Virus record (IMG/VR): IMGVR_UViG_3300037512_000782
Span: 188,732-252,731 of that record
Strand: one strand, 5' to 3'
DNA length: 64,000 bases
Origin: a virus
Lineage: Duplodnaviria > Heunggongvirae > Uroviricota > Caudoviricetes
Shown piece after piece: positions 1-64,000 of this stretch (position 1 is the first letter of the stretch; every line of letters starts with the position of its first letter). The position numbers were made by a program, and so were the translations under genes. The notes beneath the pieces were generated by a model, which was given only the letters and a program-made list of their open reading frames with translations, did no database searches and was not told the origin of the DNA.

Positions 1-90
1 CTCTGGCGGAATCTCCTCTGATGAAGAAGGGAGTTCCGTACGAGCCAGTAAGAAAGAAAAAGAAATCTAAAAAGAAAAAGGAAAAGAACA

Positions 91-483
91 ATGACTAAAG
101 CAGAAGAATTCAAGCAGAAGGCTGCTAACGCTCGCAGCAAGGCCCCGGCAGTCCTCAAGTACGAGGCTTTGCTGGAAGAGATCGATACGGCGGCCAAGGC
201 TGGTATGGTGGCTCTCCCGCAGACGAAGTTCACCGTCGAAGGTCTGAAGTACACCAGAGGCGGCTTCGGCTGCCTTGACTATCAAGCTCTCTACGACGAC
301 CAAGAAGCTGTCTATGACCTTCTCCGCAAGGACGGCTTTGACGTGCGTGAATCGGATCCGGACGTGCCGTCGACCCTCGACATCAATCTGACTCAGGAAG
401 CTCGCCAGAAGATCGAACTGACTAAGATGATGATCGAGAAGGAAGTTCTCATCATCTGGGACACCGAAGAGTTTGACAAGTAA
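91..483 (+). CDS. hypothetical protein
   Basis: Intact ATG ORF of 130 aa, followed by hairpin terminator 508-540. No recognisable motif. Confidence 0.55.
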   Translation: MTKAEEFKQKAANARSKAPAVLKYEALLEEIDTAAKAGMVALPQTKFTVEGLKYTRGGFGCLDYQALYDDQEAVYDLLRKDGFDVRESDPDVPSTLDINLTQEARQKIELTKMMIEKEVLIIWDTEEFDK

Positions 484-507
484 TTGTAAGTAAACTTTTA
501 CACAAAA

Positions 508-540
508 ATCCAGCAAAAACGCTGGATTTTCATGTTTTTG
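508..540 (+). terminator. intrinsic terminator
   Basis: Hairpin ATCCAGC-aaaaac-GCTGGAT, then TTTTCATGTTTTT. Confidence 0.6.
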
Positions 541-630
541 CTCCAACTGTCAGATTATGACATTCGATTTAAACTATATTTCTCTTTACAAAAACGAAGT
601 CAATTACTATAATTATCCTAGAGGTACATA

Positions 631-2853
631 ATGAATACTATCACATCTTCTTACAAGATCTCGCAGGGCTTCTGCGTAAACGAATACGAACTAAAGGACA
701 CCGACGTCAAGGACGAAGTCAAGGTTCGCGAACCCATCAACCACGTCTTCTGCTGCGACATTTCTGGCAGTATGTGGCGTAGTCTTCCCAAGATGCGTGA
801 ACAGTTGAAGAACCGTCTCTCGTCCATCGTCGAAGAAAACGATACAATTTCCATCATCGTCTTCGCAGACCCGGAAGACTGCGTGGTCGTCAAGGAACAT
901 GTACACTGCAACAACGCACGTGAACTTTCCGAACTCCACAAGGCTATCGACCGTTTCTTGGTCGATCAGGGCTGCACCGACTTCTATACGCCGCTTGAAC
1001 TTACTCGTAAGCTCATCCGTCCGAAGGAACGCTACAACTTCGTGTTCTTGTCCGACGGCTACCACAACTGCTGCAGCTACGACAAGGTCATCGACTCTCT
1101 CAACAAGCTTGCTCCGGAAATCGCCCAGTGTACAGTGATCGAATACGGCTACAACGCTGACAGTGACCGTCTTTCTCAGATGGCCGAAATCCTCGGCGGT
1201 TCCAAGATTCCGTCTGCCGACTTTGACGAATACGTGCCGATCATGGAAAACGTGTTCAAGGGCGGTGCGGTCGCACCCAAGGTCAAGGTGTTCGTCACTG
1301 CCGACGTCAAGAACTTGATCAAGCCGATCGTCATCTTCATGAACGAAGGTACGAGCCAGGTGACTTCTGTCGTTGTTGAAGACGACGGCTACGCACTTCT
1401 TCCGACTTCCGTCAAGAAGTTCTGGACGGTGACTCGCAAGAACAGTGCGGCAACTATCAGCCAGAAGCCGATCGACATTGACGGTTTCTACGCTGTCGCC
1501 TACATCCTTGCAGACAAGCTTGAATACGACCTCGTCGAAGACTTGCTCTACTACATCGGCGACAAGAAGTTCATCAGCCAGTATCAGTCTTCCTTCGGTA
1601 AGCAGAAGTTGTTCGTGTTCCAGAACGACATTGCCGCTGCCGTGTTCGACAAGACGCTTCGCGGTGAAATCGATCCGTCCTACAAGGCTTCCGACGACCG
1701 CTATTGCGTGATCGACTTCTTCAACGAATTGTCGACCAACGAAGACAACCTCGTCCGTGTCGCTTCCGAAGACTTCAACTATAACCGCATCGGCGCAAAG
1801 TCCGTCGACAAGGTTGTCCTCACCGACGAAGAAAAGAAGGCTCTCGCCGAAGCCAAGTCTACAGCGGCTGCCGAAGCCATCCTCAACAAGGCCAAGGAAC
1901 GTCAGGTCAAGATGACCAAGATCGACAAGGGCTATCCGCTCGATTCCTTCGTCTGGAACGAAGACCGTGCAAACCTCGGCGGCCTCTTCAACATCGAAGT
2001 GGAACTCGAATTGCCGGAAAACAAGTTCGGTCTCACCAAGGTCAACTCCACCATCTTCCGCAATTATACCATCATCAAGGATGGTATAGTTAACATTCCG
2101 GTGCTTCCGTTGATCATCACCAAGGACACCCTCAATGCTATCAAGAAGCATGACGGCGTCGTGGTGACTATCCAGAAGGAACTCGACAACGGCATGACTC
2201 AGTGCTTGGTCGATATCTCCGCACTTCCGGTCATCAACAAGAAGAAGATCAAGGGCGCTAAGAAGGCCGAAATGACCAAGCTCGCCTTGAACCTCACCGA
2301 CAGCAAGTTCTGCTTGAAGTACCTCAAGTCCCTCGTGACCAAGGCTGCTCCGGCACCTCTCAGCGACGGTTACACGCCGGAACAGGCCGACTACCTTGCT
2401 TCCCTCGGCATCACTTCCAAGGGCTACAATCCGCCGAAGGAAGCTGTCAAGGACGGCGACTTCTACATGGCACCGACCATCAACTCCGCATTCAAGGGCT
2501 TCTCGTCCGAACCGAAGATCTCCGACGTTCTCGACAAGGTCAAGGGTGGCAAGAAGCTTACTCCGTCCGTGGAATACATGGCCGCCGTCATCAAGCGCGT
2601 GGACGAATACCTCGCCAAGAACTCTACCGACGCTAACCGTGAAGAAGTCATCAGCCAGATGATCGCTGACATGGAAGCCGACAAGAAGAACTTCGCTCGT
2701 CAGCTCGCACAGATGAAGTTCGCAATGTTGGTCAGCCGCAAGTGGTTCGAAGGTTCCACCAACTTCGACGACAACACGGATACGATCCATTCCCAGTACG
2801 GTCTGGACATGTTGATCGAATACCGATTCGTCGACAAGAAACAGAATCTTTAA
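631..2853 (+). CDS. von Willebrand factor A (vWA) domain protein, large
   Basis: N-terminal MIDAS motif DISGSMW (DxSGS), with downstream T and D residues typical of vWA. 740 aa. Antisense ORF 691-2790 judged spurious. Confidence 0.75.
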   Translation: MNTITSSYKISQGFCVNEYELKDTDVKDEVKVREPINHVFCCDISGSMWRSLPKMREQLKNRLSSIVEENDTISIIVFADPEDCVVVKEHVHCNNARELSELHKAIDRFLVDQGCTDFYTPLELTRKLIRPKERYNFVFLSDGYHNCCSYDKVIDSLNKLAPEIAQCTVIEYGYNADSDRLSQMAEILGGSKIPSADFDEYVPIMENVFKGGAVAPKVKVFVTADVKNLIKPIVIFMNEGTSQVTSVVVEDDGYALLPTSVKKFWTVTRKNSAATISQKPIDIDGFYAVAYILADKLEYDLVEDLLYYIGDKKFISQYQSSFGKQKLFVFQNDIAAAVFDKTLRGEIDPSYKASDDRYCVIDFFNELSTNEDNLVRVASEDFNYNRIGAKSVDKVVLTDEEKKALAEAKSTAAAEAILNKAKERQVKMTKIDKGYPLDSFVWNEDRANLGGLFNIEVELELPENKFGLTKVNSTIFRNYTIIKDGIVNIPVLPLIITKDTLNAIKKHDGVVVTIQKELDNGMTQCLVDISALPVINKKKIKGAKKAEMTKLALNLTDSKFCLKYLKSLVTKAAPAPLSDGYTPEQADYLASLGITSKGYNPPKEAVKDGDFYMAPTINSAFKGFSSEPKISDVLDKVKGGKKLTPSVEYMAAVIKRVDEYLAKNSTDANREEVISQMIADMEADKKNFARQLAQMKFAMLVSRKWFEGSTNFDDNTDTIHSQYGLDMLIEYRFVDKKQNL

Positions 2854-2879
2854 TACAACATATTCGGTTCAATCACAAT

Positions 2880-2916
2880 CAAGGGGTTCGGCTATTGCCG
2901 AGCCCCTTTCTTTTTG
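2880..2916 (+). terminator. intrinsic terminator after vWA gene
   Basis: AAGGGGTTCGGC-tatt-GCCGAGCCCCTT hairpin with T-rich tail. Confidence 0.55.
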
Positions 2917-2926
2917 CTATATTTGT
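2912..2926 (+). promoter_or_regulatory. host-like promoter box TTTTGCTATATTTG (Bacteroidetes-type -7 element TAnnTTTG)
   Basis: Ends 5 nt before ATG 2931, suggesting a leaderless mRNA. Related boxes at 6803-6815, 8058-8070, 16347-16360, 19977-19990, 26262-26276, 28099-28117, 32896-32913, 36487-36500, and on the minus strand at 41878-41893. Confidence 0.5.
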
Positions 2927-2930
2927 TGGC

Positions 2931-3938
2931 ATGAATGAAGACATGACTATCAAAGGTGGCCAGTACATGCCGTTTCGTTCGTCCGTAATCATGGACATGA
3001 ATGGCAATGTATCTGAAGTCCACAACATGAACGACTGGATCAAGGACACGAAGACTCGCGTCCTCAATATCACCCACGATGACTTGGACGGAGCAGTAGC
3101 TGGTATCGTTGTGCGCAACGTGTATCCGGCTTGCATCACTGTCCGTACGAACTACAGCGGTCAAGTGTATCGTGACGCCGTCGACGCTATCTCGAAGCCT
3201 GAGACCTATGACGCTATCATATTCAGCGACTTCAGCCCGGACGACAATATGATCGACGCCGTACACGCTGTACGCAAGCCGTACTTGGTAATCGACCATC
3301 ACCAGACCGCCATCGTGCGACCAGATGATCCGTATGGCGAATATTTCGTCAAGGAAGGCCGCTGTGGCGCTTTGCTGTGCTATGACTACTTCAAGGGCAT
3401 GGCTGACTTGGAAAAGCTCTACCAGCTGTGCGTGGTGACGAATGACCACGATCTGTGGCTGAGAAAGATGATTCCGATTTCGGACGATCTGAACACGCTT
3501 CTGTACGAATACGGCTACGAAGAATTTATGACAAAGTTCATGAACGGTCTTGAACCAGATGGTAGCCTTCCGGGCGACGCTCGTTCTATCCTCGCCAACC
3601 ACGAGCATGAGGTGGAAGAATACATAGCTACGTGCGTCCAGCACGAGCTTCCGTACAACGGCCACTACATCGAGTGCAACAAGTTCAATTCCGACATCAA
3701 CATGCGCATGACGCCGAAGTATGACTGGCTAGTCATGGCCGGAACCGACGGCGTAGATCCAGGAATGACAAAGCTGTCCTTCCGCACGAGGCGAAAGGAC
3801 ATCAATCTCGGTCAAGCTATTAAGGAATTTGGTCGAGGCGGCGGTGGCCATCCAGCCGCAGCTGGTCAAGTAATTCCTACTGCGGAACGTGATGAATTTA
3901 TCCAGCAGTTGGGCGACAAGCTGTTTGGGGGAAAATAA
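2931..3938 (+). CDS. DHH/DHHA1 family phosphoesterase (NrnA/RecJ-like)
   Basis: Motifs ITHDDLDGAVAG (DHH motif I), VIDHHQT (DHH) and GGGHPAAAG (DHHA1 GGGH). Start ATG 2931 chosen because the track ORF from 2742 overlaps the upstream gene. Host-like promoter box TTGCTATATTTG ends 5 nt before the ATG. Confidence 0.8.
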   Translation: MNEDMTIKGGQYMPFRSSVIMDMNGNVSEVHNMNDWIKDTKTRVLNITHDDLDGAVAGIVVRNVYPACITVRTNYSGQVYRDAVDAISKPETYDAIIFSDFSPDDNMIDAVHAVRKPYLVIDHHQTAIVRPDDPYGEYFVKEGRCGALLCYDYFKGMADLEKLYQLCVVTNDHDLWLRKMIPISDDLNTLLYEYGYEEFMTKFMNGLEPDGSLPGDARSILANHEHEVEEYIATCVQHELPYNGHYIECNKFNSDINMRMTPKYDWLVMAGTDGVDPGMTKLSFRTRRKDINLGQAIKEFGRGGGGHPAAAGQVIPTAERDEFIQQLGDKLFGGK

Positions 3939-3942
3939 GAAA

Positions 3943-3971
3943 AGCGGCTCGATTGAGCCGCCTTTTCGTTT
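3943..3971. terminator. bidirectional intrinsic terminator
   Basis: GCGGCTC-gatt-GAGCCGC followed by TTTTCGTTT, between convergent genes. Confidence 0.6.
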
Positions 3972-4428
3972 AGAATATCTCGGTTAAGTCTTCCGGATCG
4001 TCGAACAGCATGTCATCCTTCGATACGGTAATGTCAGACCAGTCATCGAAGTTAATTTCGTCCGCAGTCGGCTGCTTCGGTTGCTTTGTGGGGTTCGGCA
4101 GCGAATTCCTGAGAGTTTCGGTCTCCACATTCGCGGCGATATCGTCGACGAGTCCAGCATCTTCTGGAGCGACATTGACTTCTGGGCGAGCCGTCATTTC
4201 AGTCATTTCCATCAAACCGAACACGCCACGGATCGAGTTGATTTCGTCGCGTTCAGCTTGGGTGGCCGCTTGCGCTTCAAGCTGGGCGAGCGTGTCAACG
4301 AACGTGTTGTCGGAACCGAACTTGGCGACATAACGGCCACGGACGTTGTTGATGATGTCACGTTCGGCTTGTGTTGCTGAGACGGACTCCAGCATTGCGA
4401 GAGATTTCATGAAAGTCTGGTTGACCAT
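3970..4428 (-). CDS. hypothetical protein with internal repeat ATQAERD(I/E)IN
   Basis: 152-aa ORF, convergent with the DHH gene and sharing bidirectional terminator 3943-3971. Two copies of an ~12-aa repeat. Confidence 0.55.
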   Translation of the reverse strand: MVNQTFMKSLAMLESVSATQAERDIINNVRGRYVAKFGSDNTFVDTLAQLEAQAATQAERDEINSIRGVFGLMEMTEMTARPEVNVAPEDAGLVDDIAANVETETLRNSLPNPTKQPKQPTADEINFDDWSDITVSKDDMLFDDPEDLTEIF

Positions 4429-4512
4429 AGTATATCCTATTGATTCTGATTGCAGTTTATATAAAAATGCGTCACCGATTCCGGCGACGCATTGTGTATA
4501 TGGTATTTTAGA

Positions 4513-6747
4513 CTAGCGCTTTCTAACCTTAACGGCTGGTTTTGCTGGTTCGATCGGCTTCACGCCAGGAACGGTCTTTCCGAGATCGTCGAATGTCTTG
4601 ACGATGACATCGTTGATGCTGCCTTCGTACAAGTCGATTACGGATACGTTGTTCGTGTCATTGAAGGAAGTGACCATTTCGACACGGCTGAACTCGTCGT
4701 TCGGAACGTACACGACCTTCCAGCGAGACTTGCCCTTGAGATTTTCAGCAAGTACGTAGGAGTCGCCTTCTGCACCGAAGGTATAGAAGCCATTTGCCAG
4801 TTCGTATGCGACCTGGATAGGAACGTTGACTTGAGCCTTGTCTACATGCAAGATGTACTGGAGCTCGCCAGCGGCGTTCTTGGTGAACTTCGCCGGATCC
4901 AACGATTCGCCGTTGAAGTAGTCTTCAAGACGAGTGTCTTCACCCTTTGCGTGACGGACGTGCTGGGTCTTGAGGGCGTTCATGACCTTGGCGATGTCGG
5001 CAGCGTTTGCCTTGATCGTTTCGATCGTTGCGTTGATGGTGGCGTTGAGACCGCTGGCCTCGTCACTCAACTTGGCGATTGACGACAATGCGGAGGCGTC
5101 CTGTCCGTCAGTGTTTATGCTGGCGGATGCGGCGCTTGTGATGCTGCCGAGGATGTCGAGCTTCGCCTTGCGAAGAACTGCAAGCTGGGAATCAAGATTG
5201 GCCTTCATCATTTCGTTGGTCGTTTCGGAACGCTGCGCTTCGAGACTGGACATCTTTTCGCCCATGTAGGTGTTCAAGCGTCCCTTCACGTCGTCTTCAA
5301 TTTTCTTGGCCTTTTCGGCGTTTCCGAACGACTTCATACGGGCGGCTTGTTTGATGGCGTCACCGATGGTGATGTTGCCGTCATAAGTCTGTCCCATGAA
5401 CTCGTTGATGATATTGCTCTTTACGCCGCCTCTATCCTTGCTGAAGTTTTCCATGTCACGGCGAGCGGTTTCGGCAGCATACTGCTGATTCAACACGTTG
5501 GCGGACTTGTTCTGGTAGTTGGCTTGGTTGATTGCGCGTTCGAGAGTACTCAGGGCATCCTTGACGCCAGTAATCGGCTTGGCCGAGTTGCGAAGCTCGT
5601 TAAGGTTGTCCGTAGTGGCCTTGTATTCTTCACGCAATGCCCTTGCTTTCTTCAATGCGCCCATGTCGTTGTTGCGACCGATCAACGGCTTGAACTCACG
5701 CTGAATCTCATCGAGTTTACGCTGGAGTTCGTCGATGTGACGAGTGAAATCCGGCAACGATGCGGCAAGCGCTTTGGCGGTGTCGATCTTGAGCGATGCG
5801 ACATCTGGGCTCTTTTGCATCAAGTCGATATCCGTGAGAATTTCATTTGCGCGACGTGCGGCACCTCTCGGAAGAATGTGTCTGAACTTGAGGCTTTGGT
5901 TAATCTTTGTGCAGTAGTCATTGAGGTTGAGACGATCAGCGACATCGTTCATGTCGGTCGGCTCGTGCTCGGTTTCGAATTCGATTGGCCCAGTCGGCTC
6001 GACTTCTGGTTCTGCGGCGACAACTGGCTCTGCTGCGGTAGGTTCTTCCGCAACTGGAGCTTCGCCTATGCCCTTCGCTTGTTCGACATTGGTCACGACC
6101 TTTTGCAGAGTCTTGGCAAGTGCCGGGAGATTGTTCTTCACTTCTTTTAGCACGGATACATTGCGACGAACAGTGTTCACTTCTTTCAATGCATCCTTGA
6201 TGTTCGTAGAAAGCTCGTTGAGTTCTGGGTCGTTCACGCGAGCCTTGGAATTGGCCAAGGCATCTTGACGGCTATGGAAGTTGGCTCGCATGCTGTCCAA
6301 CGAATCAGCAAGTTCAGACAAGGACTGTTCTTGTGTAGCGATAGAGCTATCGAGTGCAGCAGATGTAGTACTCGGAGTAGAAAGCTGGCGCAAGGCTTCC
6401 AGTGAATCGGAAAGGTCGATATCGCCGAAGTCTGGACTGGACTTCAGTCTAACCAGCAGTTCATCGGCGTCGGCGACGTATTCGTTGAACTCGTTAGAAA
6501 ATTCCTCGTACGATGTCTTGGGGAACTGGCCGTTAAGCAAATTTCCTAGCTGCTCAACTGTGTAGTTGAAGTCTTGAACGTCTTGCGCGGAGTTGCTTGT
6601 ATCGGGAGCTTCCGTCGGCGCGGCAACGCCAGTTTCGGCCTCAAAAACGCATCTTGCGATGGTTTTTAGTGGGCTTGTGAGCGTTTTCAGCTCCTTGATG
6701 GATTCGAGGTAGGTATCGAAGGTCTTAAACCGTTCCTTAATGTTCAT
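4513..6747 (-). CDS. large coiled-coil protein (structural or scaffold-like), function unknown
   Basis: 744 aa with long heptad-like, Ala/Glu/Lys/Gln-rich segments and a PTAAEPVVAAEPEVEP linker. No catalytic motif seen. Confidence 0.65.
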   Translation of the reverse strand: MNIKERFKTFDTYLESIKELKTLTSPLKTIARCVFEAETGVAAPTEAPDTSNSAQDVQDFNYTVEQLGNLLNGQFPKTSYEEFSNEFNEYVADADELLVRLKSSPDFGDIDLSDSLEALRQLSTPSTTSAALDSSIATQEQSLSELADSLDSMRANFHSRQDALANSKARVNDPELNELSTNIKDALKEVNTVRRNVSVLKEVKNNLPALAKTLQKVVTNVEQAKGIGEAPVAEEPTAAEPVVAAEPEVEPTGPIEFETEHEPTDMNDVADRLNLNDYCTKINQSLKFRHILPRGAARRANEILTDIDLMQKSPDVASLKIDTAKALAASLPDFTRHIDELQRKLDEIQREFKPLIGRNNDMGALKKARALREEYKATTDNLNELRNSAKPITGVKDALSTLERAINQANYQNKSANVLNQQYAAETARRDMENFSKDRGGVKSNIINEFMGQTYDGNITIGDAIKQAARMKSFGNAEKAKKIEDDVKGRLNTYMGEKMSSLEAQRSETTNEMMKANLDSQLAVLRKAKLDILGSITSAASASINTDGQDASALSSIAKLSDEASGLNATINATIETIKANAADIAKVMNALKTQHVRHAKGEDTRLEDYFNGESLDPAKFTKNAAGELQYILHVDKAQVNVPIQVAYELANGFYTFGAEGDSYVLAENLKGKSRWKVVYVPNDEFSRVEMVTSFNDTNNVSVIDLYEGSINDVIVKTFDDLGKTVPGVKPIEPAKPAVKVRKR

Positions 6748-6819
6748 AACAGTTACCGTGATTGTTTGAATTCAGTTTATCACTTGTCGAGTTAACGGTT
6801 ATTTACTATATTGGGCGGT

Positions 6820-7134
6820 ATGAATAATAAGCCGCTTGATAGATTGGATGCGATTACGCTGCATGGCCTCATGAGAGCCATCATGTCGGCGCATTTTGAG
6901 GATGCCATGGACGCCAAGGCCAGTGTCACTGAAGGGTTCGGCTGGTCGCCGGATGACTCCAGGGCCAAGGCGCTTGAACAGTCCCTTTGTACATTGTTCC
7001 AGTGCGTCGATAAGTCGATGGCGAACGGAACGCTTACGCCGTTCAAGGGCGACTATATCAAGTGGCTGGAAGACTTGGGATTGATCTCTCCCAATACGAA
7101 GCAAGGTGTAGGAAATGCACAGCAAAAGCAGTGA
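6820..7134 (+). CDS. hypothetical protein
   Basis: The track ORF starts at TTG 6811; the first ATG is 6820. Box TTACTATATTGGG ends ~5 nt upstream, suggesting a leaderless transcript. Confidence 0.5.
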   Translation: MNNKPLDRLDAITLHGLMRAIMSAHFEDAMDAKASVTEGFGWSPDDSRAKALEQSLCTLFQCVDKSMANGTLTPFKGDYIKWLEDLGLISPNTKQGVGNAQQKQ

Positions 7135-7447
7135 TTTGATGAAGCGCGAGCTTGCCGAAGCCGCTAAGTCGGTGACTGAAATGTCTGCGACTATGGCTCG
7201 TGTCAAGGCGTGTAAGGCGATGTATGTACTTGATTCTACCGTCCGTACAGTAGTGGACGGCCAGACGGTTGTTAAGCGCATGACGACGTACCATCCGACG
7301 AAGAAAGCGGCGTTCATCCGAATGTCAGAACAGTATCGAGAAGTTACCGGGAACGCGCTCACTGGGCGTGACGACTTTGTACGGTTCGAGACGGATGACC
7401 AGTCGGTGGTCGCAATGTTCGAGATTTACAAGCCAGCGGTAGGGTAA
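7115..7447 (+). CDS. hypothetical protein
   Basis: 110-aa ORF that overlaps its neighbours slightly (translational coupling). Confidence 0.5.
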   Translation: MHSKSSDLMKRELAEAAKSVTEMSATMARVKACKAMYVLDSTVRTVVDGQTVVKRMTTYHPTKKAAFIRMSEQYREVTGNALTGRDDFVRFETDDQSVVAMFEIYKPAVG

Positions 7448-7791
7448 TGGAAGAGCAACAGCAGCAGCCTCTGCCGAAGTTCACTGTGGACAACATGTTG
7501 TACCAGATGTGTGTCAGCAGTGCATGGAGAGAGGAATTCGACGTGAAGTCGGCCACATATACGGAATACTGGCCGAACGGCGAGATCCGTATGCGCCAAT
7601 TCGAGACTGTCGATATCCCTATGGATACCGAGCTTACCTTGATGGAAAAGTATTCCGCGCTCGAACTGATCCAGAAATATTTTGATAATGATGAAGTTGT
7701 CATATCCGCAATGAACAATCACAACATGTTTGCGACCCGTAAAGACGGCGATAAAGTGATTGTGCTCGGATGGAATGACCGAAGTAGGTAA
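7447..7791 (+). CDS. hypothetical protein
   Basis: 114 aa, start overlaps the previous stop (TAATG). Confidence 0.5.
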   Translation: MEEQQQQPLPKFTVDNMLYQMCVSSAWREEFDVKSATYTEYWPNGEIRMRQFETVDIPMDTELTLMEKYSALELIQKYFDNDEVVISAMNNHNMFATRKDGDKVIVLGWNDRSR

Positions 7792-7793
7792 TT

Positions 7794-8057
7794 ATGGCTA
7801 AGGCACCAGAAATTCGCAGTTCTATTGTTTTCGATGAAGTAAATGCTACGTTAAACCGTGTTCAGCTAGTGATGAACAATAGCGATGACCCAGTCGAAGT
7901 GTTTGTAGCTGCCCAAGTGAGTAATGTATTGAGCAATGTTATTGCCGACGTAGGAATGCTGTTGATGAATCCGTCGCTCGACGCGACTGCGGAACAGTTC
8001 GTGAAGGCGCTCAAAAAGCAGAATTCTGAAGAAAATCCCTTGCCAGAGGACAGGTGA
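7794..8057 (+). CDS. hypothetical protein
   Basis: 87-aa ORF, tightly packed with the upstream gene. Confidence 0.45.
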   Translation: MAKAPEIRSSIVFDEVNATLNRVQLVMNNSDDPVEVFVAAQVSNVLSNVIADVGMLLMNPSLDATAEQFVKALKKQNSEENPLPEDR

Positions 8058-8107
8058 TTTGCTATATTGCATAGCACATCAAAATGAACATCTAACAAGG
8101 AAATCTT

Positions 8108-8272
8108 ATGGCTGAAAAACTTTCTAAAATCGGTAAAAACTCTGTTGTCGCACTTGCTATCGTCGGCGCGATTTCTGTTGTGCTTACGATCGTCCGCGTG
8201 GTCGTGGCTCGCAAGAACGAACCGCAACTCAAGGCAGAACTTGATACGGCAAATGGCGACGCTCAGGAATAG
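8108..8272 (+). CDS. small single-pass membrane protein (54 aa)
   Basis: Not in the ORF track (<60 aa). ATG 8108 is preceded by AAGGAAATCTT and by promoter box TTTGCTATATTGC at 8058-8070. The product is MAEKLSKIGKNSVVALAIVGAISVVLTIVRVVVARKNEPQLK..., with a clear TM helix. Stem-loop terminator 8299-8330 lies downstream. Confidence 0.45.
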   Translation: MAEKLSKIGKNSVVALAIVGAISVVLTIVRVVVARKNEPQLKAELDTANGDAQE

Positions 8273-8298
8273 CCTAGTTGAATGTGTGTCCTGTGGGG

Positions 8299-8330
8299 CG
8301 GCGGTCTCTGACCGCCGTTCTTTTGTTTTG
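8299..8330 (+). terminator. intrinsic terminator
   Basis: CGGCGGTC-tct-GACCGCCG followed by TTCTTTTGTTTTG. Confidence 0.65.
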
Positions 8331-8383
8331 TCGGTTGTAAAATTTCATAAACGGTGTACAAATCACTAAATAATTGCTATATT

Positions 8384-8626
8384 ATGAGTGTGGCTGACGA
8401 AAGTATCATAAAAACGATAGATAATGAAGTTGAAAAACTTACAAAAAGCATCCAAGAGGGGCAACCCTTGCACATGCGCGACGAGCGCATGGCTCCGGAT
8501 GACGGCTACGGGAACTACATCACAATAGTCGAAGCTCAAGTTACCGACGCGATACAGTATGAAAAGAAGGCGGCGGTCGCTTCGCTCAATGCTTTAAAAC
8601 GAACCCTACTGGATAATGGAATATGA
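8384..8626 (+). CDS. hypothetical protein
   Basis: Track ORF starts at GTG 8354; the first ATG is 8384. The start is uncertain because a TATATT box overlaps it. Confidence 0.4.
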   Translation: MSVADESIIKTIDNEVEKLTKSIQEGQPLHMRDERMAPDDGYGNYITIVEAQVTDAIQYEKKAAVASLNALKRTLLDNGI

Positions 8627-8913
8627 CTGAAACTGAAGAAATACTTTCGTTTACGGACAAGCCGTTCAGCGGATTACTACGATATCTGCTGTCGCACGGC
8701 TACAAGTCTAACGGCGGCCAGACCGACCGCGCACACAATTTGAACAAAGTCGTGTTTCTAGCCCACAACAAGAGTAAGCACCTCAAGGTGACTGTATGGC
8801 ACATGTGGCTTACTCCAGATTCATTTGGAATCTCGTCACCGGGCTTAATAACGGATATCGACGTAAAGGATCTCGAACCAAAGGAAGATTTGACAAATGT
8901 TCGGACTAATTGA
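8623..8913 (+). CDS. hypothetical protein
   Basis: 96 aa, 4-nt overlap with the upstream gene. Confidence 0.5.
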   Translation: MTETEEILSFTDKPFSGLLRYLLSHGYKSNGGQTDRAHNLNKVVFLAHNKSKHLKVTVWHMWLTPDSFGISSPGLITDIDVKDLEPKEDLTNVRTN

Positions 8914-9157
8914 CGACTTGTGGGACAAGTATCGCGACGACGTCGCGTCAATCGCTGGAAATATTGGCATCGGAAGCGATACGCCTAACGACAAGCTTAC
9001 CATCTTGTTTATCGCATCGAAGTGCGGCATTATCGAGATCGACGGCGACGACGCCAAGTATGTCGATGACATGATGAAGAAGAACGCGACGACTGGCCAC
9101 ATCGAGGGCAGCGTGAAGTCCGTATTTGATGACCCCGATTTTAAGGCACTATTCTAA
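8897..9157 (+). CDS. hypothetical protein
   Basis: 86-aa acidic ORF. Confidence 0.45.
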   Translation: MFGLIDDLWDKYRDDVASIAGNIGIGSDTPNDKLTILFIASKCGIIEIDGDDAKYVDDMMKKNATTGHIEGSVKSVFDDPDFKALF

Positions 9158-9441
9158 TGCACGTGAAGTACGAACCGACAAAGGATGTTGTTCAAGCCGT
9201 CGAAGGCGTGACGCCGCAAGCGGAGCTTGAACTGCATGTATTTACCGACAACAAGGACGAAACATTCGACGAGGCCATGCTTCGTGCGTTGCGCTCTATG
9301 CAGCTGCAGCTGAAGGCGAGCGGAGTGTCCGATCAGATGATCGACAATACGGTGAAGGCTGCGGTTCCTATGTTGGCCGTGCTTATACGACAGATAAAGA
9401 AGAAAACAGCAAGCTACCGAGAAACTAATTTCCCACACTAA
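9157..9441 (+). CDS. hypothetical protein
   Basis: 94-aa ORF coupled to the upstream gene. Confidence 0.45.
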   Translation: MHVKYEPTKDVVQAVEGVTPQAELELHVFTDNKDETFDEAMLRALRSMQLQLKASGVSDQMIDNTVKAAVPMLAVLIRQIKKKTASYRETNFPH

Positions 9442-9465
9442 CAACAATCCCAGGACACCACACAC

Positions 9466-10206
9466 ATGACAGCAAAAGCGATTCGTGATCGGTTTCGTGA
9501 TGAATACCATCGTGCTAAACTCGCAATACCAACCCGTGACGTAGAAGCGGTCTACGTAGAGCAAGCCAAGAAGGGCAACAAGGCCGCACTGCGAATGCTT
9601 GTAAACAAGTACATTCCGTTCTTGTACAAGATGGCGAAGAAGCTCAGCGACGCCTCGTACAATCTGACCGAGGATGAAATGGTGAACGCTGCCGTGTTCG
9701 GTATGCAGAAGGCCGTGGATGCTTTTGATCCGACGCTGGGCATCGCCTTCTATACGTACTATGCGCCGAAGGCCATGAACGAAATGCGCAAGGCTGGCTT
9801 CGATAGCTTGCTGGTGCATCGACCGGAAAACCAGCTCAAGTCCAAGGACGTAAACAAGGTGTCCGTGGCGATGGTCGATATCGAGAAGCGCAACGACCAC
9901 GAGCTGTCCATCATGGATAGGCTGTCTAGCGGAATCGCCACCGATCAAGAGACCAAGGACAATGAGAACAAGGCCCTCGTTGACGAGTTCATGTCTCTGC
10001 TTCTCCCTACTGAACATGACGTAATGAGCCGTATCTACTTGTATGACGACGATGACGTGACTCTTCGCAGCGTAGGCACCGACCTCGGCGTGTCTCACGA
10101 ACGAGTACGCCAGCTCAAGGCGTCCGCTATCCGCCGCATCCATAATACTGCGAAGTACCATGACATGATGGCTGAACAAGCATATCTCCACAACGAGGCG
10201 ATATGA
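9466..10206 (+). CDS. phage-encoded RNA polymerase sigma factor, sigma-70 family
   Basis: Region-2-like segment LVNKYIPFLYKMAKKL ... GMQKAVDAFDPTLGIAFYTYYAPKAMNEM. Classic region 4.2 HTH at TLRSVGTDLGVSHERVRQLKASAIRRI. Confidence 0.8.
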   Translation: MTAKAIRDRFRDEYHRAKLAIPTRDVEAVYVEQAKKGNKAALRMLVNKYIPFLYKMAKKLSDASYNLTEDEMVNAAVFGMQKAVDAFDPTLGIAFYTYYAPKAMNEMRKAGFDSLLVHRPENQLKSKDVNKVSVAMVDIEKRNDHELSIMDRLSSGIATDQETKDNENKALVDEFMSLLLPTEHDVMSRIYLYDDDDVTLRSVGTDLGVSHERVRQLKASAIRRIHNTAKYHDMMAEQAYLHNEAI

Positions 10207-10691
10207 GAAACGACGACGAACTTCTGCAGTTGATCCGAGCCGACAAGCGCAAGAAAGTGGATCCGGTTCATATTGAGCTGAATATCTTTCCAGACAACAT
10301 GGGTGCCGACCATGAGGTATTCGCTGAAGAGCGAGTCGATCTCGATGTCGTTCGGTTCACGATGGATCAAGAGTCCATTGTCGCCCAGATCAAGATCGCT
10401 GCCAAGCTGGACGACTTTATCAGAAATCTGGAAAAGCTGCGCAGCAACTACGTCAAGCAGCTTGCGGTCGCCTATGGGCCGCTTATGAAGGAATTCTATA
10501 CCCAGTATAGCGCCGCATACCTCAAGAAGACTCCGGATCTGTTCGGAATGCGCCAAGTAATGGCGCATATCAGGACGTTTGCGAAGGAACTGGCCTTGCG
10601 TGAAGACAAAGATGAATCTATATTTGACGCTAGGCGTATTGAACGCGAACTTGCTAACTTGACGGAGGAACCCAATGGCAGTAATGATTAA
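10203..10691 (+). CDS. hypothetical protein
   Basis: 162 aa, ATGA overlap with the sigma gene stop. Confidence 0.5.
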   Translation: MRNDDELLQLIRADKRKKVDPVHIELNIFPDNMGADHEVFAEERVDLDVVRFTMDQESIVAQIKIAAKLDDFIRNLEKLRSNYVKQLAVAYGPLMKEFYTQYSAAYLKKTPDLFGMRQVMAHIRTFAKELALREDKDESIFDARRIERELANLTEEPNGSND

Positions 10692-11181
10692 TGGCGACAG
10701 CGTTGTGCGGCTGTTCGAGAACAACTTGTTCGACTACGACAAAGACCGCCAGTTGATGCTGTATAACGAGAATGGATTGAGCATGGAATTTTCAGTACCT
10801 TGGCTGAGCCTTGAGGTCGGTAAGACTTACGATTTAGCTAAGGTGCGATCCGTACTCGGCGAAATGATGCGCAATGTGCATCACACCGAGGCTATTCGGG
10901 ATAAGAAGAACGACCAGTCGTTTATGGAAACGCTGTCCAAGGAGATGACCGAGTTCGGTATGCAGCATATCGAAAATACAGAGTCATTCGCTTATGAAGA
11001 GGACGGAAAGTATTTATTCGGGTTCGACCTTGATTACATCCTCTCGTTGCTTGTGATAAACAAAGGGGAAACCGTCACGTCGTTGCTTACAGCTATGCGT
11101 GACTCCGAAAGAGATAAACGGAATAACACATTGGAAACGCGAGGTACAGACGATGGGAAGAAAACCGAAGAAGCAAATTAA
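10675..11181 (+). CDS. hypothetical protein
   Basis: 168-aa ORF. Confidence 0.5.
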   Translation: MAVMINGDSVVRLFENNLFDYDKDRQLMLYNENGLSMEFSVPWLSLEVGKTYDLAKVRSVLGEMMRNVHHTEAIRDKKNDQSFMETLSKEMTEFGMQHIENTESFAYEEDGKYLFGFDLDYILSLLVINKGETVTSLLTAMRDSERDKRNNTLETRGTDDGKKTEEAN

Positions 11182-11341
11182 CGAGGAGCTGCTGGACGAT
11201 AGTCTCGACCAGGGTGCAGAACCGATTGACGAAACACTAGACGAGGAACCGGAAGATGTCGAAGAAACACAAGAACTCTCGTTCGGAGACGACTCCTACA
11301 GACGACTTGGAGAAATCCCAGAACTCGACGAGTGGAACTAA
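11153..11341 (+). CDS. small acidic protein (start uncertain)
   Basis: In-frame ATG within track ORF 11099-11341. Strongly acidic (DEE-rich). Overlaps the next ORF out of frame. Confidence 0.3.
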   Translation: MGRKPKKQINEELLDDSLDQGAEPIDETLDEEPEDVEETQELSFGDDSYRRLGEIPELDEWN

Positions 11342-11717
11342 CTCAATCAGAAACCTTGGAGCCACGCTAACGCCGCACAAGTACACGGCGACGTACGTTC
11401 GAGCTGGCACCCTTGGAAAGACTAAGAACGCCTTGCTGGTCATGCTGCGCGACGAGCAAGACCACTTGCTGTGCGACCACATCTGGGTCAAGTACTGCAA
11501 TGCCTTCAAGCGTATGAACGCTGGCGACTTGATGTCATTCACGGCTACGCCGTACCGATACATCAAGGGGTACAGCGGCGATAACCATGCGATGTCTGAT
11601 TTCTCGGTAGATGTCAGTCTGACGGATTTCCGACAAGTTCGAGTGGTAGGGCACAACCCAGTAGTCGAACAGAAAGTAAATGACCTAAAACAAAGATTCG
11701 AAAACTCAGAAAAGTAA
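11256..11717 (+). CDS. hypothetical protein (start uncertain; alternative ATG 11442)
   Basis: 153-aa track ORF. Bidirectional terminator 11721-11752 follows. Confidence 0.45.
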   Translation: MSKKHKNSRSETTPTDDLEKSQNSTSGTNSIRNLGATLTPHKYTATYVRAGTLGKTKNALLVMLRDEQDHLLCDHIWVKYCNAFKRMNAGDLMSFTATPYRYIKGYSGDNHAMSDFSVDVSLTDFRQVRVVGHNPVVEQKVNDLKQRFENSEK

Positions 11718-11720
11718 TAA

Positions 11721-11752
11721 AAAAGCTGACCAGAAACTGGCCAGCTTTTTTG
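11721..11752. terminator. bidirectional intrinsic terminator
   Basis: AAAAGCTGACCAG-aaa-CTGGCCAGCTTTTTT, between convergent genes. Confidence 0.65.
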
Positions 11753-11770
11753 CTTAGGATGATAGAATGA

Positions 11771-13552
11771 CTAGATGTCGACTTCATCACTGTCTGTAAC
11801 GTCGATGTCGTCCGAACTTGGTGCTTCCGCATTGGAACCATCGTCGTCGTAGTCACCGAGCATCACGGTCTTGTTCTTGTTGGCCGCGTCTTGGTTACGC
11901 AACTGGTCGCGCTGCATCTGCTTGAAGCTTCTTGCAGACAAGATAGTCTGGACAAGGCGTCTTGCAGTTGCATTGTAATCGCCAGTGCCACTCGTGTTAG
12001 CGAGGCTTGCCTTGCGGTCAGCGATGTACTGATTGATCTTTTCGAACAAGTTGCTTTCAGTAAGGGTAGCCAAGTACGGATCTTCGTTCTCGGTTTCGTT
12101 TGCTTCGGAACCGAAGAAGTCGATGTCGTCCGGATCAGTGTCAGCGTCCTTGAGGGCTGCGCTGAGTGTCGTGTAGAAGCTGTCCTTGTTGGCAAGCATC
12201 TTGTCGTCAAGAACCAAGGAAATCTTCTGTGCAAGCTGGTCGTCACCGTTGTTGAGCATGCCCTTGATGTCGGCGCGAGTCGGCATGGAAACATTGAGTG
12301 CTTCGAGGTCGGCTGGGAAGAGCGAAATCAAGACTGGCGTACGCGGGTCGGACATGTCGTGCTTGACCGAGTTGGCGATGTTGAGACCGATGGTAGCCTT
12401 GCCAGCGCCGAAACGGTTCTGTGCATCGAGATAGACGGCATAAGCAACGATGTTGTGCTTGGTCATTAAGCTGCCAGTACCCTTGCTCTGCTTGTTGATG
12501 AGGTCGTTCTCGACCTTGAGGTTAACTACGTTGGTCGTAGAGCCGTCTTCGTTCTGAATCTGGCCCGGCGTCAAGGTAAAGTAGTTCGGATTGATCTTGC
12601 TACCGACGCGACCCTTCTGTGCGATAACCGTCAAGTTCTGCTTGATGCCGCCGATGATACGAGCGGTATCAGTATTGGCGTCGAACGGAATCTGGATCGT
12701 ATCCGGGTCGAGCTTGCCAGTTACATCTACCGTACCATCAAGATGACGATATTCGTTAGTTGCTGGAGCTTCTTCCTCAGTCGGAGCCGCCTCAGGAGCC
12801 TCCTCCGGCTTTTCTGGTTCAACCTTTGGAGATGCTTGGGTTTCGACGGCGTCTTCGCTGGTCAAGAAGTCGTGTCCGATGTAGACACCATTTTTCTTCT
12901 TGCCTCCCTTGGCGGTAAGTTCCTTCATCTTGGGATTTGCGTTGATCATCGGAATCCATGCGTCATGGAATGCGGCAATCGTCTTCATGATTGGAAGCAT
13001 GACATTGTTGTAAACGAAGCTGGCTGCGCCTGGGACTGGGTCGCTTGCTTTAGGAGATTCAAACTTGTCAAGCAAGGTTTTCTTGATGCGCTGCTTGGCC
13101 TCAAGGCTGTCAGGAATGGCTTCGGAATAAAGCTTCTTGACCGCAGCGACTACGCCAGTATAGGCTTGATTGTCAGTGATAGACTTTTCTTGAAGCTGCT
13201 TCAGAATGCGGTTGAGAGTAAGGATCGGACTGGTCGTATCCATACCACCGAAATATCCGCGCAAGTAGGAACGCTTGTCTTCCGTGTTGTCGATGATGTG
13301 CTGCTTGTTCGGCATTTCGAGTTCATGCATTCGCTCGATCTTGCCCAGCTGGCTCACCAACTTGGAAAGGAAAGTGACAAGTACGGTGTGCGGATCGGTG
13401 CTGTCGATAAACGCCTTCGGGTCGTTGTCCGCATTCGTGTGGGTCTCAATTTGTTCTTCGAACAAAATGTTGAAAATCTTTGCAACGGCTTCCAGATAGA
13501 TTTCGTTGCTCTTGGTCTTGAATTCCGAGATGGTAGACTCGAATAGATTCAT
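11771..13552 (-). CDS. hypothetical protein with acidic C-terminus
   Basis: 593-aa ORF, divergent from the 13645 gene. Confidence 0.65.
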   Translation of the reverse strand: MNLFESTISEFKTKSNEIYLEAVAKIFNILFEEQIETHTNADNDPKAFIDSTDPHTVLVTFLSKLVSQLGKIERMHELEMPNKQHIIDNTEDKRSYLRGYFGGMDTTSPILTLNRILKQLQEKSITDNQAYTGVVAAVKKLYSEAIPDSLEAKQRIKKTLLDKFESPKASDPVPGAASFVYNNVMLPIMKTIAAFHDAWIPMINANPKMKELTAKGGKKKNGVYIGHDFLTSEDAVETQASPKVEPEKPEEAPEAAPTEEEAPATNEYRHLDGTVDVTGKLDPDTIQIPFDANTDTARIIGGIKQNLTVIAQKGRVGSKINPNYFTLTPGQIQNEDGSTTNVVNLKVENDLINKQSKGTGSLMTKHNIVAYAVYLDAQNRFGAGKATIGLNIANSVKHDMSDPRTPVLISLFPADLEALNVSMPTRADIKGMLNNGDDQLAQKISLVLDDKMLANKDSFYTTLSAALKDADTDPDDIDFFGSEANETENEDPYLATLTESNLFEKINQYIADRKASLANTSGTGDYNATARRLVQTILSARSFKQMQRDQLRNQDAANKNKTVMLGDYDDDGSNAEAPSSDDIDVTDSDEVDI

Positions 13553-13644
13553 GGATTACTCCTAAGCAATTAGTACAACAAGTTTATAACATTTTCAATC
13601 CCACGATTATATAAACTGCGTACATACAACAACGGATATACGAT

Positions 13645-16083
13645 ATGAGCGTAGAAACTCAAAAAACAGCGTTAAAACAGGTTCTGGACACGATTTTCGA
13701 ACTGAAGCCTAGCCAGACCTACCAGCTGTCGCTGGATGACTACAATGTACTGAAGAATCGAGAAGCTGTCGTTGCCTACTTCGTGATCGGCGATGGCGAG
13801 CGTCTTAGCTGGTACATTATTGCGCAGAATAACGCCGTGTATCTTGTAGACAAGGAACGCCAAGTCAATACGCTATTGGCTCGTATGAATCCGGATACCG
13901 AAGAATTGACATTCGCCAACAACCTCGAAGAAGTCATGCAAGATATCTTGCTGCGCAGTACGTCGACGCTCGGCGCAGTCATCAACAATATCATTTCTAG
14001 CACTTTCTTCAATGCGCTGGAAATGTCAGATGAATATTACGAAGTGTATCCGAATGTATCCGACTATTTTGGTGAATTTTATGTAAAGTTTGGCGATAGC
14101 GAACCGACTCGAATTGACGATCCAGCAATTTCTCAAATCATGAATAAGTCGATTACCAATATTGACCGCATTGCGCTTGATATTTTCGGTAAGCAGCAGA
14201 AGTCGATGATTCCGCTATTTCATGTGACGATTGATGATGGCATCTTGGCGTTCGGACGATATACAAACCAGCAAGAACGCGGATATACAGCAAACTTCCC
14301 GTCTAAAGACGATGCTGATTCCGTCGTTACGCCGACGAAACAAGCAAACGCTTCGCTTATGAGTAATACGGTTCACCGCGAGCACATCGATAAGCTGATT
14401 AACAACTCGTCTGAATCGCATGACTATCTGCGTGAATGGATCGAGAAAAGCGTAAAGAGCTTTACCAAGGTGGACAAGATCAAGGGCATGAATTCATTCG
14501 AACCCGGCCATCGCGTCATTCTCGGTAAAATCGATACGATTAAGTGGCTTACACAGAATCCAGAAATTATTGAAAAGAATGGATTGAAGACGGCAACCAA
14601 GTTCGCTATTGATAAGTTCCCGACCATCTATACGCCGCATTCCGGAACGATCCATCTAGGCATTTCTGAATCGACGCTACGTACCGTCCAGCTTACTTAT
14701 AGCGTAGACGGTATTGGAACTATCATTGAAATCCACATTAAGCCAGACCCGAAATTTATTACGAACAAGCGTGACTTGAGCGATCCGAGGAACTTCTTTG
14801 TAATTTCCAACCAGAACGACGTCGTCATTCAGTACAACACCGGAAACAAGACGCTGGCTGCAGCTAAAGTTTCACAGAACGTCGCCTTCGTGGTTGCATG
14901 GCGAATGATCGTTATCGCATTGGGTATCAAGGACGTGTATGACGTGGCCCAGATGTGTACGACGAAGGCTCGCGGTAGTGCGGCGACGGAATTGGATACG
15001 TATGGCGCTACCGTCATGTACAATATGACGCTGCATGGCGAATACAAGGAAAATCCAGTTGCCAAGGTCACCGTGTCATCTCGTACAAACCAAAGCGACG
15101 CCAAGAACGACAATGTCGTTGATGCTCGCCGCATGATTATCGAAATGACGACGAACTTCGAAAAGAAGGTTCTTGAATGTAAGACGAATGTTATCCAGTA
15201 CGTACAGAATACTACCGAATCTGGTGAGACGGAAGTTACTCCGGAAACGGCTACAAAGCTTTATACGTACGGCAACGGCGAAAGTATCTATGAAGAAGCA
15301 AAGGAAGACTTGCTGCTTACGTCGAAGGCGAAGAAGCTGCGAGTGGCTGCACCGAATCCGAGTGACTGTCTCGGCGCTGTCATGCACCGTCAGATCGAAA
15401 CCCATATCAACAAGGGAGTTACTGAAATGGAGCGCCAGCTGAACTTGGGTAAGACGAATACACTTAGCCGCATAAATTCCGCAGTCCGTTTCCAGCCGGG
15501 ATCGCCGCTTGGTAAGGCATTGATTGGCGTACGAAATGCAATCATCAATACGTTCGCACCGCTTGTCGGAACGGACGCAAGACCGGGTATCTTCACAAAG
15601 TTCAACATCAAGGCTGACGACTACCATAACGTGTCGAAATTCATTACCGTCAACGGTTCGTCGACGCCAGTTCCAGTTATGGCCGAAATGCGAATTGACA
15701 ATGGCTATGCTGGTGTATTCTCCGTGGCAAGAGCTGCGGACGGAACTCCAGTAGTGTATGCGTCATTCCCTGGCGATGCGTACCGCGCCGTCGGAAAGTT
15801 TGCTGGAACTCCAGAAGCGCCAGAACTTAGTGATGAATTCTTGCAGTGGTATCTCGTCCAGTGCTTTGAGGACAATACTCTGGCCAAGGACATCGCGATG
15901 ACCCTTGACAACCCAGAAAACGAGGACGCCATCCGTATTCCTCCGCGCATTGCAAAGTTCTTCGAACGCGAAGAAGAACCGCAAGAAGTCGAAGAACAAG
16001 AAGTGCCGGAAGAGCTCAACTTCGACCATGCGCACGATCCAGCCGATAAATCGAGCTATGAGCCAGATGAAGAATTGACATAA
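13645..16083 (+). CDS. large hypothetical protein (812 aa)
   Basis: Long intact ORF with acidic C-terminal tail (EEPQEVEEQEVPEE). No recognisable catalytic motif. Confidence 0.65.
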   Translation: MSVETQKTALKQVLDTIFELKPSQTYQLSLDDYNVLKNREAVVAYFVIGDGERLSWYIIAQNNAVYLVDKERQVNTLLARMNPDTEELTFANNLEEVMQDILLRSTSTLGAVINNIISSTFFNALEMSDEYYEVYPNVSDYFGEFYVKFGDSEPTRIDDPAISQIMNKSITNIDRIALDIFGKQQKSMIPLFHVTIDDGILAFGRYTNQQERGYTANFPSKDDADSVVTPTKQANASLMSNTVHREHIDKLINNSSESHDYLREWIEKSVKSFTKVDKIKGMNSFEPGHRVILGKIDTIKWLTQNPEIIEKNGLKTATKFAIDKFPTIYTPHSGTIHLGISESTLRTVQLTYSVDGIGTIIEIHIKPDPKFITNKRDLSDPRNFFVISNQNDVVIQYNTGNKTLAAAKVSQNVAFVVAWRMIVIALGIKDVYDVAQMCTTKARGSAATELDTYGATVMYNMTLHGEYKENPVAKVTVSSRTNQSDAKNDNVVDARRMIIEMTTNFEKKVLECKTNVIQYVQNTTESGETEVTPETATKLYTYGNGESIYEEAKEDLLLTSKAKKLRVAAPNPSDCLGAVMHRQIETHINKGVTEMERQLNLGKTNTLSRINSAVRFQPGSPLGKALIGVRNAIINTFAPLVGTDARPGIFTKFNIKADDYHNVSKFITVNGSSTPVPVMAEMRIDNGYAGVFSVARAADGTPVVYASFPGDAYRAVGKFAGTPEAPELSDEFLQWYLVQCFEDNTLAKDIAMTLDNPENEDAIRIPPRIAKFFEREEEPQEVEEQEVPEELNFDHAHDPADKSSYEPDEELT

Positions 16084-16090
16084 TCGTGTA

Positions 16091-16155
16091 AAAACCTATA
16101 TTTGGGTCATTATGCGCAAAATAACCAGTTAAAAACCTATATTTGGTACATTATG
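16091..16155 (+). repeat. ~25-bp imperfect direct repeat x2 (AAAAACCTATATTTGG(G)TCATTATG / ...TACATTATG)
   Basis: Two copies separated by ~15 nt, upstream of the Thg1-like gene. Confidence 0.6.
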
Positions 16156-16363
16156 AGCAATATAGACAACATCAAGGAAACGAAGGCCCAGAGGGCCGCT
16201 AGGATTGCCGGGACTGGCAACGGTGCGACACTTCGCACCAGACTGGTTCTGGATAGGAAGAAATACTCACGGAAAATCAAGCATAAAGGACAATCCATCG
16301 CAAGCGCGATGGATTTCGCTTTTATAGTGGACAATTTTGTGGGTTATTGCTATATTGTCCATT

Positions 16364-17236
16364 ATGGAAAGAATAATATCAGATACAATGCCGTTAGGTG
16401 ATCGTATCAAGTCGTACGAACACCAGTTCACTGGCTACACTATTGACTCGTCACTACCATTTATAGCTCGTGTGGACGGTAAGGCGTTCCATACCTATAC
16501 AAAGCGTATGCGCAAGCCGTTCGACGAACGTTTCGTGAAGGCGATGCAAGAGACTGCAAAAAAGTTGACAGAAACGTTCGATCCGATTCTGTCCTATGTG
16601 CAGTCCGATGAAATCACGTTACTATTCAAGCCGACAGCGGAACCGTTCTTGAGTGGAAAGCTGTCGAAGATGAACAGCATCATCGCAGCGACGGCGACTT
16701 ACTGGTTCAATCAGTTAATAGACCCAGAGACGCCGACCGTTGGCATTCCTATTTTCGATTGCCGCGTGTTCAACGTCCCAGATGAATGGGAAGCCGTCAA
16801 CGCGCTTCGCTTCCGTTACCGTGACGCCGTGCGCAATGCGGTTAGCGCTGCCGCTCGATACAAGGTCGGCCACTCGAAGTGCAACGGACTGAATACCGAC
16901 GAAAAACTCAAGTTAATAGGCAGCGACTGGAAGGGCTATTCTGTAGCGGCTCGCTACGGTACTTTCTACCGTCGAGTCAATGTCGTGAAGCCAGTCGCAG
17001 TCGATCGCGCCGCGCTTCCACCAGAGGTGGCTGCGAAGATTCCAGAAACTTGCCTCCGCACGGAAATTCACGAATACTACGTGAACATTGAGCAAACGTG
17101 GAACACTAGCTTGCCATACAAGTCGGAACCAGTCCCAGCTCCGTTAAGCTGCCCAGTGAGCGGCATCGACCACATCAAAAATGCCACGGACGTTATCTTC
17201 CGTGGACAAAATGCGGTACTTGATTCAAACGTATAA
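16364..17236 (+). CDS. tRNA-His guanylyltransferase-like protein (Thg1/TLP family; 3'-5' nucleotide addition, tRNA 5'-end repair)
   Basis: IARVDGKAFHTYTKRMRKPFDERF matches the Thg1 VVRLDG+xFHxF core; SDEITLLFK matches the SDEYSFVF metal-binding motif. The start could be ATG 16364 or 16388. Promoter box TTGCTATATTGTCC at 16347-16360. Terminator 17240-17270. Confidence 0.8.
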   Translation: MERIISDTMPLGDRIKSYEHQFTGYTIDSSLPFIARVDGKAFHTYTKRMRKPFDERFVKAMQETAKKLTETFDPILSYVQSDEITLLFKPTAEPFLSGKLSKMNSIIAATATYWFNQLIDPETPTVGIPIFDCRVFNVPDEWEAVNALRFRYRDAVRNAVSAAARYKVGHSKCNGLNTDEKLKLIGSDWKGYSVAARYGTFYRRVNVVKPVAVDRAALPPEVAAKIPETCLRTEIHEYYVNIEQTWNTSLPYKSEPVPAPLSCPVSGIDHIKNATDVIFRGQNAVLDSNV

Positions 17237-17239
17237 TAA

Positions 17240-17270
17240 AAGAGGCGGAATATTCCGCCTCTTTATTATA
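17240..17270. terminator. bidirectional intrinsic terminator
   Basis: GAGGCGGAATATTCCGCCTC palindrome followed by TTTATTAT. Confidence 0.65.
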
Positions 17271-18915
17271 TAGTGTAGTGAGTATTGAACGTATTGTTTA
17301 AGATTTCTGGGTGGTGTGCTCTGAGGTATTTGTATAGTCCGCTGCAATGCGCCTTAAAGATGGATACCGTTTCATATTTTTTTGTTTCGTCGATCATTTG
17401 CGGTACTGTCCAATAGTAATACGTATGTCGAACTACTTTGTTGATTGGTAGATACTTATCGAGTAAATCTTTTCGATTTGCCCATACATACCTAAATAAC
17501 GCATGACAGTGTTTTTCTAAATCACTGCGATATTGAAATTTTGTAATCTCAGCAATGATTTTCGTGTCTGACCAACGACAGTATTTACTAGGTCGTTTCG
17601 GTAGATGGTTTTTATAATACGACTTCAATAAGTCATTACAATGTCGACGGGCGTAATAATATAGACTAGGTTCGTTTTTATGCAACAAGCTTTGTGTCTT
17701 ATATTTCTTAAAGTGCTTCAAGAATAATTCATTATCCCATGTTTCATATTTCAGGTGCTTGCCGCGTTGTGGCGAAGGCGGTAAATACTTATCAAAATAG
17801 TCCATGTGATATTTCAATAAATATTTGTGTAATCCGGCATGCCGCTTTTGAAATGCGTTACGTTTTGTATATTTGGTCAAAACGTCAGCAATTTGCTGCT
17901 CCGTCCATTTATCGAATTTTGAGTTGATCTTCGGTAAATATTGATCAAGTAATTCAGGGAATCGCCTTTTGATATTTATATAAAGTTTTCCATTTTTCCG
18001 ACAAAAGGTTGCACGTCGTTTATATTTTTTGAGCTCCTTTATGATACGGTCTTTTGACCATCCATTGTATCCACGATTTTTATATGGAAACTGGTTATTT
18101 AGAAGTTCTGGTTTTTCGTGTAGCACGTATTTATAAATACCGTTTTTATGACGAGCGAATTCCGCTCGTGTTTTATACTTGCTCATGATACCAACGATGT
18201 CGGCATCCGACAGTTTCGTTAGATCATGAATAATTTTCAGTGGAAATACTGTATTAAGGAGTTCTTGCTTATTTTCAAGTAAATATGTATAGTATCGAGA
18301 TCCAGTTTTTGCAAGTCGTTGACGAGTCTTATACTTTGTTTTTAATAGCTTGGTATGTTCCTCATCAGTCATATTCTCGTAGTCGGCGTGTGACGACGGG
18401 ATGATATCATCGAGTAAGTGCAGTCGATTGGCTTTGCATAAATGTCCATATAGCGAACTATGGTTGTCCGAAAATTCAGACCGAGAATCACATGGGATTT
18501 CTTTAAGCCGTTTTCTAATCAAACGTCGAATTTGCCCATCAGTTTTATTTTTATATATGAATTCAGCAAATCCTCCTAGTTCGCCGCCCTTGGTCTTGTT
18601 AAGACACACAACATTATCCATCGATCGATATCGGCTAATTTCTGATTTTTCATAAGCAGCAGCCTCATCGGCTAGATAATTTTCGTGAGTGATTGTAAAA
18701 TACGGCAATACCTCAATATTATGGGACATTGCAAATTTTTTAATCGGTGAATAATGCTTATACTGTGTATGTTCAGAATTATGGTCGGTGAATCGTCGAT
18801 TCACATCTACAGTAATACCTACATACACATAAAGTATGCCATCTACATCGGTATACTTCCATTCATACGTACTGTACCTACGAAGGTCTTTTAGTCTTTT
18901 AGAATATGCTCGCAT
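17266..18915 (-). CDS. free-standing GIY-YIG homing endonuclease with C-terminal tandem-repeat DNA-binding array
   Basis: N-terminal ILYVYVGITVDVNRRFTDHNSEH...N..GG is GIY-YIG-like. At least 7 tandem ~40-aa repeats follow, of form (D/E)xxIxxxxKYKTRxEFxKHxxGxYKYxLxxxPELLxxxLP. AT-rich relative to flanking genes. Confidence 0.7.
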   Translation of the reverse strand: MRAYSKRLKDLRRYSTYEWKYTDVDGILYVYVGITVDVNRRFTDHNSEHTQYKHYSPIKKFAMSHNIEVLPYFTITHENYLADEAAAYEKSEISRYRSMDNVVCLNKTKGGELGGFAEFIYKNKTDGQIRRLIRKRLKEIPCDSRSEFSDNHSSLYGHLCKANRLHLLDDIIPSSHADYENMTDEEHTKLLKTKYKTRQRLAKTGSRYYTYLLENKQELLNTVFPLKIIHDLTKLSDADIVGIMSKYKTRAEFARHKNGIYKYVLHEKPELLNNQFPYKNRGYNGWSKDRIIKELKKYKRRATFCRKNGKLYINIKRRFPELLDQYLPKINSKFDKWTEQQIADVLTKYTKRNAFQKRHAGLHKYLLKYHMDYFDKYLPPSPQRGKHLKYETWDNELFLKHFKKYKTQSLLHKNEPSLYYYARRHCNDLLKSYYKNHLPKRPSKYCRWSDTKIIAEITKFQYRSDLEKHCHALFRYVWANRKDLLDKYLPINKVVRHTYYYWTVPQMIDETKKYETVSIFKAHCSGLYKYLRAHHPEILNNTFNTHYTI

Positions 18916-18955
18916 GGCCCTAATTATAGTATTATTTTAGGGCGCTGTCAATTCC

Positions 18956-19942
18956 TTATTGTTTTCGACATAATATACGCTTGATACGTTCGATGAATTT
19001 ATCGAACCATGTCAGATGGACTTGTTCCTCGGCTGGTTCGCTGGATTCGACTTCGGCGACGTAAGGGTCGCCGTTTTCGTTTTCCTTGACGACAAATTCA
19101 CGATGGACGACGTCGGTCTCCGGCTGTGGATCTTTCACGGCTGGCTCTGGGTCTTCTGCTGGCTTCTCTGGTTCTGGCTCCGCAGCGACTGTCTCGACTA
19201 CCTTGTTCATATCGTCGAGCGTATCCTTTATCTGCAGAGTGAATTCCGGCGGTATGTCGTACTTGTCCTTGCGGACATTCGAGTGACAGAAGATTCCCTT
19301 GTACGCAACCGCTTCATCTGCAGTATCGAATACGTCTCCGATCATTTCCTTGAAGGTCAGCGGAATGCCGTGCTTCTCGGACAGATACTTGAGCAAGTGC
19401 GCGACAGCCTTCTTCTGGATTTCCGTCATCTTCGCATAGTAGCAATAGCCACGGTACGAAATGAAGTCGACGTTGGCCGGATCCTTCGTGTAGAGGTTGC
19501 CGTATGCGTCGATGTAGTTGCCGTTCTGTTCCTTGTCCTTGAGTGGGCCGTAGTTAGAGATCTCTATGCCGATTGACTGCTTGGACATGACGGCATTTCC
19601 GCCGATCGCCGTAGAACCGAGGTGATACGACCAGAAGGCGTCATCGAACAGTCTGTAGATGTGTCCGCTGCGGTCTACGACGTAGGGCACGGACATGTGG
19701 TTGTTCTCCTTGGTAAGTGACGCGACGTCGCCAGTAATCACGCCTACGGTGAAATGTAGGCATATCTGCGTCTTTACCGTGCGTGTCTGGTAGAAGTAGG
19801 TCTTGAAACCGGGAGAAATGGGGATGATGCTGAAACCGTCGCCGATATCGATCGGGTTTCCAGCGGTGAACTTCTTGCCGGACGAATCCGTCAAGGTATT
19901 GGCAAACTTGGCCTCACGGCTAGCGATTGTTTCTGGAGTCAT
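18956..19942 (-). CDS. N-acetylmuramoyl-L-alanine amidase (Amidase_2/PGRP, T7-lysozyme-like) endolysin
   Basis: ICLHFTVG...VPYVVDRSGHIYRL matches the Amidase_2 zinc-binding core. The C-terminal half has a Pro/Glu linker (PEPEKPAEDPEPAVKDPQPE) followed by an extra domain. Confidence 0.75.
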   Translation of the reverse strand: MTPETIASREAKFANTLTDSSGKKFTAGNPIDIGDGFSIIPISPGFKTYFYQTRTVKTQICLHFTVGVITGDVASLTKENNHMSVPYVVDRSGHIYRLFDDAFWSYHLGSTAIGGNAVMSKQSIGIEISNYGPLKDKEQNGNYIDAYGNLYTKDPANVDFISYRGYCYYAKMTEIQKKAVAHLLKYLSEKHGIPLTFKEMIGDVFDTADEAVAYKGIFCHSNVRKDKYDIPPEFTLQIKDTLDDMNKVVETVAAEPEPEKPAEDPEPAVKDPQPETDVVHREFVVKENENGDPYVAEVESSEPAEEQVHLTWFDKFIERIKRILCRKQ

Positions 19943-19994
19943 GTCGAGCCTCCTTTTATAGCCGTTTATAAAATCTTTTACTATATTGGTTGTT

Positions 19995-21185
19995 ATGAAA
20001 TACCTTAAAAATTACGACTTTATATTTGTCGGCGCTGGTCTCACCAACGCCACCATCGCAGAAACCATTGCAACATACCGTGGCAATTTTGACCGAAAGA
20101 TCAAGATGCTCGTCATCGACAAGCGTCCCCATATCGGCGGAAACTGTTACACCGAAACCAAGAACGGTATCGACGTACACAAGTACGGTGCGCATATCTT
20201 CCACACGTCTGACGACTTCGTACATGAATATATCAGCGATTTCGGCGAATGGGTTCCGTTCATCAACCAGCCGATTGCTGTATTCACGCAGCCGGACGGT
20301 ACGAAGCGCATGTACAACATGCCGTTCAACATGAATACCTTCGTGCAGCTGTTCCCCGGACTCACTACGCCAGCCGAAGTCAAGGCGGCCATCCAGAAGG
20401 AAATCGACGAGGCTGGTATCAAGGAACCGAAGAACCTTGCCGAACAAGCTATCTCCATGGTCGGTACGACAATCTTCAATACGCTCGTCAAGGGCTATAC
20501 GGAGAAGCAGTGGGGCCGTAAGTGCGAAGACCTTCCAGCCAGCATCATCAAGCGTCTCCCAGTGCGTTTCACGTTCGACAACAACTACTTCAATGACAAG
20601 TACCAGATGATGCCAGCGCATGGCTATACGAAAGTCATCGAGAACATGTTCAAGCATGCTGGCGAAATCGATGGTGCCCGTGTAGACATCATGCTCAACA
20701 CGTCCTACACGCAGTTGCAAGTTCTGGGTATCAAGGCCAAGCAAGTATTTTATTCTGGCGGCATCGACGAGTTCTATGACTACAAGCTCGGTGCGCTCAA
20801 GTACCGTTCCGTCAAGTTCAAGGAAAAGAAGTTCAAGACGGACAACGTGCAAGGATGCCCGGTCTGCAACTATACGTCGACAGACGTGCCGTACACTCGC
20901 TCTATCGAGCACAAGTGGTTCTGTCCGCACGACGACGCAAAGGGTTCTATCGTGAGCTACGAATACTCGTCCGAATGGAAGAAGGGCATGGAACCGTACT
21001 ATCCGGTCAATGACCAAGCAAACCACGACTTGTACGAGCGTTATAGGAAGTTGCACGAGGAAGAGCAAGCTACCGCGAAGACGAAGGTGACGTTCGTTGG
21101 ACGCCTCGGTCTGTATAGCTACATGGATATGGACGACTGTATCATGTCTGCACGGACTGCGGCCTTCTTGAGCATGCAAGAATAA
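19995..21185 (+). CDS. glf: UDP-galactopyranose mutase
   Basis: N-terminal FAD-binding YDFIFVGAG...KMLVIDKRPHIGGNCYTE and HKYGAHIFHT are diagnostic for UGM. Track ORF starts at TTG 19986; the ATG is 19995. Promoter box TTTTACTATATTGG lies just upstream. Confidence 0.9.
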   Translation: MKYLKNYDFIFVGAGLTNATIAETIATYRGNFDRKIKMLVIDKRPHIGGNCYTETKNGIDVHKYGAHIFHTSDDFVHEYISDFGEWVPFINQPIAVFTQPDGTKRMYNMPFNMNTFVQLFPGLTTPAEVKAAIQKEIDEAGIKEPKNLAEQAISMVGTTIFNTLVKGYTEKQWGRKCEDLPASIIKRLPVRFTFDNNYFNDKYQMMPAHGYTKVIENMFKHAGEIDGARVDIMLNTSYTQLQVLGIKAKQVFYSGGIDEFYDYKLGALKYRSVKFKEKKFKTDNVQGCPVCNYTSTDVPYTRSIEHKWFCPHDDAKGSIVSYEYSSEWKKGMEPYYPVNDQANHDLYERYRKLHEEEQATAKTKVTFVGRLGLYSYMDMDDCIMSARTAAFLSMQE

Positions 21186-21219
21186 TATATAAACTGCATA
21201 TACCAAACTGAGAGTGTAT

Positions 21220-22557
21220 ATGCAGTTTTTCGATTATGACAACGACTTGGTTGCGTTCAATACCTTGATGGAAGACATCGAGGATCCGACCCCGTTGGTA
21301 GAAGACGATGACGAAGTCGTTATCCGACTGGAAGCTGACGAAGGTGGCGACGCGAACCAATTCAGCGGCGCTATGGTCGCAAATGCGGTATCTAACGCCG
21401 TAATCAACAACGCAGAAATACGTACAAAGGTATTTATGTCGGCATACTGGCATACTAATGCCGAGCCGTTCGAATTCGCCGACATAGACGGTCGCAAAAT
21501 CATCAACGATCCGTCCCTCAATGCAATTATCGAAGAACGCGACGACGGTACGGTTGCCGTCAATTTCTCTCGTTTGGTCTACAAGAAGACTCCGGCTTCC
21601 TTTATCAACTATCTACAAGGCGTCGAGGACTGGTCTGACTTGCCGCACAAGCAAATCAGCCCATTTGCAAAGGCGCTCAATGCCGCTGTTACTTCGTTCT
21701 TGACAGTCGTCAAGAAATACTTCAAGGACAAGAACACCGCTGCCAATACGTTCGACAAGCCAGAGAAGGAAGAACCGAAGCAAGACGAGCATCAGAAGGC
21801 TCCGCCGACCGAGGAAGAAAAGAATGAACAGCCGCAGAATCAAGAGCAGCAAGAGCCGCAGAAGCAACAGCAGCAAGAACCTCAGAAGGAACCGCCGCCG
21901 CAAGACGAAGAAGCTAACACGCCCGACGATAACGGAGAAGTGGATCAGCGTCAGCTCTATTCTTCTATCTTGAAGGACTTCCGCGACAATTACCAGCAAG
22001 AACTTGAAGCCGATTGCGCCGATAACAAAGACAATATTGATAACGAAGGTCGTCAAGCGATTGCCGACCAGTATTACGACGCGCTGATGGAACCGTACAA
22101 CGACAAGGCCGACGACGACACGAAGGCTCGTGTGATGAAGGTCGTCAAGCACACCGTCGTAAAGAACACGACGGATCCGAACGCAGCAAACAACAATGCG
22201 AACACATCCGACAATCCGGATGACGACAACATGGATTGGAGCGGCGACACTGGCAATAAGGACGATGGCGACGACGATCTCGACGACGACGATGATGACG
22301 ATGACGAGAAGAAGAAAAAGACGTCGACCAAGGCTCCAGCGAAGGACAAGGGATACGGCAACTGGTTCAAGAACACCATGCAGAACTGGGGCGACGAAGG
22401 TGTGGTCAACAAGAAGCTATACCAGCACCCAGTATTGAAGGGCCCATCCGCAGCCAAGGAAGCGAGCCGTCAAGCTCGTGAAGCGAAGGACGCCGAGCTG
22501 AAAAAGAAATATCCGAACATGGGTCAATTCCGTAGGAATATGAATAACTGGAAATAG
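21220..22557 (+). CDS. highly acidic low-complexity protein (poly-D/E and Q/P/E repeats)
   Basis: Contains EEPKQDEHQKAPPTEEEKNEQPQNQEQQEPQKQQQQEPQKEPPPQDEE and DDDLDDDDDDDDEKKKK. Track ORF begins at GTG 21214; the ATG is 21220. Confidence 0.55.
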   Translation: MQFFDYDNDLVAFNTLMEDIEDPTPLVEDDDEVVIRLEADEGGDANQFSGAMVANAVSNAVINNAEIRTKVFMSAYWHTNAEPFEFADIDGRKIINDPSLNAIIEERDDGTVAVNFSRLVYKKTPASFINYLQGVEDWSDLPHKQISPFAKALNAAVTSFLTVVKKYFKDKNTAANTFDKPEKEEPKQDEHQKAPPTEEEKNEQPQNQEQQEPQKQQQQEPQKEPPPQDEEANTPDDNGEVDQRQLYSSILKDFRDNYQQELEADCADNKDNIDNEGRQAIADQYYDALMEPYNDKADDDTKARVMKVVKHTVVKNTTDPNAANNNANTSDNPDDDNMDWSGDTGNKDDGDDDLDDDDDDDDEKKKKTSTKAPAKDKGYGNWFKNTMQNWGDEGVVNKKLYQHPVLKGPSAAKEASRQAREAKDAELKKKYPNMGQFRRNMNNWK

Positions 22558-22565
22558 GGGATCTT

Positions 22566-22946
22566 ATGATTCAGAACTGGAAAATGAACGCTTTACATGA
22601 TGTCGCTACTAGCTTGACAGCCCACACTGGATTGAAGACCCAGCCGAAGGGCGACGACGCAGTCGATATCACCATCAACGATATGCGTCTAGGTACATTG
22701 ACGGCGGATAAAAGCGATCCGGCCTTGTTCATGTACACCTCAGCCGACGGCTATGACGTGACTGGAACCTACGACGACATCGAAGGTGCCATCAAAAAAG
22801 ACCTCGACAACCAAGTCGAGTTCGTGGAGGTCACACCGGATTTTTTTCCTCCGGGAACCACCTTTGAATCAGTAGTCAAGGACAAAGTAAAGACTCCGCA
22901 TCTGTTGGAAGCGATACTAAAATCCTACAAGAATTACAAGCAATAA
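22566..22946 (+). CDS. hypothetical protein
   Basis: 126-aa ORF, followed by bidirectional terminator 22948-22985. Confidence 0.5.
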   Translation: MIQNWKMNALHDVATSLTAHTGLKTQPKGDDAVDITINDMRLGTLTADKSDPALFMYTSADGYDVTGTYDDIEGAIKKDLDNQVEFVEVTPDFFPPGTTFESVVKDKVKTPHLLEAILKSYKNYKQ

Positions 22947-22947
22947 A

Positions 22948-22985
22948 AAGAAAGGCTGGTCAAACGACCAGCCTTCTTATTCTAT
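22948..22985. terminator. bidirectional intrinsic terminator
   Basis: GGCTGGTC-aaac-GACCAGCC followed by TTCTTATTC. Confidence 0.6.
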
Positions 22986-23001
22986 CTCAAACAATCAATG
23001 A

Positions 23002-23592
23002 CTAGGCAGCAGCCTTGCGGATGATCGTGAAGCCGCAGCGTTCCATGACGAGGATTGCAGCAGCCTGTGCGCCCGGTGTAGCGGCACAAGCGTATTCCAC
23101 GATTTCGATCGGCGTGTCCTTGAACATTGCACGGAGAATCATTGCGTTGGAAATGACGCAAATGTCGGTGCAAGTTCCGACAAGGCGAATGCGCTTGATG
23201 CGTTCCTTGCCGAGCTTTGCGAGCTCTTCCTGGCTCTTGAGGGAGCCGTCCGCATTGAAGGCATCGTCGCCGAGGAAGTACTTCGCCCAGCCGAGGTAGC
23301 CGAACGTCGGCTTCTCGATACGAGTAGCGTAAGCGTCGTCGAGCGCTTGCTGGATGGATTCTTCGAACTTCCAGCCTTCCGTGCCCTTGATGCAGTGTTC
23401 CGGAAGAACGCCTTCGAGGGTCTGCTTGAAGTCTGCGCCGTGGGTGTCCATCGTGTAGAACACGTAGCCCTTCCATTCACGGATTTCTACGATGACTGCA
23501 CCGATGATTGCCTTGGCGTCGTCGTTTGCAAGAGAACCGTCGATGAAGTCCTTCTGCATGTCGATAACGATGAGGTATTCTTTTGGATTCAT
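23002..23592 (-). CDS. pncA: isochorismatase-family cysteine hydrolase, probable nicotinamidase
   Basis: LIVIDMQKDF (catalytic Asp), a lysine region and VGTCTDICV (catalytic Cys) give the D-K-C triad of PncA/isochorismatase. Start trimmed to MNPKEYL at 23592; the track ORF extends to 23754. Confidence 0.7.
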   Translation of the reverse strand: MNPKEYLIVIDMQKDFIDGSLANDDAKAIIGAVIVEIREWKGYVFYTMDTHGADFKQTLEGVLPEHCIKGTEGWKFEESIQQALDDAYATRIEKPTFGYLGWAKYFLGDDAFNADGSLKSQEELAKLGKERIKRIRLVGTCTDICVISNAMILRAMFKDTPIEIVEYACAATPGAQAAAILVMERCGFTIIRKAAA

Positions 23593-23605
23593 GATTTTGT
23601 CCTTG

Positions 23606-24802
23606 TTAAAGAGTTTGACGGAGCTGGATCGCCTTGGCAATGAGCTCACGGTGATGGAAAGCGAGAGGAATTTCGTCGAGCTTGTCGATCGGATACCACA
23701 TGGCGTCCTTTGCGTCGTCTTGTGCTTCCGGATCGGCTGGCAAGATTCCTTCACGGTTGAAGTCGAACATCATGCCGATGTCGTAGCCCCAGTAGTCCTT
23801 GTGGACATCGCAGCGAGGATCCTTCGGCTTGAATACGCCGACTTGATGCACTTGCGACGTGCCGATGGTAAAGCCAGTTTCTTCCTTGACTTCACGGACA
23901 CCAGCTTCCTCGCAAGTTTCCTTCGGATTGGCGAAGCCTCCCGGCAAGCACCAGTAATCGTGGTACGGAGCCTTCAAGCGCTTCACCAAGAGGATACGGT
24001 CGTTGTGGAAGATGGCCGAAGTCACGGTGACGGAAGGACGAGGGAAGCGGAACGGATCGTAGTTGGCTACGAGTTCGTCCTCAACATCCTTGTATTCCTT
24101 CGGTTCGGACTGTCCGTACAACTTGTTGCGGCGGATATACGACATCACTACCGGAGACACTTGGTCACAGAAGCACAGCGGATCGAAATTCATCATAAGG
24201 CGAGCCTTGGTAGAACTCGTCTTCGGAATGATCCAGTCGACGTATTCCAAGCGTTCTTGGCTGCTGCGCATCTGCTTGTAAGTTTCATCCGAGATGGTGC
24301 CGAGTCCTTTGGCAGAGTCAAGTGTTTCGATGAAGGCGGTACGACGGACAATCAAGAAGTTGACGTTCTTGAGAATCCAGTCGCTGTTCACCCACTGCTT
24401 TGTAAGCAAAGAAATCCATTCGTCGGAACCGAGAACCAGCATGAAGGTCGCATCGGCCATGCTCGTCTCCTTGCGGAGATTCTGCAGAGCTTCAGCGGTG
24501 CGGCTGACTTCGTCGATGATCTTGACTCGGTGGAAGATTTCGGACGGTTCGCCTTGATTGTAGGCAGCCGGAGAATCCGAATTATCGGAGTACAGACTGT
24601 GAAGCGAATTGACCGTATGGACAATCATGGCCATGCGGTCTTCGCACTCAACCGAGTACTTCTTGGTATCGTTGTCGCTTACCAAGATGTACAAGAGGGC
24701 TTCTGGTTCCTTCTTGAGACGGTTGAGGAGTTCGGTAATAATGGCGGTGTGCGCAGTCGTTACCGGATCGAATGCGCCGCCGTAGATGTACACCTTCTTC
24801 AT
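23606..24802 (-). CDS. nadM: bifunctional nicotinamide/nicotinate mononucleotide adenylyltransferase + Nudix hydrolase (NadM-Nudix type)
   Basis: N-terminal GGAFDPVTTAH matches the (H/T)xGH nucleotidyltransferase motif; LVLGSDEW also present. C-terminal Nudix box GGFANPKETCEEAGVREVKEETG fits Gx5Ex7REUxEExGU. Confidence 0.85.
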   Translation of the reverse strand: MKKVYIYGGAFDPVTTAHTAIITELLNRLKKEPEALLYILVSDNDTKKYSVECEDRMAMIVHTVNSLHSLYSDNSDSPAAYNQGEPSEIFHRVKIIDEVSRTAEALQNLRKETSMADATFMLVLGSDEWISLLTKQWVNSDWILKNVNFLIVRRTAFIETLDSAKGLGTISDETYKQMRSSQERLEYVDWIIPKTSSTKARLMMNFDPLCFCDQVSPVVMSYIRRNKLYGQSEPKEYKDVEDELVANYDPFRFPRPSVTVTSAIFHNDRILLVKRLKAPYHDYWCLPGGFANPKETCEEAGVREVKEETGFTIGTSQVHQVGVFKPKDPRCDVHKDYWGYDIGMMFDFNREGILPADPEAQDDAKDAMWYPIDKLDEIPLAFHHRELIAKAIQLRQTL

Positions 24803-26151
24803 TAGTCGAGTGCGTCCTTGTTTTCTGGAATGGGTTCGTACTGGTACGCATCCTTCGCACGTTCGATCACCTTCGGATCGGGGCAGTTGACCTTGCCCGG
24901 AGAGTCGGAGAGCTTCACGGCGTACTTGCCGTTGGACATGACGAGCTTCATGATCATGCGAAGCGCGTCACGCTTGATGCCTCCCTTGAAGCGGAGCACC
25001 TTGCAAGCGAGGAAGCCGCCGATACCGAACGCAACATTGATACGAGTGTGGAAGCGTTCAGCGATATCGAGAGACTGGTCGCAGTTGAGGCTGTCAGACC
25101 AGCAGCCAACCTTGCTCTTGGAATTGATTGCGTTCTTGAGGTAGTGTGCGATAAGCATTTCGCCCCAGACATACGGGTCGCCGGAATCGTGGCGGCAGCC
25201 GTCGAACAGCTTTGCGTAATACTTGTCGAAGTCGCGCAAGAATGCGTTGAAGCCGAAGTTGTCGGAAAGCGCGATACCGAGGTCGCCACGGAATTCGTCA
25301 GACCAGTCTTCGAGAACGCGCTGCTGCACGAGTTCAAGCGGAATGTCCTTGATGCCCTGATACAAGGCATACATTTCGTGGGCGAAAGTACCGATGGCCT
25401 TGCAGCCGAGCTTGATTGCCAAGTATACGTTGGACGTGCCAACGAAGGCCGGGCAGAAGTCGAGCATGGTCTTGACCATGTATTCGTTCCATTCGTCAGA
25501 TACGGAACGACGGACGCCGAAGTCGGAAATGGTGAACTTGACACCACGGCGGAGTGCTGCGTTCCACTTGGCGATAGATTCGTTGAGGGCCTTCTTGGAT
25601 TCTTCCCAGTCGATTTCGAGGTCGTCGAAGAAGAGGTTCTGGATGATCTTCAAGACGTAGATTTCAAACCAAGTGACTTGGATGGCTGGGCCGTCAGCCC
25701 AGATGTGGAGACCGCCGTTGCGAGAAGGGTCGTAGTCGACGTGGATGTACTTGCGCTTGAGCTGGAAGTCGGCAAGCCATTCGATGAAGTCGTCTGACAG
25801 CCACGGCATGACACGGCGGATGCCTTCGAGTTCCCATTCAGTAAACTTGAGTGTGCAAAGGTGGTCGAGTTCGCGATTGATTTCGTCATAGAACGGAGTA
25901 AGGTCGACGCCTTCGGAACGGAGCTTGAATTCCCAGTAAGCTCGTTCGTTCGGATGCTTGTGGAACACGCACTGGCACATACCGAACTTGTACGTATCGG
26001 TCTGCGTTAGGTTGTTCACAAACCACTTGTCTTTGTTCTTGCGCTGATACTGCTTGTTTACAGTGACGCCGACTGCACGGCGCTTGCGAACAACGGTGCG
26101 ACAAGGCTGCTTCGCCCTCGCGATTGTTTTTTCTGTGACTTTAACTGCCAT
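24802..26151 (-). CDS. pncB: nicotinate phosphoribosyltransferase
   Basis: Collinear matches to PncB: TDTYKFGMCQCVFH, ISDFGVRRSVS, FVGTSNVYLAIKLGCKAIGTFAHE, RHDSGDPYVWGE, AFGIGGFLAC, KLSDSPGK. Has a basic ~45-aa N-terminal extension. 1-nt stop/start overlap with nadM. Confidence 0.9.
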   Translation of the reverse strand: MAVKVTEKTIARAKQPCRTVVRKRRAVGVTVNKQYQRKNKDKWFVNNLTQTDTYKFGMCQCVFHKHPNERAYWEFKLRSEGVDLTPFYDEINRELDHLCTLKFTEWELEGIRRVMPWLSDDFIEWLADFQLKRKYIHVDYDPSRNGGLHIWADGPAIQVTWFEIYVLKIIQNLFFDDLEIDWEESKKALNESIAKWNAALRRGVKFTISDFGVRRSVSDEWNEYMVKTMLDFCPAFVGTSNVYLAIKLGCKAIGTFAHEMYALYQGIKDIPLELVQQRVLEDWSDEFRGDLGIALSDNFGFNAFLRDFDKYYAKLFDGCRHDSGDPYVWGEMLIAHYLKNAINSKSKVGCWSDSLNCDQSLDIAERFHTRINVAFGIGGFLACKVLRFKGGIKRDALRMIMKLVMSNGKYAVKLSDSPGKVNCPDPKVIERAKDAYQYEPIPENKDALD

Positions 26152-26279
26152 CGGAATAGTCCTTGTTAAAGATGAATGTTTCGCGGAAATATAGCAAATG
26201 AGTGTGAGTCTGGCAAGCCCAAGCAGAAATAGTTAAAAAGTAAGCTATGTTGTTCGAAGGCTTTATTATATTTGGCGGC

Positions 26280-26477
26280 ATGTTGTGGAATGTATTGCTA
26301 ATATTGCTGATTTTGACGATAATATCGGTGTATGGGATTGCCATCGTCAAGCTGGTTTGCTATATTAAGACCCAGAAACGGGTCGACCGTCTGGAACACA
26401 CAGTCGGCGACCTATCACAAAAACTCACCGAAATTATGAAGGACACTAATGAGAGCAACGACGGAAACCTACAATAA
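26280..26477 (+). CDS. small membrane protein (alternative start 26247)
   Basis: Product is MLWNVLLILLILTIISVYGIAIVKLVCY..., a TM helix. A TATATTTG box ends 5 nt before ATG 26280. Confidence 0.4.
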   Translation: MLWNVLLILLILTIISVYGIAIVKLVCYIKTQKRVDRLEHTVGDLSQKLTEIMKDTNESNDGNLQ

Positions 26478-27231
26478 TGTGCATAGCATCTTGACCGCAC
26501 CAGATGTGGTGGATCGACTTGAGCGTGAACGGAGCAATCCTCTGTTCGGTTTCATCGACCAGTACTTGGCCGGATGTGAGCACGTCAACTATCACTACGA
26601 AGGTGATGTGTGGGTTCATACGAAGCTCGTCATTACGAATATCTTCAAGGGCGAACATGACTACTTGGATGTCGCTGCGGCGTTGCTTCACGACATCGGC
26701 AAGAAGGATGCGCTTGCGAAGAACAACGGCAAGAACATGGCCGGACATGAATTTATTGGTCGTCCGCTTGCCGAAGAAGTTTTGAACAAATTCGACTTCA
26801 GCCAGAACGAGAAGGATGTCGTTCTGTGGATGGTAGAGAACCATACGAAGGCGAACGGCTTGCCGAAGGCGAAGATGAAGTTCGCTTGCTGGACATTCGT
26901 GTCTCATCCGTTGTTTTATCGCGCAGTACGTCTTGCAGTAGCCGATTCCAACGGCACTATCGGCGCTGATGGTAAGCCAGTCATGGACTACATGGCGGCA
27001 ATCGAAGCGAACAAGATTGTCAATCTCTGCTTGCACAATCCGATGCCCGGCCATCTCGTGACATGGAATGACATGATTGCCTACCCAGGTGTCGAAGAAA
27101 TTACTGACGCGAACAAGAAGTTTGAGCTTTACGAACTCTGCCACAAGATCCAGATCAACGGTGGCGGTAACAAGAAGGATTCAATTCTCAGAGCTGCGCT
27201 TAGGTGCATGAAGGACAAAGGATCGATATGA
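26449..27231 (+). CDS. HD-domain phosphohydrolase
   Basis: WVHTKLV ... LLHDIGK ... D gives the H..HD..D signature of the HD superfamily. Confidence 0.7.
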   Translation: MRATTETYNNVHSILTAPDVVDRLERERSNPLFGFIDQYLAGCEHVNYHYEGDVWVHTKLVITNIFKGEHDYLDVAAALLHDIGKKDALAKNNGKNMAGHEFIGRPLAEEVLNKFDFSQNEKDVVLWMVENHTKANGLPKAKMKFACWTFVSHPLFYRAVRLAVADSNGTIGADGKPVMDYMAAIEANKIVNLCLHNPMPGHLVTWNDMIAYPGVEEITDANKKFELYELCHKIQINGGGNKKDSILRAALRCMKDKGSI

Positions 27232-27830
27232 AACAGAAACAAGTAATAGACTTGCCGCACATTGAATGCCCGGTGTACGGCATCGCACACAAATACACGC
27301 TGGATATCGCTGGCGAAAAGGGCTCCAAGGAACTGAAGTATCGTTTGTACGGAACATTCTATTCCTACAGCGAACCGACCGAGATTACTGTGGTTGGCAT
27401 CTATGTATCTTCCGAAAGTCCTAACAAGATTATGTTCGGTTACATCGATCCGAAGACGAACCAGCTCAAGGTCTCCATGGCTAACGGCATCCGTGAAATT
27501 CCGAAGGAAGACAAGTCGATTCTCTCCGAAGCGAGCGAAGAAGACTATCTTGTCGGCCTTCATCACGCGGCCTCGCTGTTCATCCGCTACCGCAACAAGA
27601 AGACCTTCATCGTCAAGGCGAACAAGCTGAACCGCACCATTCGTGGCAATGCGCACTACCGCATCTACGATGTCAAGAACAATGATGGCAAGTTCGAGTT
27701 TGTCGTCGCCAACGAAAACAAGCTTGACGCACGATTCACCGTCATTGCCGAAAGCATCACGCACGGAACTTGGCATAAAATCCCCGGTACGCTCTGTCCG
27801 GTTCCTGGGGTTGATCCAGACGAGCGATAA
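27228..27830 (+). CDS. hypothetical protein
   Basis: In-frame ATG 27228 overlaps the HD gene stop (ATGA). Track ORF starts at GTG 27204. Strong terminator 27838-27875 follows. Confidence 0.5.
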   Translation: MKQKQVIDLPHIECPVYGIAHKYTLDIAGEKGSKELKYRLYGTFYSYSEPTEITVVGIYVSSESPNKIMFGYIDPKTNQLKVSMANGIREIPKEDKSILSEASEEDYLVGLHHAASLFIRYRNKKTFIVKANKLNRTIRGNAHYRIYDVKNNDGKFEFVVANENKLDARFTVIAESITHGTWHKIPGTLCPVPGVDPDER

Positions 27831-27837
27831 GCCGAAA

Positions 27838-27875
27838 CAAAACGAGCTGGCCGATCGGCCAGCTTTTTTATTTCC
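27838..27875 (+). terminator. intrinsic terminator
   Basis: AGCTGGCCGATCGGCCAGCT, a perfect 20-nt palindrome, followed by TTTTTTATTT. Confidence 0.75.
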
Positions 27876-28098
27876 TTCTACTTAAACTGTGTAGAATCCA
27901 TCTATGTATGGCTTCGAGGACGTTGCCCATCAGTGGAGTCATGCCATGCATCATCCTCGTCTTGACGGCGATCCATCGTTTCTTCATGAGGCTATAAAAA
28001 TGGTGGCATGCGCCTATGGCAAACGCTATGTATATGGCCATAAAAATTTTTTCACGCATATTTCACAAATTATATCAAAAACCTCTTGACGCTGATGA

Positions 28099-28117
28099 GT
28101 GTTATTACTATATTTCG
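28099..28117 (+). promoter_or_regulatory. host-like promoter box GTTATTACTATATTTCGTG upstream of cca
   Basis: TATATTTC ends ~5 nt before ATG 28122. Confidence 0.5.
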
Positions 28118-28121
28118 TGGC

Positions 28122-29378
28122 ATGAAGATTGATTTGAGCAAATACCACGAATTGGAGCTGAGTGACGGCCTCGCATTGGCGAAGGCGATCACCGAGCTCG
28201 GAGACGGCAAGGCGGAAGCTTATGTCGTCGGCGGATGCGTACGTGACCTTGTTCGTCATCAGCTAGGGCAGACTAGCACGGTAGATATCCATGATGTCGA
28301 TATCGCCACGTCGCTGTCTCTCGAAGAACTGAAGGCTAACTTCCAAACGGTCAGCAACAACGGCGAAAAACACGGAACGCTGCTGGTATTCTGGAACACA
28401 CAATACTTTGAAGTGACGCACTTCCGCGTCGACGGCGACTATAGCGACGGTCGTCATCCGGACGACGTATCCTTCACGAGTTCTTTCGAAGAAGATACGG
28501 CTCGCCGTGACTTTACTATCAACGCGCTCGGCATGAACTGGGACGGCGAAATCATCGACTTCCATGGCGGCGTTGAAGATATCAAGAAGAGAACCATCCG
28601 CGCTGTCGGTAATCCTGACGAGCGTTTCAAGGAAGATGCTCTCCGCATGATTCGTGCGGTGCGCTTCGCGGTAAACTTCGATTACATTATCGATAATAAC
28701 ACGTCTAGCGCAATCAGCAAGAACGCCGAGTTGGTTGAACATGTATCGAACGAACGTATTCGTTCCGAGTTCTTGAAGCTGTCCTCTTACGACAACATGC
28801 CCGATTTTATCGACCGTTTGATCTGGGTCGGCTTGATTAAGCATATCAGAGCGTTCGTCGGCATGGACTGGTACGAAGTCAAGTGCAACCTTATTGAGTG
28901 CGATGACTTGCTGACTGCAGACAACCTATTCCCCGCTATCTGCTACACGGCTAATGACGAAAGCAACTTGGAAGCATTCGTTCCTACTCGTGAGGAACGC
29001 AAGATGTGGAACTGGCTCCGTTCTTACAAGAATGTGTACGCATGGGATCCGGATTCCAAGCTGTATTGGACTTCGCTGGTGGATTTCGTGTCTGGTCAGT
29101 TCGAGCTGCTGCTTGCGCTCAATGCTGATCTGTATTGTGATCGTGCGTGGTTGCCCAAGCTTCCAGCAGCAAGCTATCTGTTGCAGAATCCGCCCGACAT
29201 GAAGGCGATTTCTAAGAGGGTCGCCGATATGGGCATTCCTCAAGGCAAGGCTTTTGGTGAAAAGGTGAAAGAACTCACTGAAGCCGAATACGCCAAGATG
29301 GCGGCTGTATTCCCAAACACAGTCTCGCTGACGATGGGCAACAGTACGCTTGTCTATAAAATTGAATCTGTCAAATAA
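28122..29378 (+). CDS. cca: tRNA nucleotidyltransferase (CCA-adding enzyme), class II
   Basis: AYVVGGCVRDLV (GGxVRD), DVDIATS (DxD catalytic motif) and RRDFTINAL (RRD motif). Track start 28086 is TTG. ATG 28122 sits 5 nt after a TATATTTC box. Confidence 0.85.
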   Translation: MKIDLSKYHELELSDGLALAKAITELGDGKAEAYVVGGCVRDLVRHQLGQTSTVDIHDVDIATSLSLEELKANFQTVSNNGEKHGTLLVFWNTQYFEVTHFRVDGDYSDGRHPDDVSFTSSFEEDTARRDFTINALGMNWDGEIIDFHGGVEDIKKRTIRAVGNPDERFKEDALRMIRAVRFAVNFDYIIDNNTSSAISKNAELVEHVSNERIRSEFLKLSSYDNMPDFIDRLIWVGLIKHIRAFVGMDWYEVKCNLIECDDLLTADNLFPAICYTANDESNLEAFVPTREERKMWNWLRSYKNVYAWDPDSKLYWTSLVDFVSGQFELLLALNADLYCDRAWLPKLPAASYLLQNPPDMKAISKRVADMGIPQGKAFGEKVKELTEAEYAKMAAVFPNTVSLTMGNSTLVYKIESVK

Positions 29379-29399
29379 CCAACAAAAAGGAACAACACA

Positions 29400-29972
29400 A
29401 TGGGTAAAACAATCATTCTCGGCGCGGTCGGCTTTATCGTCGTCGCAATCCTCACAGTAATCGCATCCATCTTCATGGTTCAGAACTATCAGAACCGTGC
29501 AATCCAGATGGAACAGCTGGTGGAAAAGTCGCAGTCCAACCTCAACGCGGAATACAACCGCCGCGCTGGCCTTCTCGTCAACTTGGCGGAAGCCGTGATG
29601 AGCTATGACGAACACGAAGCCAAGGTTCTCGTGGAACTCTCGAAGGCTCGTACTCCAGACGGCGGCAAGGGAAACGTGAACGCTTCCGCTTACATCCAAG
29701 GTGTCGTGGAACGCTATCCGCAGCTCAGATCGATCGAGAATTACGATAGGTATATGACGGAACTTGCGATGACTGAAAATCGCATTGCGTCACATCGTAA
29801 TGATTACAATACCATGGTTGGGAACTATATCGCCTATGTGCGCGGATTCCCGGCTCGTTTCTTGCTCTCTATTCTCGGATATCAGCCGAAGAATTACGAA
29901 TACTTGCAGTTCGAAAAGGCTCCGGTAGACGCACCGACTGGCCTCTTGAAGAAGAAGGCTGATAAGGAATAG
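29400..29972 (+). CDS. LemA family membrane protein
   Basis: N-terminal TM helix, then QNYQNRAIQMEQ and EYNRRAGLLVNLAEAV, matching the LemA signature QxxRRADLIPNLV. Confidence 0.75.
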   Translation: MGKTIILGAVGFIVVAILTVIASIFMVQNYQNRAIQMEQLVEKSQSNLNAEYNRRAGLLVNLAEAVMSYDEHEAKVLVELSKARTPDGGKGNVNASAYIQGVVERYPQLRSIENYDRYMTELAMTENRIASHRNDYNTMVGNYIAYVRGFPARFLLSILGYQPKNYEYLQFEKAPVDAPTGLLKKKADKE

Positions 29973-29973
29973 C

Positions 29974-30765
29974 ATGAGCTCTCGCACACTGATCGACGGT
30001 GGCACGTGGGATCTCACTGTCCGTGAGCTGTTCTTGTCGATCGTTGGCTTACTGCTTGCCATAATCATTGGCTGCATTATCGCCAACAGCATCGCGCAAG
30101 CCGAAGACGAGTATAACGTGAAGTTCTATCACGCTATACAAGTGTCCGACTCCACCCAGTTCAATTATGCCTTCAAGACCAACGCTGGCCACATGCTGGC
30201 GTACGGCACTGTCAGCGCTGTTGGGTTCGTTACCGACAACGGTATCGGAAACTACATGTCGTTGACTAGGGACTTGGAGGAATACCGTAAGCACCATCGC
30301 ACAGTCTGTTCTGGCGAAGGGAAGCACCGTCATTGCCATACGGAAACCTACTGGACATGGGATGTCATCAAGACTGAACGGTTCCATGTCGATCAAGTGG
30401 ACTTCCTCGGCAAGCGGTTCTACTACTCTCAGTTTCCTCAGCTTCCGTCTGAACGCTATGTCGGCACAGTACCGATTCCGTCCGGCGGATTCATTGAAGG
30501 ATTGTTTAAGAACAGACAGCGGTATGTGTATCACGGCAGACGTTTAACGTACACTGGTACGATGTACACGAATGCGGTCAACCACACGATCAACGACTCC
30601 AAGTGGGCTGACGGCATTACGCTTGACAGAGCTATCGACTTCTACATCCATGAACATGGAGTATTGATTTTCTGGATTATCTTCGGTGTCATTATCGTCG
30701 TGGCCATCATCTTCTTTGTGGCGGCTCCGAACGAATGGCTTAACGGTTCAGTAAGGGACTGGTAA
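29974..30765 (+). CDS. two-pass membrane protein with ~180-aa extracytoplasmic domain
   Basis: TM helix at the N-terminus (LFLSIVGLLLAIIIGCIIA) and at the C-terminus (VLIFWIIFGVIIVVAIIFFV). 2-nt gap from the LemA gene. Confidence 0.6.
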   Translation: MSSRTLIDGGTWDLTVRELFLSIVGLLLAIIIGCIIANSIAQAEDEYNVKFYHAIQVSDSTQFNYAFKTNAGHMLAYGTVSAVGFVTDNGIGNYMSLTRDLEEYRKHHRTVCSGEGKHRHCHTETYWTWDVIKTERFHVDQVDFLGKRFYYSQFPQLPSERYVGTVPIPSGGFIEGLFKNRQRYVYHGRRLTYTGTMYTNAVNHTINDSKWADGITLDRAIDFYIHEHGVLIFWIIFGVIIVVAIIFFVAAPNEWLNGSVRDW

Positions 30766-30766
30766 T

Positions 30767-31177
30767 ATGAACGTAAAAATTGTAAATGGACTTGACGGAA
30801 ACGGATCCGTCACAATTACGGACAGCAATGGCGATGTCATGGTGTCCTTGAAGGACTGCCCGGAATTTCCGGTGTCTGGCGACATCACGATGGAATCCGA
30901 CAATGTTCTTATCGTCGGTGGCCGCCGCATCGAATGCGGTAAGCGTATCGCCGGGATCAACATCTGCGGTAACATTAAGTCCGTCCAAAATCTTCCAAAC
31001 ATTGTCGTGAACGGAAATGTCAGCAACGTCAGTACGACGTCTGGTGACGTGACTGTCCACGGCGACGTAAATGGCTCGGTGTCCGCCGTTTCTGGCGATG
31101 TCGAAGTCAGAGGTAGCGTCGCTGGCTCGGTCAGTACCGTGTCTGGCGATGTAGACGTCAGAAACAATCAACAATAA
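30767..31177 (+). CDS. beta-helical repeat protein (bactofilin/polymer-forming-like)
   Basis: Repeated (V/I)xGDVxVxGxV units: VSGDITM, VHGDVNGSVSAVSGDVEVRGSVAGSVSTVSGDVDV. Confidence 0.55.
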   Translation: MNVKIVNGLDGNGSVTITDSNGDVMVSLKDCPEFPVSGDITMESDNVLIVGGRRIECGKRIAGINICGNIKSVQNLPNIVVNGNVSNVSTTSGDVTVHGDVNGSVSAVSGDVEVRGSVAGSVSTVSGDVDVRNNQQ

Positions 31178-31189
31178 AGGAAAGTAAAC

Positions 31190-32827
31190 ATGGATATGTC
31201 CAATGTTCTTCTTTACGGCGGAATAGCAGTCGTCGTGCTGTTCCTCCTCGTACTCTTCTGTGTGTCCTACATCAAGGCCGCACCCGACGAAATCATCATC
31301 ATTTCTGGCTTCCGCAAGCGCCGTACCATCATTGGCCATGCCGGATTCAAGATTCCGTTCTTGGAACGAGCCGACAAGCTCAGCTTGAAGCTCTTCTCCA
31401 TCGACGTGAAGACCAAGGACATTCCGACCAGCGACTACATCAATGTGGGTGTGGATGCCGTCGTGAGTGTGAAGGTGTCTGATGAACCGACCCGCATCGA
31501 ATCTGCTGCACAGAACTTCTTGAACAAGAAACCTGAAGACATCGCCGAAATGATCACGGATATCCTCGAAGGTAATATGAGGGAGATCGTGGGCCAGATG
31601 GAACTCGTGAAGTTGGTCAACGACCGCAAGGGTGTGTCCGAACTTGTCCAGAAGAACGCTGACCCAGACCTCCAGCGCCTCGGCTTGGAAATCCAGACGT
31701 TCAACATCCAGAACTTCAGTGACGATAAGGGCGTAATCGACAACCTCGGCGTGGATAAGACCTCCGCTATCCGCAAGGCTGCAGCAATCTCCAAGGCCAA
31801 TGCAGAACGCGACATCAGCGTTGCTGAATCTCAGGCCAAGAAGGAAGCCAACGACGCCGCCGTGGCTGCAAACCTCGAAATCGCCCAGAAGCAGAACGAA
31901 CTCGAAGTGAAGAAAGCTGACCTCAAACGCATCGCCGACACGAAGAAGGCTGAAGCTGACGCTGCTTACGAAATCCAGAAGCAAGAACAGCAGAAGGTCA
32001 TCAACATCAAGGCCGCTGACGCCGAATGTGCTCGCCAAGAAAAGGAAGCAGAAATCCGCGAACGCATGGTCAACGTGAAGAAGAAAGAACTCGAAGCCGA
32101 ACTCGAAAAGACTGCAGAAGCAAAGCGCAACGCTCAGATCCAGAACTCCGAAGCTGACCTCTACCGTCAGAACAAGGACGCAGAAGCAAAGCTCTTTGCA
32201 AAGACTCAAGAAGCAGAAGCCATCAAGCAGATCGCTGAAGCTGAAAAGGCTCGCGCCTTCAACGAAGCTGAAGCCATCCGCGCAAGAGGTCAGGCAGAAG
32301 CTGACGCCATCAAGGCAAAGGGTCTTGCAGAAGCCGCTGCCCTCGATCAGAAGGCAGAAGCCATGCAGAAGTATGGTGAAGCCGCTCGTCAGGAAATGCA
32401 GTTGAAGGCCCTTGAAAAGTACTTCGACCAGTTGCCGAGTGTCGCAGCCGCCATCGCAAAGCCGATGGAAAGAATCGGCGGCATCACCATGTACGGCAAC
32501 GGCAACACCGCTGCTCTCACTGGCGACATCATCAAGACTTTGACCCAAGTATCCAATGGTCTCACCGAATCGCTCGGTATCAGCCTCCCCAATGTGCTTA
32601 GCTCCATGTTCGGCGCAAAGCTTGCTGGCGTAGGCAACAACAAGGCCGAAAAGGTTCCTTGCGACGTCGTGAACGAAGCACCGAAGGTTGATACAGAAAC
32701 TCCGAAGGCCGCCCCGGCTCCGAAGGCTGAAGCTCCCAAGATGACCGCTGAACAGGTCTCCAAGATCGCAGCGACCGTCAAGAAGACTCAGCAGAAGCCG
32801 TCCGAACGCAAGCTTCCGTGGGAATAA
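31190..32827 (+). CDS. flotillin-like SPFH/band-7 protein with long EA-rich coiled coil
   Basis: N-terminal TM helix, then an SPFH core (IIIISGFRKRRTIIGHAGFKIPFLERADKLSLKLFSIDV...). Followed by ~250 aa of AEAxxKAxAEA flotillin-type coiled coil. Terminator 32853-32884. Confidence 0.85.
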   Translation: MDMSNVLLYGGIAVVVLFLLVLFCVSYIKAAPDEIIIISGFRKRRTIIGHAGFKIPFLERADKLSLKLFSIDVKTKDIPTSDYINVGVDAVVSVKVSDEPTRIESAAQNFLNKKPEDIAEMITDILEGNMREIVGQMELVKLVNDRKGVSELVQKNADPDLQRLGLEIQTFNIQNFSDDKGVIDNLGVDKTSAIRKAAAISKANAERDISVAESQAKKEANDAAVAANLEIAQKQNELEVKKADLKRIADTKKAEADAAYEIQKQEQQKVINIKAADAECARQEKEAEIRERMVNVKKKELEAELEKTAEAKRNAQIQNSEADLYRQNKDAEAKLFAKTQEAEAIKQIAEAEKARAFNEAEAIRARGQAEADAIKAKGLAEAAALDQKAEAMQKYGEAARQEMQLKALEKYFDQLPSVAAAIAKPMERIGGITMYGNGNTAALTGDIIKTLTQVSNGLTESLGISLPNVLSSMFGAKLAGVGNNKAEKVPCDVVNEAPKVDTETPKAAPAPKAEAPKMTAEQVSKIAATVKKTQQKPSERKLPWE

Positions 32828-32852
32828 TATTGCTCAATTACCTCTGTTGTTC

Positions 32853-32884
32853 CAAGGCCAGCCGAAAGGCTGGCCTTTCTGTTG
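32853..32884 (+). terminator. intrinsic terminator after flotillin operon
   Basis: AGGCCAGCC-gaaa-GGCTGGCCT followed by TTCTGTTG. Confidence 0.65.
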
Positions 32885-32917
32885 ACAGCAGTGAGTGTAT
32901 TTACTATATTTTGGCCG

Positions 32918-33796
32918 ATGACTTACCCTTTACACAACGAAACCCCTATCATCAATACGGCACCGAGAAAGCTCAAGAAGGAAGCCGATATTGAGATCTA
33001 TGTCGATATCGAAGGAACCCTTATCGACAACTTATTCGATGCGAATTTTCTGAACCACAACTGCGACAATATCCGTGACTACATCCGCAAGCATGATGGC
33101 CATCACTACAAGGTTCATATCTTTACGTGGGGATGGGTTCACCGTTCCGAGATCGAGCTTGGCCTTGTCGATAACTTGTACAAGCGTCTGGAAGTCGCCA
33201 AGGAACACCGTGGCTCAATCTATGTCAAGGAAGACGCAGTCAACGCTTTGATCGACTTTTGCCCAGACATGCCGTTCGACCGCAATACCCTCATGAACCC
33301 AGGCGGATTCGGTCACTACGGTTTCTCGAAGCCTTCTATATGGAGCTTGATGATTACGTCCGAAAACAAGTTCAATGTGTTGATCGATGACACGGTGGAC
33401 TGCGAAATCGATAGTGAAAAGATAAAGTACATCAATCCGGCAAGAATGAAGGTCGTCATCCGCAACTACCTTGACAAGCCAGCATTGCTGTACAATCCAG
33501 ACGGCTGCATTGTCGGCGAAATCAAGAACGACACCGCATTCGAGGATGTGCGCAGCCAGATCGGTCTGCAGAGGCTATCCGGATATTACTTCATGTTCGA
33601 AGGACAGCGCATCAATATTGACCGTTATGGTGGTGTTGAAGACTATCCAAAAGGATTCTTTGATACTGTTATTTCAGCAGCTGGTGACTTGTTGTCGAAT
33701 GACCAAGAAGCACAAACAATTTTCAATGAAAAACTCGCCGGAATTTATCCGCAACCAATCAATCCAGAGGTGACTGATGACGAAGACGACGCATGA
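32918..33796 (+). CDS. hypothetical protein; C-terminal domain paralogous to 34289-35362
   Basis: Track start 32882 is TTG; the ATG is 32918, 5 nt after a TATATTTT box. C-terminal GxIKN...I...GYYxxxxGxRINxDxxGxxxxYPxGFxD is shared with the 34289 gene. Confidence 0.55.
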   Translation: MTYPLHNETPIINTAPRKLKKEADIEIYVDIEGTLIDNLFDANFLNHNCDNIRDYIRKHDGHHYKVHIFTWGWVHRSEIELGLVDNLYKRLEVAKEHRGSIYVKEDAVNALIDFCPDMPFDRNTLMNPGGFGHYGFSKPSIWSLMITSENKFNVLIDDTVDCEIDSEKIKYINPARMKVVIRNYLDKPALLYNPDGCIVGEIKNDTAFEDVRSQIGLQRLSGYYFMFEGQRINIDRYGGVEDYPKGFFDTVISAAGDLLSNDQEAQTIFNEKLAGIYPQPINPEVTDDEDDA

Positions 33797-34292
33797 AGAA
33801 GACGTGAACCGTCTCAAGGAAATCGAGACGACAATCGACAAGTTGTACGACGAGCAGAATCAAATCCGTGACCGCTTGTTGCTGGACGATATCAACGGAA
33901 AGCTTGGTCGTATCATGGACAAGTGGGTCGTGATTCCTGGTTGGGATCCGTGCGACGAAGCCGACGGAGATAACTATTTCCGTCTCGGAAAAGTCGTCGG
34001 TTTCAAGAAATGGGACGGCAACGACAGATACTTTCTGCAGTTCTCTAGGCTGGTCTATATGGGTCATGCAAAGAAAAATGACCAGTATGACAAGAACGCC
34101 CAGACGATCAGGTTCACAAGCAAGAAGGACATGGATAATCATTGCGTGGGCGACATCAAACGCGCCAAGGTGATTACCGCAAGGAAGGCGAGCAAGATGA
34201 TTGACGACGCTCTGGCTTCTATCACTCGCCGTCTGAAGAATGTCCAGAACGAAGCCCTCAAGGACTACGCCGACAAGGAAATGACAAAATGA
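33777..34292 (+). CDS. hypothetical protein
   Basis: 171-aa ORF overlapping its neighbours by 20 and 4 nt. Confidence 0.5.
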   Translation: MTKTTHEEDVNRLKEIETTIDKLYDEQNQIRDRLLLDDINGKLGRIMDKWVVIPGWDPCDEADGDNYFRLGKVVGFKKWDGNDRYFLQFSRLVYMGHAKKNDQYDKNAQTIRFTSKKDMDNHCVGDIKRAKVITARKASKMIDDALASITRRLKNVQNEALKDYADKEMTK

Positions 34293-35362
34293 ACACGACC
34301 GTAGCTCACTTGTTCCGTCAGTTGCGCCAGATCGCCGCAGAGCGACCGGATTGCATCAATGCGGAACTCATCGACGAAGCAGAAAAGAAAGCATTGGAGA
34401 AGTCCGTAGGCGCTCGCATCGAGGGCCCGGCACTCATGGAAGTGTGGAAGCTCGTGAAGCTCCGCATCAAGCCGCCGAAGAAGCTCATGCCGAGGATAAT
34501 GGCCGAACTGAAACATTGGAAGTGCAAGGATATCAAGGTCACGGTATCCAACCACTACTCGACCGATTACGCCGCCAAGGAAACCGACGACTATCCTCCG
34601 TACTGCTTTGCGTACAACATCGAATGCACTCGCCATGTGGGCGGAAAGTGCTTCTTCCGCGTAATGGTCATCGGCGTGTTCTCCGATATCTTGGAAGTTC
34701 TGAACAACGACCGTTACGACGTAGTCGACTACCGTCTTATCTATGGCAAAATGGAAGTGAACGGAACCGACGTTCCGGAAAACCAGTACAACTGCTATAT
34801 CAGCGACCAGTCTCGTGTCCGCGACGATATCTGTGACGCTCTGTGGAAATATCACGAAGGCATCTTGTGCTGCGCCAACGCAAACGATGAACACGCGATC
34901 ATCCGCGACTTTATTCGTAGCGAGTATAGCCACAAGACGATCGAAGAATTGAACGAGTACGATATCGTCGTACAAGTTCAAGAATATGTCAAGTCACACA
35001 CGCTGCTCGACGGATATAAGCCTACGCCAGCCGCGATCTTCAAGGTAGTCTATGACATGCGTCGCAGCAAGACCGAAAAGTCCGTGAAGAAATGGCAATT
35101 GCTTGAACAGCCATCGGTCATCATACACAACGACCTCGATCCGGAAGTACAGGCGTTCGACCCTAAAGGAAACTTCGTCGGAGTCATCAAGAACATTGCC
35201 GCCTTGTATGATTTCAAGCTGCAGATCAAGACGCTGGGTGTCCGTGGATACTACATGTACTACGGAGACAAACGAATCAACGTAGACCAGAATGGCGAAT
35301 TCGACGAATATCCACCGGGATTTTACGACTTGTTTGCCGACTGCGCCGCAAGAATTATCTAG
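34289..35362 (+). CDS. hypothetical protein; C-terminal domain paralogous to 32918-33796
   Basis: 357-aa ORF. Its C-terminal ~70 aa align with the C-terminus of the 32918 gene. Confidence 0.6.
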   Translation: MNTTVAHLFRQLRQIAAERPDCINAELIDEAEKKALEKSVGARIEGPALMEVWKLVKLRIKPPKKLMPRIMAELKHWKCKDIKVTVSNHYSTDYAAKETDDYPPYCFAYNIECTRHVGGKCFFRVMVIGVFSDILEVLNNDRYDVVDYRLIYGKMEVNGTDVPENQYNCYISDQSRVRDDICDALWKYHEGILCCANANDEHAIIRDFIRSEYSHKTIEELNEYDIVVQVQEYVKSHTLLDGYKPTPAAIFKVVYDMRRSKTEKSVKKWQLLEQPSVIIHNDLDPEVQAFDPKGNFVGVIKNIAALYDFKLQIKTLGVRGYYMYYGDKRINVDQNGEFDEYPPGFYDLFADCAARII

Positions 35363-35371
35363 GAGAATACA

Positions 35372-36439
35372 ATGTCATTACCAGCACCAATCCCACCAAC
35401 GTACGACCCTCATACATCCGACTCGGTTGTATTCACTGAATGGCATACCGAGACCAGACAGTACAAGTACATCGTCCACTATCTGAAGACGGTTCCTCAA
35501 GCCATCAAAGGCGTCCGCCGCAAGTTCCATGTCCAGCCGTATCAGGATTTCTTTATCCGTGACGAACGATTTGAATGCGATATAGCATGCGCATACATCA
35601 TCGAGGATAACGACAAGGAATTGTACCTCGCAGCCCTCATTGAGAAAGCTATCCTTCACTACGAAGGTACTGAAGAAGTGCTCCTCTCCAACTGGAATAC
35701 AAATTCCGAAGAATTGGGAGAGTACATGCGGTTTGCGCCGAATTCCATCTTCAAGCCTATGCAAGACAGCTATCCCAAGGCGAGCGCGATGCCGTTGGTG
35801 TACTTTATGCATATCGACCGCCGAATGCCGTGGTTCCATAAGGTCGATACCTTGAGCCAGTACATCCGTAACGGCATGAACATCCTCAGAAACGCGATCA
35901 CGATTAACTTGGGATACTACCATGACTTCGCAGTATCGGAGTCCTATTCGGCCCAGTTCGGCGACTACTACAACGGCTATGACCAGCATAGCGTCCCCGT
36001 CATCAACCCTTGCTGCGTCGAACATTCCAAGTTCGATCTGTTCCCTTGGCTGATCACGCTGAACCCGGCCCAGTTTGTCCTCTATACCGACATACTCGGC
36101 GACCGACCGATGATGCTCAAGTACAAGCAGTACGTACGCTACATGTTTGCGCATAACAAGTCGCAGTCGTATATCAATCTGCCTGTCTGCGTCGTTCCGA
36201 GGTTCGATATGCCGGATTATACGCCGACCAAGCCGACGTCTATCAGCAAGTACGCGCCGTACATCAAGGTTCTGTCATACGAGGCATTCGAGAAGGTCGC
36301 CACGAACGTCGAGCTCAACTCAAAGGACATGGACGAGAAGGAAATCAAGTCCGTCCTTGAGAAGATTGCCAACGACTCCAGCACGGTATTTGGCGAACCA
36401 GTCGAAATCAACAAGTTCCCAGAACACTGCCAGCTCTAA
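35372..36439 (+). CDS. hypothetical protein
   Basis: 355-aa ORF, followed by strong terminator 36450-36490. Confidence 0.6.
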   Translation: MSLPAPIPPTYDPHTSDSVVFTEWHTETRQYKYIVHYLKTVPQAIKGVRRKFHVQPYQDFFIRDERFECDIACAYIIEDNDKELYLAALIEKAILHYEGTEEVLLSNWNTNSEELGEYMRFAPNSIFKPMQDSYPKASAMPLVYFMHIDRRMPWFHKVDTLSQYIRNGMNILRNAITINLGYYHDFAVSESYSAQFGDYYNGYDQHSVPVINPCCVEHSKFDLFPWLITLNPAQFVLYTDILGDRPMMLKYKQYVRYMFAHNKSQSYINLPVCVVPRFDMPDYTPTKPTSISKYAPYIKVLSYEAFEKVATNVELNSKDMDEKEIKSVLEKIANDSSTVFGEPVEINKFPEHCQL

Positions 36440-36449
36440 AAAATCTAAC

Positions 36450-36490
36450 AAAACGTGTCAACTATGGTTGACACGTTTTTACTTTTTTGC
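36450..36490 (+). terminator. intrinsic terminator
   Basis: AACGTGTCAAC-tatg-GTTGACACGTT followed by TTTTACTTTTTTG. Confidence 0.75.
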
Positions 36491-36534
36491 TATATTTTTC
36501 AATAACTTCACATTAAACACAAAGGAAATCCACT

Positions 36535-37398
36535 ATGAAAGAACAAATTCCCGACGAACTTCTCACTCAATTCAAGGACAAGGCTAACTTGCCGAAAACT
36601 GACAACGTAATTATTACTCCGAAAAAGGCTACCGCATGGCTCAATATCACGAAGGCAAGTGGCTTCAAGAACCGCGCAATCCTTCCGCATCTGCTTGAAA
36701 AACTTTGCTCTGACTTGAAGGCTGGCAAGTGGATTCACAATGGCGAATCAATCAAGCTGGACAAGGAAGGTGTCGTTATTGACGGTCAGCATCGATTGTT
36801 GGCATGTATCAAGACTGGCATTCCGTTTATTGCGTCAGTGGCAAAGAACGTTGACCGTGACTCTTTCCCCACAATCGACTGCGGATGTTCTCGTAATTCA
36901 GCCCAAGTTCTCCGTATGGAAGGCGTGAAGTATCCGAAGACCGTCGCCGCCGTCATCAATACCATCGACCAGATCCGTACAAAGACTATATTGTCGAGAT
37001 CCAACGTTATGACGAACACCGACTCGCTTGAATTCCAGAGAGCTCACGCTGAACTTCTCGACAAGGTCATCATGACTGTCTATCCGCTTGCCAACAAGAA
37101 CAGACACCTGACTCCGCGCATGGCTGGTGCTGCATTGTACGTCCTTGTGACCGACTATGGCTATTCTTGGGACAAGGCGACCGACTTCATCTTGGGTTGC
37201 CTCTCGTCTGAGACGCATCCGAATGACATCGTCAACAAGTTCCGCAACGAACTTTACCAGAGAGCCCACACGAAAACGTCTGAAGGCATCAAGTTCTGCA
37301 ACCTTGTGCGCGTATGGAACGCTATCCAGAATGGCAGACGCTGCTGCCCGGCCTTCCGTACCGAATTCGACGAAATTCCGGAATTCGTACACGCCTAA
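36535..37398 (+). CDS. ParB/Srx-fold DGQHR-motif protein (DndB/ParB-like nuclease domain)
   Basis: VVIDGQHRLLACIKTGIPF carries the DGQHR motif. Promoter box TTGCTATATTTTTC 36487-36500 and SD-like AAAGGAAAT lie upstream. Bidirectional terminator 37422-37452. Confidence 0.55.
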   Translation: MKEQIPDELLTQFKDKANLPKTDNVIITPKKATAWLNITKASGFKNRAILPHLLEKLCSDLKAGKWIHNGESIKLDKEGVVIDGQHRLLACIKTGIPFIASVAKNVDRDSFPTIDCGCSRNSAQVLRMEGVKYPKTVAAVINTIDQIRTKTILSRSNVMTNTDSLEFQRAHAELLDKVIMTVYPLANKNRHLTPRMAGAALYVLVTDYGYSWDKATDFILGCLSSETHPNDIVNKFRNELYQRAHTKTSEGIKFCNLVRVWNAIQNGRRCCPAFRTEFDEIPEFVHA

Positions 37399-37421
37399 TA
37401 GTTTTTCTTTGCCTGAATACC

Positions 37422-37452
37422 AAAAGGAGCCGAGAAATCGGCTCCTTTTCCT
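37422..37452. terminator. bidirectional terminator at island boundary
   Basis: GGAGCCGA-gaaa-TCGGCTCC followed by TTTTCC. Ends both the ParB-like gene (+) and the island operon (-). Confidence 0.65.
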
Positions 37453-38014
37453 ATACGCTGGAAATCCTTATCGGTTCCGCAAGAGTCTCGCTCTCGAACC
37501 ACCGTATGTATTCCTCGACCGGAGCCTTCAAGTCCGGATACTTGGCGTACAGCTTGTACTTGTCTAGGTGCATGAACTTCAGCGTCGTCGCTATCATGCG
37601 GCTATCGTCGTCGGCGGAAGACGTATAGGTTGATATGCAGCAGCTGCACTTTCCGTAGCCGAAATGCGTCTGGAACAAGCGCACAAACCTTGCCTCGACG
37701 AAGTTCTTCGCATTTAACCGTTCATTTTCGCCAATGACGACCTTGTGTCCCGGTATCTTGGGTACGATATGTATGTAGATGCTGCGCTCCGACAGAAGGT
37801 ACGCCTCGCCGCCACCGATGACGAGCATGCGGATAAATACCTTCACTGCGGCAGTGCTGCTGGCCCTTCTCCGTATGTAGTCGGTTCGGCCCTTCGTAAT
37901 CTTGTTTACGACGTGCCTCAGGGCCATTACGACCGCAGCCGAGTAAAGTACCGCTGTAATCTTCTTGAGCACGTTATACCTCGTCCATGAGCAAATGAGT
38001 GAGGAACCCGACAA
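37451..38014 (-). CDS. island gene, hypothetical (start uncertain, alternative 37927)
   Basis: First ORF of the higher-GC minus-strand island; hydrophobic N-terminal segment. Confidence 0.45.
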   Translation of the reverse strand: MSGSSLICSWTRYNVLKKITAVLYSAAVVMALRHVVNKITKGRTDYIRRRASSTAAVKVFIRMLVIGGGEAYLLSERSIYIHIVPKIPGHKVVIGENERLNAKNFVEARFVRLFQTHFGYGKCSCCISTYTSSADDDSRMIATTLKFMHLDKYKLYAKYPDLKAPVEEYIRWFESETLAEPIRISSV

Positions 38015-38414
38015 GGAACGATCCGCCGATCGCCCAAGACTCCGTCGATCCGAAGTCGAGCATCATCCTCAGCAAGAACACGAGGAACAGCGAGGTTATC
38101 GCTCCGTAAAGCAAGGTATGCCCGGCTCCTCGGTGAGTGAACAGCTGCGGAAGCATCGAGTACGCCATCACGAGGAATCCCAGCAGTACGTTCCCGGTAC
38201 AGAGAAGCGCGATGGAGCCGATCAGTACCAAGGCGTAGCAGATGCGCGACGAGTGCGACTTTACGTCCATGTCGGGCGAAAGCGCCCCAAGGAACGACGC
38301 GACTCCGCACATGAGCGAAGTCTCCCAAGAAAGATCGGTGAGCATTGCGCCGAGTCCGGCGATCGAAAGCCCGGTGACCGCCCCTACGGCGGCATGAGGT
38401 GCGAAGTCTGACAT
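37974..38414 (-). CDS. YdjM/DUF457-like membrane-bound metal-dependent hydrolase
   Basis: Polytopic membrane protein of 146 aa ending ...FLTHLLMDEV, resembling the YdjM-type H..D motifs. Similarity-based call. Confidence 0.5.
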   Translation of the reverse strand: MSDFAPHAAVGAVTGLSIAGLGAMLTDLSWETSLMCGVASFLGALSPDMDVKSHSSRICYALVLIGSIALLCTGNVLLGFLVMAYSMLPQLFTHRGAGHTLLYGAITSLFLVFLLRMMLDFGSTESWAIGGSFLVGFLTHLLMDEV

Positions 38415-38417
38415 GTA

Positions 38418-38900
38418 CTATCTCCTTCTGAAAAGCGTGAATTTTATCGGTATGTCGATATGGGACGGAAGCTCGTCGAACGCCTTGCAAAGTTCCATGA
38501 CGAATTTCTTCTCGGTCGGACTGATCGAAGCGAGGAAATCCTTTCCGTCACCGTAGGACTCGATCATTTCGTCGATCTCGTCTTGGTTCAGCGTGACCTC
38601 CGTGACGCTGACGAGTATGCCGCTGTGGTTGAATGCGGTGAGCATGTGCTTGGGCATCATGTCGCGGATATAGTATCCGAAGCTGCTTACCGAAGTCGCG
38701 TGGGTCACGGTGAACTCCTTTATGCTGTACACCCAGCCATGCATGCTGTTAGAGAACAGCAGAGCCGCCTTCTTCTTCTCTACGCCGCCGTGCCATTGTC
38801 CGGCGTAGTCGCCAACGAACTTCCGCATGCTCATCTTCGACAGACGCCACACGGCGAGCACGGCGGACACGCCGTACAGTATGCCCTTCCAGTACCTCAT
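38418..38900 (-). CDS. N-terminally membrane-anchored island paralog P1
   Basis: MRYWKGILYGVSAVLAVWRLSKM signal-anchor. 4-nt overlap with the upstream paralog. Confidence 0.55.
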   Translation of the reverse strand: MRYWKGILYGVSAVLAVWRLSKMSMRKFVGDYAGQWHGGVEKKKAALLFSNSMHGWVYSIKEFTVTHATSVSSFGYYIRDMMPKHMLTAFNHSGILVSVTEVTLNQDEIDEMIESYGDGKDFLASISPTEKKFVMELCKAFDELPSHIDIPIKFTLFRRR

Positions 38901-39361
38901 TTGATCGTCCTCGGCAATCTCATGAATATCTTCTCTATGCGGTCGACCTCGGCTATCACGTCCTTCGGTATGTCCGACTCGTCGTGGTGTAGGAAAAGGT
39001 GTACGGTGTTGATGTTCACCAAGACGACCTCGTACGAAATTATCTTGTCGCGGTCTACGCGAGTCCGAAGGTGCATCTCGTTCGATACCAGCTGGATAAG
39101 GCTGCTGCCAGGCATGTCGCCCTTGTAGCGGAACTCGCGTACCCGGTGACGCGCTATCTGGGCGATGCTATGCACCATCATGTTGTTCCGCATGTGGCTG
39201 TATGTCACGGTGAACGCCAGCGCCGCCCTTACGGTGCTGTATCCGTTGCCGTACGACTCGATAAACCAGCGGAACAGCATGCGGTCGTGCGAGTCCTTGA
39301 GGAACCGTCGTAGCCCAGCCGCCAGAAACCCGATGTATATTGTCCACAGCGCTATTCTCAT
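38897..39361 (-). CDS. N-terminally membrane-anchored island paralog P2
   Basis: Start set to MRIALWTIYIGFLAAGLRRF by analogy with the 4-nt overlaps of the other paralogs. The track ORF extends to 39457. Confidence 0.5.
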   Translation of the reverse strand: MRIALWTIYIGFLAAGLRRFLKDSHDRMLFRWFIESYGNGYSTVRAALAFTVTYSHMRNNMMVHSIAQIARHRVREFRYKGDMPGSSLIQLVSNEMHLRTRVDRDKIISYEVVLVNINTVHLFLHHDESDIPKDVIAEVDRIEKIFMRLPRTIK

Positions 39362-39828
39362 AGGTTCCTCGGTATGTTCATGAAGGATTCGTATATGGGA
39401 TGGTACTGTTCCCATGTGACGTCGTCCATGAAAGACGTCTTGCCCGACAGCATGCACCGAGACGGTGTGTACTGATAGAGTTCATACGGTAGGTCGAATC
39501 TTGGGTAGTACTTGGCGAGGTACTTGTCCATCGCGCCTCGTATCCTTGGTATCGCTTCCAAATAGCCGTGCGCACCTCTGCAGCGGAAGGTCTTGACAAT
39601 ACACGTAGGTATGGACACCCTCAGTCTGACCGCTTCGCCGTCGACGGTCATCCCCAAGTCCTTGGTCTTCACGTACACCAGCACAACCCTGTAGGCGTCA
39701 AGGCCGAACATCTGCAATGCCAGCGTCTGCTGGACACGGAAGCTGCGATAGCTCTTGAGCGTCTCCCATGCGTTCCTTGCAGCGCCGACGGCAAAGAAAC
39801 CGTATATTGTCCACAATACCTTGTTCAT
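39358..39828 (-). CDS. N-terminally membrane-anchored island paralog P3
   Basis: MNKVLWTIYGFFAVGAARNAWETLK anchor. C-terminus ends ...FMNIPRNL, homologous to P4. Confidence 0.55.
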   Translation of the reverse strand: MNKVLWTIYGFFAVGAARNAWETLKSYRSFRVQQTLALQMFGLDAYRVVLVYVKTKDLGMTVDGEAVRLRVSIPTCIVKTFRCRGAHGYLEAIPRIRGAMDKYLAKYYPRFDLPYELYQYTPSRCMLSGKTSFMDDVTWEQYHPIYESFMNIPRNL

Positions 39829-40283
39829 AGTTCCCTCGGCATGGCCTCGAACGCCTTGTTGATGCAGCGTACGTCGTAGCTGTCAAGGTGCTGTATGAGC
39901 TTCCACTCCCAGCCTTCCGTGTCCGGGCTGGACGTGTAGTCGCTCTCCAAGGTGAATTCGAGGTCGAGGCTGCCGTAGTGCCGACTGATGTACCTCTTCA
40001 TCCGTGCCTTCAGTATGATCGTCACGTCGAAGAACCCTTCGGCCCTCTTGCAGACGAACGTCCTCGTGATTCCGCTGGCGACCGAGACGTACATCGGCTG
40101 CTTGCCGCCGTCCGGAATGTCGATCCACAGAACCTTCCTGTACGATAGCGAGACATCGTACTTCCCCGGCGGAAGGTACGTGTCCCTCAGCCGCATGCCT
40201 ACGCCCATCTTCACCAGCTTCGAGAACCGCCGTGCGGCTCCGACGAGGAATCCTAGATACACAATGTAAAGAAACTTTTTCAT
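39825..40283 (-). CDS. N-terminally membrane-anchored island paralog P4
   Basis: MKKFLYIVYLGFLVGAARRF anchor. TFVCKRAEGFF...FEAMPREL is homologous to P3. Confidence 0.55.
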   Translation of the reverse strand: MKKFLYIVYLGFLVGAARRFSKLVKMGVGMRLRDTYLPPGKYDVSLSYRKVLWIDIPDGGKQPMYVSVASGITRTFVCKRAEGFFDVTIILKARMKRYISRHYGSLDLEFTLESDYTSSPDTEGWEWKLIQHLDSYDVRCINKAFEAMPREL

Positions 40284-40786
40284 AATAGCTCGTCCTCACG
40301 CATCTCCCCGCAGTTGACCAGCCGACGGTAGAACTCCCTTCGGTACTCGTTCATCACCCAGAGAAGCCTAGACATCCTGACGCCGTGCTTCTTGCAGAAC
40401 GTGTCGAACTGGTACTCCTCCTTCACCATGCGGTATCCGTCGTCGCTTGGGCAGTCCTCGGTACACCTGTAGGGGACGTAGTCGTCGATCGTGATGAAGA
40501 ATCCGTCGAGGTCGCCACGGTACTTCTCGCCGAGACGGCACCTCACGTCGTCGAACACCGAGTCGCGAACCTTGAACGGTATGTACATCGACGAGTACGT
40601 GAAGTACATCTCGCCCAGCTTCCTTATCACGAAGTAGCAGACGTACACGTCGCTTCCCCTGAACTTCTTCGGGTTCAGCCAGCCCTTGTATCGGTAGTTC
40701 TGCACGAAACGCGCCTTCCGCAACACCGACTTCCAGATGCCGACCACGGCAAGCAGTATGCCTATCCACGGAACCATCTTCCTCAT
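40280..40786 (-). CDS. N-terminally membrane-anchored island paralog P5
   Basis: MRKMVPWIGILLAVVGIWKSV anchor. C-terminal EEYQFDTFCKKHGVRMSRLLWVMNEYRREFYRRLV is shared with P6 and P7. Confidence 0.55.
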   Translation of the reverse strand: MRKMVPWIGILLAVVGIWKSVLRKARFVQNYRYKGWLNPKKFRGSDVYVCYFVIRKLGEMYFTYSSMYIPFKVRDSVFDDVRCRLGEKYRGDLDGFFITIDDYVPYRCTEDCPSDDGYRMVKEEYQFDTFCKKHGVRMSRLLWVMNEYRREFYRRLVNCGEMREDELL

Positions 40787-41334
40787 AGCAGCATGTCCTC
40801 GCTCATCTTTCCGTCGAGAACCAGCCGTCTGTACAGCTCCCTACGGTAGTCCACCATCGCCATCTCCACTCTCCTCATCGGTACTCCGTGCCTACTGCAG
40901 AACGTAGAGAAGCGGTACTCCTCCTTGATAGTCCCCGTGCCGTTTCCGTTGTCGTCCATGTACTGCGGCGGAACGTTGGGCTCTATCGTCATGAGGAACC
41001 CGTCCATACGACCGAACGAACCGCCTCCGCCAACGTCGTAGAGGCCGAGTGTAAGGTCGAACTGGTATCGGTAGTCGTCCACTACGTCCTTCGGCAAGTA
41101 GATCGGAGAACAGTTGTAGTAGAACTCGGACACCAGCTTCCGCTTGCCGTGGACGCTCTTCAGCTTCACGTCGTACAGACAGAAGCACATCTGCCTCCAC
41201 GACCAAGGACGGAACTTCCTACCGTCCAGAAGACCCAAGTGACGCCTCTCAAGGAACGCCACGCGACGCCGCATCGACTTCCATACGCCGATCCCCAGTA
41301 TGCCGAACGCTATCATGGGCATGCCGATCCTCAC
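40783..41334 (-). CDS. N-terminally membrane-anchored island paralog P6
   Basis: MRIGMPMIAFGILGIGVWKSM anchor. EEYRFSTFCSRHGVPMRRVEMAMVDYRRELYRRLV is homologous to P5. Confidence 0.55.
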   Translation of the reverse strand: MRIGMPMIAFGILGIGVWKSMRRRVAFLERRHLGLLDGRKFRPWSWRQMCFCLYDVKLKSVHGKRKLVSEFYYNCSPIYLPKDVVDDYRYQFDLTLGLYDVGGGGSFGRMDGFLMTIEPNVPPQYMDDNGNGTGTIKEEYRFSTFCSRHGVPMRRVEMAMVDYRRELYRRLVLDGKMSEDMLL

Positions 41335-41870
41335 CGTACGTCCTCCTCCTTGATGTACCCGTCCTCGATCAGCTTCACGTACAGCTGGCCACGCAAGTCG
41401 TCCATCGCTCCCTTCAGCTTGCTGTAAGGAACCCTATACACCTCGCAGTACGCCTTGAACGTGTACTCCGGCTTCACTTTCCATACGGCGTCGCCCTTGA
41501 ACGTCCTTCCAGACAGATACCGTGCAAACCCAGGGATGTTCACGCACAGAAGCAGCTCCCAGCCGCCAAGCATCTCCTTGTACGGAGCAGTTATCTCCAC
41601 GGCGAGACTCGCCGCGTATACCGTAGGGACGGCAGTAGGCAACAGCACCTCGCACATGTCGTAGTACCGCAGCACCGAGCCGTCCTTCACCCGGCACAGC
41701 ATGTAGTGGTAGCTTCGGCATGGGTAGTTGAACAGCATGTGGCTGTACGACGTCCTAGCACGGCCTCCCAGTCTCCTAACGAACTTGAAACGGCCTACCA
41801 GCGCACGGTATCCGCCGTACGCTGCAAGACATACCGCAAGAAGCGGATATATGACCGTGCCTATCCTCAT
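41331..41870 (-). CDS. N-terminally membrane-anchored island paralog P7 (first gene of island operon)
   Basis: MRIGTVIYPLLAVCLAAYGGYRAL anchor. KPEYTFKAYCEVYRVPYSKLKGAMDDLRGQLY relates it to P5 and P6. On the minus strand, a TTTGCTATATTTCGG box ends ~8 nt upstream of the ATG. Confidence 0.55.
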   Translation of the reverse strand: MRIGTVIYPLLAVCLAAYGGYRALVGRFKFVRRLGGRARTSYSHMLFNYPCRSYHYMLCRVKDGSVLRYYDMCEVLLPTAVPTVYAASLAVEITAPYKEMLGGWELLLCVNIPGFARYLSGRTFKGDAVWKVKPEYTFKAYCEVYRVPYSKLKGAMDDLRGQLYVKLIEDGYIKEEDVR

Positions 41871-41875
41871 TTCTT

Positions 41876-41910
41876 GCCGAAATATAGCAAAATTCCCTAT
41901 ATGCGACTAC
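41876..41910 (-). promoter_or_regulatory. host-like promoter of the island operon (minus strand TTTTGCTATATTTCGG)
   Basis: Reverse complement of 41880-41895 gives TTTGCTATATTTCGG, ending ~8 nt before the P7 start codon at 41870. Confidence 0.5.
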
Positions 41911-41973
41911 GGGGCCCCCAGGGCAATTTTTCGAAAATCGGGGCATCCGCTTCCGTAGGAAACCCCAGTGGGG

Positions 41974-43125
41974 TCATTTACTCGGTGATTTACGACAACG
42001 GCCAGTTTGTTTTGGAATTAACTTAATTATGTCTTGGTATATACCAGATCGATACGCTTGCCCGTAAGCGACCCTATGATTTGTCTTGAATTCTGTGCGA
42101 GTTGTACATGACCTCGCGATTTCACATAATTCGTCATACGTATATGTGTGGTATATGTTGACTCGTAAGGGAGGAACCTCGGCAGTGAGTCGGCCAATGA
42201 GTCCTCGATGAACGATTTCGTTATATATGCTTGGGTGTTTTTTGCGGCACTTAGACATACTCCCTGATTGTTGGACAGTCAAAAGTAGTTCGTCGTCGGC
42301 TAGTTGGCTTGGCGTGGTTCGCGGCTTAAATAAGTCGCTGATCATATTTCGCCGAACGGCTTCGCTGTATTCTGAATAATATTGTGATTTGAATTTACGC
42401 TTGCTTGAGCATAACGATGCTTTAGTGCGGATGTCCTCATCGGTAATATTACATAATGCCGCTGATGATGTATGTGTGGATTGATTCCAATGGGAGATTT
42501 CAGATTCGAATTTACTGTATATCCCTCGTCTAAGCGATTCTTTGTAATCGGCGGCATGATAATTCATGAATTCGCTTCTGTTTCGGCAGCTGAATGCGAT
42601 ATCGTATAGCTGTTGATCACTTAATGATTGTATATATCGGTTGGCTCGGCGATGCACTGGGGTATAATCAGGTAGTCGGCGGAGCAGATGTGTCCAACCG
42701 TGGTATTGAAGAGAACTGTATTCTCTTGGAAATTGGGTTCTAAATTCCTTGCATGTCTGACATCGGTCTATAAGGACTGCAATTTTATCTTCGGTCAGGC
42801 CGCTATATCGGCCAAGTGCCCCGCCATTATTCTTGTTAAGCACGGTGTAACCGTTTCGCTTATGCCGCGCAATTTCGTCGCGTTCTAGCGCAGACGCCTC
42901 ATTCCCGGTTAGACGGTTATGCAGCAGTGACACCGTAAACGTGCATCCAGTGGTGTCTAAGTAGTCCTTGACTAGACTGGCCTTGCGATAGTGGTATTCT
43001 TGATAAATTCGCCGTTCATAGCAACTAGTTAACCCTATGTATACCGCATTAGTTTCGATAAAATGCCAGCGGTATACGACCCAAATGGGCAGCTGCCGTA
43101 TAATTGCACTATAGTCAGATTGCAT
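41974..43125 (-). CDS. free-standing GIY-YIG homing endonuclease with C-terminal ~33-aa repeats
   Basis: VYRWHFIETNAVYIGLTSCYERRIYQEYHY...E...N..GG is GIY-YIG-like. C-terminal repeats of form xCxxRxEFKxxHxxAYxxAYRxGIYxxI. AT-rich. Confidence 0.7.
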   Translation of the reverse strand: MQSDYSAIIRQLPIWVVYRWHFIETNAVYIGLTSCYERRIYQEYHYRKASLVKDYLDTTGCTFTVSLLHNRLTGNEASALERDEIARHKRNGYTVLNKNNGGALGRYSGLTEDKIAVLIDRCQTCKEFRTQFPREYSSLQYHGWTHLLRRLPDYTPVHRRANRYIQSLSDQQLYDIAFSCRNRSEFMNYHAADYKESLRRGIYSKFESEISHWNQSTHTSSAALCNITDEDIRTKASLCSSKRKFKSQYYSEYSEAVRRNMISDLFKPRTTPSQLADDELLLTVQQSGSMSKCRKKHPSIYNEIVHRGLIGRLTAEVPPLRVNIYHTYTYDELCEIARSCTTRTEFKTNHRVAYGQAYRSGIYQDIIKLIPKQTGRCRKSPSK

Positions 43126-43593
43126 GATATGTACACTATGGATATTTTTCTTAATATTACTAATCTATGATTAGAATGTCAAATGAGATGAGCCCCCATA
43201 CCCCCAGCCCACCTAAATTTTTGAAGAATATAGTAGGGGTATAATATGTAAATTTATTTTTATTTTTATGTACCCTGAAAAATAATCATGAAATGGACAG
43301 ACCATTTGCTGCTGGTGATACGAGCGGTGCTTGTCGTGCGAAGTCACTCATGGAACCCCAGGTTAACAAGAACAAGATTGCACTGCTCAGATGTGCCTTA
43401 CGGCGATTTAGCCTAGACTAACTTAGCCCTGGCTAACCTTGTGATCCTCGGCTAACATCGGACAGACTGCTCGCCTACAGATCCCCTTACGGCGTTTTGG
43501 ACTGGCACGAGTTCGGCGGGACTGCTTCCCAAGTGTATGCAAGCTTTGTCAAGCAACGACGCTTGATACGATACACCACTAACCAAAAGGGTT

Positions 43594-44388
43594 ATGACTA
43601 TGAAAAAGCTCAATCTCACCGTTCTCTCCAAGCTCTCCAACACGTTCGCTAGCCTCCGCTACTTCGGCGAGGTCAAGATGAACAAAAAGGCACGTGTCGC
43701 CAACGAAGTTCTCACCAAAGCTATCGCTGAACACGGTGGCAAGGTCGCCGAAGTCGGCTCGCCGTGTCCGTTCAAGACGGTCAAGAAAGCCAACACCTAC
43801 ACGGTGTCTATCGGTGCCAAGCTTCAGTATAAGCGCAAGGTCGAAGCCATGACTAAGCGCAACGGCGTTGAAACCGAATACCACCCAGAAGTGAGGAACT
43901 TGGGAATGTTCCCCATCTTCGGCGAACTCGTTTGGCTGAAGAATGACCTCAGTGAGGTCTACATTCGTGCCTATCAAGTTTCAAAGCCCAAGGCTGCTAC
44001 CTACTACGGTGACGGCGTTGTGGTTGCCAAGGAAAACATTGGGCAGTGGCTTCCGATTAAGGACTACAACACGGTCAGCGGTCTTGAAAATAATGTTTCT
44101 GTGGTCGCCACCGCAAGCGGTGAGGTAATTTATTGCCAAGACGAAAGCGGAAATATTATTAAGGATGAAAACGGCGAGCCGATGACTATGGCTCTTCCGG
44201 AAGTCCGCAGCTTGAAGCTCTCCAACATCGAACTCTATCGCAAGGGTGAAAAAATTGAATTTTTCACTGACGAAGAGTGGGATGACGCCGAACTCATCAA
44301 GATTCGCGACGAGTACCACGCAAGAATGGCGAAAGCGGCTGAAGCCTACGAAAAGGCGATGGCTGAAGCCCAAGCCAAGCAGAACTAA
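43594..44388 (+). CDS. hypothetical protein (alternative start 43600)
   Basis: First gene of the hyperplastic region; 264 aa, Ala/Lys/Glu-rich C-terminus. Confidence 0.55.
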   Translation: MTMKKLNLTVLSKLSNTFASLRYFGEVKMNKKARVANEVLTKAIAEHGGKVAEVGSPCPFKTVKKANTYTVSIGAKLQYKRKVEAMTKRNGVETEYHPEVRNLGMFPIFGELVWLKNDLSEVYIRAYQVSKPKAATYYGDGVVVAKENIGQWLPIKDYNTVSGLENNVSVVATASGEVIYCQDESGNIIKDENGEPMTMALPEVRSLKLSNIELYRKGEKIEFFTDEEWDDAELIKIRDEYHARMAKAAEAYEKAMAEAQAKQN

Positions 44389-44527
44389 CAACAACCGCCC
44401 CCAATATGGGGGCACTTTTATTTTTCATTTGTGTGGAAAATAAAAGTGTTTCCGTAGTGGTGTACGGTCGGACGGTAGCCCTTACTCCCAGGGTTGCCGT
44501 CTTTTTTATTTTGTACTCACACCCATC

Positions 44528-44581
44528 GGACTGGCACGGTTCCGACGGGGCTGCCGACGGCGGATATTCTGACTATGTAAA
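44528..44581 (+). promoter_or_regulatory. phage-specific promoter/stem-loop cassette (PeSL-like), copy b
   Basis: GACTGGCAC, then N8 CGGGGCTGCCGACG, then N14 TATGTAAAC, then CCAAAGGAGA and ATG 44599. Confidence 0.6.
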
Positions 44582-44598
44582 CCAAAGGAGATTTCAAA

Positions 44599-44796
44599 AT
44601 GTCCAAAGAAACCAAACAATTTGATATTGCAATTATGGACTACTCGGATGCTAGCATCCGCATTTTTACTCGCACCCTTCCGAAGGATATTCAAAGCGAG
44701 GAATTAGAGGAAATTCTGACCGCTGAAGGAATTTACAAGCAGTCCGAATGTTATTTCATGTACGCTGAAAAAATCAACATTATCAACGAGGTATAA
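44599..44796 (+). CDS. hypothetical small protein
   Basis: Preceded by cassette b and SD AAAGGAGA. Confidence 0.5.
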   Translation: MSKETKQFDIAIMDYSDASIRIFTRTLPKDIQSEELEEILTAEGIYKQSECYFMYAEKINIINEV

Positions 44797-44797
44797 A

Positions 44798-45124
44798 ATG
44801 CGTAAAATGTTGTTTACAATTCTTACTTTGTGTGCGCTCGCTTGCGCCACCGAACTACCTATTTGTGAAGAGTTCGAGGGCGAAAAGAATGTTTCGTGCG
44901 TAGCTGGCGACCGCCAAGCGGTCATTATCACCTATCACGCCGATGGGTCGCGGTCTTACGAGTATTTCAAGGACAACCGCAAAATTTATTTGGAATATGG
45001 CGAAAACTATGTTTATGCGTCCGATGGCAAGCGTAAAATAGATGTTAGCCCTATACCGAACGATGACCATATAGCGTATATAGACGAGCTATTTTATGGT
45101 CTAATAGATACTTTGGACTTCTAA
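44798..45124 (+). CDS. putative secreted protein or lipoprotein
   Basis: MRKMLFTILTLCALACATELP signal peptide with a lipobox-like LxxC. Coupled to the upstream gene (TAAAATG). Confidence 0.5.
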   Translation: MRKMLFTILTLCALACATELPICEEFEGEKNVSCVAGDRQAVIITYHADGSRSYEYFKDNRKIYLEYGENYVYASDGKRKIDVSPIPNDDHIAYIDELFYGLIDTLDF

Positions 45125-45126
45125 CC

Positions 45127-45150
45127 AAAGGGGCGCAAGCCCCTTTATTT
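45127..45150 (+). terminator. intrinsic terminator (GGGGCGCAAGCCCC family)
   Basis: AGGGGCGCAAGCCCCT hairpin with GCAA tetraloop, followed by TTATTTGG. Near-identical copies at 49515-49545, 50269-50292, 55662-55690 and 59163-59190, with variants at 46259-46292 and 46975-47000. Confidence 0.7.
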
Positions 45151-45267
45151 GGTCGCTATACGGTGTCAGACTGGCACGGCGATGGCGGGACTGCTACGCA
45201 GTCCTATTTTTATTTTGTAAGCCGATGGGGCTTACGAAAACGCCATTCTCAAAAGGAGATACGAATT

Positions 45268-46257
45268 ATGGCTTACAAAAAGACCGGAAAAACGGCTTCC
45301 CAAGTTGGGGAAGAAATCAAGTCCACCATTACATCCAAGTTCCTTGAATGCCTCGACAAGGGCTGTATCCCTTGGAGAGAACAGTGGAACCGCAGCGAAA
45401 GCGGCTTTCTGAAGAGTGACGGCAAGTCCTACTCGTTCTTGAACACTCTGTTGCTCGTCATTGACGGCTGCACGGAAGGCGAGTTCGTGACCTTGAACGG
45501 TATCGCTGAACGCTTGGGCATTGAACCCAAGGAAGCTTGGAACCACATCAAAAAGGGCGACAACGGCAAGGCTGTCCATGGTCACCATGTCTACTTCTAC
45601 ACCATGGTTCCTATCTACCTCAAGGAAGACGGCAAGGTAGTATACGAAAGGGACGCTCGTGGTCAGTTTGTCTTGGACTCCAAGGGCAAGAAGATACCGA
45701 AGATTAGCGGTCATTATCCTATGCTCAAGAGTTCGGTTGTTTGGCAAGTCGGCACTGAAGCTTTTTGTCCGACGAAGTTCGAGAAAAAGAAAAAAGTAGT
45801 CCACAACAATCCGATTGCGGTCGCTGAACAAATTATTGTTGACTATCAAGCTCGCGAGGGTGTCAAGATTGAATTCCGCAACGCCACGCCAGGATATTCG
45901 GATAAGCTTGACAAAATCTATATTCCGTCCATCAATGACTATCCGAACGCAAATATTTATTATTCGGATTTGTTCCATGAAATTGCTCACTCTAGCGGTC
46001 ATCCGAAAAGATTAAATCGTGACCTCGACAACCGCATGAAACGTGGTTCTTACTCTTTTGAAGAGTTGGTCGCTGAAATCTGTTCGTGTGCGATAATGCA
46101 CGACAACGGATTTGACACTCCGCAGTGCGACGAATTAAGTCAATCCTATGTAAAGGATTGGGCGAAAACTCTCAGAAGTGACCCCACAATGATTGAAAAA
46201 GCTTGTCGCGTGGCGGTCAAGGCTGCAAACTTTATCTACAACGGAGAAAAGAAGTAA
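45268..46257 (+). CDS. ArdC-like antirestriction protein (DUF1738 ssDNA-binding N-domain + zincin HExxH metallopeptidase domain)
   Basis: N-terminal ITSKFLECLDKGCIPWREQWN matches the DUF1738 core IxxxIxxLEKGxxPWxxPW. C-terminal FHEIAHSSGH has HExxH. ATG 45268 follows AAAAGGAGA; the track ORF starts at 45163. Confidence 0.7.
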   Translation: MAYKKTGKTASQVGEEIKSTITSKFLECLDKGCIPWREQWNRSESGFLKSDGKSYSFLNTLLLVIDGCTEGEFVTLNGIAERLGIEPKEAWNHIKKGDNGKAVHGHHVYFYTMVPIYLKEDGKVVYERDARGQFVLDSKGKKIPKISGHYPMLKSSVVWQVGTEAFCPTKFEKKKKVVHNNPIAVAEQIIVDYQAREGVKIEFRNATPGYSDKLDKIYIPSINDYPNANIYYSDLFHEIAHSSGHPKRLNRDLDNRMKRGSYSFEELVAEICSCAIMHDNGFDTPQCDELSQSYVKDWAKTLRSDPTMIEKACRVAVKAANFIYNGEKK

Positions 46258-46307
46258 GAAAAGGGGCTTCGCCCCTTTTCTTTTTATTTTGTGCTGATCG
46301 ATCCAGT

Positions 46308-46361
46308 GACTGGCACGGCGACGGCGGGACTGCCTCGACTGGATATTTTTTCTATGTAAAC
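46308..46361 (+). promoter_or_regulatory. PeSL-like cassette, copy d (upstream of radC-like gene)
   Basis: GACTGGCAC GGCGACGG CGGGACTGCCTCG ACTGGATATTTTTTC TATGTAAAC, then AAAGGAG and ATG 46376. Core to TATGTAAAC spacing is exactly 15 nt. Confidence 0.65.
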
Positions 46362-46375
46362 GAAAGGAGTTTAAT

Positions 46376-46972
46376 ATGAAAGACGCATTTGTTCTTATGA
46401 GCACTATTCTTGGCGATGAAAATGTTGCATACGATGTATGCAGATATTTAGAGGGACGTCAGACACCGCCCACGGTAGAAGAGCTTACTCATATTCACGG
46501 TGTCGGCGAGGCGACCGCCAATAAGGTTCTCGCTTGTATGGAATTGTCGGCGACCTATATGGTCGGCACGAATACAAAGGTGTTCAGCGACCCAGACGAT
46601 ATCGCTCGCCGCTTCTGTAACCTCAAGTATGAGAATCAAGAACACTTGTATGTTCTCACGCTCGACTCGGCTAACCACGAGGTCGGCTGTCACGAGGTCA
46701 CTTGTGGGCTGGTTAACCAGACACCGTTCCATCCTCGTGAGGTGTTGCGTTACGCCCTTATGGATAACGCTGTAAGCGTTGTTCTGTGCCACAACCATCC
46801 CAGCGGCTCGACTGACCCATCGCAGCAAGATTTGGGCATTACGAGGGTGCTGGCGGCGGCTTGCAAGATAATGCAAATTGCTTTCCTCGACCACGTGATA
46901 GTATCACGCAGCGGATTTTATTCAATTTGCAGAACTAATCCGGAAATTTTTGAAGCAACACTCAAGACCTAA
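46376..46972 (+). CDS. radC: RadC-like JAB-domain protein (UPF0758/DUF2466)
   Basis: Diagnostic HNHPSGSTDPSQQDLGITRVL (HNHPSG...PS..D JAMM-like motif). N-terminal helix-hairpin-helix THIHGVGEATANKVLA. Confidence 0.85.
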   Translation: MKDAFVLMSTILGDENVAYDVCRYLEGRQTPPTVEELTHIHGVGEATANKVLACMELSATYMVGTNTKVFSDPDDIARRFCNLKYENQEHLYVLTLDSANHEVGCHEVTCGLVNQTPFHPREVLRYALMDNAVSVVLCHNHPSGSTDPSQQDLGITRVLAAACKIMQIAFLDHVIVSRSGFYSICRTNPEIFEATLKT

Positions 46973-47015
46973 TCCAAAGGGCGAACGCCCTTTTTTAATT
47001 CATTATACGTCAGAC

Positions 47016-47069
47016 GACTGGCACGACGGCGACGGGACTGCCTCGACTGGATATTTATTATATGTAAAC
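47016..47069 (+). promoter_or_regulatory. PeSL-like cassette, copy e
   Basis: GACTGGCAC ... CGGGACTGCCTCG, N15 with TATT, TATGTAAAC, AAAGGAG. Confidence 0.65.
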
Positions 47070-47082
47070 GAAAGGAGCTTAT

Positions 47083-47238
47083 ATGGACATCAAGTTCATC
47101 ATTCTTGCTATTCTCTCGCTGTTCATCACGGTCAAGGTCTTCGCGTCCGCCAAGGCTCTCCCAGCCGTCGTCGGATTCTGTGGCGTGTTCGCCATGCTCT
47201 TGATTGCGTGGAATACTATTGCAGACAAAATTCACTGA
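47083..47238 (+). CDS. small two-helix membrane protein (51 aa)
   Basis: Not in the track. Cassette e and SD AAAGGAGC lie 6 nt upstream. The product MDIKFIILAILSLFITVKVFASAKALPAVVGFCGVFAMLLIAWNTIADKIH is hydrophobic. Confidence 0.4.
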   Translation: MDIKFIILAILSLFITVKVFASAKALPAVVGFCGVFAMLLIAWNTIADKIH

Positions 47239-47270
47239 ACACAAACAACCTAACCAAGGAGTAAAAACAA

Positions 47271-47552
47271 ATGAAACTCATTGCATTTTTTGCCGCGCTC
47301 GTGCTCGCTGCTTTCATCTTCTTTGGCTGTGACGCCAAGACAAAAGAAGCTGGTGACAAGATGGCCGAGGCCACAAAAGAATTAGTTAAGACGGCGCTCA
47401 CCGAAGCCGCCGACACCGCCAAGGCCAAGGCCGCCGAGGCTGCCGATGTCGCCAAGGATAAAGCAGCAGAAGCCGCCGAAAAGGCCAAGGTAAAAGCCAA
47501 GGCCAAGGCTGCCGAAGCTGCCGAAGCCGCCGCAGAAGCTCTTAGAAAATAA
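47271..47552 (+). CDS. Ala/Lys-rich secreted protein or lipoprotein
   Basis: Signal peptide ending FFGC, then KAKAAEAA repeats. Terminator 47568-47600. Confidence 0.55.
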   Translation: MKLIAFFAALVLAAFIFFGCDAKTKEAGDKMAEATKELVKTALTEAADTAKAKAAEAADVAKDKAAEAAEKAKVKAKAKAAEAAEAAAEALRK

Positions 47553-47833
47553 AATAACACGGCATGGGCTACGCCGAGGAGTAGCCCACCTTTTTATTTG
47601 GGACTCTATAACATGGCTAAATCAAGCAAAATTATCACGGTGCGCACCACTAAGCGCGTGGGCGGTCGATAATGAAAGTCGATATCGTATACATCAAGTT
47701 GACCCCAGTCGAGGGCGCGTGGTGGCGCAAGATCGCTAGCAAGAAGAAGTAGACTGGCAAGAGCTTGGCGGGACTGCTCCCCAAGCTTATTACATCTATG
47801 TAAGCAGTTGAACCCCTAACCAAGGAGATTGAT

Positions 47834-48352
47834 ATGGGTTTTGCAAATCCTAAAGGTCGCTACCATGTAGGGCCTAAGAAGAAGACACGCTCTCGCAAGT
47901 TCCACAAGCCTATCTGTGACGAAGTCAAGCAGACAAGTGGTCTCAATCCGATGGACGAAGCCACCGTCAAGGTGCTTAGTCAGATGGACGATACTGCCAT
48001 GGGCGAGTTCGTCATGGCGACCGCACATCCGAATCCGAAGGATGTGGTCATCATCAAGGAGAATGGCCGTGTCAAGCCTCTCGTGCTTGATGACAACGAT
48101 GAGCGTCAGACCAACCGTGGGCGTGTCTATGTCGGTCTCGGTGGTGTCGGTGTCGGTCTCGGTGTCGGTCTCGGCTCTCGTCCGACCGAACGCCACGATG
48201 ACGATGACCGCGAACCCGTGGTGGTCATTCCGACACGCACCGCAAGGGTCGCTACTCCGACTCCGAAGGTCACGGCTCCGCAGACCGAAGGCGAGATTGT
48301 GGGCTACATTATCAAGAAGCCGAATGGCGAATTGGTTTTGAAGCTCAAATAA
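47834..48352 (+). CDS. hypothetical protein
   Basis: Cassette f plus SD AAGGAGA. Contains VGLGGVGVGLGVGLG low-complexity. Terminator 48366-48400. Confidence 0.55.
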   Translation: MGFANPKGRYHVGPKKKTRSRKFHKPICDEVKQTSGLNPMDEATVKVLSQMDDTAMGEFVMATAHPNPKDVVIIKENGRVKPLVLDDNDERQTNRGRVYVGLGGVGVGLGVGLGSRPTERHDDDDREPVVVIPTRTARVATPTPKVTAPQTEGEIVGYIIKKPNGELVLKLK

Positions 48353-48432
48353 ACTTCGGTCGCAAATGGCTAGGGTTGCTCCCTAGCCATTTATTTTCTA
48401 TCTTTCACCCTCAATTAAAGGAGAAATAAAAA

Positions 48433-48804
48433 ATGAAAAAGACAATCCTAGCAATTCTTTTGTTTGCAGTGCTCGCCCTCGCTGAAAACTTTAATACCGA
48501 CAAGGGTCTCGTCACCGTATCTAAGAACAAGTACGGCACGGAATATGTTTTGCATCCCTCGGCTCCGCTCGCTGGTCTCGGTGATGTCAAGCGCATTGAA
48601 ATGAACGAGTGCAGCGACTTCAAAAACATTATTATTACCTACAATGACGGTACGGTACAGCAGTACAGCGCAGACGGCGACAAGACGCCCACGATGACTA
48701 TACAGCGCGACGACCGCTTTATATCGTGGGAAAATATAAGTGCGAACAAGTTTGCTAAAGCGTGGCGAACCTACAGCAAGATATTCCAGGGCTACACCGC
48801 ATAG
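48433..48804 (+). CDS. secreted hypothetical protein
   Basis: Signal peptide MKKTILAILLFAVLALA. SD AAAGGAGA. Confidence 0.55.
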   Translation: MKKTILAILLFAVLALAENFNTDKGLVTVSKNKYGTEYVLHPSAPLAGLGDVKRIEMNECSDFKNIIITYNDGTVQQYSADGDKTPTMTIQRDDRFISWENISANKFAKAWRTYSKIFQGYTA

Positions 48805-48931
48805 GGTAGCCCCCTTTTTTGTAGGGATCGATCCGGACGACTGGCACGACGGCGACGGGACTGCTCCGCTGGTGTATTATATTCATGTAAGCAAGAGAGC
48901 TTACGGCTACACCACTCACAAGGAGTTTTAT

Positions 48932-49513
48932 ATGTCAAGAAGACAATCGACTAGCGAAACCGAATCTCTGAACTATGTATGGACTGATTCCGTGGACTTG
49001 ACCAAGAGCAAGTCCTACGAGACCGAACGCAACGACGACGGCAACGAGGTGTTCATCTTCTGTGGCAAGGAGGTCTACGAGAAGCTGGAGTGCGGCAACT
49101 CCAGCGCCACCAAGGACATCGTGGCTGGGCTGCTGGGCTGGCTCGCTCAAGGCGACAGAGGCGACGCTGGTAGCGTCGAGGTCAACGGCTGGTACGAACC
49201 GCCTACCTACTGCTGGAGCGACCCCAGCTGCTCCGACCCAGGCGACGGCGACATCACGAGCGCCATCGTATCGCTGGCTACTGGACTGGAGGACAGCTTC
49301 AGAGAGGACATCGACCTCTACTTCAAGGACATCAGCGAACTGGACGCTGAAGCTCTCAAGACTATGGACATCGACGCCATAATCGAGAAGTGCCGAGAAG
49401 TCAAGGGCGAAAACAAGAACTGGAACGCCAGTGCCAAGAAAGTTTACAATAGGTTCCCCAAGCTTCTCGCGGAAGAACTTTATTCTGAACTTGATGGTAA
49501 GGACATTCTTTAA
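48932..49513 (+). CDS. hypothetical protein
   Basis: Start moved to ATG 48932, which follows cassette g and SD AAGGAG. Track ORF starts at 48740. Confidence 0.55.
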   Translation: MSRRQSTSETESLNYVWTDSVDLTKSKSYETERNDDGNEVFIFCGKEVYEKLECGNSSATKDIVAGLLGWLAQGDRGDAGSVEVNGWYEPPTYCWSDPSCSDPGDGDITSAIVSLATGLEDSFREDIDLYFKDISELDAEALKTMDIDAIIEKCREVKGENKNWNASAKKVYNRFPKLLAEELYSELDGKDIL

Positions 49514-49514
49514 T

Positions 49515-49545
49515 CAAGGGGCGCAAGCCCCTTTTTATTTTATTT
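49515..49545 (+). terminator. intrinsic terminator (GGGGCGCAAGCCCC family)
   Basis: AAGGGGCGCAAGCCCCTTTTTATTTT. Confidence 0.7.
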
Positions 49546-49637
49546 GTGATCGATCCGGACGACTGGCAGTCCAGCGACGGGGCTGCCTCTACTGGATATT
49601 TTATTTATGTAAACAAGTTCAACCAAGGAGTTATCCA

Positions 49638-49940
49638 ATGTACAAAATTCAAGTTATGCCGTTCCGTGGCGCGATGTACGCCATCAATGTACTCAACACT
49701 GACACCAACAAGCAGTGCAAATTTATGGTAGGCGTCGATACTACCGTGGGCTACGCCAATGGTCAGAGCAAGACGCTCGACGCTGGCGGACATACGCTGA
49801 ACATTGATAGCCGCTCTCCTACTCCAGGCTTCGCACCCAAGAACGAGATGACCAAGGACGAAGTCAAGGCGGAGTTCGACGCCATGTGTACGGCTATCGC
49901 CGAAGATTTTACCAAGAGCTTAACCACAACCAAGGAGTAA
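49638..49940 (+). CDS. hypothetical protein
   Basis: ATG 49638 after cassette h and SD AAGGAG. Confidence 0.5.
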   Translation: MYKIQVMPFRGAMYAINVLNTDTNKQCKFMVGVDTTVGYANGQSKTLDAGGHTLNIDSRSPTPGFAPKNEMTKDEVKAEFDAMCTAIAEDFTKSLTTTKE

Positions 49941-49943
49941 ACT

Positions 49944-50120
49944 ATGCTGAAAGTATGGCGTGAAGTGAAACAAGTCTGTGCCCTCGCTGGGTTCAAGTAT
50001 CTAGGCCGTGACGACTTTGCATTTGCAAAGAAGCTGCTGGCCGCTGGCAAGAAGCCGAGAGAGATAGCCAATAGGGTTCTCGACTCTATCTATGGCCTTG
50101 AAAAATGTTACGACTGCTAG
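49944..50120 (+). CDS. small protein (58 aa)
   Basis: Not in the track. SD AAGGAG overlaps the previous stop. Product is MLKVWREVKQVCALAGFKYLGRDDFAFAKKLLAAGKKPREIANRVLDSIYGLEKCYDC. Confidence 0.35.
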   Translation: MLKVWREVKQVCALAGFKYLGRDDFAFAKKLLAAGKKPREIANRVLDSIYGLEKCYDC

Positions 50121-50420
50121 GGGCTGCCATGATGACCAAGATAATTAAAGTCAAGGTGAACGGACGGATAGAAGATATTACCGTGACCGTGGGCATGAGA
50201 AAGGTGGAACCGCAACCGCAACGGTCTCGCTTCCGTCTGCCCAAGTTAGGAATGTTGTTTCACTGGTAAGGGGCGCAAGCCCCTTTTTTTCGTATAGGCG
50301 CTTTACAATTCGCACGGATCGATCGATAATAACTGTAGAGACTGGCACCGCGACGGCGGGACTGCTCTCGACATGTATTATATTTATGTAAACGATACAC
50401 CACTTAACAAGGAGTTCAAC

Positions 50421-50840
50421 ATGGAAGTATCTGTTGTTTCTCGCACCGATTCTGAACACCGCATCCTTGAGAGTGTCCACTTGGACAAGCACGAGGCTGA
50501 AGAAGCTCGCCTCGCCATCGTCAAGCGCTACAAGAATGCGCCTCACCTCTGCACCGACACGGAGACGGACAGCTTCACCGTCGATGTGTGGGTGGCTACC
50601 AAGGTCAAGGCGACCAAGGACGGCCAAGCTCCGGAGACGACGGTGCTCGCCGTCGGCAGCCAGCGCAAGTGCGAAGGCGCAGCAGCCCTCGAAGTGGCGT
50701 CGCTGGAGCGCTTCGTCAACGGCGAGGTCGAGGGCGACGCTGACCACGGCTGGACGGCGACGGACGACGACACTGGAGCCACCTACACGGTGCAGCTGCA
50801 CCACGGCTCCGCTAACCCTTTAATCACCATTGGAGGCTAA
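50421..50840 (+). CDS. hypothetical protein
   Basis: ATG 50421 after cassette i and SD AAGGAG. Confidence 0.5.
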   Translation: MEVSVVSRTDSEHRILESVHLDKHEAEEARLAIVKRYKNAPHLCTDTETDSFTVDVWVATKVKATKDGQAPETTVLAVGSQRKCEGAAALEVASLERFVNGEVEGDADHGWTATDDDTGATYTVQLHHGSANPLITIGG

Positions 50841-50841
50841 T

Positions 50842-50991
50842 ATGGCTAACTTCGAACAGTATCTGAAAGAACAGCATAACATGACCATCAGCGAATATCA
50901 AGCGCTGGACAACGACACGAGACTCGGTTTTCTCCGTGGTCATCAGATGTTCAATATGCTTGAGCTTCTTGATAAGGTCAGAAGCCGTTAA
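50842..50991 (+). CDS. small protein (49 aa)
   Basis: Not in the track. SD GGAGG lies 8 nt upstream. Terminator 51001-51034 follows. Confidence 0.35.
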   Translation: MANFEQYLKEQHNMTISEYQALDNDTRLGFLRGHQMFNMLELLDKVRSR

Positions 50992-51000
50992 TAAAATTTT

Positions 51001-51034
51001 GGTGAGTATCAACATGATACTCACCATTTTATTA
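51001..51034 (+). terminator. intrinsic terminator
   Basis: GGTGAGTATC-aacat-GATACTCACC followed by ATTTTATT. Confidence 0.65.
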
Positions 51035-51101
51035 ACACTTTATCAACAAGATCTCAACAAAATATTAAACATTATTCACCATCTATCAACAAGGAGGCCG
51101 T

Positions 51102-51374
51102 ATGGCCAAGCTCTATTATCTCGAAAACTCGGTTCCTACATACAACGACCAAGCTAAATATTTTGTTAGTGGTAGCGATGCTAGTGGCGAACACTACAAC
51201 GGTGCGAGCGATTTGCTGAACGCTCGATTCTTCTTTGACGAGGAAGAAGCGAAGCGCTGTATTCACACGGCAAATAATTGGTGGCAGAAGTACGACTTCA
51301 AAGTCAAGTCCATTGAAATCACCGAGCTTCAAAGCTTGATGGCGAAGAAGAAAGATTCATTCATACTTATCTAA
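51102..51374 (+). CDS. hypothetical protein
   Basis: SD AAGGAGG; 90 aa. Confidence 0.5.
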   Translation: MAKLYYLENSVPTYNDQAKYFVSGSDASGEHYNGASDLLNARFFFDEEEAKRCIHTANNWWQKYDFKVKSIEITELQSLMAKKKDSFILI

Positions 51375-51379
51375 CTGGA

Positions 51380-51426
51380 TGGACGACGACGGGGCTGCCT
51401 CGCCGTCGTATTTTTGTTGTACGAAC
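51380..51426 (+). promoter_or_regulatory. PeSL-like cassette, copy j
   Basis: GACGACGAC-GGGGCTGCCT-CGCCGTCGT: covarying stem around the conserved loop. N15 then TGTACGAACC, then AAGGAG. Confidence 0.6.
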
Positions 51427-51443
51427 CTAACAAGGAGTTGACT

Positions 51444-51734
51444 ATGGTTGATATGAATACACCGCTTGCACCGGAAATTGAAGCTGCTCTCGCCAAACTG
51501 GACGACGGCGAGGTCATTGAGTGTGACATCAAGTATAAGGATAACGGCGAACTGCGCACTGGCGTATCGATAGCGTTGCACGGCGACGACTGCCAAGACG
51601 GTAGCGACGACGATATCTTCTTCTACTGTGACAGCTTGAACGACTTCAGAGCGCTGCTCAAAGAGGACAACGGCGAGGACTTTGTGGTCGTCGGCTTTGA
51701 CAACGGCAAGGAAGGAGGAAGCTGGCATAGCTAG
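51444..51734 (+). CDS. hypothetical acidic protein
   Basis: Cassette j plus SD AAGGAG. Confidence 0.5.
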   Translation: MVDMNTPLAPEIEAALAKLDDGEVIECDIKYKDNGELRTGVSIALHGDDCQDGSDDDIFFYCDSLNDFRALLKEDNGEDFVVVGFDNGKEGGSWHS

Positions 51735-51744
51735 CAGACTGACA

Positions 51745-51791
51745 TCCGGACGGCGAGGCTGCCTCGTCGTCCTATTCCTTCTATACAACCT
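51745..51791 (+). promoter_or_regulatory. PeSL-like cassette, copy k
   Basis: GGACGGCGA-GGCTGCCT-CGTCGTCC, then TATTCCTTC TATACAACC, then AAGGAG. Confidence 0.6.
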
Positions 51792-51806
51792 CAACAAGGA
51801 GCTGCT

Positions 51807-52280
51807 ATGAAACTGGAATATAAGGTGGACAAGGTATCGTTGACCATCGTGAAAGTGCCGTCTGATTATCGTGAATGTTCTGTTTGTGGACACTGGAAAC
51901 CGTTTAGCGAGTTCTGTAACCAGCAAGGAGTAATGACACGCACGAACTGTTCAGACTGCTACAATATGCCGTTGGAAGATATGCGAGCGCTGTCCAAGCA
52001 GACAAGCGATTTTATACGCGCCCATCGTGTGGACATTTACAACATTTCTGAACGTGTCACTACTGGTAGCCAGTTGATGACCAAGAGAGCTTTCTTGGAA
52101 CAGATAACCGAACAGCTAAAGGATATCGGCGACAACGAGCTTGTGCATGCGGTATATGATACCTATGACCCAGACGGCTATTCATGTAAGGAACCATTGA
52201 ATAACTTGTCGGTAAACACAAAGCGCACCAAGATAGAACTGGATGTTCCGACAGACATCGTCCAGGTCACTCTCTGCTAA
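51807..52280 (+). CDS. hypothetical protein with Cys4 zinc-ribbon-like motif
   Basis: CSVCGHW ... CSDCYN. Cassette k. Confidence 0.5.
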   Translation: MKLEYKVDKVSLTIVKVPSDYRECSVCGHWKPFSEFCNQQGVMTRTNCSDCYNMPLEDMRALSKQTSDFIRAHRVDIYNISERVTTGSQLMTKRAFLEQITEQLKDIGDNELVHAVYDTYDPDGYSCKEPLNNLSVNTKRTKIELDVPTDIVQVTLC

Positions 52281-52285
52281 CTGGC

Positions 52286-52332
52286 TACTGGACGACGGGG
52301 CTGCCTCGTCGTCCTATTATTTCTATACAACC
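52286..52332 (+). promoter_or_regulatory. PeSL-like cassette, copy l
   Basis: GGACGACG-GGGCTGCCT-CGTCGTCC, then TATTATTTC TATACAACC. Confidence 0.6.
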
Positions 52333-52350
52333 TAATCAAGGAGCTTGAAA

Positions 52351-52908
52351 ATGAAACGAGTAAATGTAGAAGTCAAGGGCGTTATCTCTCTTATGATTGA
52401 TGACGATGCAAATGTGGAAGATGTTCTCACCCATGCGACACTGGTGGATGTGAAGCAGTCAACTGTGATTGAATCCCACGAGGTCAGTGAAGAGGCACTG
52501 GACTGGGCCGTCTACTACAACGAGAAGTACGGCGTACTGCTCCAGATGGTGCTGGGTTCCGGCTCCAACATCTCCGACGAGGACGGCCAGTACATCAACG
52601 GCGTGTTCGTGACCTACGACCAGGACATCGTCGGCTCTACCTACAGTATCAGCGCCGAGCTTGCCAAGGAGCTTCTGGAAGGTAAGCACGAGGTAGACGG
52701 CTCTTGCGACGGCGTTCTGACCATTGACGGCAATGACCTTAATGTCGAGGATTCTGGCGACGACGACCAGGACTACGAGGCACAGTGGGTAGGCTATCAG
52801 AAACAGATGGGCAACATCGGACACCGTGAATGTTTGGTTGGCTACCTTGACCTCATCGGCTACAACAGCAATGAGGCGGACGACTGGAAACTGGTTGCGA
52901 AGGGCTAA
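52351..52908 (+). CDS. hypothetical acidic protein
   Basis: Track start 52345 is TTG; the ATG is 52351. Cassette l. Confidence 0.5.
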   Translation: MKRVNVEVKGVISLMIDDDANVEDVLTHATLVDVKQSTVIESHEVSEEALDWAVYYNEKYGVLLQMVLGSGSNISDEDGQYINGVFVTYDQDIVGSTYSISAELAKELLEGKHEVDGSCDGVLTIDGNDLNVEDSGDDDQDYEAQWVGYQKQMGNIGHRECLVGYLDLIGYNSNEADDWKLVAKG

Positions 52909-53027
52909 AGAATGGGGCGAGTGCCCCATTTTTTATTTGTTCGCCGATCGATCCGGACGACTGGCACAGCAGCGACGGGGCTGCCTCGACTGGATATTTT
53001 ATCTATGAAACCAACAAGGAGATTACC

Positions 53028-53432
53028 ATGGCTAAGAAAATCATTAACAAAGAAATTGAATTCGTTCAGAAAGCAAAGGCTATTGTGTTCGAGTCTAACC
53101 AAGATTCGCTGGCGAGCGCTAAGGCTGGCGATACGCTGGTCGTCGATGACCAGTACGGTATCGAACACGGTAAGTGGCTCTCGATACGGTCTGGCGACGA
53201 GTTCAGAGTGAAGTTCGTGGACACGCATAACCCCTTGATGAAGCCAGTCTACATCGTGGTCGTGACTAAGGCTCCGTCTGACGGTGGCTATTCTCCACGC
53301 CACAAGGTAGGCGACGAGCTTGAAATCAGCGAGCACATGCCGTTGTACGCCCACATCCACAAGAAGAACGACCCCACATTGGCGACAAGGCTCCGCAAGC
53401 TCTGCCGAGACTACCTCGACGGACTGCTGTAG
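53028..53432 (+). CDS. hypothetical protein
   Basis: Cassette m plus SD AAGGAG. Confidence 0.5.
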   Translation: MAKKIINKEIEFVQKAKAIVFESNQDSLASAKAGDTLVVDDQYGIEHGKWLSIRSGDEFRVKFVDTHNPLMKPVYIVVVTKAPSDGGYSPRHKVGDELEISEHMPLYAHIHKKNDPTLATRLRKLCRDYLDGLL

Positions 53433-53489
53433 CGACGACGGGGCTGCCCAGCAGCCCTATTCCTTTATTGTAACCAACAAGGAGCTACT

Positions 53490-53936
53490 ATGATGAAAAT
53501 CGTAACCAAGTCTATCAAGATACCGCAGAGCCGTGAGGATTTCCATGGGATGATGGAATTTATCCGTGAACACGCCCAGTTTAAGGAAGAGCACAATGTT
53601 AAAGCCGTCCAAGGTCGCATTAGGGATAACTATTGCTGCAATTATGGGGCAAAAGACAAGCCTAAAGCTTACAAGGTGCTTGACTTCTTTGTGGAATGTG
53701 GGGCAATGCTCCGCACTCTCAAGCGACTTCCGCTTGACACGTTCGGTGTCCGTATGGACGATGTAATTAAGGGGATAGAACAGCCCTACGGCGAATATGT
53801 TGCCAAGATGTGGGATTTCTTGCGACACTATCCTAGAGATTGGCAACTTAGAGATACACAGATGTTCCCCTTTGAAGTTAACGAGTCATTGGGCAAGGTC
53901 AGACAGCTCTCCAAACAGCTGGGAGACTGGATATAA
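53490..53936 (+). CDS. hypothetical protein
   Basis: Cassette n plus SD AAGGAG. Confidence 0.5.
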   Translation: MMKIVTKSIKIPQSREDFHGMMEFIREHAQFKEEHNVKAVQGRIRDNYCCNYGAKDKPKAYKVLDFFVECGAMLRTLKRLPLDTFGVRMDDVIKGIEQPYGEYVAKMWDFLRHYPRDWQLRDTQMFPFEVNESLGKVRQLSKQLGDWI

Positions 53937-53978
53937 GATGACGGGGCTGCCTCGCAGCCCTATTCATTTATTGTAACC
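53932..53978 (+). promoter_or_regulatory. PeSL-like cassette, copy o
   Basis: GACGGGGCTGCCTCGCAGCCC (the core pairs with GCAGCCC), then TATTCATTT ATTGTAACC, then AAGGAG. Close copies n (53430-53476), p (54610-54656) and q (55138-55184). Confidence 0.6.
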
Positions 53979-53993
53979 AACAAGGAGTTCAAT

Positions 53994-54608
53994 ATGCAAA
54001 GACTTTATAAGTTCTACATCGCCCACGCACACGGCTGCTTTATGGATCCAAGCGAACGCTATCTTGCTCGCTCTATGTTCTCGTGTGAAGATACTGCTGA
54101 CACCCAGCTGCATCACAGTGCGCAAGAGTTTCTGCGCAGCCATGTGGGCTGTATCCATTTCAGCGAGCCACAGACCATTCTCGAATCTAAGGCCGACGAC
54201 GAGTGCAAGGTGCTTTGGAAGAAGCACGAGGACGACATCGAGGCTATCCAAGTCAAGTACACGGAGCTGCTTCGCAAGGCTTCAGAGAAGCTTCCTCGCA
54301 GTGCGCTGATGTTCGAGAGCGATGAGTGCAACAAGCTCATTAACGAGCGAGCCAACGAGTACCGCAAGGTTGACGACGAGTACAGCACCGCTCGCGACGC
54401 CGTCTATGCCAAGTGCGAAGAGGCCAAGAAAGAATGGCGTATCTACAAGGCCGAGGATGTGGACGCATTTATTAAGAAGTGCCAGGCCTACAATAAAGAA
54501 AAGAAAAAGTCTGGGCTGCAATTCTATTGCACCATCGACCGAAAGAAAGATAACAGTGGCTTCCCCTATGTGGACATGGGCTACTGCAAGATGCAGGTCG
54601 AAGACTGA
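53994..54608 (+). CDS. hypothetical protein
   Basis: Cassette o plus SD AAGGAG. Confidence 0.5.
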   Translation: MQRLYKFYIAHAHGCFMDPSERYLARSMFSCEDTADTQLHHSAQEFLRSHVGCIHFSEPQTILESKADDECKVLWKKHEDDIEAIQVKYTELLRKASEKLPRSALMFESDECNKLINERANEYRKVDDEYSTARDAVYAKCEEAKKEWRIYKAEDVDAFIKKCQAYNKEKKKSGLQFYCTIDRKKDNSGFPYVDMGYCKMQVED

Positions 54609-54672
54609 CCGATCGACGACGGGGCTGCCTCGCAGCCCTATTTTATTTTTGTAACATCAACAAGGAGCTTTT

Positions 54673-55131
54673 ATGAATACGAAATATAGCATTGCCAGTG
54701 CGGATGGATTCCAGACCACCAGCGGACAAATTGTCGAATTCAAGTTGGGCAGCTCGCCGACAATCGAGGCACTGCGAGCCGACCTCGAAACTTTGTCTAA
54801 AGAAGCGCCCATCAAGGTCTGCTTGCTGGATTTGACGGCTGCGGTGCTGCGAGCCGAACAGCTCTACACCGACAAGACGGTCACTGGGCTGGTGATTGAC
54901 CCAACACAGAAGGTATCAAGCTCGTGGGACTTGTTCAGCGACGGCACTCATCGAGAAATCTGGGAAGTGTGGACACGCATCCGCAAGGACGGCAAGTGGG
55001 TCTTTGGTACTAGCTACTTGTTCGAGTGCGAACGGCTGCCGACCGACTATAGCAAGTCTATGCTACACGCTGACTACCTCGTGTGGGGAATTCATGAGTC
55101 TGACGACATGTGGGGCAAGGTCGCTGGCTAG
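54673..55131 (+). CDS. hypothetical protein
   Basis: Cassette p plus SD AAGGAG. Confidence 0.5.
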   Translation: MNTKYSIASADGFQTTSGQIVEFKLGSSPTIEALRADLETLSKEAPIKVCLLDLTAAVLRAEQLYTDKTVTGLVIDPTQKVSSSWDLFSDGTHREIWEVWTRIRKDGKWVFGTSYLFECERLPTDYSKSMLHADYLVWGIHESDDMWGKVAG

Positions 55132-55211
55132 ACTGAAACAAGATCGACGGGGCTGCCACGCAGCCCTATTTCTTTTATACAAACCCAATCACAATCAACC
55201 AAGGAGTTATT

Positions 55212-55658
55212 ATGGGTCACTATATCAGCGGTAAAGAAGTTTACAAGGTTAAGTTCCGTCCAGGCTACGAAAAGACTGACTTCGAAAAGTGGTGGATGAA
55301 TCAGACGCCTTACACTCGTGACCATAGCGGGTGCCAGGGAATCTCCGTCAAGGTGGACTCTACGGACAACCTCACCAAGCTCCGCAAGGACAGGTTCTAC
55401 AAGACGGTCGACAAGAAGTACGGCGACTTCTTGAGCTATCCGAATAGCTACTGTTGCAACGCCGTGCTCGTGGGCATTGTCGGTTGGCGTTCTGAACGCA
55501 AGGTGCGCAAGGTGGTCGACCACCACATCAAGGAAGTCACCGAGAGCCGTACCTACAAGACCAAGCCCACCAAGGGGCTGAAGGGATCGACTATCTACGC
55601 TATCGGTGAGTTCGTGATCTGCTACGATGGGCGCGACTACGATCCGATGGAACACTAG
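55212..55658 (+). CDS. hypothetical protein
   Basis: Cassette q plus SD AAGGAG. Terminator 55662-55690. Confidence 0.5.
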   Translation: MGHYISGKEVYKVKFRPGYEKTDFEKWWMNQTPYTRDHSGCQGISVKVDSTDNLTKLRKDRFYKTVDKKYGDFLSYPNSYCCNAVLVGIVGWRSERKVRKVVDHHIKEVTESRTYKTKPTKGLKGSTIYAIGEFVICYDGRDYDPMEH

Positions 55659-55706
55659 AACCAAGGGGCGCAAGCCCCTTCTTTTGTTTGTAAAATATAA
55701 CAAAAC

Positions 55707-55761
55707 TGACTGGCACACTTGACACGGGACTGCCATTTAGTTATATTTAATATATACAAAC
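55707..55761 (+). promoter_or_regulatory. variant cassette r carrying sigma70-like TTGACA-N17-TATATT
   Basis: GACTGGCAC ACTTGACA CGGGACTGCCATT TAGTTATATTTAATA TATACAAACC AAGGAGA. Near-duplicate cassette w at 59207-59260. Confidence 0.55.
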
Positions 55762-55776
55762 CAAGGAGAATTACTT

Positions 55777-56031
55777 ATGGCTCGCAAGAAAAAATATGCA
55801 ATCACTTTCAGACTGAGCGCCACCGTGGAACTCACAGAAAAGGAACTTTTGATGGTCATCAACGGCGACAGCTCGCCTATCAAGACCAAGCTCAAGCGTG
55901 GCGATATTGCTTTGGGCGGTGGTGACTCTTACTGGCCTGGCTGCTGGCTCACCGACGACGACAAGCTCCCACAAACGGTCAAGGACGCTTACAAGGCGGC
56001 TGACTGCGACGACGTGGAAATCATGGTGTAA
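55777..56031 (+). CDS. hypothetical protein
   Basis: Variant cassette r (with TTGACA-N17-TATATT) plus SD AAGGAGA. Confidence 0.5.
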   Translation: MARKKKYAITFRLSATVELTEKELLMVINGDSSPIKTKLKRGDIALGGGDSYWPGCWLTDDDKLPQTVKDAYKAADCDDVEIMV

Positions 56032-56040
56032 GGGGTGCTT

Positions 56041-56280
56041 ATGAACGGTGTTCTTATTACTGCCATTATCGTTGTCGGTATCGTCGCCATCGTCGTCGCT
56101 TCGCTCGTGTATGCGAGCAAGTTCAAGTGTAAGCACGAATGGGGCGAAGGTCAAGCGGTCACTCGTGAGCTCGAAGATGTTTACGGCCACACGAAGAAGC
56201 TGCTCTTTATGATGTGCCGTTGCAAGAAGTGCGGCTGCTACCGTTCGTTCGACACGAGGCCGACGGATCAACAATACTAG
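56041..56280 (+). CDS. small membrane protein with zinc-ribbon cysteines
   Basis: TM helix ITAIIVVGIVAIVVASLVYA, then CKHEW...CRCKKCGC. Track start 56035 is GTG. Confidence 0.45.
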   Translation: MNGVLITAIIVVGIVAIVVASLVYASKFKCKHEWGEGQAVTRELEDVYGHTKKLLFMMCRCKKCGCYRSFDTRPTDQQY

Positions 56281-56333
56281 ACTGGCTCCAGATCGGCGGG
56301 GCTGCCTCGCCGATCTATTCCTTTTATACAAAC
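56280..56333 (+). promoter_or_regulatory. PeSL-like cassette, copy s
   Basis: GACTGGCTC CAGATCGGCG-GGGCTGCCT-CGCCGATC (perfect 8-bp stem), then TATTCCTTT TATACAAACC, then AAGGAG. Near-identical stems in copies z (60491-60544), aa (61504-61556) and cc (63232-63284). Confidence 0.65.
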
Positions 56334-56353
56334 CAATAACCAAGGAGTTACCT

Positions 56354-56995
56354 ATGATGGATGTTGCATCTTTCCTCGAAACCAAGCCCACGTTCGAACA
56401 GATGATGAACCTTCGCCAGACGATGGCCGTCGCCGAAAAGCGTATCAAGAAGGCTGTTCTGAAGCTCAACGACCAGAACCCTACCGACGAAGAGCTCAAG
56501 AAGATGGACTTGCGCTGCGACGACGATGAGATCGTTGTCGGTACGTGGACGAAGAACGTCAGAGCGACGAAGGAAGCCGTCGAAGCCTACATCAAGGAGA
56601 ATCCAGGCTACGCCGTCGTCACCCACACGCCCACGAGCGCCGACGACATCAAGGTAGGCGACATCTACTACAGCAGCTGGGGCGCTACCATGGCCATGAT
56701 CACGTTCTTCAAGGTCGTCAACCGTACCAAGCAGTTCGTGACTCTCCGCATACTGGAACAGATCGAGACTCACGACAACATGTTCTCTGGCACCACCATG
56801 CCGCTGGACGAGTTCGAGAACCGCAGCAACGTATATGACGACGAGCGCTTCGAGGACGAAAACGGTTTTGTTTACGGACAGCGCACGGTCAAGGTCAACC
56901 CAGACGGCAACGGCTCCGCAGTGCTCCGCTACAAAAAATTCATGTGGTGCTATCCGTGGGACGGCAAAAGCAAGTCCTTCGACCACTGTGACTAA
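56354..56995 (+). CDS. hypothetical protein
   Basis: Cassette s plus SD AAGGAG. Terminator 57003-57040. Confidence 0.5.
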   Translation: MMDVASFLETKPTFEQMMNLRQTMAVAEKRIKKAVLKLNDQNPTDEELKKMDLRCDDDEIVVGTWTKNVRATKEAVEAYIKENPGYAVVTHTPTSADDIKVGDIYYSSWGATMAMITFFKVVNRTKQFVTLRILEQIETHDNMFSGTTMPLDEFENRSNVYDDERFEDENGFVYGQRTVKVNPDGNGSAVLRYKKFMWCYPWDGKSKSFDHCD

Positions 56996-57002
56996 TTCAG
57001 AA

Positions 57003-57040
57003 ATGGGCGGCGTCGCCGTCGCCCATTTTTTTTCTATTTT
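57003..57040 (+). terminator. intrinsic terminator
   Basis: ATGGGCGGCG-tcgccg-TCGCCCAT followed by TTTTTTTTC. Confidence 0.65.
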
Positions 57041-57147
57041 TTGTTTGACAAATCGACAGCAGCAACCGATATATAAGAAGGAGGCCCAAATGGCAAAGAA
57101 TCAGAACAGAATCGTCAAACCGTCCAAGAAGCGCGTAGGAGGCTAAT

Positions 57148-57417
57148 ATGCAAGAATCGGACATCGGAACATTTAACATCTACTTTCGCGAGGAGAAGGG
57201 CCAGTTCGTGTGCCACAAGCCCATACCGTCCAAGAAGGCCCTCGACAATCGAGAGATTAGGACGACGCTCACGAAAGATAAGACCAAGTACCGCATCCAC
57301 CTCGTCGATCTGACGGCGAACCGTCGCAAGCTGCTGGCTACTGGCAGCGTGAAGACCATCGGCGAGCTCGTGTGCGCGGCGAACGCCTTCCTCGACATCT
57401 ACCAGCAGCTGGGCTGA
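57148..57417 (+). CDS. hypothetical protein
   Basis: Preceded by an 18-codon uORF (57090-57146) and a sigma70-like TTGACA/TATATA promoter instead of the usual cassette. Confidence 0.5.
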   Translation: MQESDIGTFNIYFREEKGQFVCHKPIPSKKALDNREIRTTLTKDKTKYRIHLVDLTANRRKLLATGSVKTIGELVCAANAFLDIYQQLG

Positions 57418-57511
57418 TCCGGAGACTGGCATAGCTCCAGCGGGACTGCCTCGCTGGAGTATTTATATGGTGTAGGGCAATGAAGCTCTACGGTACTAGG
57501 GAGTAACCATT

Positions 57512-58288
57512 ATGGCTCAAGTTTTCGACGACATCAACAACATTGTGAGACCTACGAAGGGTATCAAGGCGTTCAAGTTCAATCCCAACACCGTCAAGTA
57601 CAAGTTCGAGACCAAGGGTAACTCGAAGATCGGCAAGATCGCCGTCTGGTCTACCTTGATGGGCGACTACACCTACAAGGGCATGCGTGGCAAGCTCAAG
57701 GACATCAAGGGCACGTGCAAGAACTGCAAGTCGTGCAAGCCGTCTTGCTACTGCCGTCACGGCTACTGCATCCATCCGTCCGAGGTGTTCAACCACGCCA
57801 AGAACACATGGGGACTGCGCAACGACCGCGACTACGTGCTCGCTTGCCTCACCCAGCAGCTCTCCCACGGCAACATCCACACGGTACGCATCAACGCTTC
57901 CGGCGAAGTCGAGGACGACAACCAGATGATTCTGTGGGTCACGCTCGCCATGTGCTTCTCGAAAGTGAAGTTCTACCTTTACACAAAGAACTACGAGCTC
58001 GCCGAACAGTTCTTGCTCAAGGGTCTCGTGCCGGAAAATTTTGTGATTCTCTACTCGGTCTGGGGCGAGAACGGCGTGAAAGAATTTGAACGTGTAAAGC
58101 ACTTACCGAACGTAAAAGCTTTTGTTTTCGACGACGGCGATATGAAAATCGAACCTAACAAGTATTGCCCAGCATACGTCGAAAAGTTCAAGAACTCGAA
58201 CAAGTACAAGCGCAAAAACATTCATTGCGACCAGTGCAAAATGTGTTTCGCTGGCAAAACAAAAGTTATCGCTTGTCACGACCATTAA
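57512..58288 (+). CDS. cysteine-rich hypothetical protein
   Basis: Cluster CKNCKSCKPSCYCRHGYC and a C-terminal CDQCKMC. Degenerate cassette t. Confidence 0.5.
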   Translation: MAQVFDDINNIVRPTKGIKAFKFNPNTVKYKFETKGNSKIGKIAVWSTLMGDYTYKGMRGKLKDIKGTCKNCKSCKPSCYCRHGYCIHPSEVFNHAKNTWGLRNDRDYVLACLTQQLSHGNIHTVRINASGEVEDDNQMILWVTLAMCFSKVKFYLYTKNYELAEQFLLKGLVPENFVILYSVWGENGVKEFERVKHLPNVKAFVFDDGDMKIEPNKYCPAYVEKFKNSNKYKRKNIHCDQCKMCFAGKTKVIACHDH

Positions 58289-58426
58289 TTTGACCATAGG
58301 TAAGCTCCAGGCTCCGCTCGAAAGGGCGGAGCCTTCTTTTATGCGTGATCGATCCGGATGACTGGCTGGAGATCGACGGGGCTGCCACCGGAAGATATTT
58401 ATTTTATGTAAAACAGAGGAGTTATT

Positions 58427-58690
58427 ATGACCGACGAACAAATCGCACAGTATAAAAAGCGCACAGAGAACTATCGCAAGTTCGCTATCACCGCACAAGA
58501 GCTTTATGACAAGCTCGGAGAATTTATTAAGCAAGGGCACGGCGACGCCATGTTCGATGTCTCGGACAACTGTGGTGGCTCGTATGTATTGGGCCGAAAC
58601 GATATTTACCTCGTCGAACCCAATAAAGAAGTCGAGAACAGTATCGAAGTGTTCGGCAAGTGGATATCCCTCGGCGAAGAATGTCCGTAA
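58427..58690 (+). CDS. hypothetical protein
   Basis: Cassette u plus SD AGAGGAG. Confidence 0.5.
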   Translation: MTDEQIAQYKKRTENYRKFAITAQELYDKLGEFIKQGHGDAMFDVSDNCGGSYVLGRNDIYLVEPNKEVENSIEVFGKWISLGEECP

Positions 58691-58751
58691 GACGGCGGGG
58701 CTGCCTCGCCGTCCTATTCTTTCTATACAACCTCAACAAGGAGAATTACTT

Positions 58752-59159
58752 ATGGCAACTAAAACAGTTTACGAACAGCTCGACTACGATTCCAAGTGTG
58801 CTATTCACACTCTGAAGTGTACGCTCGACTCCATGTATGCGAACTATGTCACCGCTGGACAGAAGACGAACAAGAACGCCGTCATTTCAGCGCTCACCGA
58901 AATCGAACAAGTCAGCAAGGGTATAGCGGAACACGCTCGCTTGCTCATTGACAAGCTCGAAGACGGCACTGGCGACCCTACTCCCAAGGGCAAGGGCAAG
59001 ACCGCAGCGGTGAAAGATGAATCTTTCGAGGACAAGATCCGCCGTATGGTGGCCGAAGAGGTCAAGAAGCACCTCAAGATCGACGGTTGCTACTATGACG
59101 GCGGTGGCAGCGTGACCTTGCTCTGGGACAAGAAAGAGTTCGCGAGCGACAGTCTTTAA
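58752..59159 (+). CDS. hypothetical protein
   Basis: ATG 58752 after cassette v and SD AAGGAGA. Track ORF starts at 58506. Confidence 0.5.
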   Translation: MATKTVYEQLDYDSKCAIHTLKCTLDSMYANYVTAGQKTNKNAVISALTEIEQVSKGIAEHARLLIDKLEDGTGDPTPKGKGKTAAVKDESFEDKIRRMVAEEVKKHLKIDGCYYDGGGSVTLLWDKKEFASDSL

Positions 59160-59270
59160 CCAAAGGGGCGCAAGCCCCTTTTGTTATTTGTAGATATAAC
59201 TTTACAGACTGGCACTATTGACACGGGATTGCCTAAAAGTTATATTATATATGAGAACCAAGGAGACATT

Positions 59271-59669
59271 ATGAATTGGCCTTTTGAATCCAAGAATGTA
59301 AAGAAAATGAACGAAACCGCCTATAACAAGGTGGCGAACTATATGCAGTGCCACGCAGCGGAATTTATGAATGGCGATGAGGCTACCCACAAAAGGGCGC
59401 AGTCTATCGCTGACGCTATCAACGCGAAAGATAATTCCAAGTGCATCGTGGACACCGACAAGGCTCTCGTGGACGATGTGCTTCAGTGCTTGGCCTCTAT
59501 GGGCGAGCATATCAGCAACGGCTACCCTAACGCATTGGTGGCGTGTGGCTATGACCCATCCATCGTGTTCATGGTAGGCGATACCGCAGAAGACGGCCAG
59601 TCCAAGTGCGTCTATCTCCGTCTCACCATCCTCGACTGGCCCAAGAAGGGCGGGGCTGCCTCGGCCTAG
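59271..59669 (+). CDS. hypothetical protein
   Basis: ATG 59271 after variant cassette w and SD AAGGAGA. Confidence 0.5.
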   Translation: MNWPFESKNVKKMNETAYNKVANYMQCHAAEFMNGDEATHKRAQSIADAINAKDNSKCIVDTDKALVDDVLQCLASMGEHISNGYPNALVACGYDPSIVFMVGDTAEDGQSKCVYLRLTILDWPKKGGAASA

Positions 59670-59701
59670 TATTGGTTCTATACAACCAAGGAGAAACACT
59701 T

Positions 59702-60109
59702 ATGGCAGACAGACTTATTTTCAGACTGAAGCACGACGGCGAAACGCTGGCCTACCTCTACCAGCGCTGGGGCCGTGGTGACGGCGCGGAAATTGAACGC
59801 CTCGTGCGTGAATCCGCCGAAAAGTACAAGCTCGACCTCACGAAGCGAGCCGACGCTATCCAGGCCGTCCGTATCGCTGGCGAGGAACAGTATGGACACG
59901 CTCTGTGGAACTTCATTCCTACTGGCGACAACGACAAGAAGTTCGTCGAGTCTCTGAAGCGTGACTTGGACTACCTCGCAGCCCATCGAGACGAGCTTAT
60001 CGCCGACAACCAGGACGAGAAGGGTATCGTGTTCTTCTACGGAACCTTCGAGGACTATCCGGCCTACATCGACGAATGGTGCGAAGATGAATACACGATG
60101 ACCGTGTAG
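59702..60109 (+). CDS. hypothetical protein
   Basis: ATG 59702 after cassette x and SD AAGGAGA. Confidence 0.5.
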   Translation: MADRLIFRLKHDGETLAYLYQRWGRGDGAEIERLVRESAEKYKLDLTKRADAIQAVRIAGEEQYGHALWNFIPTGDNDKKFVESLKRDLDYLAAHRDELIADNQDEKGIVFFYGTFEDYPAYIDEWCEDEYTMTV

Positions 60110-60175
60110 GACTGGAACCGGAGCGGCGGGGCTGCCTCGCCGTTCTATTCACTTTATACAAACAAAGGAGCTTTT

Positions 60176-60490
60176 ATGAAAGATTACTACAAGAACGAAC
60201 TCACTACGCTCACGCCGCGACGTGCAGCCGCCGTCCACACTATCGCTAACAAGCTTTGCGCCGTCAGAGACCGTCTCAAGTCCACCGACTGGGTGAAAAC
60301 TGTTCTGTACAAGTGGAACGGTAATAAATCGTGCTGGGTGGAACTCCGAGAAATCTGGGTAGGCCGTTTAAAGTCTAACAGCATTCTCGCCGAGGCCGTC
60401 CACGAAGCCATGCCTCGCCAGTTCAAGAACTGCACGTTCCAGCTGGTCGTCCACGGTAAACGGTCGCTTGGGTATCGTTACACCGTCTAG
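60176..60490 (+). CDS. hypothetical protein
   Basis: Cassette y plus SD AAAGGAG. Confidence 0.5.
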   Translation: MKDYYKNELTTLTPRRAAAVHTIANKLCAVRDRLKSTDWVKTVLYKWNGNKSCWVELREIWVGRLKSNSILAEAVHEAMPRQFKNCTFQLVVHGKRSLGYRYTV

Positions 60491-60557
60491 GACTGGAACT
60501 GGATCGGCGGGGCTGCCTCGCCGATCTATTCACTGTATACAACCAAGGAGATTTAAG

Positions 60558-61106
60558 ATGAATACAACGCATGAATTTAACAACGCCGACGAACTGCTCG
60601 AACACCTCGACAGCGAATACGAGTTCGGCGAAGTGCTGGACGTAATCAAGAAGCACTACGACGTCAAGCTTTACGACGGCTGCGGTAAGACGATCGACGA
60701 CCGAGACGAAGACGACAAGGCCGACGAGGAAAAGGTCGAATACAGCGACATCGAGACCTTGACCTACAAGGGCAGCAAGGACGATCCAGAGTTCGTCATC
60801 TCTGTAGACAACAGCGACGAGCGCAGCGACTACTACTCCGAAGATCGCTACACTATCCAGTTGCCGAACCGTGCGGCTGCCGACGAGCTGGCTCGCGCTA
60901 TCGACTACAATGCCAAGGTGGTCGTGGACAACTCCAAGCCGACTGGCTCCAAGGAGTTCCGTATCACCTACCGCATGGAAGTGTATGTCAAGGCCGACAG
61001 CGAGGACGAGGCCAAGACGACCTTTGAAAACATGGCCGACGACCAGTTGAACCGCGACGCAAAATTTGTTGAAATGGTCTCTTGCGAGGACGCTTCGACA
61101 CTGTAA
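60558..61106 (+). CDS. acidic hypothetical protein
   Basis: ATG 60558 after cassette z. D/E-rich sequence. Terminator 61110-61142. Confidence 0.5.
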   Translation: MNTTHEFNNADELLEHLDSEYEFGEVLDVIKKHYDVKLYDGCGKTIDDRDEDDKADEEKVEYSDIETLTYKGSKDDPEFVISVDNSDERSDYYSEDRYTIQLPNRAAADELARAIDYNAKVVVDNSKPTGSKEFRITYRMEVYVKADSEDEAKTTFENMADDQLNRDAKFVEMVSCEDASTL

Positions 61107-61109
61107 AAA

Positions 61110-61142
61110 CACGGTGCCCATGTGGGCACTATTTTTTATTTA
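61110..61142 (+). terminator. intrinsic terminator
   Basis: GTGCCCA-tgt-GGGCAC followed by TATTTTTTATTT. Confidence 0.65.
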
Positions 61143-61163
61143 TTCGAAAAGGAGGTTCAGAAC

Positions 61164-61505
61164 ATGGACGGTAAATGGGTATTGATAGTAATCGGCGTAT
61201 TATTTTTAGCGGTCATTATCGCTATCGTCGTTGACTGCTTGCGTAATACAAAAGAAAGTGAACCAGAGCCAGAGCCGTATGTGCAGCCACGCGCTGGAGA
61301 GGTGTCGCCGAGTAACTGGGCCACGTCGTCGTTCTCGCCGTCGGTGTTTGTCGGTATGTCTCCGACCATTTATTTTGTGTGCGGTGCTTGCGGTGGCGAG
61401 ACCCAGTTAAAGGTGCCTATGGCTACGGTTCCGTATGACGGCGGCCTACGCCTACGGTGCCAGTGTTGCGGCAAGCCGAACAGACTGCCGATCCGGCGGC
61501 TCTGA
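61164..61505 (+). CDS. membrane-anchored zinc-ribbon protein
   Basis: TM helix VLIVIGVLFLAVIIAIVV, then CGACGG...CQCCGKPN. SD AAGGAGG. Confidence 0.5.
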   Translation: MDGKWVLIVIGVLFLAVIIAIVVDCLRNTKESEPEPEPYVQPRAGEVSPSNWATSSFSPSVFVGMSPTIYFVCGACGGETQLKVPMATVPYDGGLRLRCQCCGKPNRLPIRRL

Positions 61506-61574
61506 CTGGCACTGGATCGGCGGGACTGCCTCGCCGATCTATTCTCTTTATACAACCTCAACAAGGAGACACCA

Positions 61575-62177
61575 ATGTCTACACGCTCTATTCTCGCTCT
61601 TCAAAAGGGCAACAAGGTACGCTACTGCTTCCTTCATTGGGACGGCGACAATCACGGCCAGACGCTCAAGCACATGCTCGACTCTGAAATCGAGGAACTG
61701 TTCGAGGGCATGGGCGCGGTCGAGAACGGCAACTACATCATGCTCGACCATCTCCATTCGAAGTCCTACTGGGACGGCTACATCGAAGCCCAGCGTATCG
61801 ACTGGAAGAACTCTTACCCTGGACGTTCCATGACGGAGTTCGAGAGGATCTACATCGGCTCCCAGAAGTCCGGCTACATGCCGATCGTCGTCGAGCCGAA
61901 GAAGGACTCGGAAGGCAACGTGATCGAGCCGATCGAGCTGGATCCGGAAGAAACTGGGTTCTACGAGACCAAGACGAAAGCTCCCAAGACGGTCAGAGAT
62001 GCTTTGTACGGTCACAGTCCGTTCATGTGCTGCGAATACGTCTGGTTCTACAATCTTGACACTCACGTCATCACGTGGTTCCACGACGACGAAAACTGGA
62101 AACAGCGGCAGATGAACCGTCGCAAGCGCTTGACTCCGAAAAAATATGATTTCTCGTGGGTCTACACGCGAAAGTAA
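61575..62177 (+). CDS. hypothetical protein
   Basis: Cassette aa plus SD AAGGAGA. Terminator 62190-62230. Confidence 0.5.
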   Translation: MSTRSILALQKGNKVRYCFLHWDGDNHGQTLKHMLDSEIEELFEGMGAVENGNYIMLDHLHSKSYWDGYIEAQRIDWKNSYPGRSMTEFERIYIGSQKSGYMPIVVEPKKDSEGNVIEPIELDPEETGFYETKTKAPKTVRDALYGHSPFMCCEYVWFYNLDTHVITWFHDDENWKQRQMNRRKRLTPKKYDFSWVYTRK

Positions 62178-62189
62178 AAATAACTTTAC

Positions 62190-62230
62190 GATTAGGTAGG
62201 TATTGACAACCTACCTAATTTTATTATATT
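62190..62230 (+). terminator. intrinsic terminator
   Basis: TTAGGTAGGT-attgacaa-CCTACCTAA followed by TTTTATTATATTTCTTTTT. Confidence 0.65.
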
Positions 62231-62252
62231 TCTTTTTAACCAAGGAGTTTTT

Positions 62253-62453
62253 ATGAAGAAACCAGTCAAAATGTTACGAAAGTTTTTCTATGTCGAAATG
62301 GGCATAGTGTTTCTCGTGTTGGTCTATTTGACCTACACAAACGCCCAAGAGAGCATCGAAAAGGCTATTGTCGTGTTGCCGTTCTATATCTTATGGGGCT
62401 TAATGGTCGTTGTCGGCATTACCGATAAGGACTTATCCGACAGCAAATTTTAA
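62253..62453 (+). CDS. small two-TM membrane protein
   Basis: SD AAGGAG; hydrophobic 66-aa product. Confidence 0.45.
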   Translation: MKKPVKMLRKFFYVEMGIVFLVLVYLTYTNAQESIEKAIVVLPFYILWGLMVVVGITDKDLSDSKF

Positions 62454-62466
62454 CCAAGGAGAATTT

Positions 62467-62718
62467 ATGGCCAGCAAGCAAGTCGAATCTATGAAAAAGA
62501 CAATCGCCGAGGCGGTTGAAAAATTTAACTCCAGCCACGACAAGAAGCTCGAATATGTAGGCGAGGAACCGCCGAGCGGCGTGGTAAAGTACGCGGCAAA
62601 ATACAAGTTCGGTGAAAAGCTTGTCTACTTGATGGGCTGCCAGGATAGGCCGTTCTTCGGTTGCACTGGCAAGGACGACCTCGAATTCATGGACGAGTTC
62701 CTTGAGACACTGACATAG
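62467..62718 (+). CDS. hypothetical protein
   Basis: ATG 62467 after SD AAGGAGA. Confidence 0.45.
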   Translation: MASKQVESMKKTIAEAVEKFNSSHDKKLEYVGEEPPSGVVKYAAKYKFGEKLVYLMGCQDRPFFGCTGKDDLEFMDEFLETLT

Positions 62719-62784
62719 CGACGGCGGGACTGCTCCGCAGTCCTATTGTTTCTATACAACCAACAACCAAAAGGAGATTAAACC

Positions 62785-63228
62785 ATGAGAAAGCATAGCA
62801 GAGACCCACGTCGTTGTTTCATCGTATATCTTACGACAACAGACAGCGAAGACGGTACGACCGTATCGAACGACGGCTTCAACGTATTACTTACCAAAGA
62901 CGAGGCTGCCATCGTAGATAAAGCAGCCGACGCACAGCGCGGCGACTTGGTGCTGAAGTATTTCAATCAGAAGATCAAGAACGCCGTCATCCAGTGGTTC
63001 AATGAATCGCCTCACACCTTGCGTAAAACGCTCGATGAATATTGCTTTGGTTACGACTACGAAAACGAAGCCGACAAAGGCCAGAGCGAACTCGATTACG
63101 CTTTGTCCAAGTTTACCGCAAGGTGTGTCGTGTTGATTTCGGATGGTATCGCTAGTCAGAATGGGTTCAATACATTGGATGTTAACGTCACAGCTACATC
63201 CGATTACGCCGATAGCTTGTTCGACTAG
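62785..63228 (+). CDS. hypothetical protein
   Basis: Cassette bb plus SD AAAGGAGA. Confidence 0.5.
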   Translation: MRKHSRDPRRCFIVYLTTTDSEDGTTVSNDGFNVLLTKDEAAIVDKAADAQRGDLVLKYFNQKIKNAVIQWFNESPHTLRKTLDEYCFGYDYENEADKGQSELDYALSKFTARCVVLISDGIASQNGFNTLDVNVTATSDYADSLFD

Positions 63229-63306
63229 CGACTGGTGGATCCTCGGCGGGGCTGCCTCGCCGATCTATTCCCTTTATACAACCAACAACCAAAAGGAGAA
63301 ACAACA

Positions 63307-63537
63307 ATGTTCAAATTTCTTTGCGCTCTCTTTCTCGCTGGCGTTCTTGCTGGCCTCTACATGTTCTCTTCGGATTCTGCGAAGGCTTCTGTCAAGAAAG
63401 CTGGAACGGAACTTGTGCGTGACGCCGCCGACAACGCGACGGAAGCCGCGCTCGACCAGACCGAAAAGGCTGGCAAGAAGATGATCTCTCGTGTGAAGGA
63501 CATCAGAAAGGCCAACAACGACAAGTTCAAGAAGTAG
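63307..63537 (+). CDS. small membrane or secreted protein
   Basis: ATG 63307 after cassette cc. Signal-anchor MFKFLCALFLAGVLAGLYMF. Confidence 0.45.
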   Translation: MFKFLCALFLAGVLAGLYMFSSDSAKASVKKAGTELVRDAADNATEAALDQTEKAGKKMISRVKDIRKANNDKFKK

Positions 63538-63589
63538 ACTGGATCCGGCCCGGCGGGGCTGCCCTGCCGGGTTATTCTTTCTACACAAC
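63537..63589 (+). promoter_or_regulatory. PeSL-like cassette, copy dd
   Basis: GACTGGATC CGGCCCGGCG-GGGCTGCCC-TGCCGGG, then TTATTCTTTC TACACAAC. Confidence 0.55.
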
Positions 63590-63590
63590 A

Positions 63591-63618
63591 AACAATCAAC
63601 AATCAACAATCAACAATC
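63591..63618 (+). repeat. (AACAATC)x4 heptanucleotide tandem repeat in 5' leader
   Basis: Four perfect AACAATC units lie between the cassette -10-like element and the AAAAGGA RBS of the last gene. Confidence 0.8.
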
Positions 63619-63634
63619 AAAAGGACACAATCCA

Positions 63635-64000
63635 ATGAAAAAAACAACAATCATCGCAACCCTCATCGCAGCCCTTGCCCTCATCACGTTCTTCGGCATG
63701 GAGAATAACGCCAAAACGGTCTATGATCCGACTATGCAAGGACAGATCTCGTCGGTACTAAGTCCTACTGGAGAACAGCAAGTCGCCAGAACGTATGTTC
63801 GAGGGTATACCAAGAAGAATGGTACTTATGTAGCACCGCATTATCGCAGTACGCCGTCTGAATCGTATGACAAGTATGGTAACTATAAGTGGCGTACGCT
63901 GTCTTATTACGGTCAGTATAACACTTACAACAATTCGTTCCGTACGAACTACGTAAGACCGTACATCAGAAGTAACGGTTCCTATGTGGGTGGCTATTAT
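63635..64000 (+). CDS. secreted Tyr/Asn-rich protein, 3'-truncated by the window end
   Basis: ATG 63635 after cassette dd, the (AACAATC)x4 repeat and AAAAGGA. Signal peptide MKKTTIIATLIAALALITFFG. Open frame runs to position 64000. Confidence 0.45.
   Translation, partial: MKKTTIIATLIAALALITFFGMENNAKTVYDPTMQGQISSVLSPTGEQQVARTYVRGYTKKNGTYVAPHYRSTPSESYDKYGNYKWRTLSYYGQYNTYNNSFRTNYVRPYIRSNGSYVGGYY

Follow-up and report, generated by a model that had tools for sequence, protein, structure and literature searches.

ArdC, the closest described counterpart of the first gene studied here, is known from the IncW plasmid R388 (PDB 6I89/6SNA) and from pSa. R388 ArdC counters HsdRMS and prefers ssDNA over dsDNA for binding. 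The nearest folds of its C-terminal domain are Spartan and IrrE. A protease-dead E229A variant still works, restoring conjugation, and the study did not find a substrate for the protease (PMC7213743). ArdC-like genes are also already annotated in phages: phiCbK-like jumbo phages of Caulobacter and Brevundimonas (PHROG 7245), which are large dsDNA phages as is the one described here, encode full-length ArdC-N + MPTase proteins labeled "antirestriction".

Two kinds of RadC are relevant to the second gene. Chromosomal RadC of the UPF0758/YsxA type, as in Fibrobacter (structure 2QLC for the JAB domain), combines HhH and JAB and carries the motif E...HxHx7SxxD. The short RadCs of conjugative plasmids and ICEs (e.g., IncL/M DUF3085-JAB-HTH-DGQHR) are about 150 aa long, lack HhH, and lie among establishment-type genes; their neighbors are DUF3085, DGQHR, ArdA, or KleA, not ArdC. 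RadC fused to ArdC-N has been reported in polyvalent proteins (PMC5512222). Finally, the hyperplastic regions of T4-type phages contain PeSLs, short repeated intergenic stem-loop cassettes beside small nonessential genes, and insertions or replacements between relatives break inside these cassettes (PMC2839356, PMC4122927).

We analyzed a 64,000-nt stretch of viral DNA (the window; positions 188,732 to 252,731 of record IMGVR_UViG_3300037512_000782), in which an ArdC-like and a RadC-like gene are adjacent. The first-pass annotation had interpreted the two genes as an antirestriction pair in the style of a plasmid leading region. Coordinates below are those of the window and refer to its plus strand unless marked otherwise.

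Results

ArdC-like gene

The gene at 45268..46257 encodes a 329-aa protein with an ArdC-N domain (approximately residues 16-110), a β-hairpin insert (approximately 106-161), and a zincin MPTase domain (approximately 195-325). Both motifs on which the ArdC assignment was originally based, LDKGCIPWREQW and HEIAH, are found in the product. Two Pfam families were assigned above their gathering scores: PF18818 (MPTase-PolyVal; E 2.3e-26) and PF08401 (ArdcN; E 1.1e-6; 29.3 bits, with a gathering cut-off of 22.6). PHROGs yielded phrog_7245, "anti-restriction protein" (2.8e-38), and the search of PDB sequences yielded 6i89/6sna (E 6e-19). In the PDB sequence alignment, the WREQW/WRKPW segment of ArdC-N is colinear with 6i89, and H237-E238-xx-H241, E266, and Y294 correspond to H201/E202/H205/E229/Y255 of R388 ArdC (numbering counted off this alignment; E229 and Y255 are named in PMC7213743). 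The AF2 model (pLDDT 85.7) had 6i89 as its top Foldseek match (E 1.9e-14), with 314 columns spanning both domains and a target-normalized TM of 0.72. Together with the alignment of homologues, these searches identify the product, at the level of sequence and predicted fold, as a true full-length ArdC-family protein with ArdC-N and an intact zincin site. An antisense ORF at 45232-46002(-) was ruled out as a gene, as it lies wholly inside this homology-supported gene.

The phage protein thus shares the two-domain architecture of the R388 and pSa proteins; equivalents of all metal and catalytic residues of R388 ArdC are kept, and the two domains of the model can both be superposed on its structure. 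However, identity to R388 ArdC is just ~22-28%, and the phage protein has the β-hairpin insert of ~55 residues. The setting also differs, since the gene belongs to a dsDNA jumbo phage and not to the leading or establishment genes of conjugative elements, and there is no ssDNA entry step to protect. ArdC-like proteins were detected in 2329 plasmid records, with a top identity to the phage ArdC of 32%. The phiCbK-like homologue, from phages of another host phylum, was covered by tblastn over 98% of the query at ~27% identity.

RadC-like gene

The adjacent gene at 46376..46972 encodes a 198-aa protein containing the expected motif HNHPSGSTDPSQQD. HhH occupies residues 28-53 and RadC/JAB residues 71-185, with an intact JAMM motif (E122...H139-x-H141-x7-S149-xx-D152). 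PF04002 (RadC; E 4.9e-36) and PF00633 (HhH; E 4.4e-6) were both above their gathering scores, and matches were obtained to phrog_10276 (7.5e-35) and, among PDB sequences, to 2qlc (E 1.2e-20). In the alignment of RadC homologues, H139, H141, S149, and D152 are invariant, and E122 is nearly invariant. Thus, the domains and motifs proposed in the first-pass annotation, like the coordinates and plus-strand orientation of both ORFs, were confirmed, and all three Pfam families that it named (PF08401, PF18818, and PF04002) were assigned. The two genes are new instances of known families. Here too, an antisense ORF, at 46448-46894(-), lies wholly inside the homology-supported gene and was ruled out.

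Compared with canonical RadC, the phage protein is missing ~50 residues at the N-terminus: its NCBIfam alignment covers profile positions 52-207 of 212. Although PF04002 was passed, the protein scored below both NCBIfam cut-offs (NF000642, 145.3 vs 180; TIGR00608, 129.3 vs 133.85). RadCs of Fibrobacter sp. are 44-50% identical to it. A C-terminal "CR..PE.FE" tail is shared by the phage RadC, the Fibrobacter RadCs, and P0194, a RadC of bacterial length, and is not present in the other aligned bacterial RadCs. A genome scan by exact peptide words of the RadC query, which did not include Fibrobacter, gave full-length matches of at most 38% identity; it is uninformative for ranking hosts because it missed the 44-50% identical Fibrobacter proteins. 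By sequence comparison, the phage RadC is an N-terminally shortened RadC of the Fibrobacter chromosomal type, with Fibrobacter proteins as its nearest named bacterial relatives. It differs from these in its missing N-terminal residues, its scores below the NCBIfam cut-offs, its location on a phage, and its mobility (see below).

Repeated cassettes and terminator-like hairpins

Both genes lie in a cassette-rich, hyperplastic block at 43497..63600, delineated by cassette copies and 37 Shine-Dalgarno (SD)-preceded ORFs, that contains at least 37 small same-strand genes. The 26-nt cassette core, GACTGGCACGGCGACGGCGGGACTGC, gave five matches at ≤3 mismatches, with 0 expected. A profile search retrieved ~30 cassette copies, all on the plus strand and all within 43.5-63.6 kb. 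The motif TATT-N5-7-TAYRYAA occurs 21 times in the block vs 0 times in 1-43.4 kb, and terminator-like sites are enriched (28 vs 7.9 ± 2.9 expected). The cassette hairpins have a mean z score of -1.9 and show compensatory changes (GGGGCTGC/GCAGCCCC vs GGGACTGC/GCAGTCC).

Upstream of the ArdC-like gene, the preceding 108-aa gene ends in a GC-rich, terminator-like hairpin, AAAGGGGCGCAAGCCCCTTT (45127..45146), recognized by reading the sequence; copies at 49516 and 50268 were flagged as terminator-like. The ArdC-side cassette (45169..45258; nhmmer E 2e-39) has the core with one mismatch. It comprises a GACTGG box, the hairpin GGGACTGC-TAC-GCAGTCC (45187-45205; -14.3 kcal/mol), a TATT/T-rich box, and an AAGGAG SD. 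Downstream of the gene, an intrinsic-terminator-like hairpin of 12 pairs (46256-46282) with a T-run (feature 46256..46292) is kept in the relatives L007 and L001. The RadC-side cassette (46308..46369), detected by core and profile searches, contains an exact copy of the 26-nt core, a TATTTTTTCTATGTAA box, and an AAGGAG SD; in both genes, the SD lies 6-10 nt 5' of the ATG. The RadC-like gene is followed by the terminator-like hairpin AAAGGGCGAACGCCCTTT (46976-46993) with a T-run (feature 46976..47000), which travels with the gene and is near-identical to the one 3' of RadC in relative L009. The next cassette copy (47016..47077), also detected by both searches, precedes a gene for a 51-aa membrane protein (47083-47238). 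The ArdC-like and RadC-like genes are thus independent, putatively monocistronic accessory modules, each composed of cassette, SD, ORF, and terminator-like hairpin, and the view that each gene stands behind its own PeSL-like cassette held up.

As in T4-type phages, the cassettes are short repeated intergenic stem-loops beside small genes. They are unrelated in sequence to T4-type PeSLs, lack a sigma-70 consensus, and have a hairpin with a conserved GGGRCTGCC box. Matches to the sigma-70 consensus were not enriched (11 vs 7.8 expected), and none was in the conserved core of any cassette. We also considered the TGGCAC...CTGC core as a sigma-54 element and dismissed this, as the spacing is ~13 nt and that of the sigma-54 consensus is 4-5 nt. 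An Rfam scan of the whole window at gathering thresholds gave no match, and the cassettes therefore represent no known RNA family; no tRNA genes were found. By analogy with T4-type PeSLs (PMC2839356), the cassettes probably drive early transcription of the block.

Comparison with relatives

No match to 45000-47300 was obtained by blastn against 50,697 phage records, and hence there is no close sequenced relative among them. Relatives were phage-like contigs of 244-479 kb, which also carry tRNA-maturation-type and lysis-related genes. In L001-L009, L011, and L013, ArdC occupies the same slot. It adjoins a divergent minus-strand block and is preceded, in order, by a gene for 244-264 aa, a small gene for 65-86 aa (missing in L004), and a gene for 86-112 aa. 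Judged by this gene order, ArdC is vertically conserved near the head of the small-gene block across the phage clade.

The position of RadC varies. It was not found, also by profile search, within 6-8 kb of ArdC in five relatives (L001, L004, L005, L006, and L007), and it lies 3' of ArdC by 2.5 kb in L009 and L011 and by 6 kb in L013. Direct adjacency of ArdC and RadC was seen in none of the relatives examined. Using blastn synteny blocks and junction sequences, we delimited a mobile RadC module at 46360..47025. In the comparison with L007, the nearest relative (91% nt identity), window positions 46373-47025 stand in for L007 positions 4068-4425, which contain an unrelated 115-aa ORF. Compared to L001, the RadC segment (46360-47010) is a clean insertion. 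The RadC module of L009 is 88% identical, and its flanks are ~66% identical. At the junctions, the module breakpoints fall inside the repeated cassettes, as described for T4-type PeSLs, and RadC carries its own terminator-like hairpin along. These junctions indicate that recombination between repeated cassettes placed RadC directly 3' of ArdC. Since RadC was shuffled in between cassettes, ArdC and RadC appear to be accessory genes of the ordinary kind that do not function as a pair.

ArdC and RadC in other viruses and in plasmids

Beyond this clade, a RadC partner within 10 kb was present at 1 of 80 viral ArdC loci and an ArdC partner within 10 kb at 4 of 80 viral RadC loci. Three unrelated viral contigs (L085, L104, and L106) have ArdC and RadC adjacent or nearly so, and in L106 the two are followed by two DNA methyltransferases. 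Co-localization is thus loose and not obligate. The co-localized viral contigs and the RadC-ArdC-N fusions mean that the idea of a pair is not baseless, and some functional affinity is possible.

The proposed origin in a plasmid leading region was not supported. Conjugative plasmids often carry members of the two families (RadC in 2264 records), but ArdC was found within 6 kb of RadC at none of the four plasmid RadC loci sampled, where the neighbors are DUF3085/DGQHR, KleA, or ArdA. Only 49 of the 2264 plasmid RadC matches span ≥80% of the phage RadC query. Therefore, plasmid RadCs are nearly all JAB-only; they share the JAB catalytic domain with the phage RadC, which is HhH + JAB and of Fibrobacter type.

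DGQHR protein and neighboring genes

A 287-aa protein encoded at 36535..37398, outside the cassette block, had been assigned, as a DGQHR ParB-like protein, to the same functional neighborhood. The DGQHR pentapeptide is present and is invariant in nine aligned sequences. However, the gene lies 9 kb from ArdC/RadC in a separate transcription block, and the protein had no match in Pfam, NCBIfam, or PADLOC at E ≤ 0.01. When the DGQHR alignment was used as a profile against PDB sequences, only spurious HSP82 matches were obtained (E ~0.05). The AF2 model (pLDDT 76, pTM 0.55) gave the pNOB8 ParB N-domain as its top PDB match, a weak one (E 0.011, TM 0.27). Thus, the motif stands, a ParB-like fold is possible, and the shared neighborhood is not supported.

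The block had also been described as an antidefense arsenal. No significant Pfam match was obtained for 30 of the 31 other block genes tested, and PADLOC gave no matches for ArdC, RadC, the DGQHR protein, or their neighbors. The description is therefore interpretive and not supported by these annotations.

Discussion

We consider it most likely, with a probability of about 70%, that the locus comprises two unlinked accessory modules: an ArdC fixed in the clade and a cassette-borne, floating RadC module, whose adjacency has no functional meaning. The setting is a jumbo dsDNA phage found in rumen-type metagenomes and, within its genome, the hyperplastic block rich in cassettes. The similarity of one gene, together with the sample type, points to Fibrobacter as the probable host. 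The most likely action of ArdC is to bind stretches of the phage genome that are single-stranded, or partly so, during entry or replication; it would thereby blunt host restriction, with type I as the precedent by analogy with R388 ArdC. Genomes of dsDNA phages do not enter the cell as ssDNA, and the mechanism may therefore differ from the plasmid case; the earlier statement that the plasmid pair protects incoming ssDNA has no direct transfer to this phage. RadC is most likely a moron captured from a host, and its substrates would be nucleic acids or nucleotides.

RadC could instead be an auxiliary gene of DNA metabolism, derived from a host, that helps the phage replicate or recombine and plays no part in counterdefense. 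Its nearest named relatives are chromosomal, from Fibrobacter, and it keeps the HhH DNA-binding element together with the full JAMM motif. A full-text literature search combining RadC, phage, and antidefense yielded only a study of natural transformation in Legionella. However, RadC is surrounded by variable morons and not by genes of replication, and most relatives can do without it; we regard this role as rather unlikely.

For ArdC, one may ask whether its main activity is that of a DNA-dependent metallopeptidase resembling Spartan or IrrE, which would cleave a host protein of defense or regulation on the phage DNA instead of passively coating that DNA. H237, H241, E266, and Y294 are invariant, and E238 is nearly so, in 38 ArdC homologues down to 25% identity, which argues for selection on catalysis; the folds nearest to the R388 C-terminal domain point in the same direction (PMC7213743). 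Against this stand the activity of R388 ArdC E229A in conjugation rescue, the lack of a substrate for that protein (PMC7213743), and the lack of an identified target within the window. We see a predominantly proteolytic role as doubtful, slightly more so than a RadC function in DNA metabolism.

A cofunctioning antirestriction pair that came in one piece from the leading region of a conjugative plasmid and acts jointly on incoming DNA is improbable and, by the synteny comparison, already largely refuted: for all the plasmid abundance of both families, the L085, L104, and L106 arrangements, and the polyvalent fusions (PMC5512222), no close relative keeps the adjacency, RadC was exchanged separately and is of the HhH + JAB Fibrobacter chromosomal type, the sampled plasmid RadC loci lack ArdC, and the phage ArdC is ≤32% identical to any plasmid homologue.

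Returning to the two unlinked modules, we outline a wider picture that is speculative and less likely than not. ArdC may be a positionally fixed, probably first-wave gene of a clade of rumen jumbo dsDNA phages, in which morons like RadC are swapped between lineages through hairpin cassettes. If this is true, ArdC would have an antirestriction activity that does not depend on the entry of ssDNA by conjugation. The cassettes have no sigma-70 consensus and carry the conserved GGGRCTGCC box within or beside a covarying hairpin; they could represent a novel type of element that combines promoter and recombination functions, possibly recognized by an RNA polymerase of the phage.

The locus also corrects an overreading, in that the proximity of two "plasmid-style" genes in a phage need not make them a module. 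It offers a clean natural case of cassette-mediated gene replacement, so far described mainly in T4-type phages, in an uncultured jumbo-phage clade. Finally, ArdC is a conserved component of dsDNA phages here, which adds another biological context for studying what its invariant peptidase site does.

ArdC-family and RadC-family proteins

The + strand ORF at 45268–46257 follows an AAGGAG ribosome-binding site and encodes a 329-aa product containing LDKGCIPWREQW and HEIAH. Pfam assigned PF18818 (MPTase-PolyVal; E 2.3e-26, residues 195–313) and PF08401 (ArdcN; 29.3 bits vs a gathering score of 22.6). The sole PDB match obtained with phmmer was the antirestriction protein ArdC of the IncW plasmid R388 (6i89/6sna; E 6e-19). 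In this alignment, HEIAH pairs with R388 HEATH and FEELVAE with FEELIAE; the N-domain alignment (WREQW vs R388 WRKPW) is weak but colinear. Counted along it, H237/E238/H241/E266/Y294 correspond to R388 H201/E202/H205/E229/Y255, of which E229 is the metal-ligand Glu mutated and Y255 the Tyr named in PMC7213743. Among 38 homologues with identities as low as 25%, H237, H241, E266 and Y294 never vary and E238 hardly does; P35, W36, Y55 and N59 in the N-domain are likewise invariant. The best PDB hit of the AlphaFold2 model (pLDDT 85.7, pTM 0.80) was 6i89, aligned over 314 columns (E 1.9e-14, target-normalised TM 0.72), the first unrelated match reaching only E 0.04. The protein differs from R388 ArdC by an extra beta-hairpin insert at approximately residues 106–161. 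Thus, by every sequence and structure criterion, the product is a member of the ArdC family, combining the ArdC-N domain and HEIAH zincin proposed by the first-pass annotation.

The 198-aa product of 46376–46972 (+), which contains HNHPSGSTDPSQQD and also follows AAGGAG, matched PF04002 (RadC; E 4.9e-36) and PF00633 (HhH), so that all three Pfam families predicted for the two genes were assigned. PHROGs assignments were consistent with Pfam for both products. The JAB domain matched PDB 2qlc (E 1.2e-20), and the JAMM signature E122...H139-x-H141-x7-S149-xx-D152 was kept across 30 homologues, in agreement with the proposed RadC/JAB protein with HhH. Both NCBIfam RadC models fell short of their curated cut-offs (145.3 vs 180; 129.3 vs 133.85), and profile coverage began only at position 52. 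Judged from its sequence, the protein is a RadC shortened at the N-terminus, with HhH retained.

Cassette block

At least 37 small same-strand genes extend from 43.6 kb to the window end, and about 30 of them are preceded by a repeated cassette (43497–63600, +; approximately 30 strand-specific copies). From 5' to 3', the cassette comprises GACTGG, a GC-rich hairpin with a GGGRCTGCC box in or beside it, TATT-N5-7-TAYRYAA and AAGGAG. All 32 occurrences of GGG[AG][CT]TGC are on the + strand, none on the − strand; TATT-N5-7-TAYRYAA, with 21 matches in 43.4–64 kb, has none on either strand of the first 43.4 kb. Hairpin arms covary (GGGGCTGC/GCAGCCCC vs GGGACTGC/GCAGTCC), with a mean folding z score of −1.9. 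Terminator-like sites were enriched (28 vs 7.9 ± 2.9 expected) and sigma-70-type promoters were not (11 vs 7.8 expected); the cassettes showed neither a sigma-70 consensus nor an Rfam match. Two cassette subtypes could be told apart: copies of one follow canonical terminators and combine TATGTAAAC with a GATCGATCC box, and copies of the other have TATACAAC with long perfect hairpins. Both the ArdC and the RadC gene have the unit structure cassette, SD, ORF and predicted terminator (46256–46282 and 46976–46993, respectively). Downstream of the last cassette, a leader (63589–63620, +) carries the tandem repeat CAACAAT CAACAAT CAACAAT ahead of the SD.

A blastn comparison of 45000–47300 with 50,697 phage records revealed no DNA-level similarity to any sequenced phage. 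Close homologues of both proteins came from metagenome contigs of 244–479 kb, some with record names suggesting rumen or gut datasets, and we read the source element as a jumbo phage. Its auxiliary or phage-type genes in the window encode a 740-aa protein matching a PHROG, a product with weak similarity to amidases/endolysins, a DHH phosphoesterase (2931–3938, +), the tRNA-His guanylyltransferase Thg1 (16364–17236, +), a NAMPT-like protein (PHROG 448; 24802–26151, −), a CCA-adding/poly(A) polymerase-family enzyme (28095–29378, +) and an SPFH/flotillin-like protein (31190–32827, +). Despite Thg1 and the CCA-adding/poly(A) polymerase-family enzyme, ARAGORN detected no tRNA genes in the 64 kb.

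A tandem array of five small genes (152–179 aa), probably encoding paralogous membrane proteins, occupies 39358–41870 (−): successive stop and start codons abut or overlap, and the products resemble each other in their hydrophobic N-termini. L001 and L004, loci of related phages, have runs of four to eight such genes in this position. Divergent from the cassette block, 41974–43125 (−) encodes a 383-aa protein with VYIGLT near its N-terminus, several internal repeats of about 20 aa and no Pfam match at E ≤ 0.01. Its larger L005 and L009 homologues have a weak GIY-YIG Pfam match.

RadC is exchanged separately from ArdC

In the related phage contigs (L001–L009, L011 and L013), ArdC (39% to 90% identity) adjoins a divergent minus-strand block and follows a constant order of a 244–264-aa gene, a small gene (65–86 aa; missing in L004) and an 86–112-aa gene. 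A six-frame profile search did not find RadC within 6–8 kb downstream of ArdC in L001, L004, L005, L006 and L007. L009 and L011 carry RadC at a distance of 2.5 kb (five or six genes) downstream of ArdC, and L013 at 6 kb (ten genes). By blastn, the closest relative, L007 (91% identity), aligned in two colinear blocks, 43382–46372 and 47026–51803. The RadC segment (46373–47025) occupies the place of L007 4068–4425, an unrelated 115-aa ORF without a Pfam match. The alignment to L001 shows a clean insertion comprising RadC and one cassette. In L009 the module is 88% identical, against about 66% for the genes flanking it, and one private predicted terminator accompanies RadC both there and in the window. 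The junctions fall within cassettes, as described for gene exchange at the PeSL stem-loop cassettes of T4-type phages (PMC2839356). The two genes do lie behind their own PeSL-like cassettes, as first annotated, shown by the repeated copies and the breakpoints inside them. Their proposed pairing did not hold: on these alignments, ArdC and RadC are not a pair.

Beyond the RadC slot, the conserved neighbours 47271–47552 (+; 93 aa, lipoprotein-like, Ala/Lys/Glu-rich) and 47834–48352 (+; 172 aa with a GLGGVGVGLGVGLG tract) are of low complexity and without Pfam matches.

Elsewhere in IMG/VR, RadC occurred at 1/80 ArdC-bearing loci (±10 kb), directly adjacent (L085), and an ArdC-like ORF at 4/80 RadC-bearing loci, two of them almost adjacent (L104 and L106). 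Since only about 0.1% of phage records contain either family (ArdC 50 and RadC 43 of 50,697), an approximate base rate, co-localisation is probably above chance, though far from obligate. RadC fused to ArdC-N is reported from polyvalent proteins, with a predicted nucleic-acid-processing role for RadC (Iyer et al., PMC5512222). On the unrelated viral contig L106, 7742–13908 looks like an anti-restriction neighbourhood: adjacent RadC and ArdC-like genes, three small unannotated ORFs, then two DNA methyltransferases, the first of the C5 cytosine type.

Plasmid origin or host capture

A plasmid leading-region origin is not favoured on present evidence. ArdC-like proteins from 2329 plasmid records reached at most 32% identity to the phage ArdC. 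RadC matches occurred in 2264 plasmid records with at least 80% query coverage in only 49, which indicates that plasmid RadCs are nearly all JAB-only. Neighbours at four sampled plasmid RadC loci were DUF3085/HTH/DGQHR, KleA, ArdA or hypotheticals, and 0/4 had an ArdC-like ORF within 6 kb. The IncL/M plasmid NZ_OW967006.1 (5424–8791), of the pOXA-48 type, carries the string DUF3085, short RadC/JAB, HTH and DGQHR-domain gene; thus, the recurrent RadC partners in such plasmids are DUF3085 and DGQHR proteins, not ArdC. Among named bacterial proteins, those nearest to the phage RadC are chromosomal RadCs of Fibrobacter (44–50% identity). These, the phage RadCs and an unnamed bacterial-length sequence (P0194) have a distinctive C-terminal tail, absent from other aligned bacterial RadCs. 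This similarity argues for host capture of the gene, with Fibrobacter as the probable host.

The phage's own ParB-like DGQHR gene had been placed in the same neighbourhood. The motif is present and invariant in the 36535–37398 product, which had no match in Pfam, NCBIfam or PADLOC and whose model had a ParB N-domain as its best, weak PDB match (E 0.011). The shared neighbourhood was not confirmed: the gene belongs to a separate, cassette-free transcription block 9 kb upstream.

Function

R388 ArdC binds ssDNA better than dsDNA and counters the type I HsdRMS system of the recipient (PMC7213743). By analogy, we infer that the phage ArdC would bind single-stranded stretches of the dsDNA genome during its entry or replication, blunting restriction. 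The main alternative is a DNA-dependent peptidase, because the active site is invariant; however, R388 ArdC still works when protease-dead (E229A), and no substrate was identified (PMC7213743). For RadC, the single full text naming it together with phage and anti-defense concerned natural transformation in Legionella. Among 31 other block genes tested, GP88 (57512–58288) was the only significant Pfam match; annotation thus lends no support to calling the block an anti-defence arsenal.

ArdC-like proteins were annotated before in phiCbK-like and other phages, and RadC was already known in several. Beyond two further family members, the greater interest lies in the shuffling of genes through cassettes within this uncultured clade of jumbo phages.
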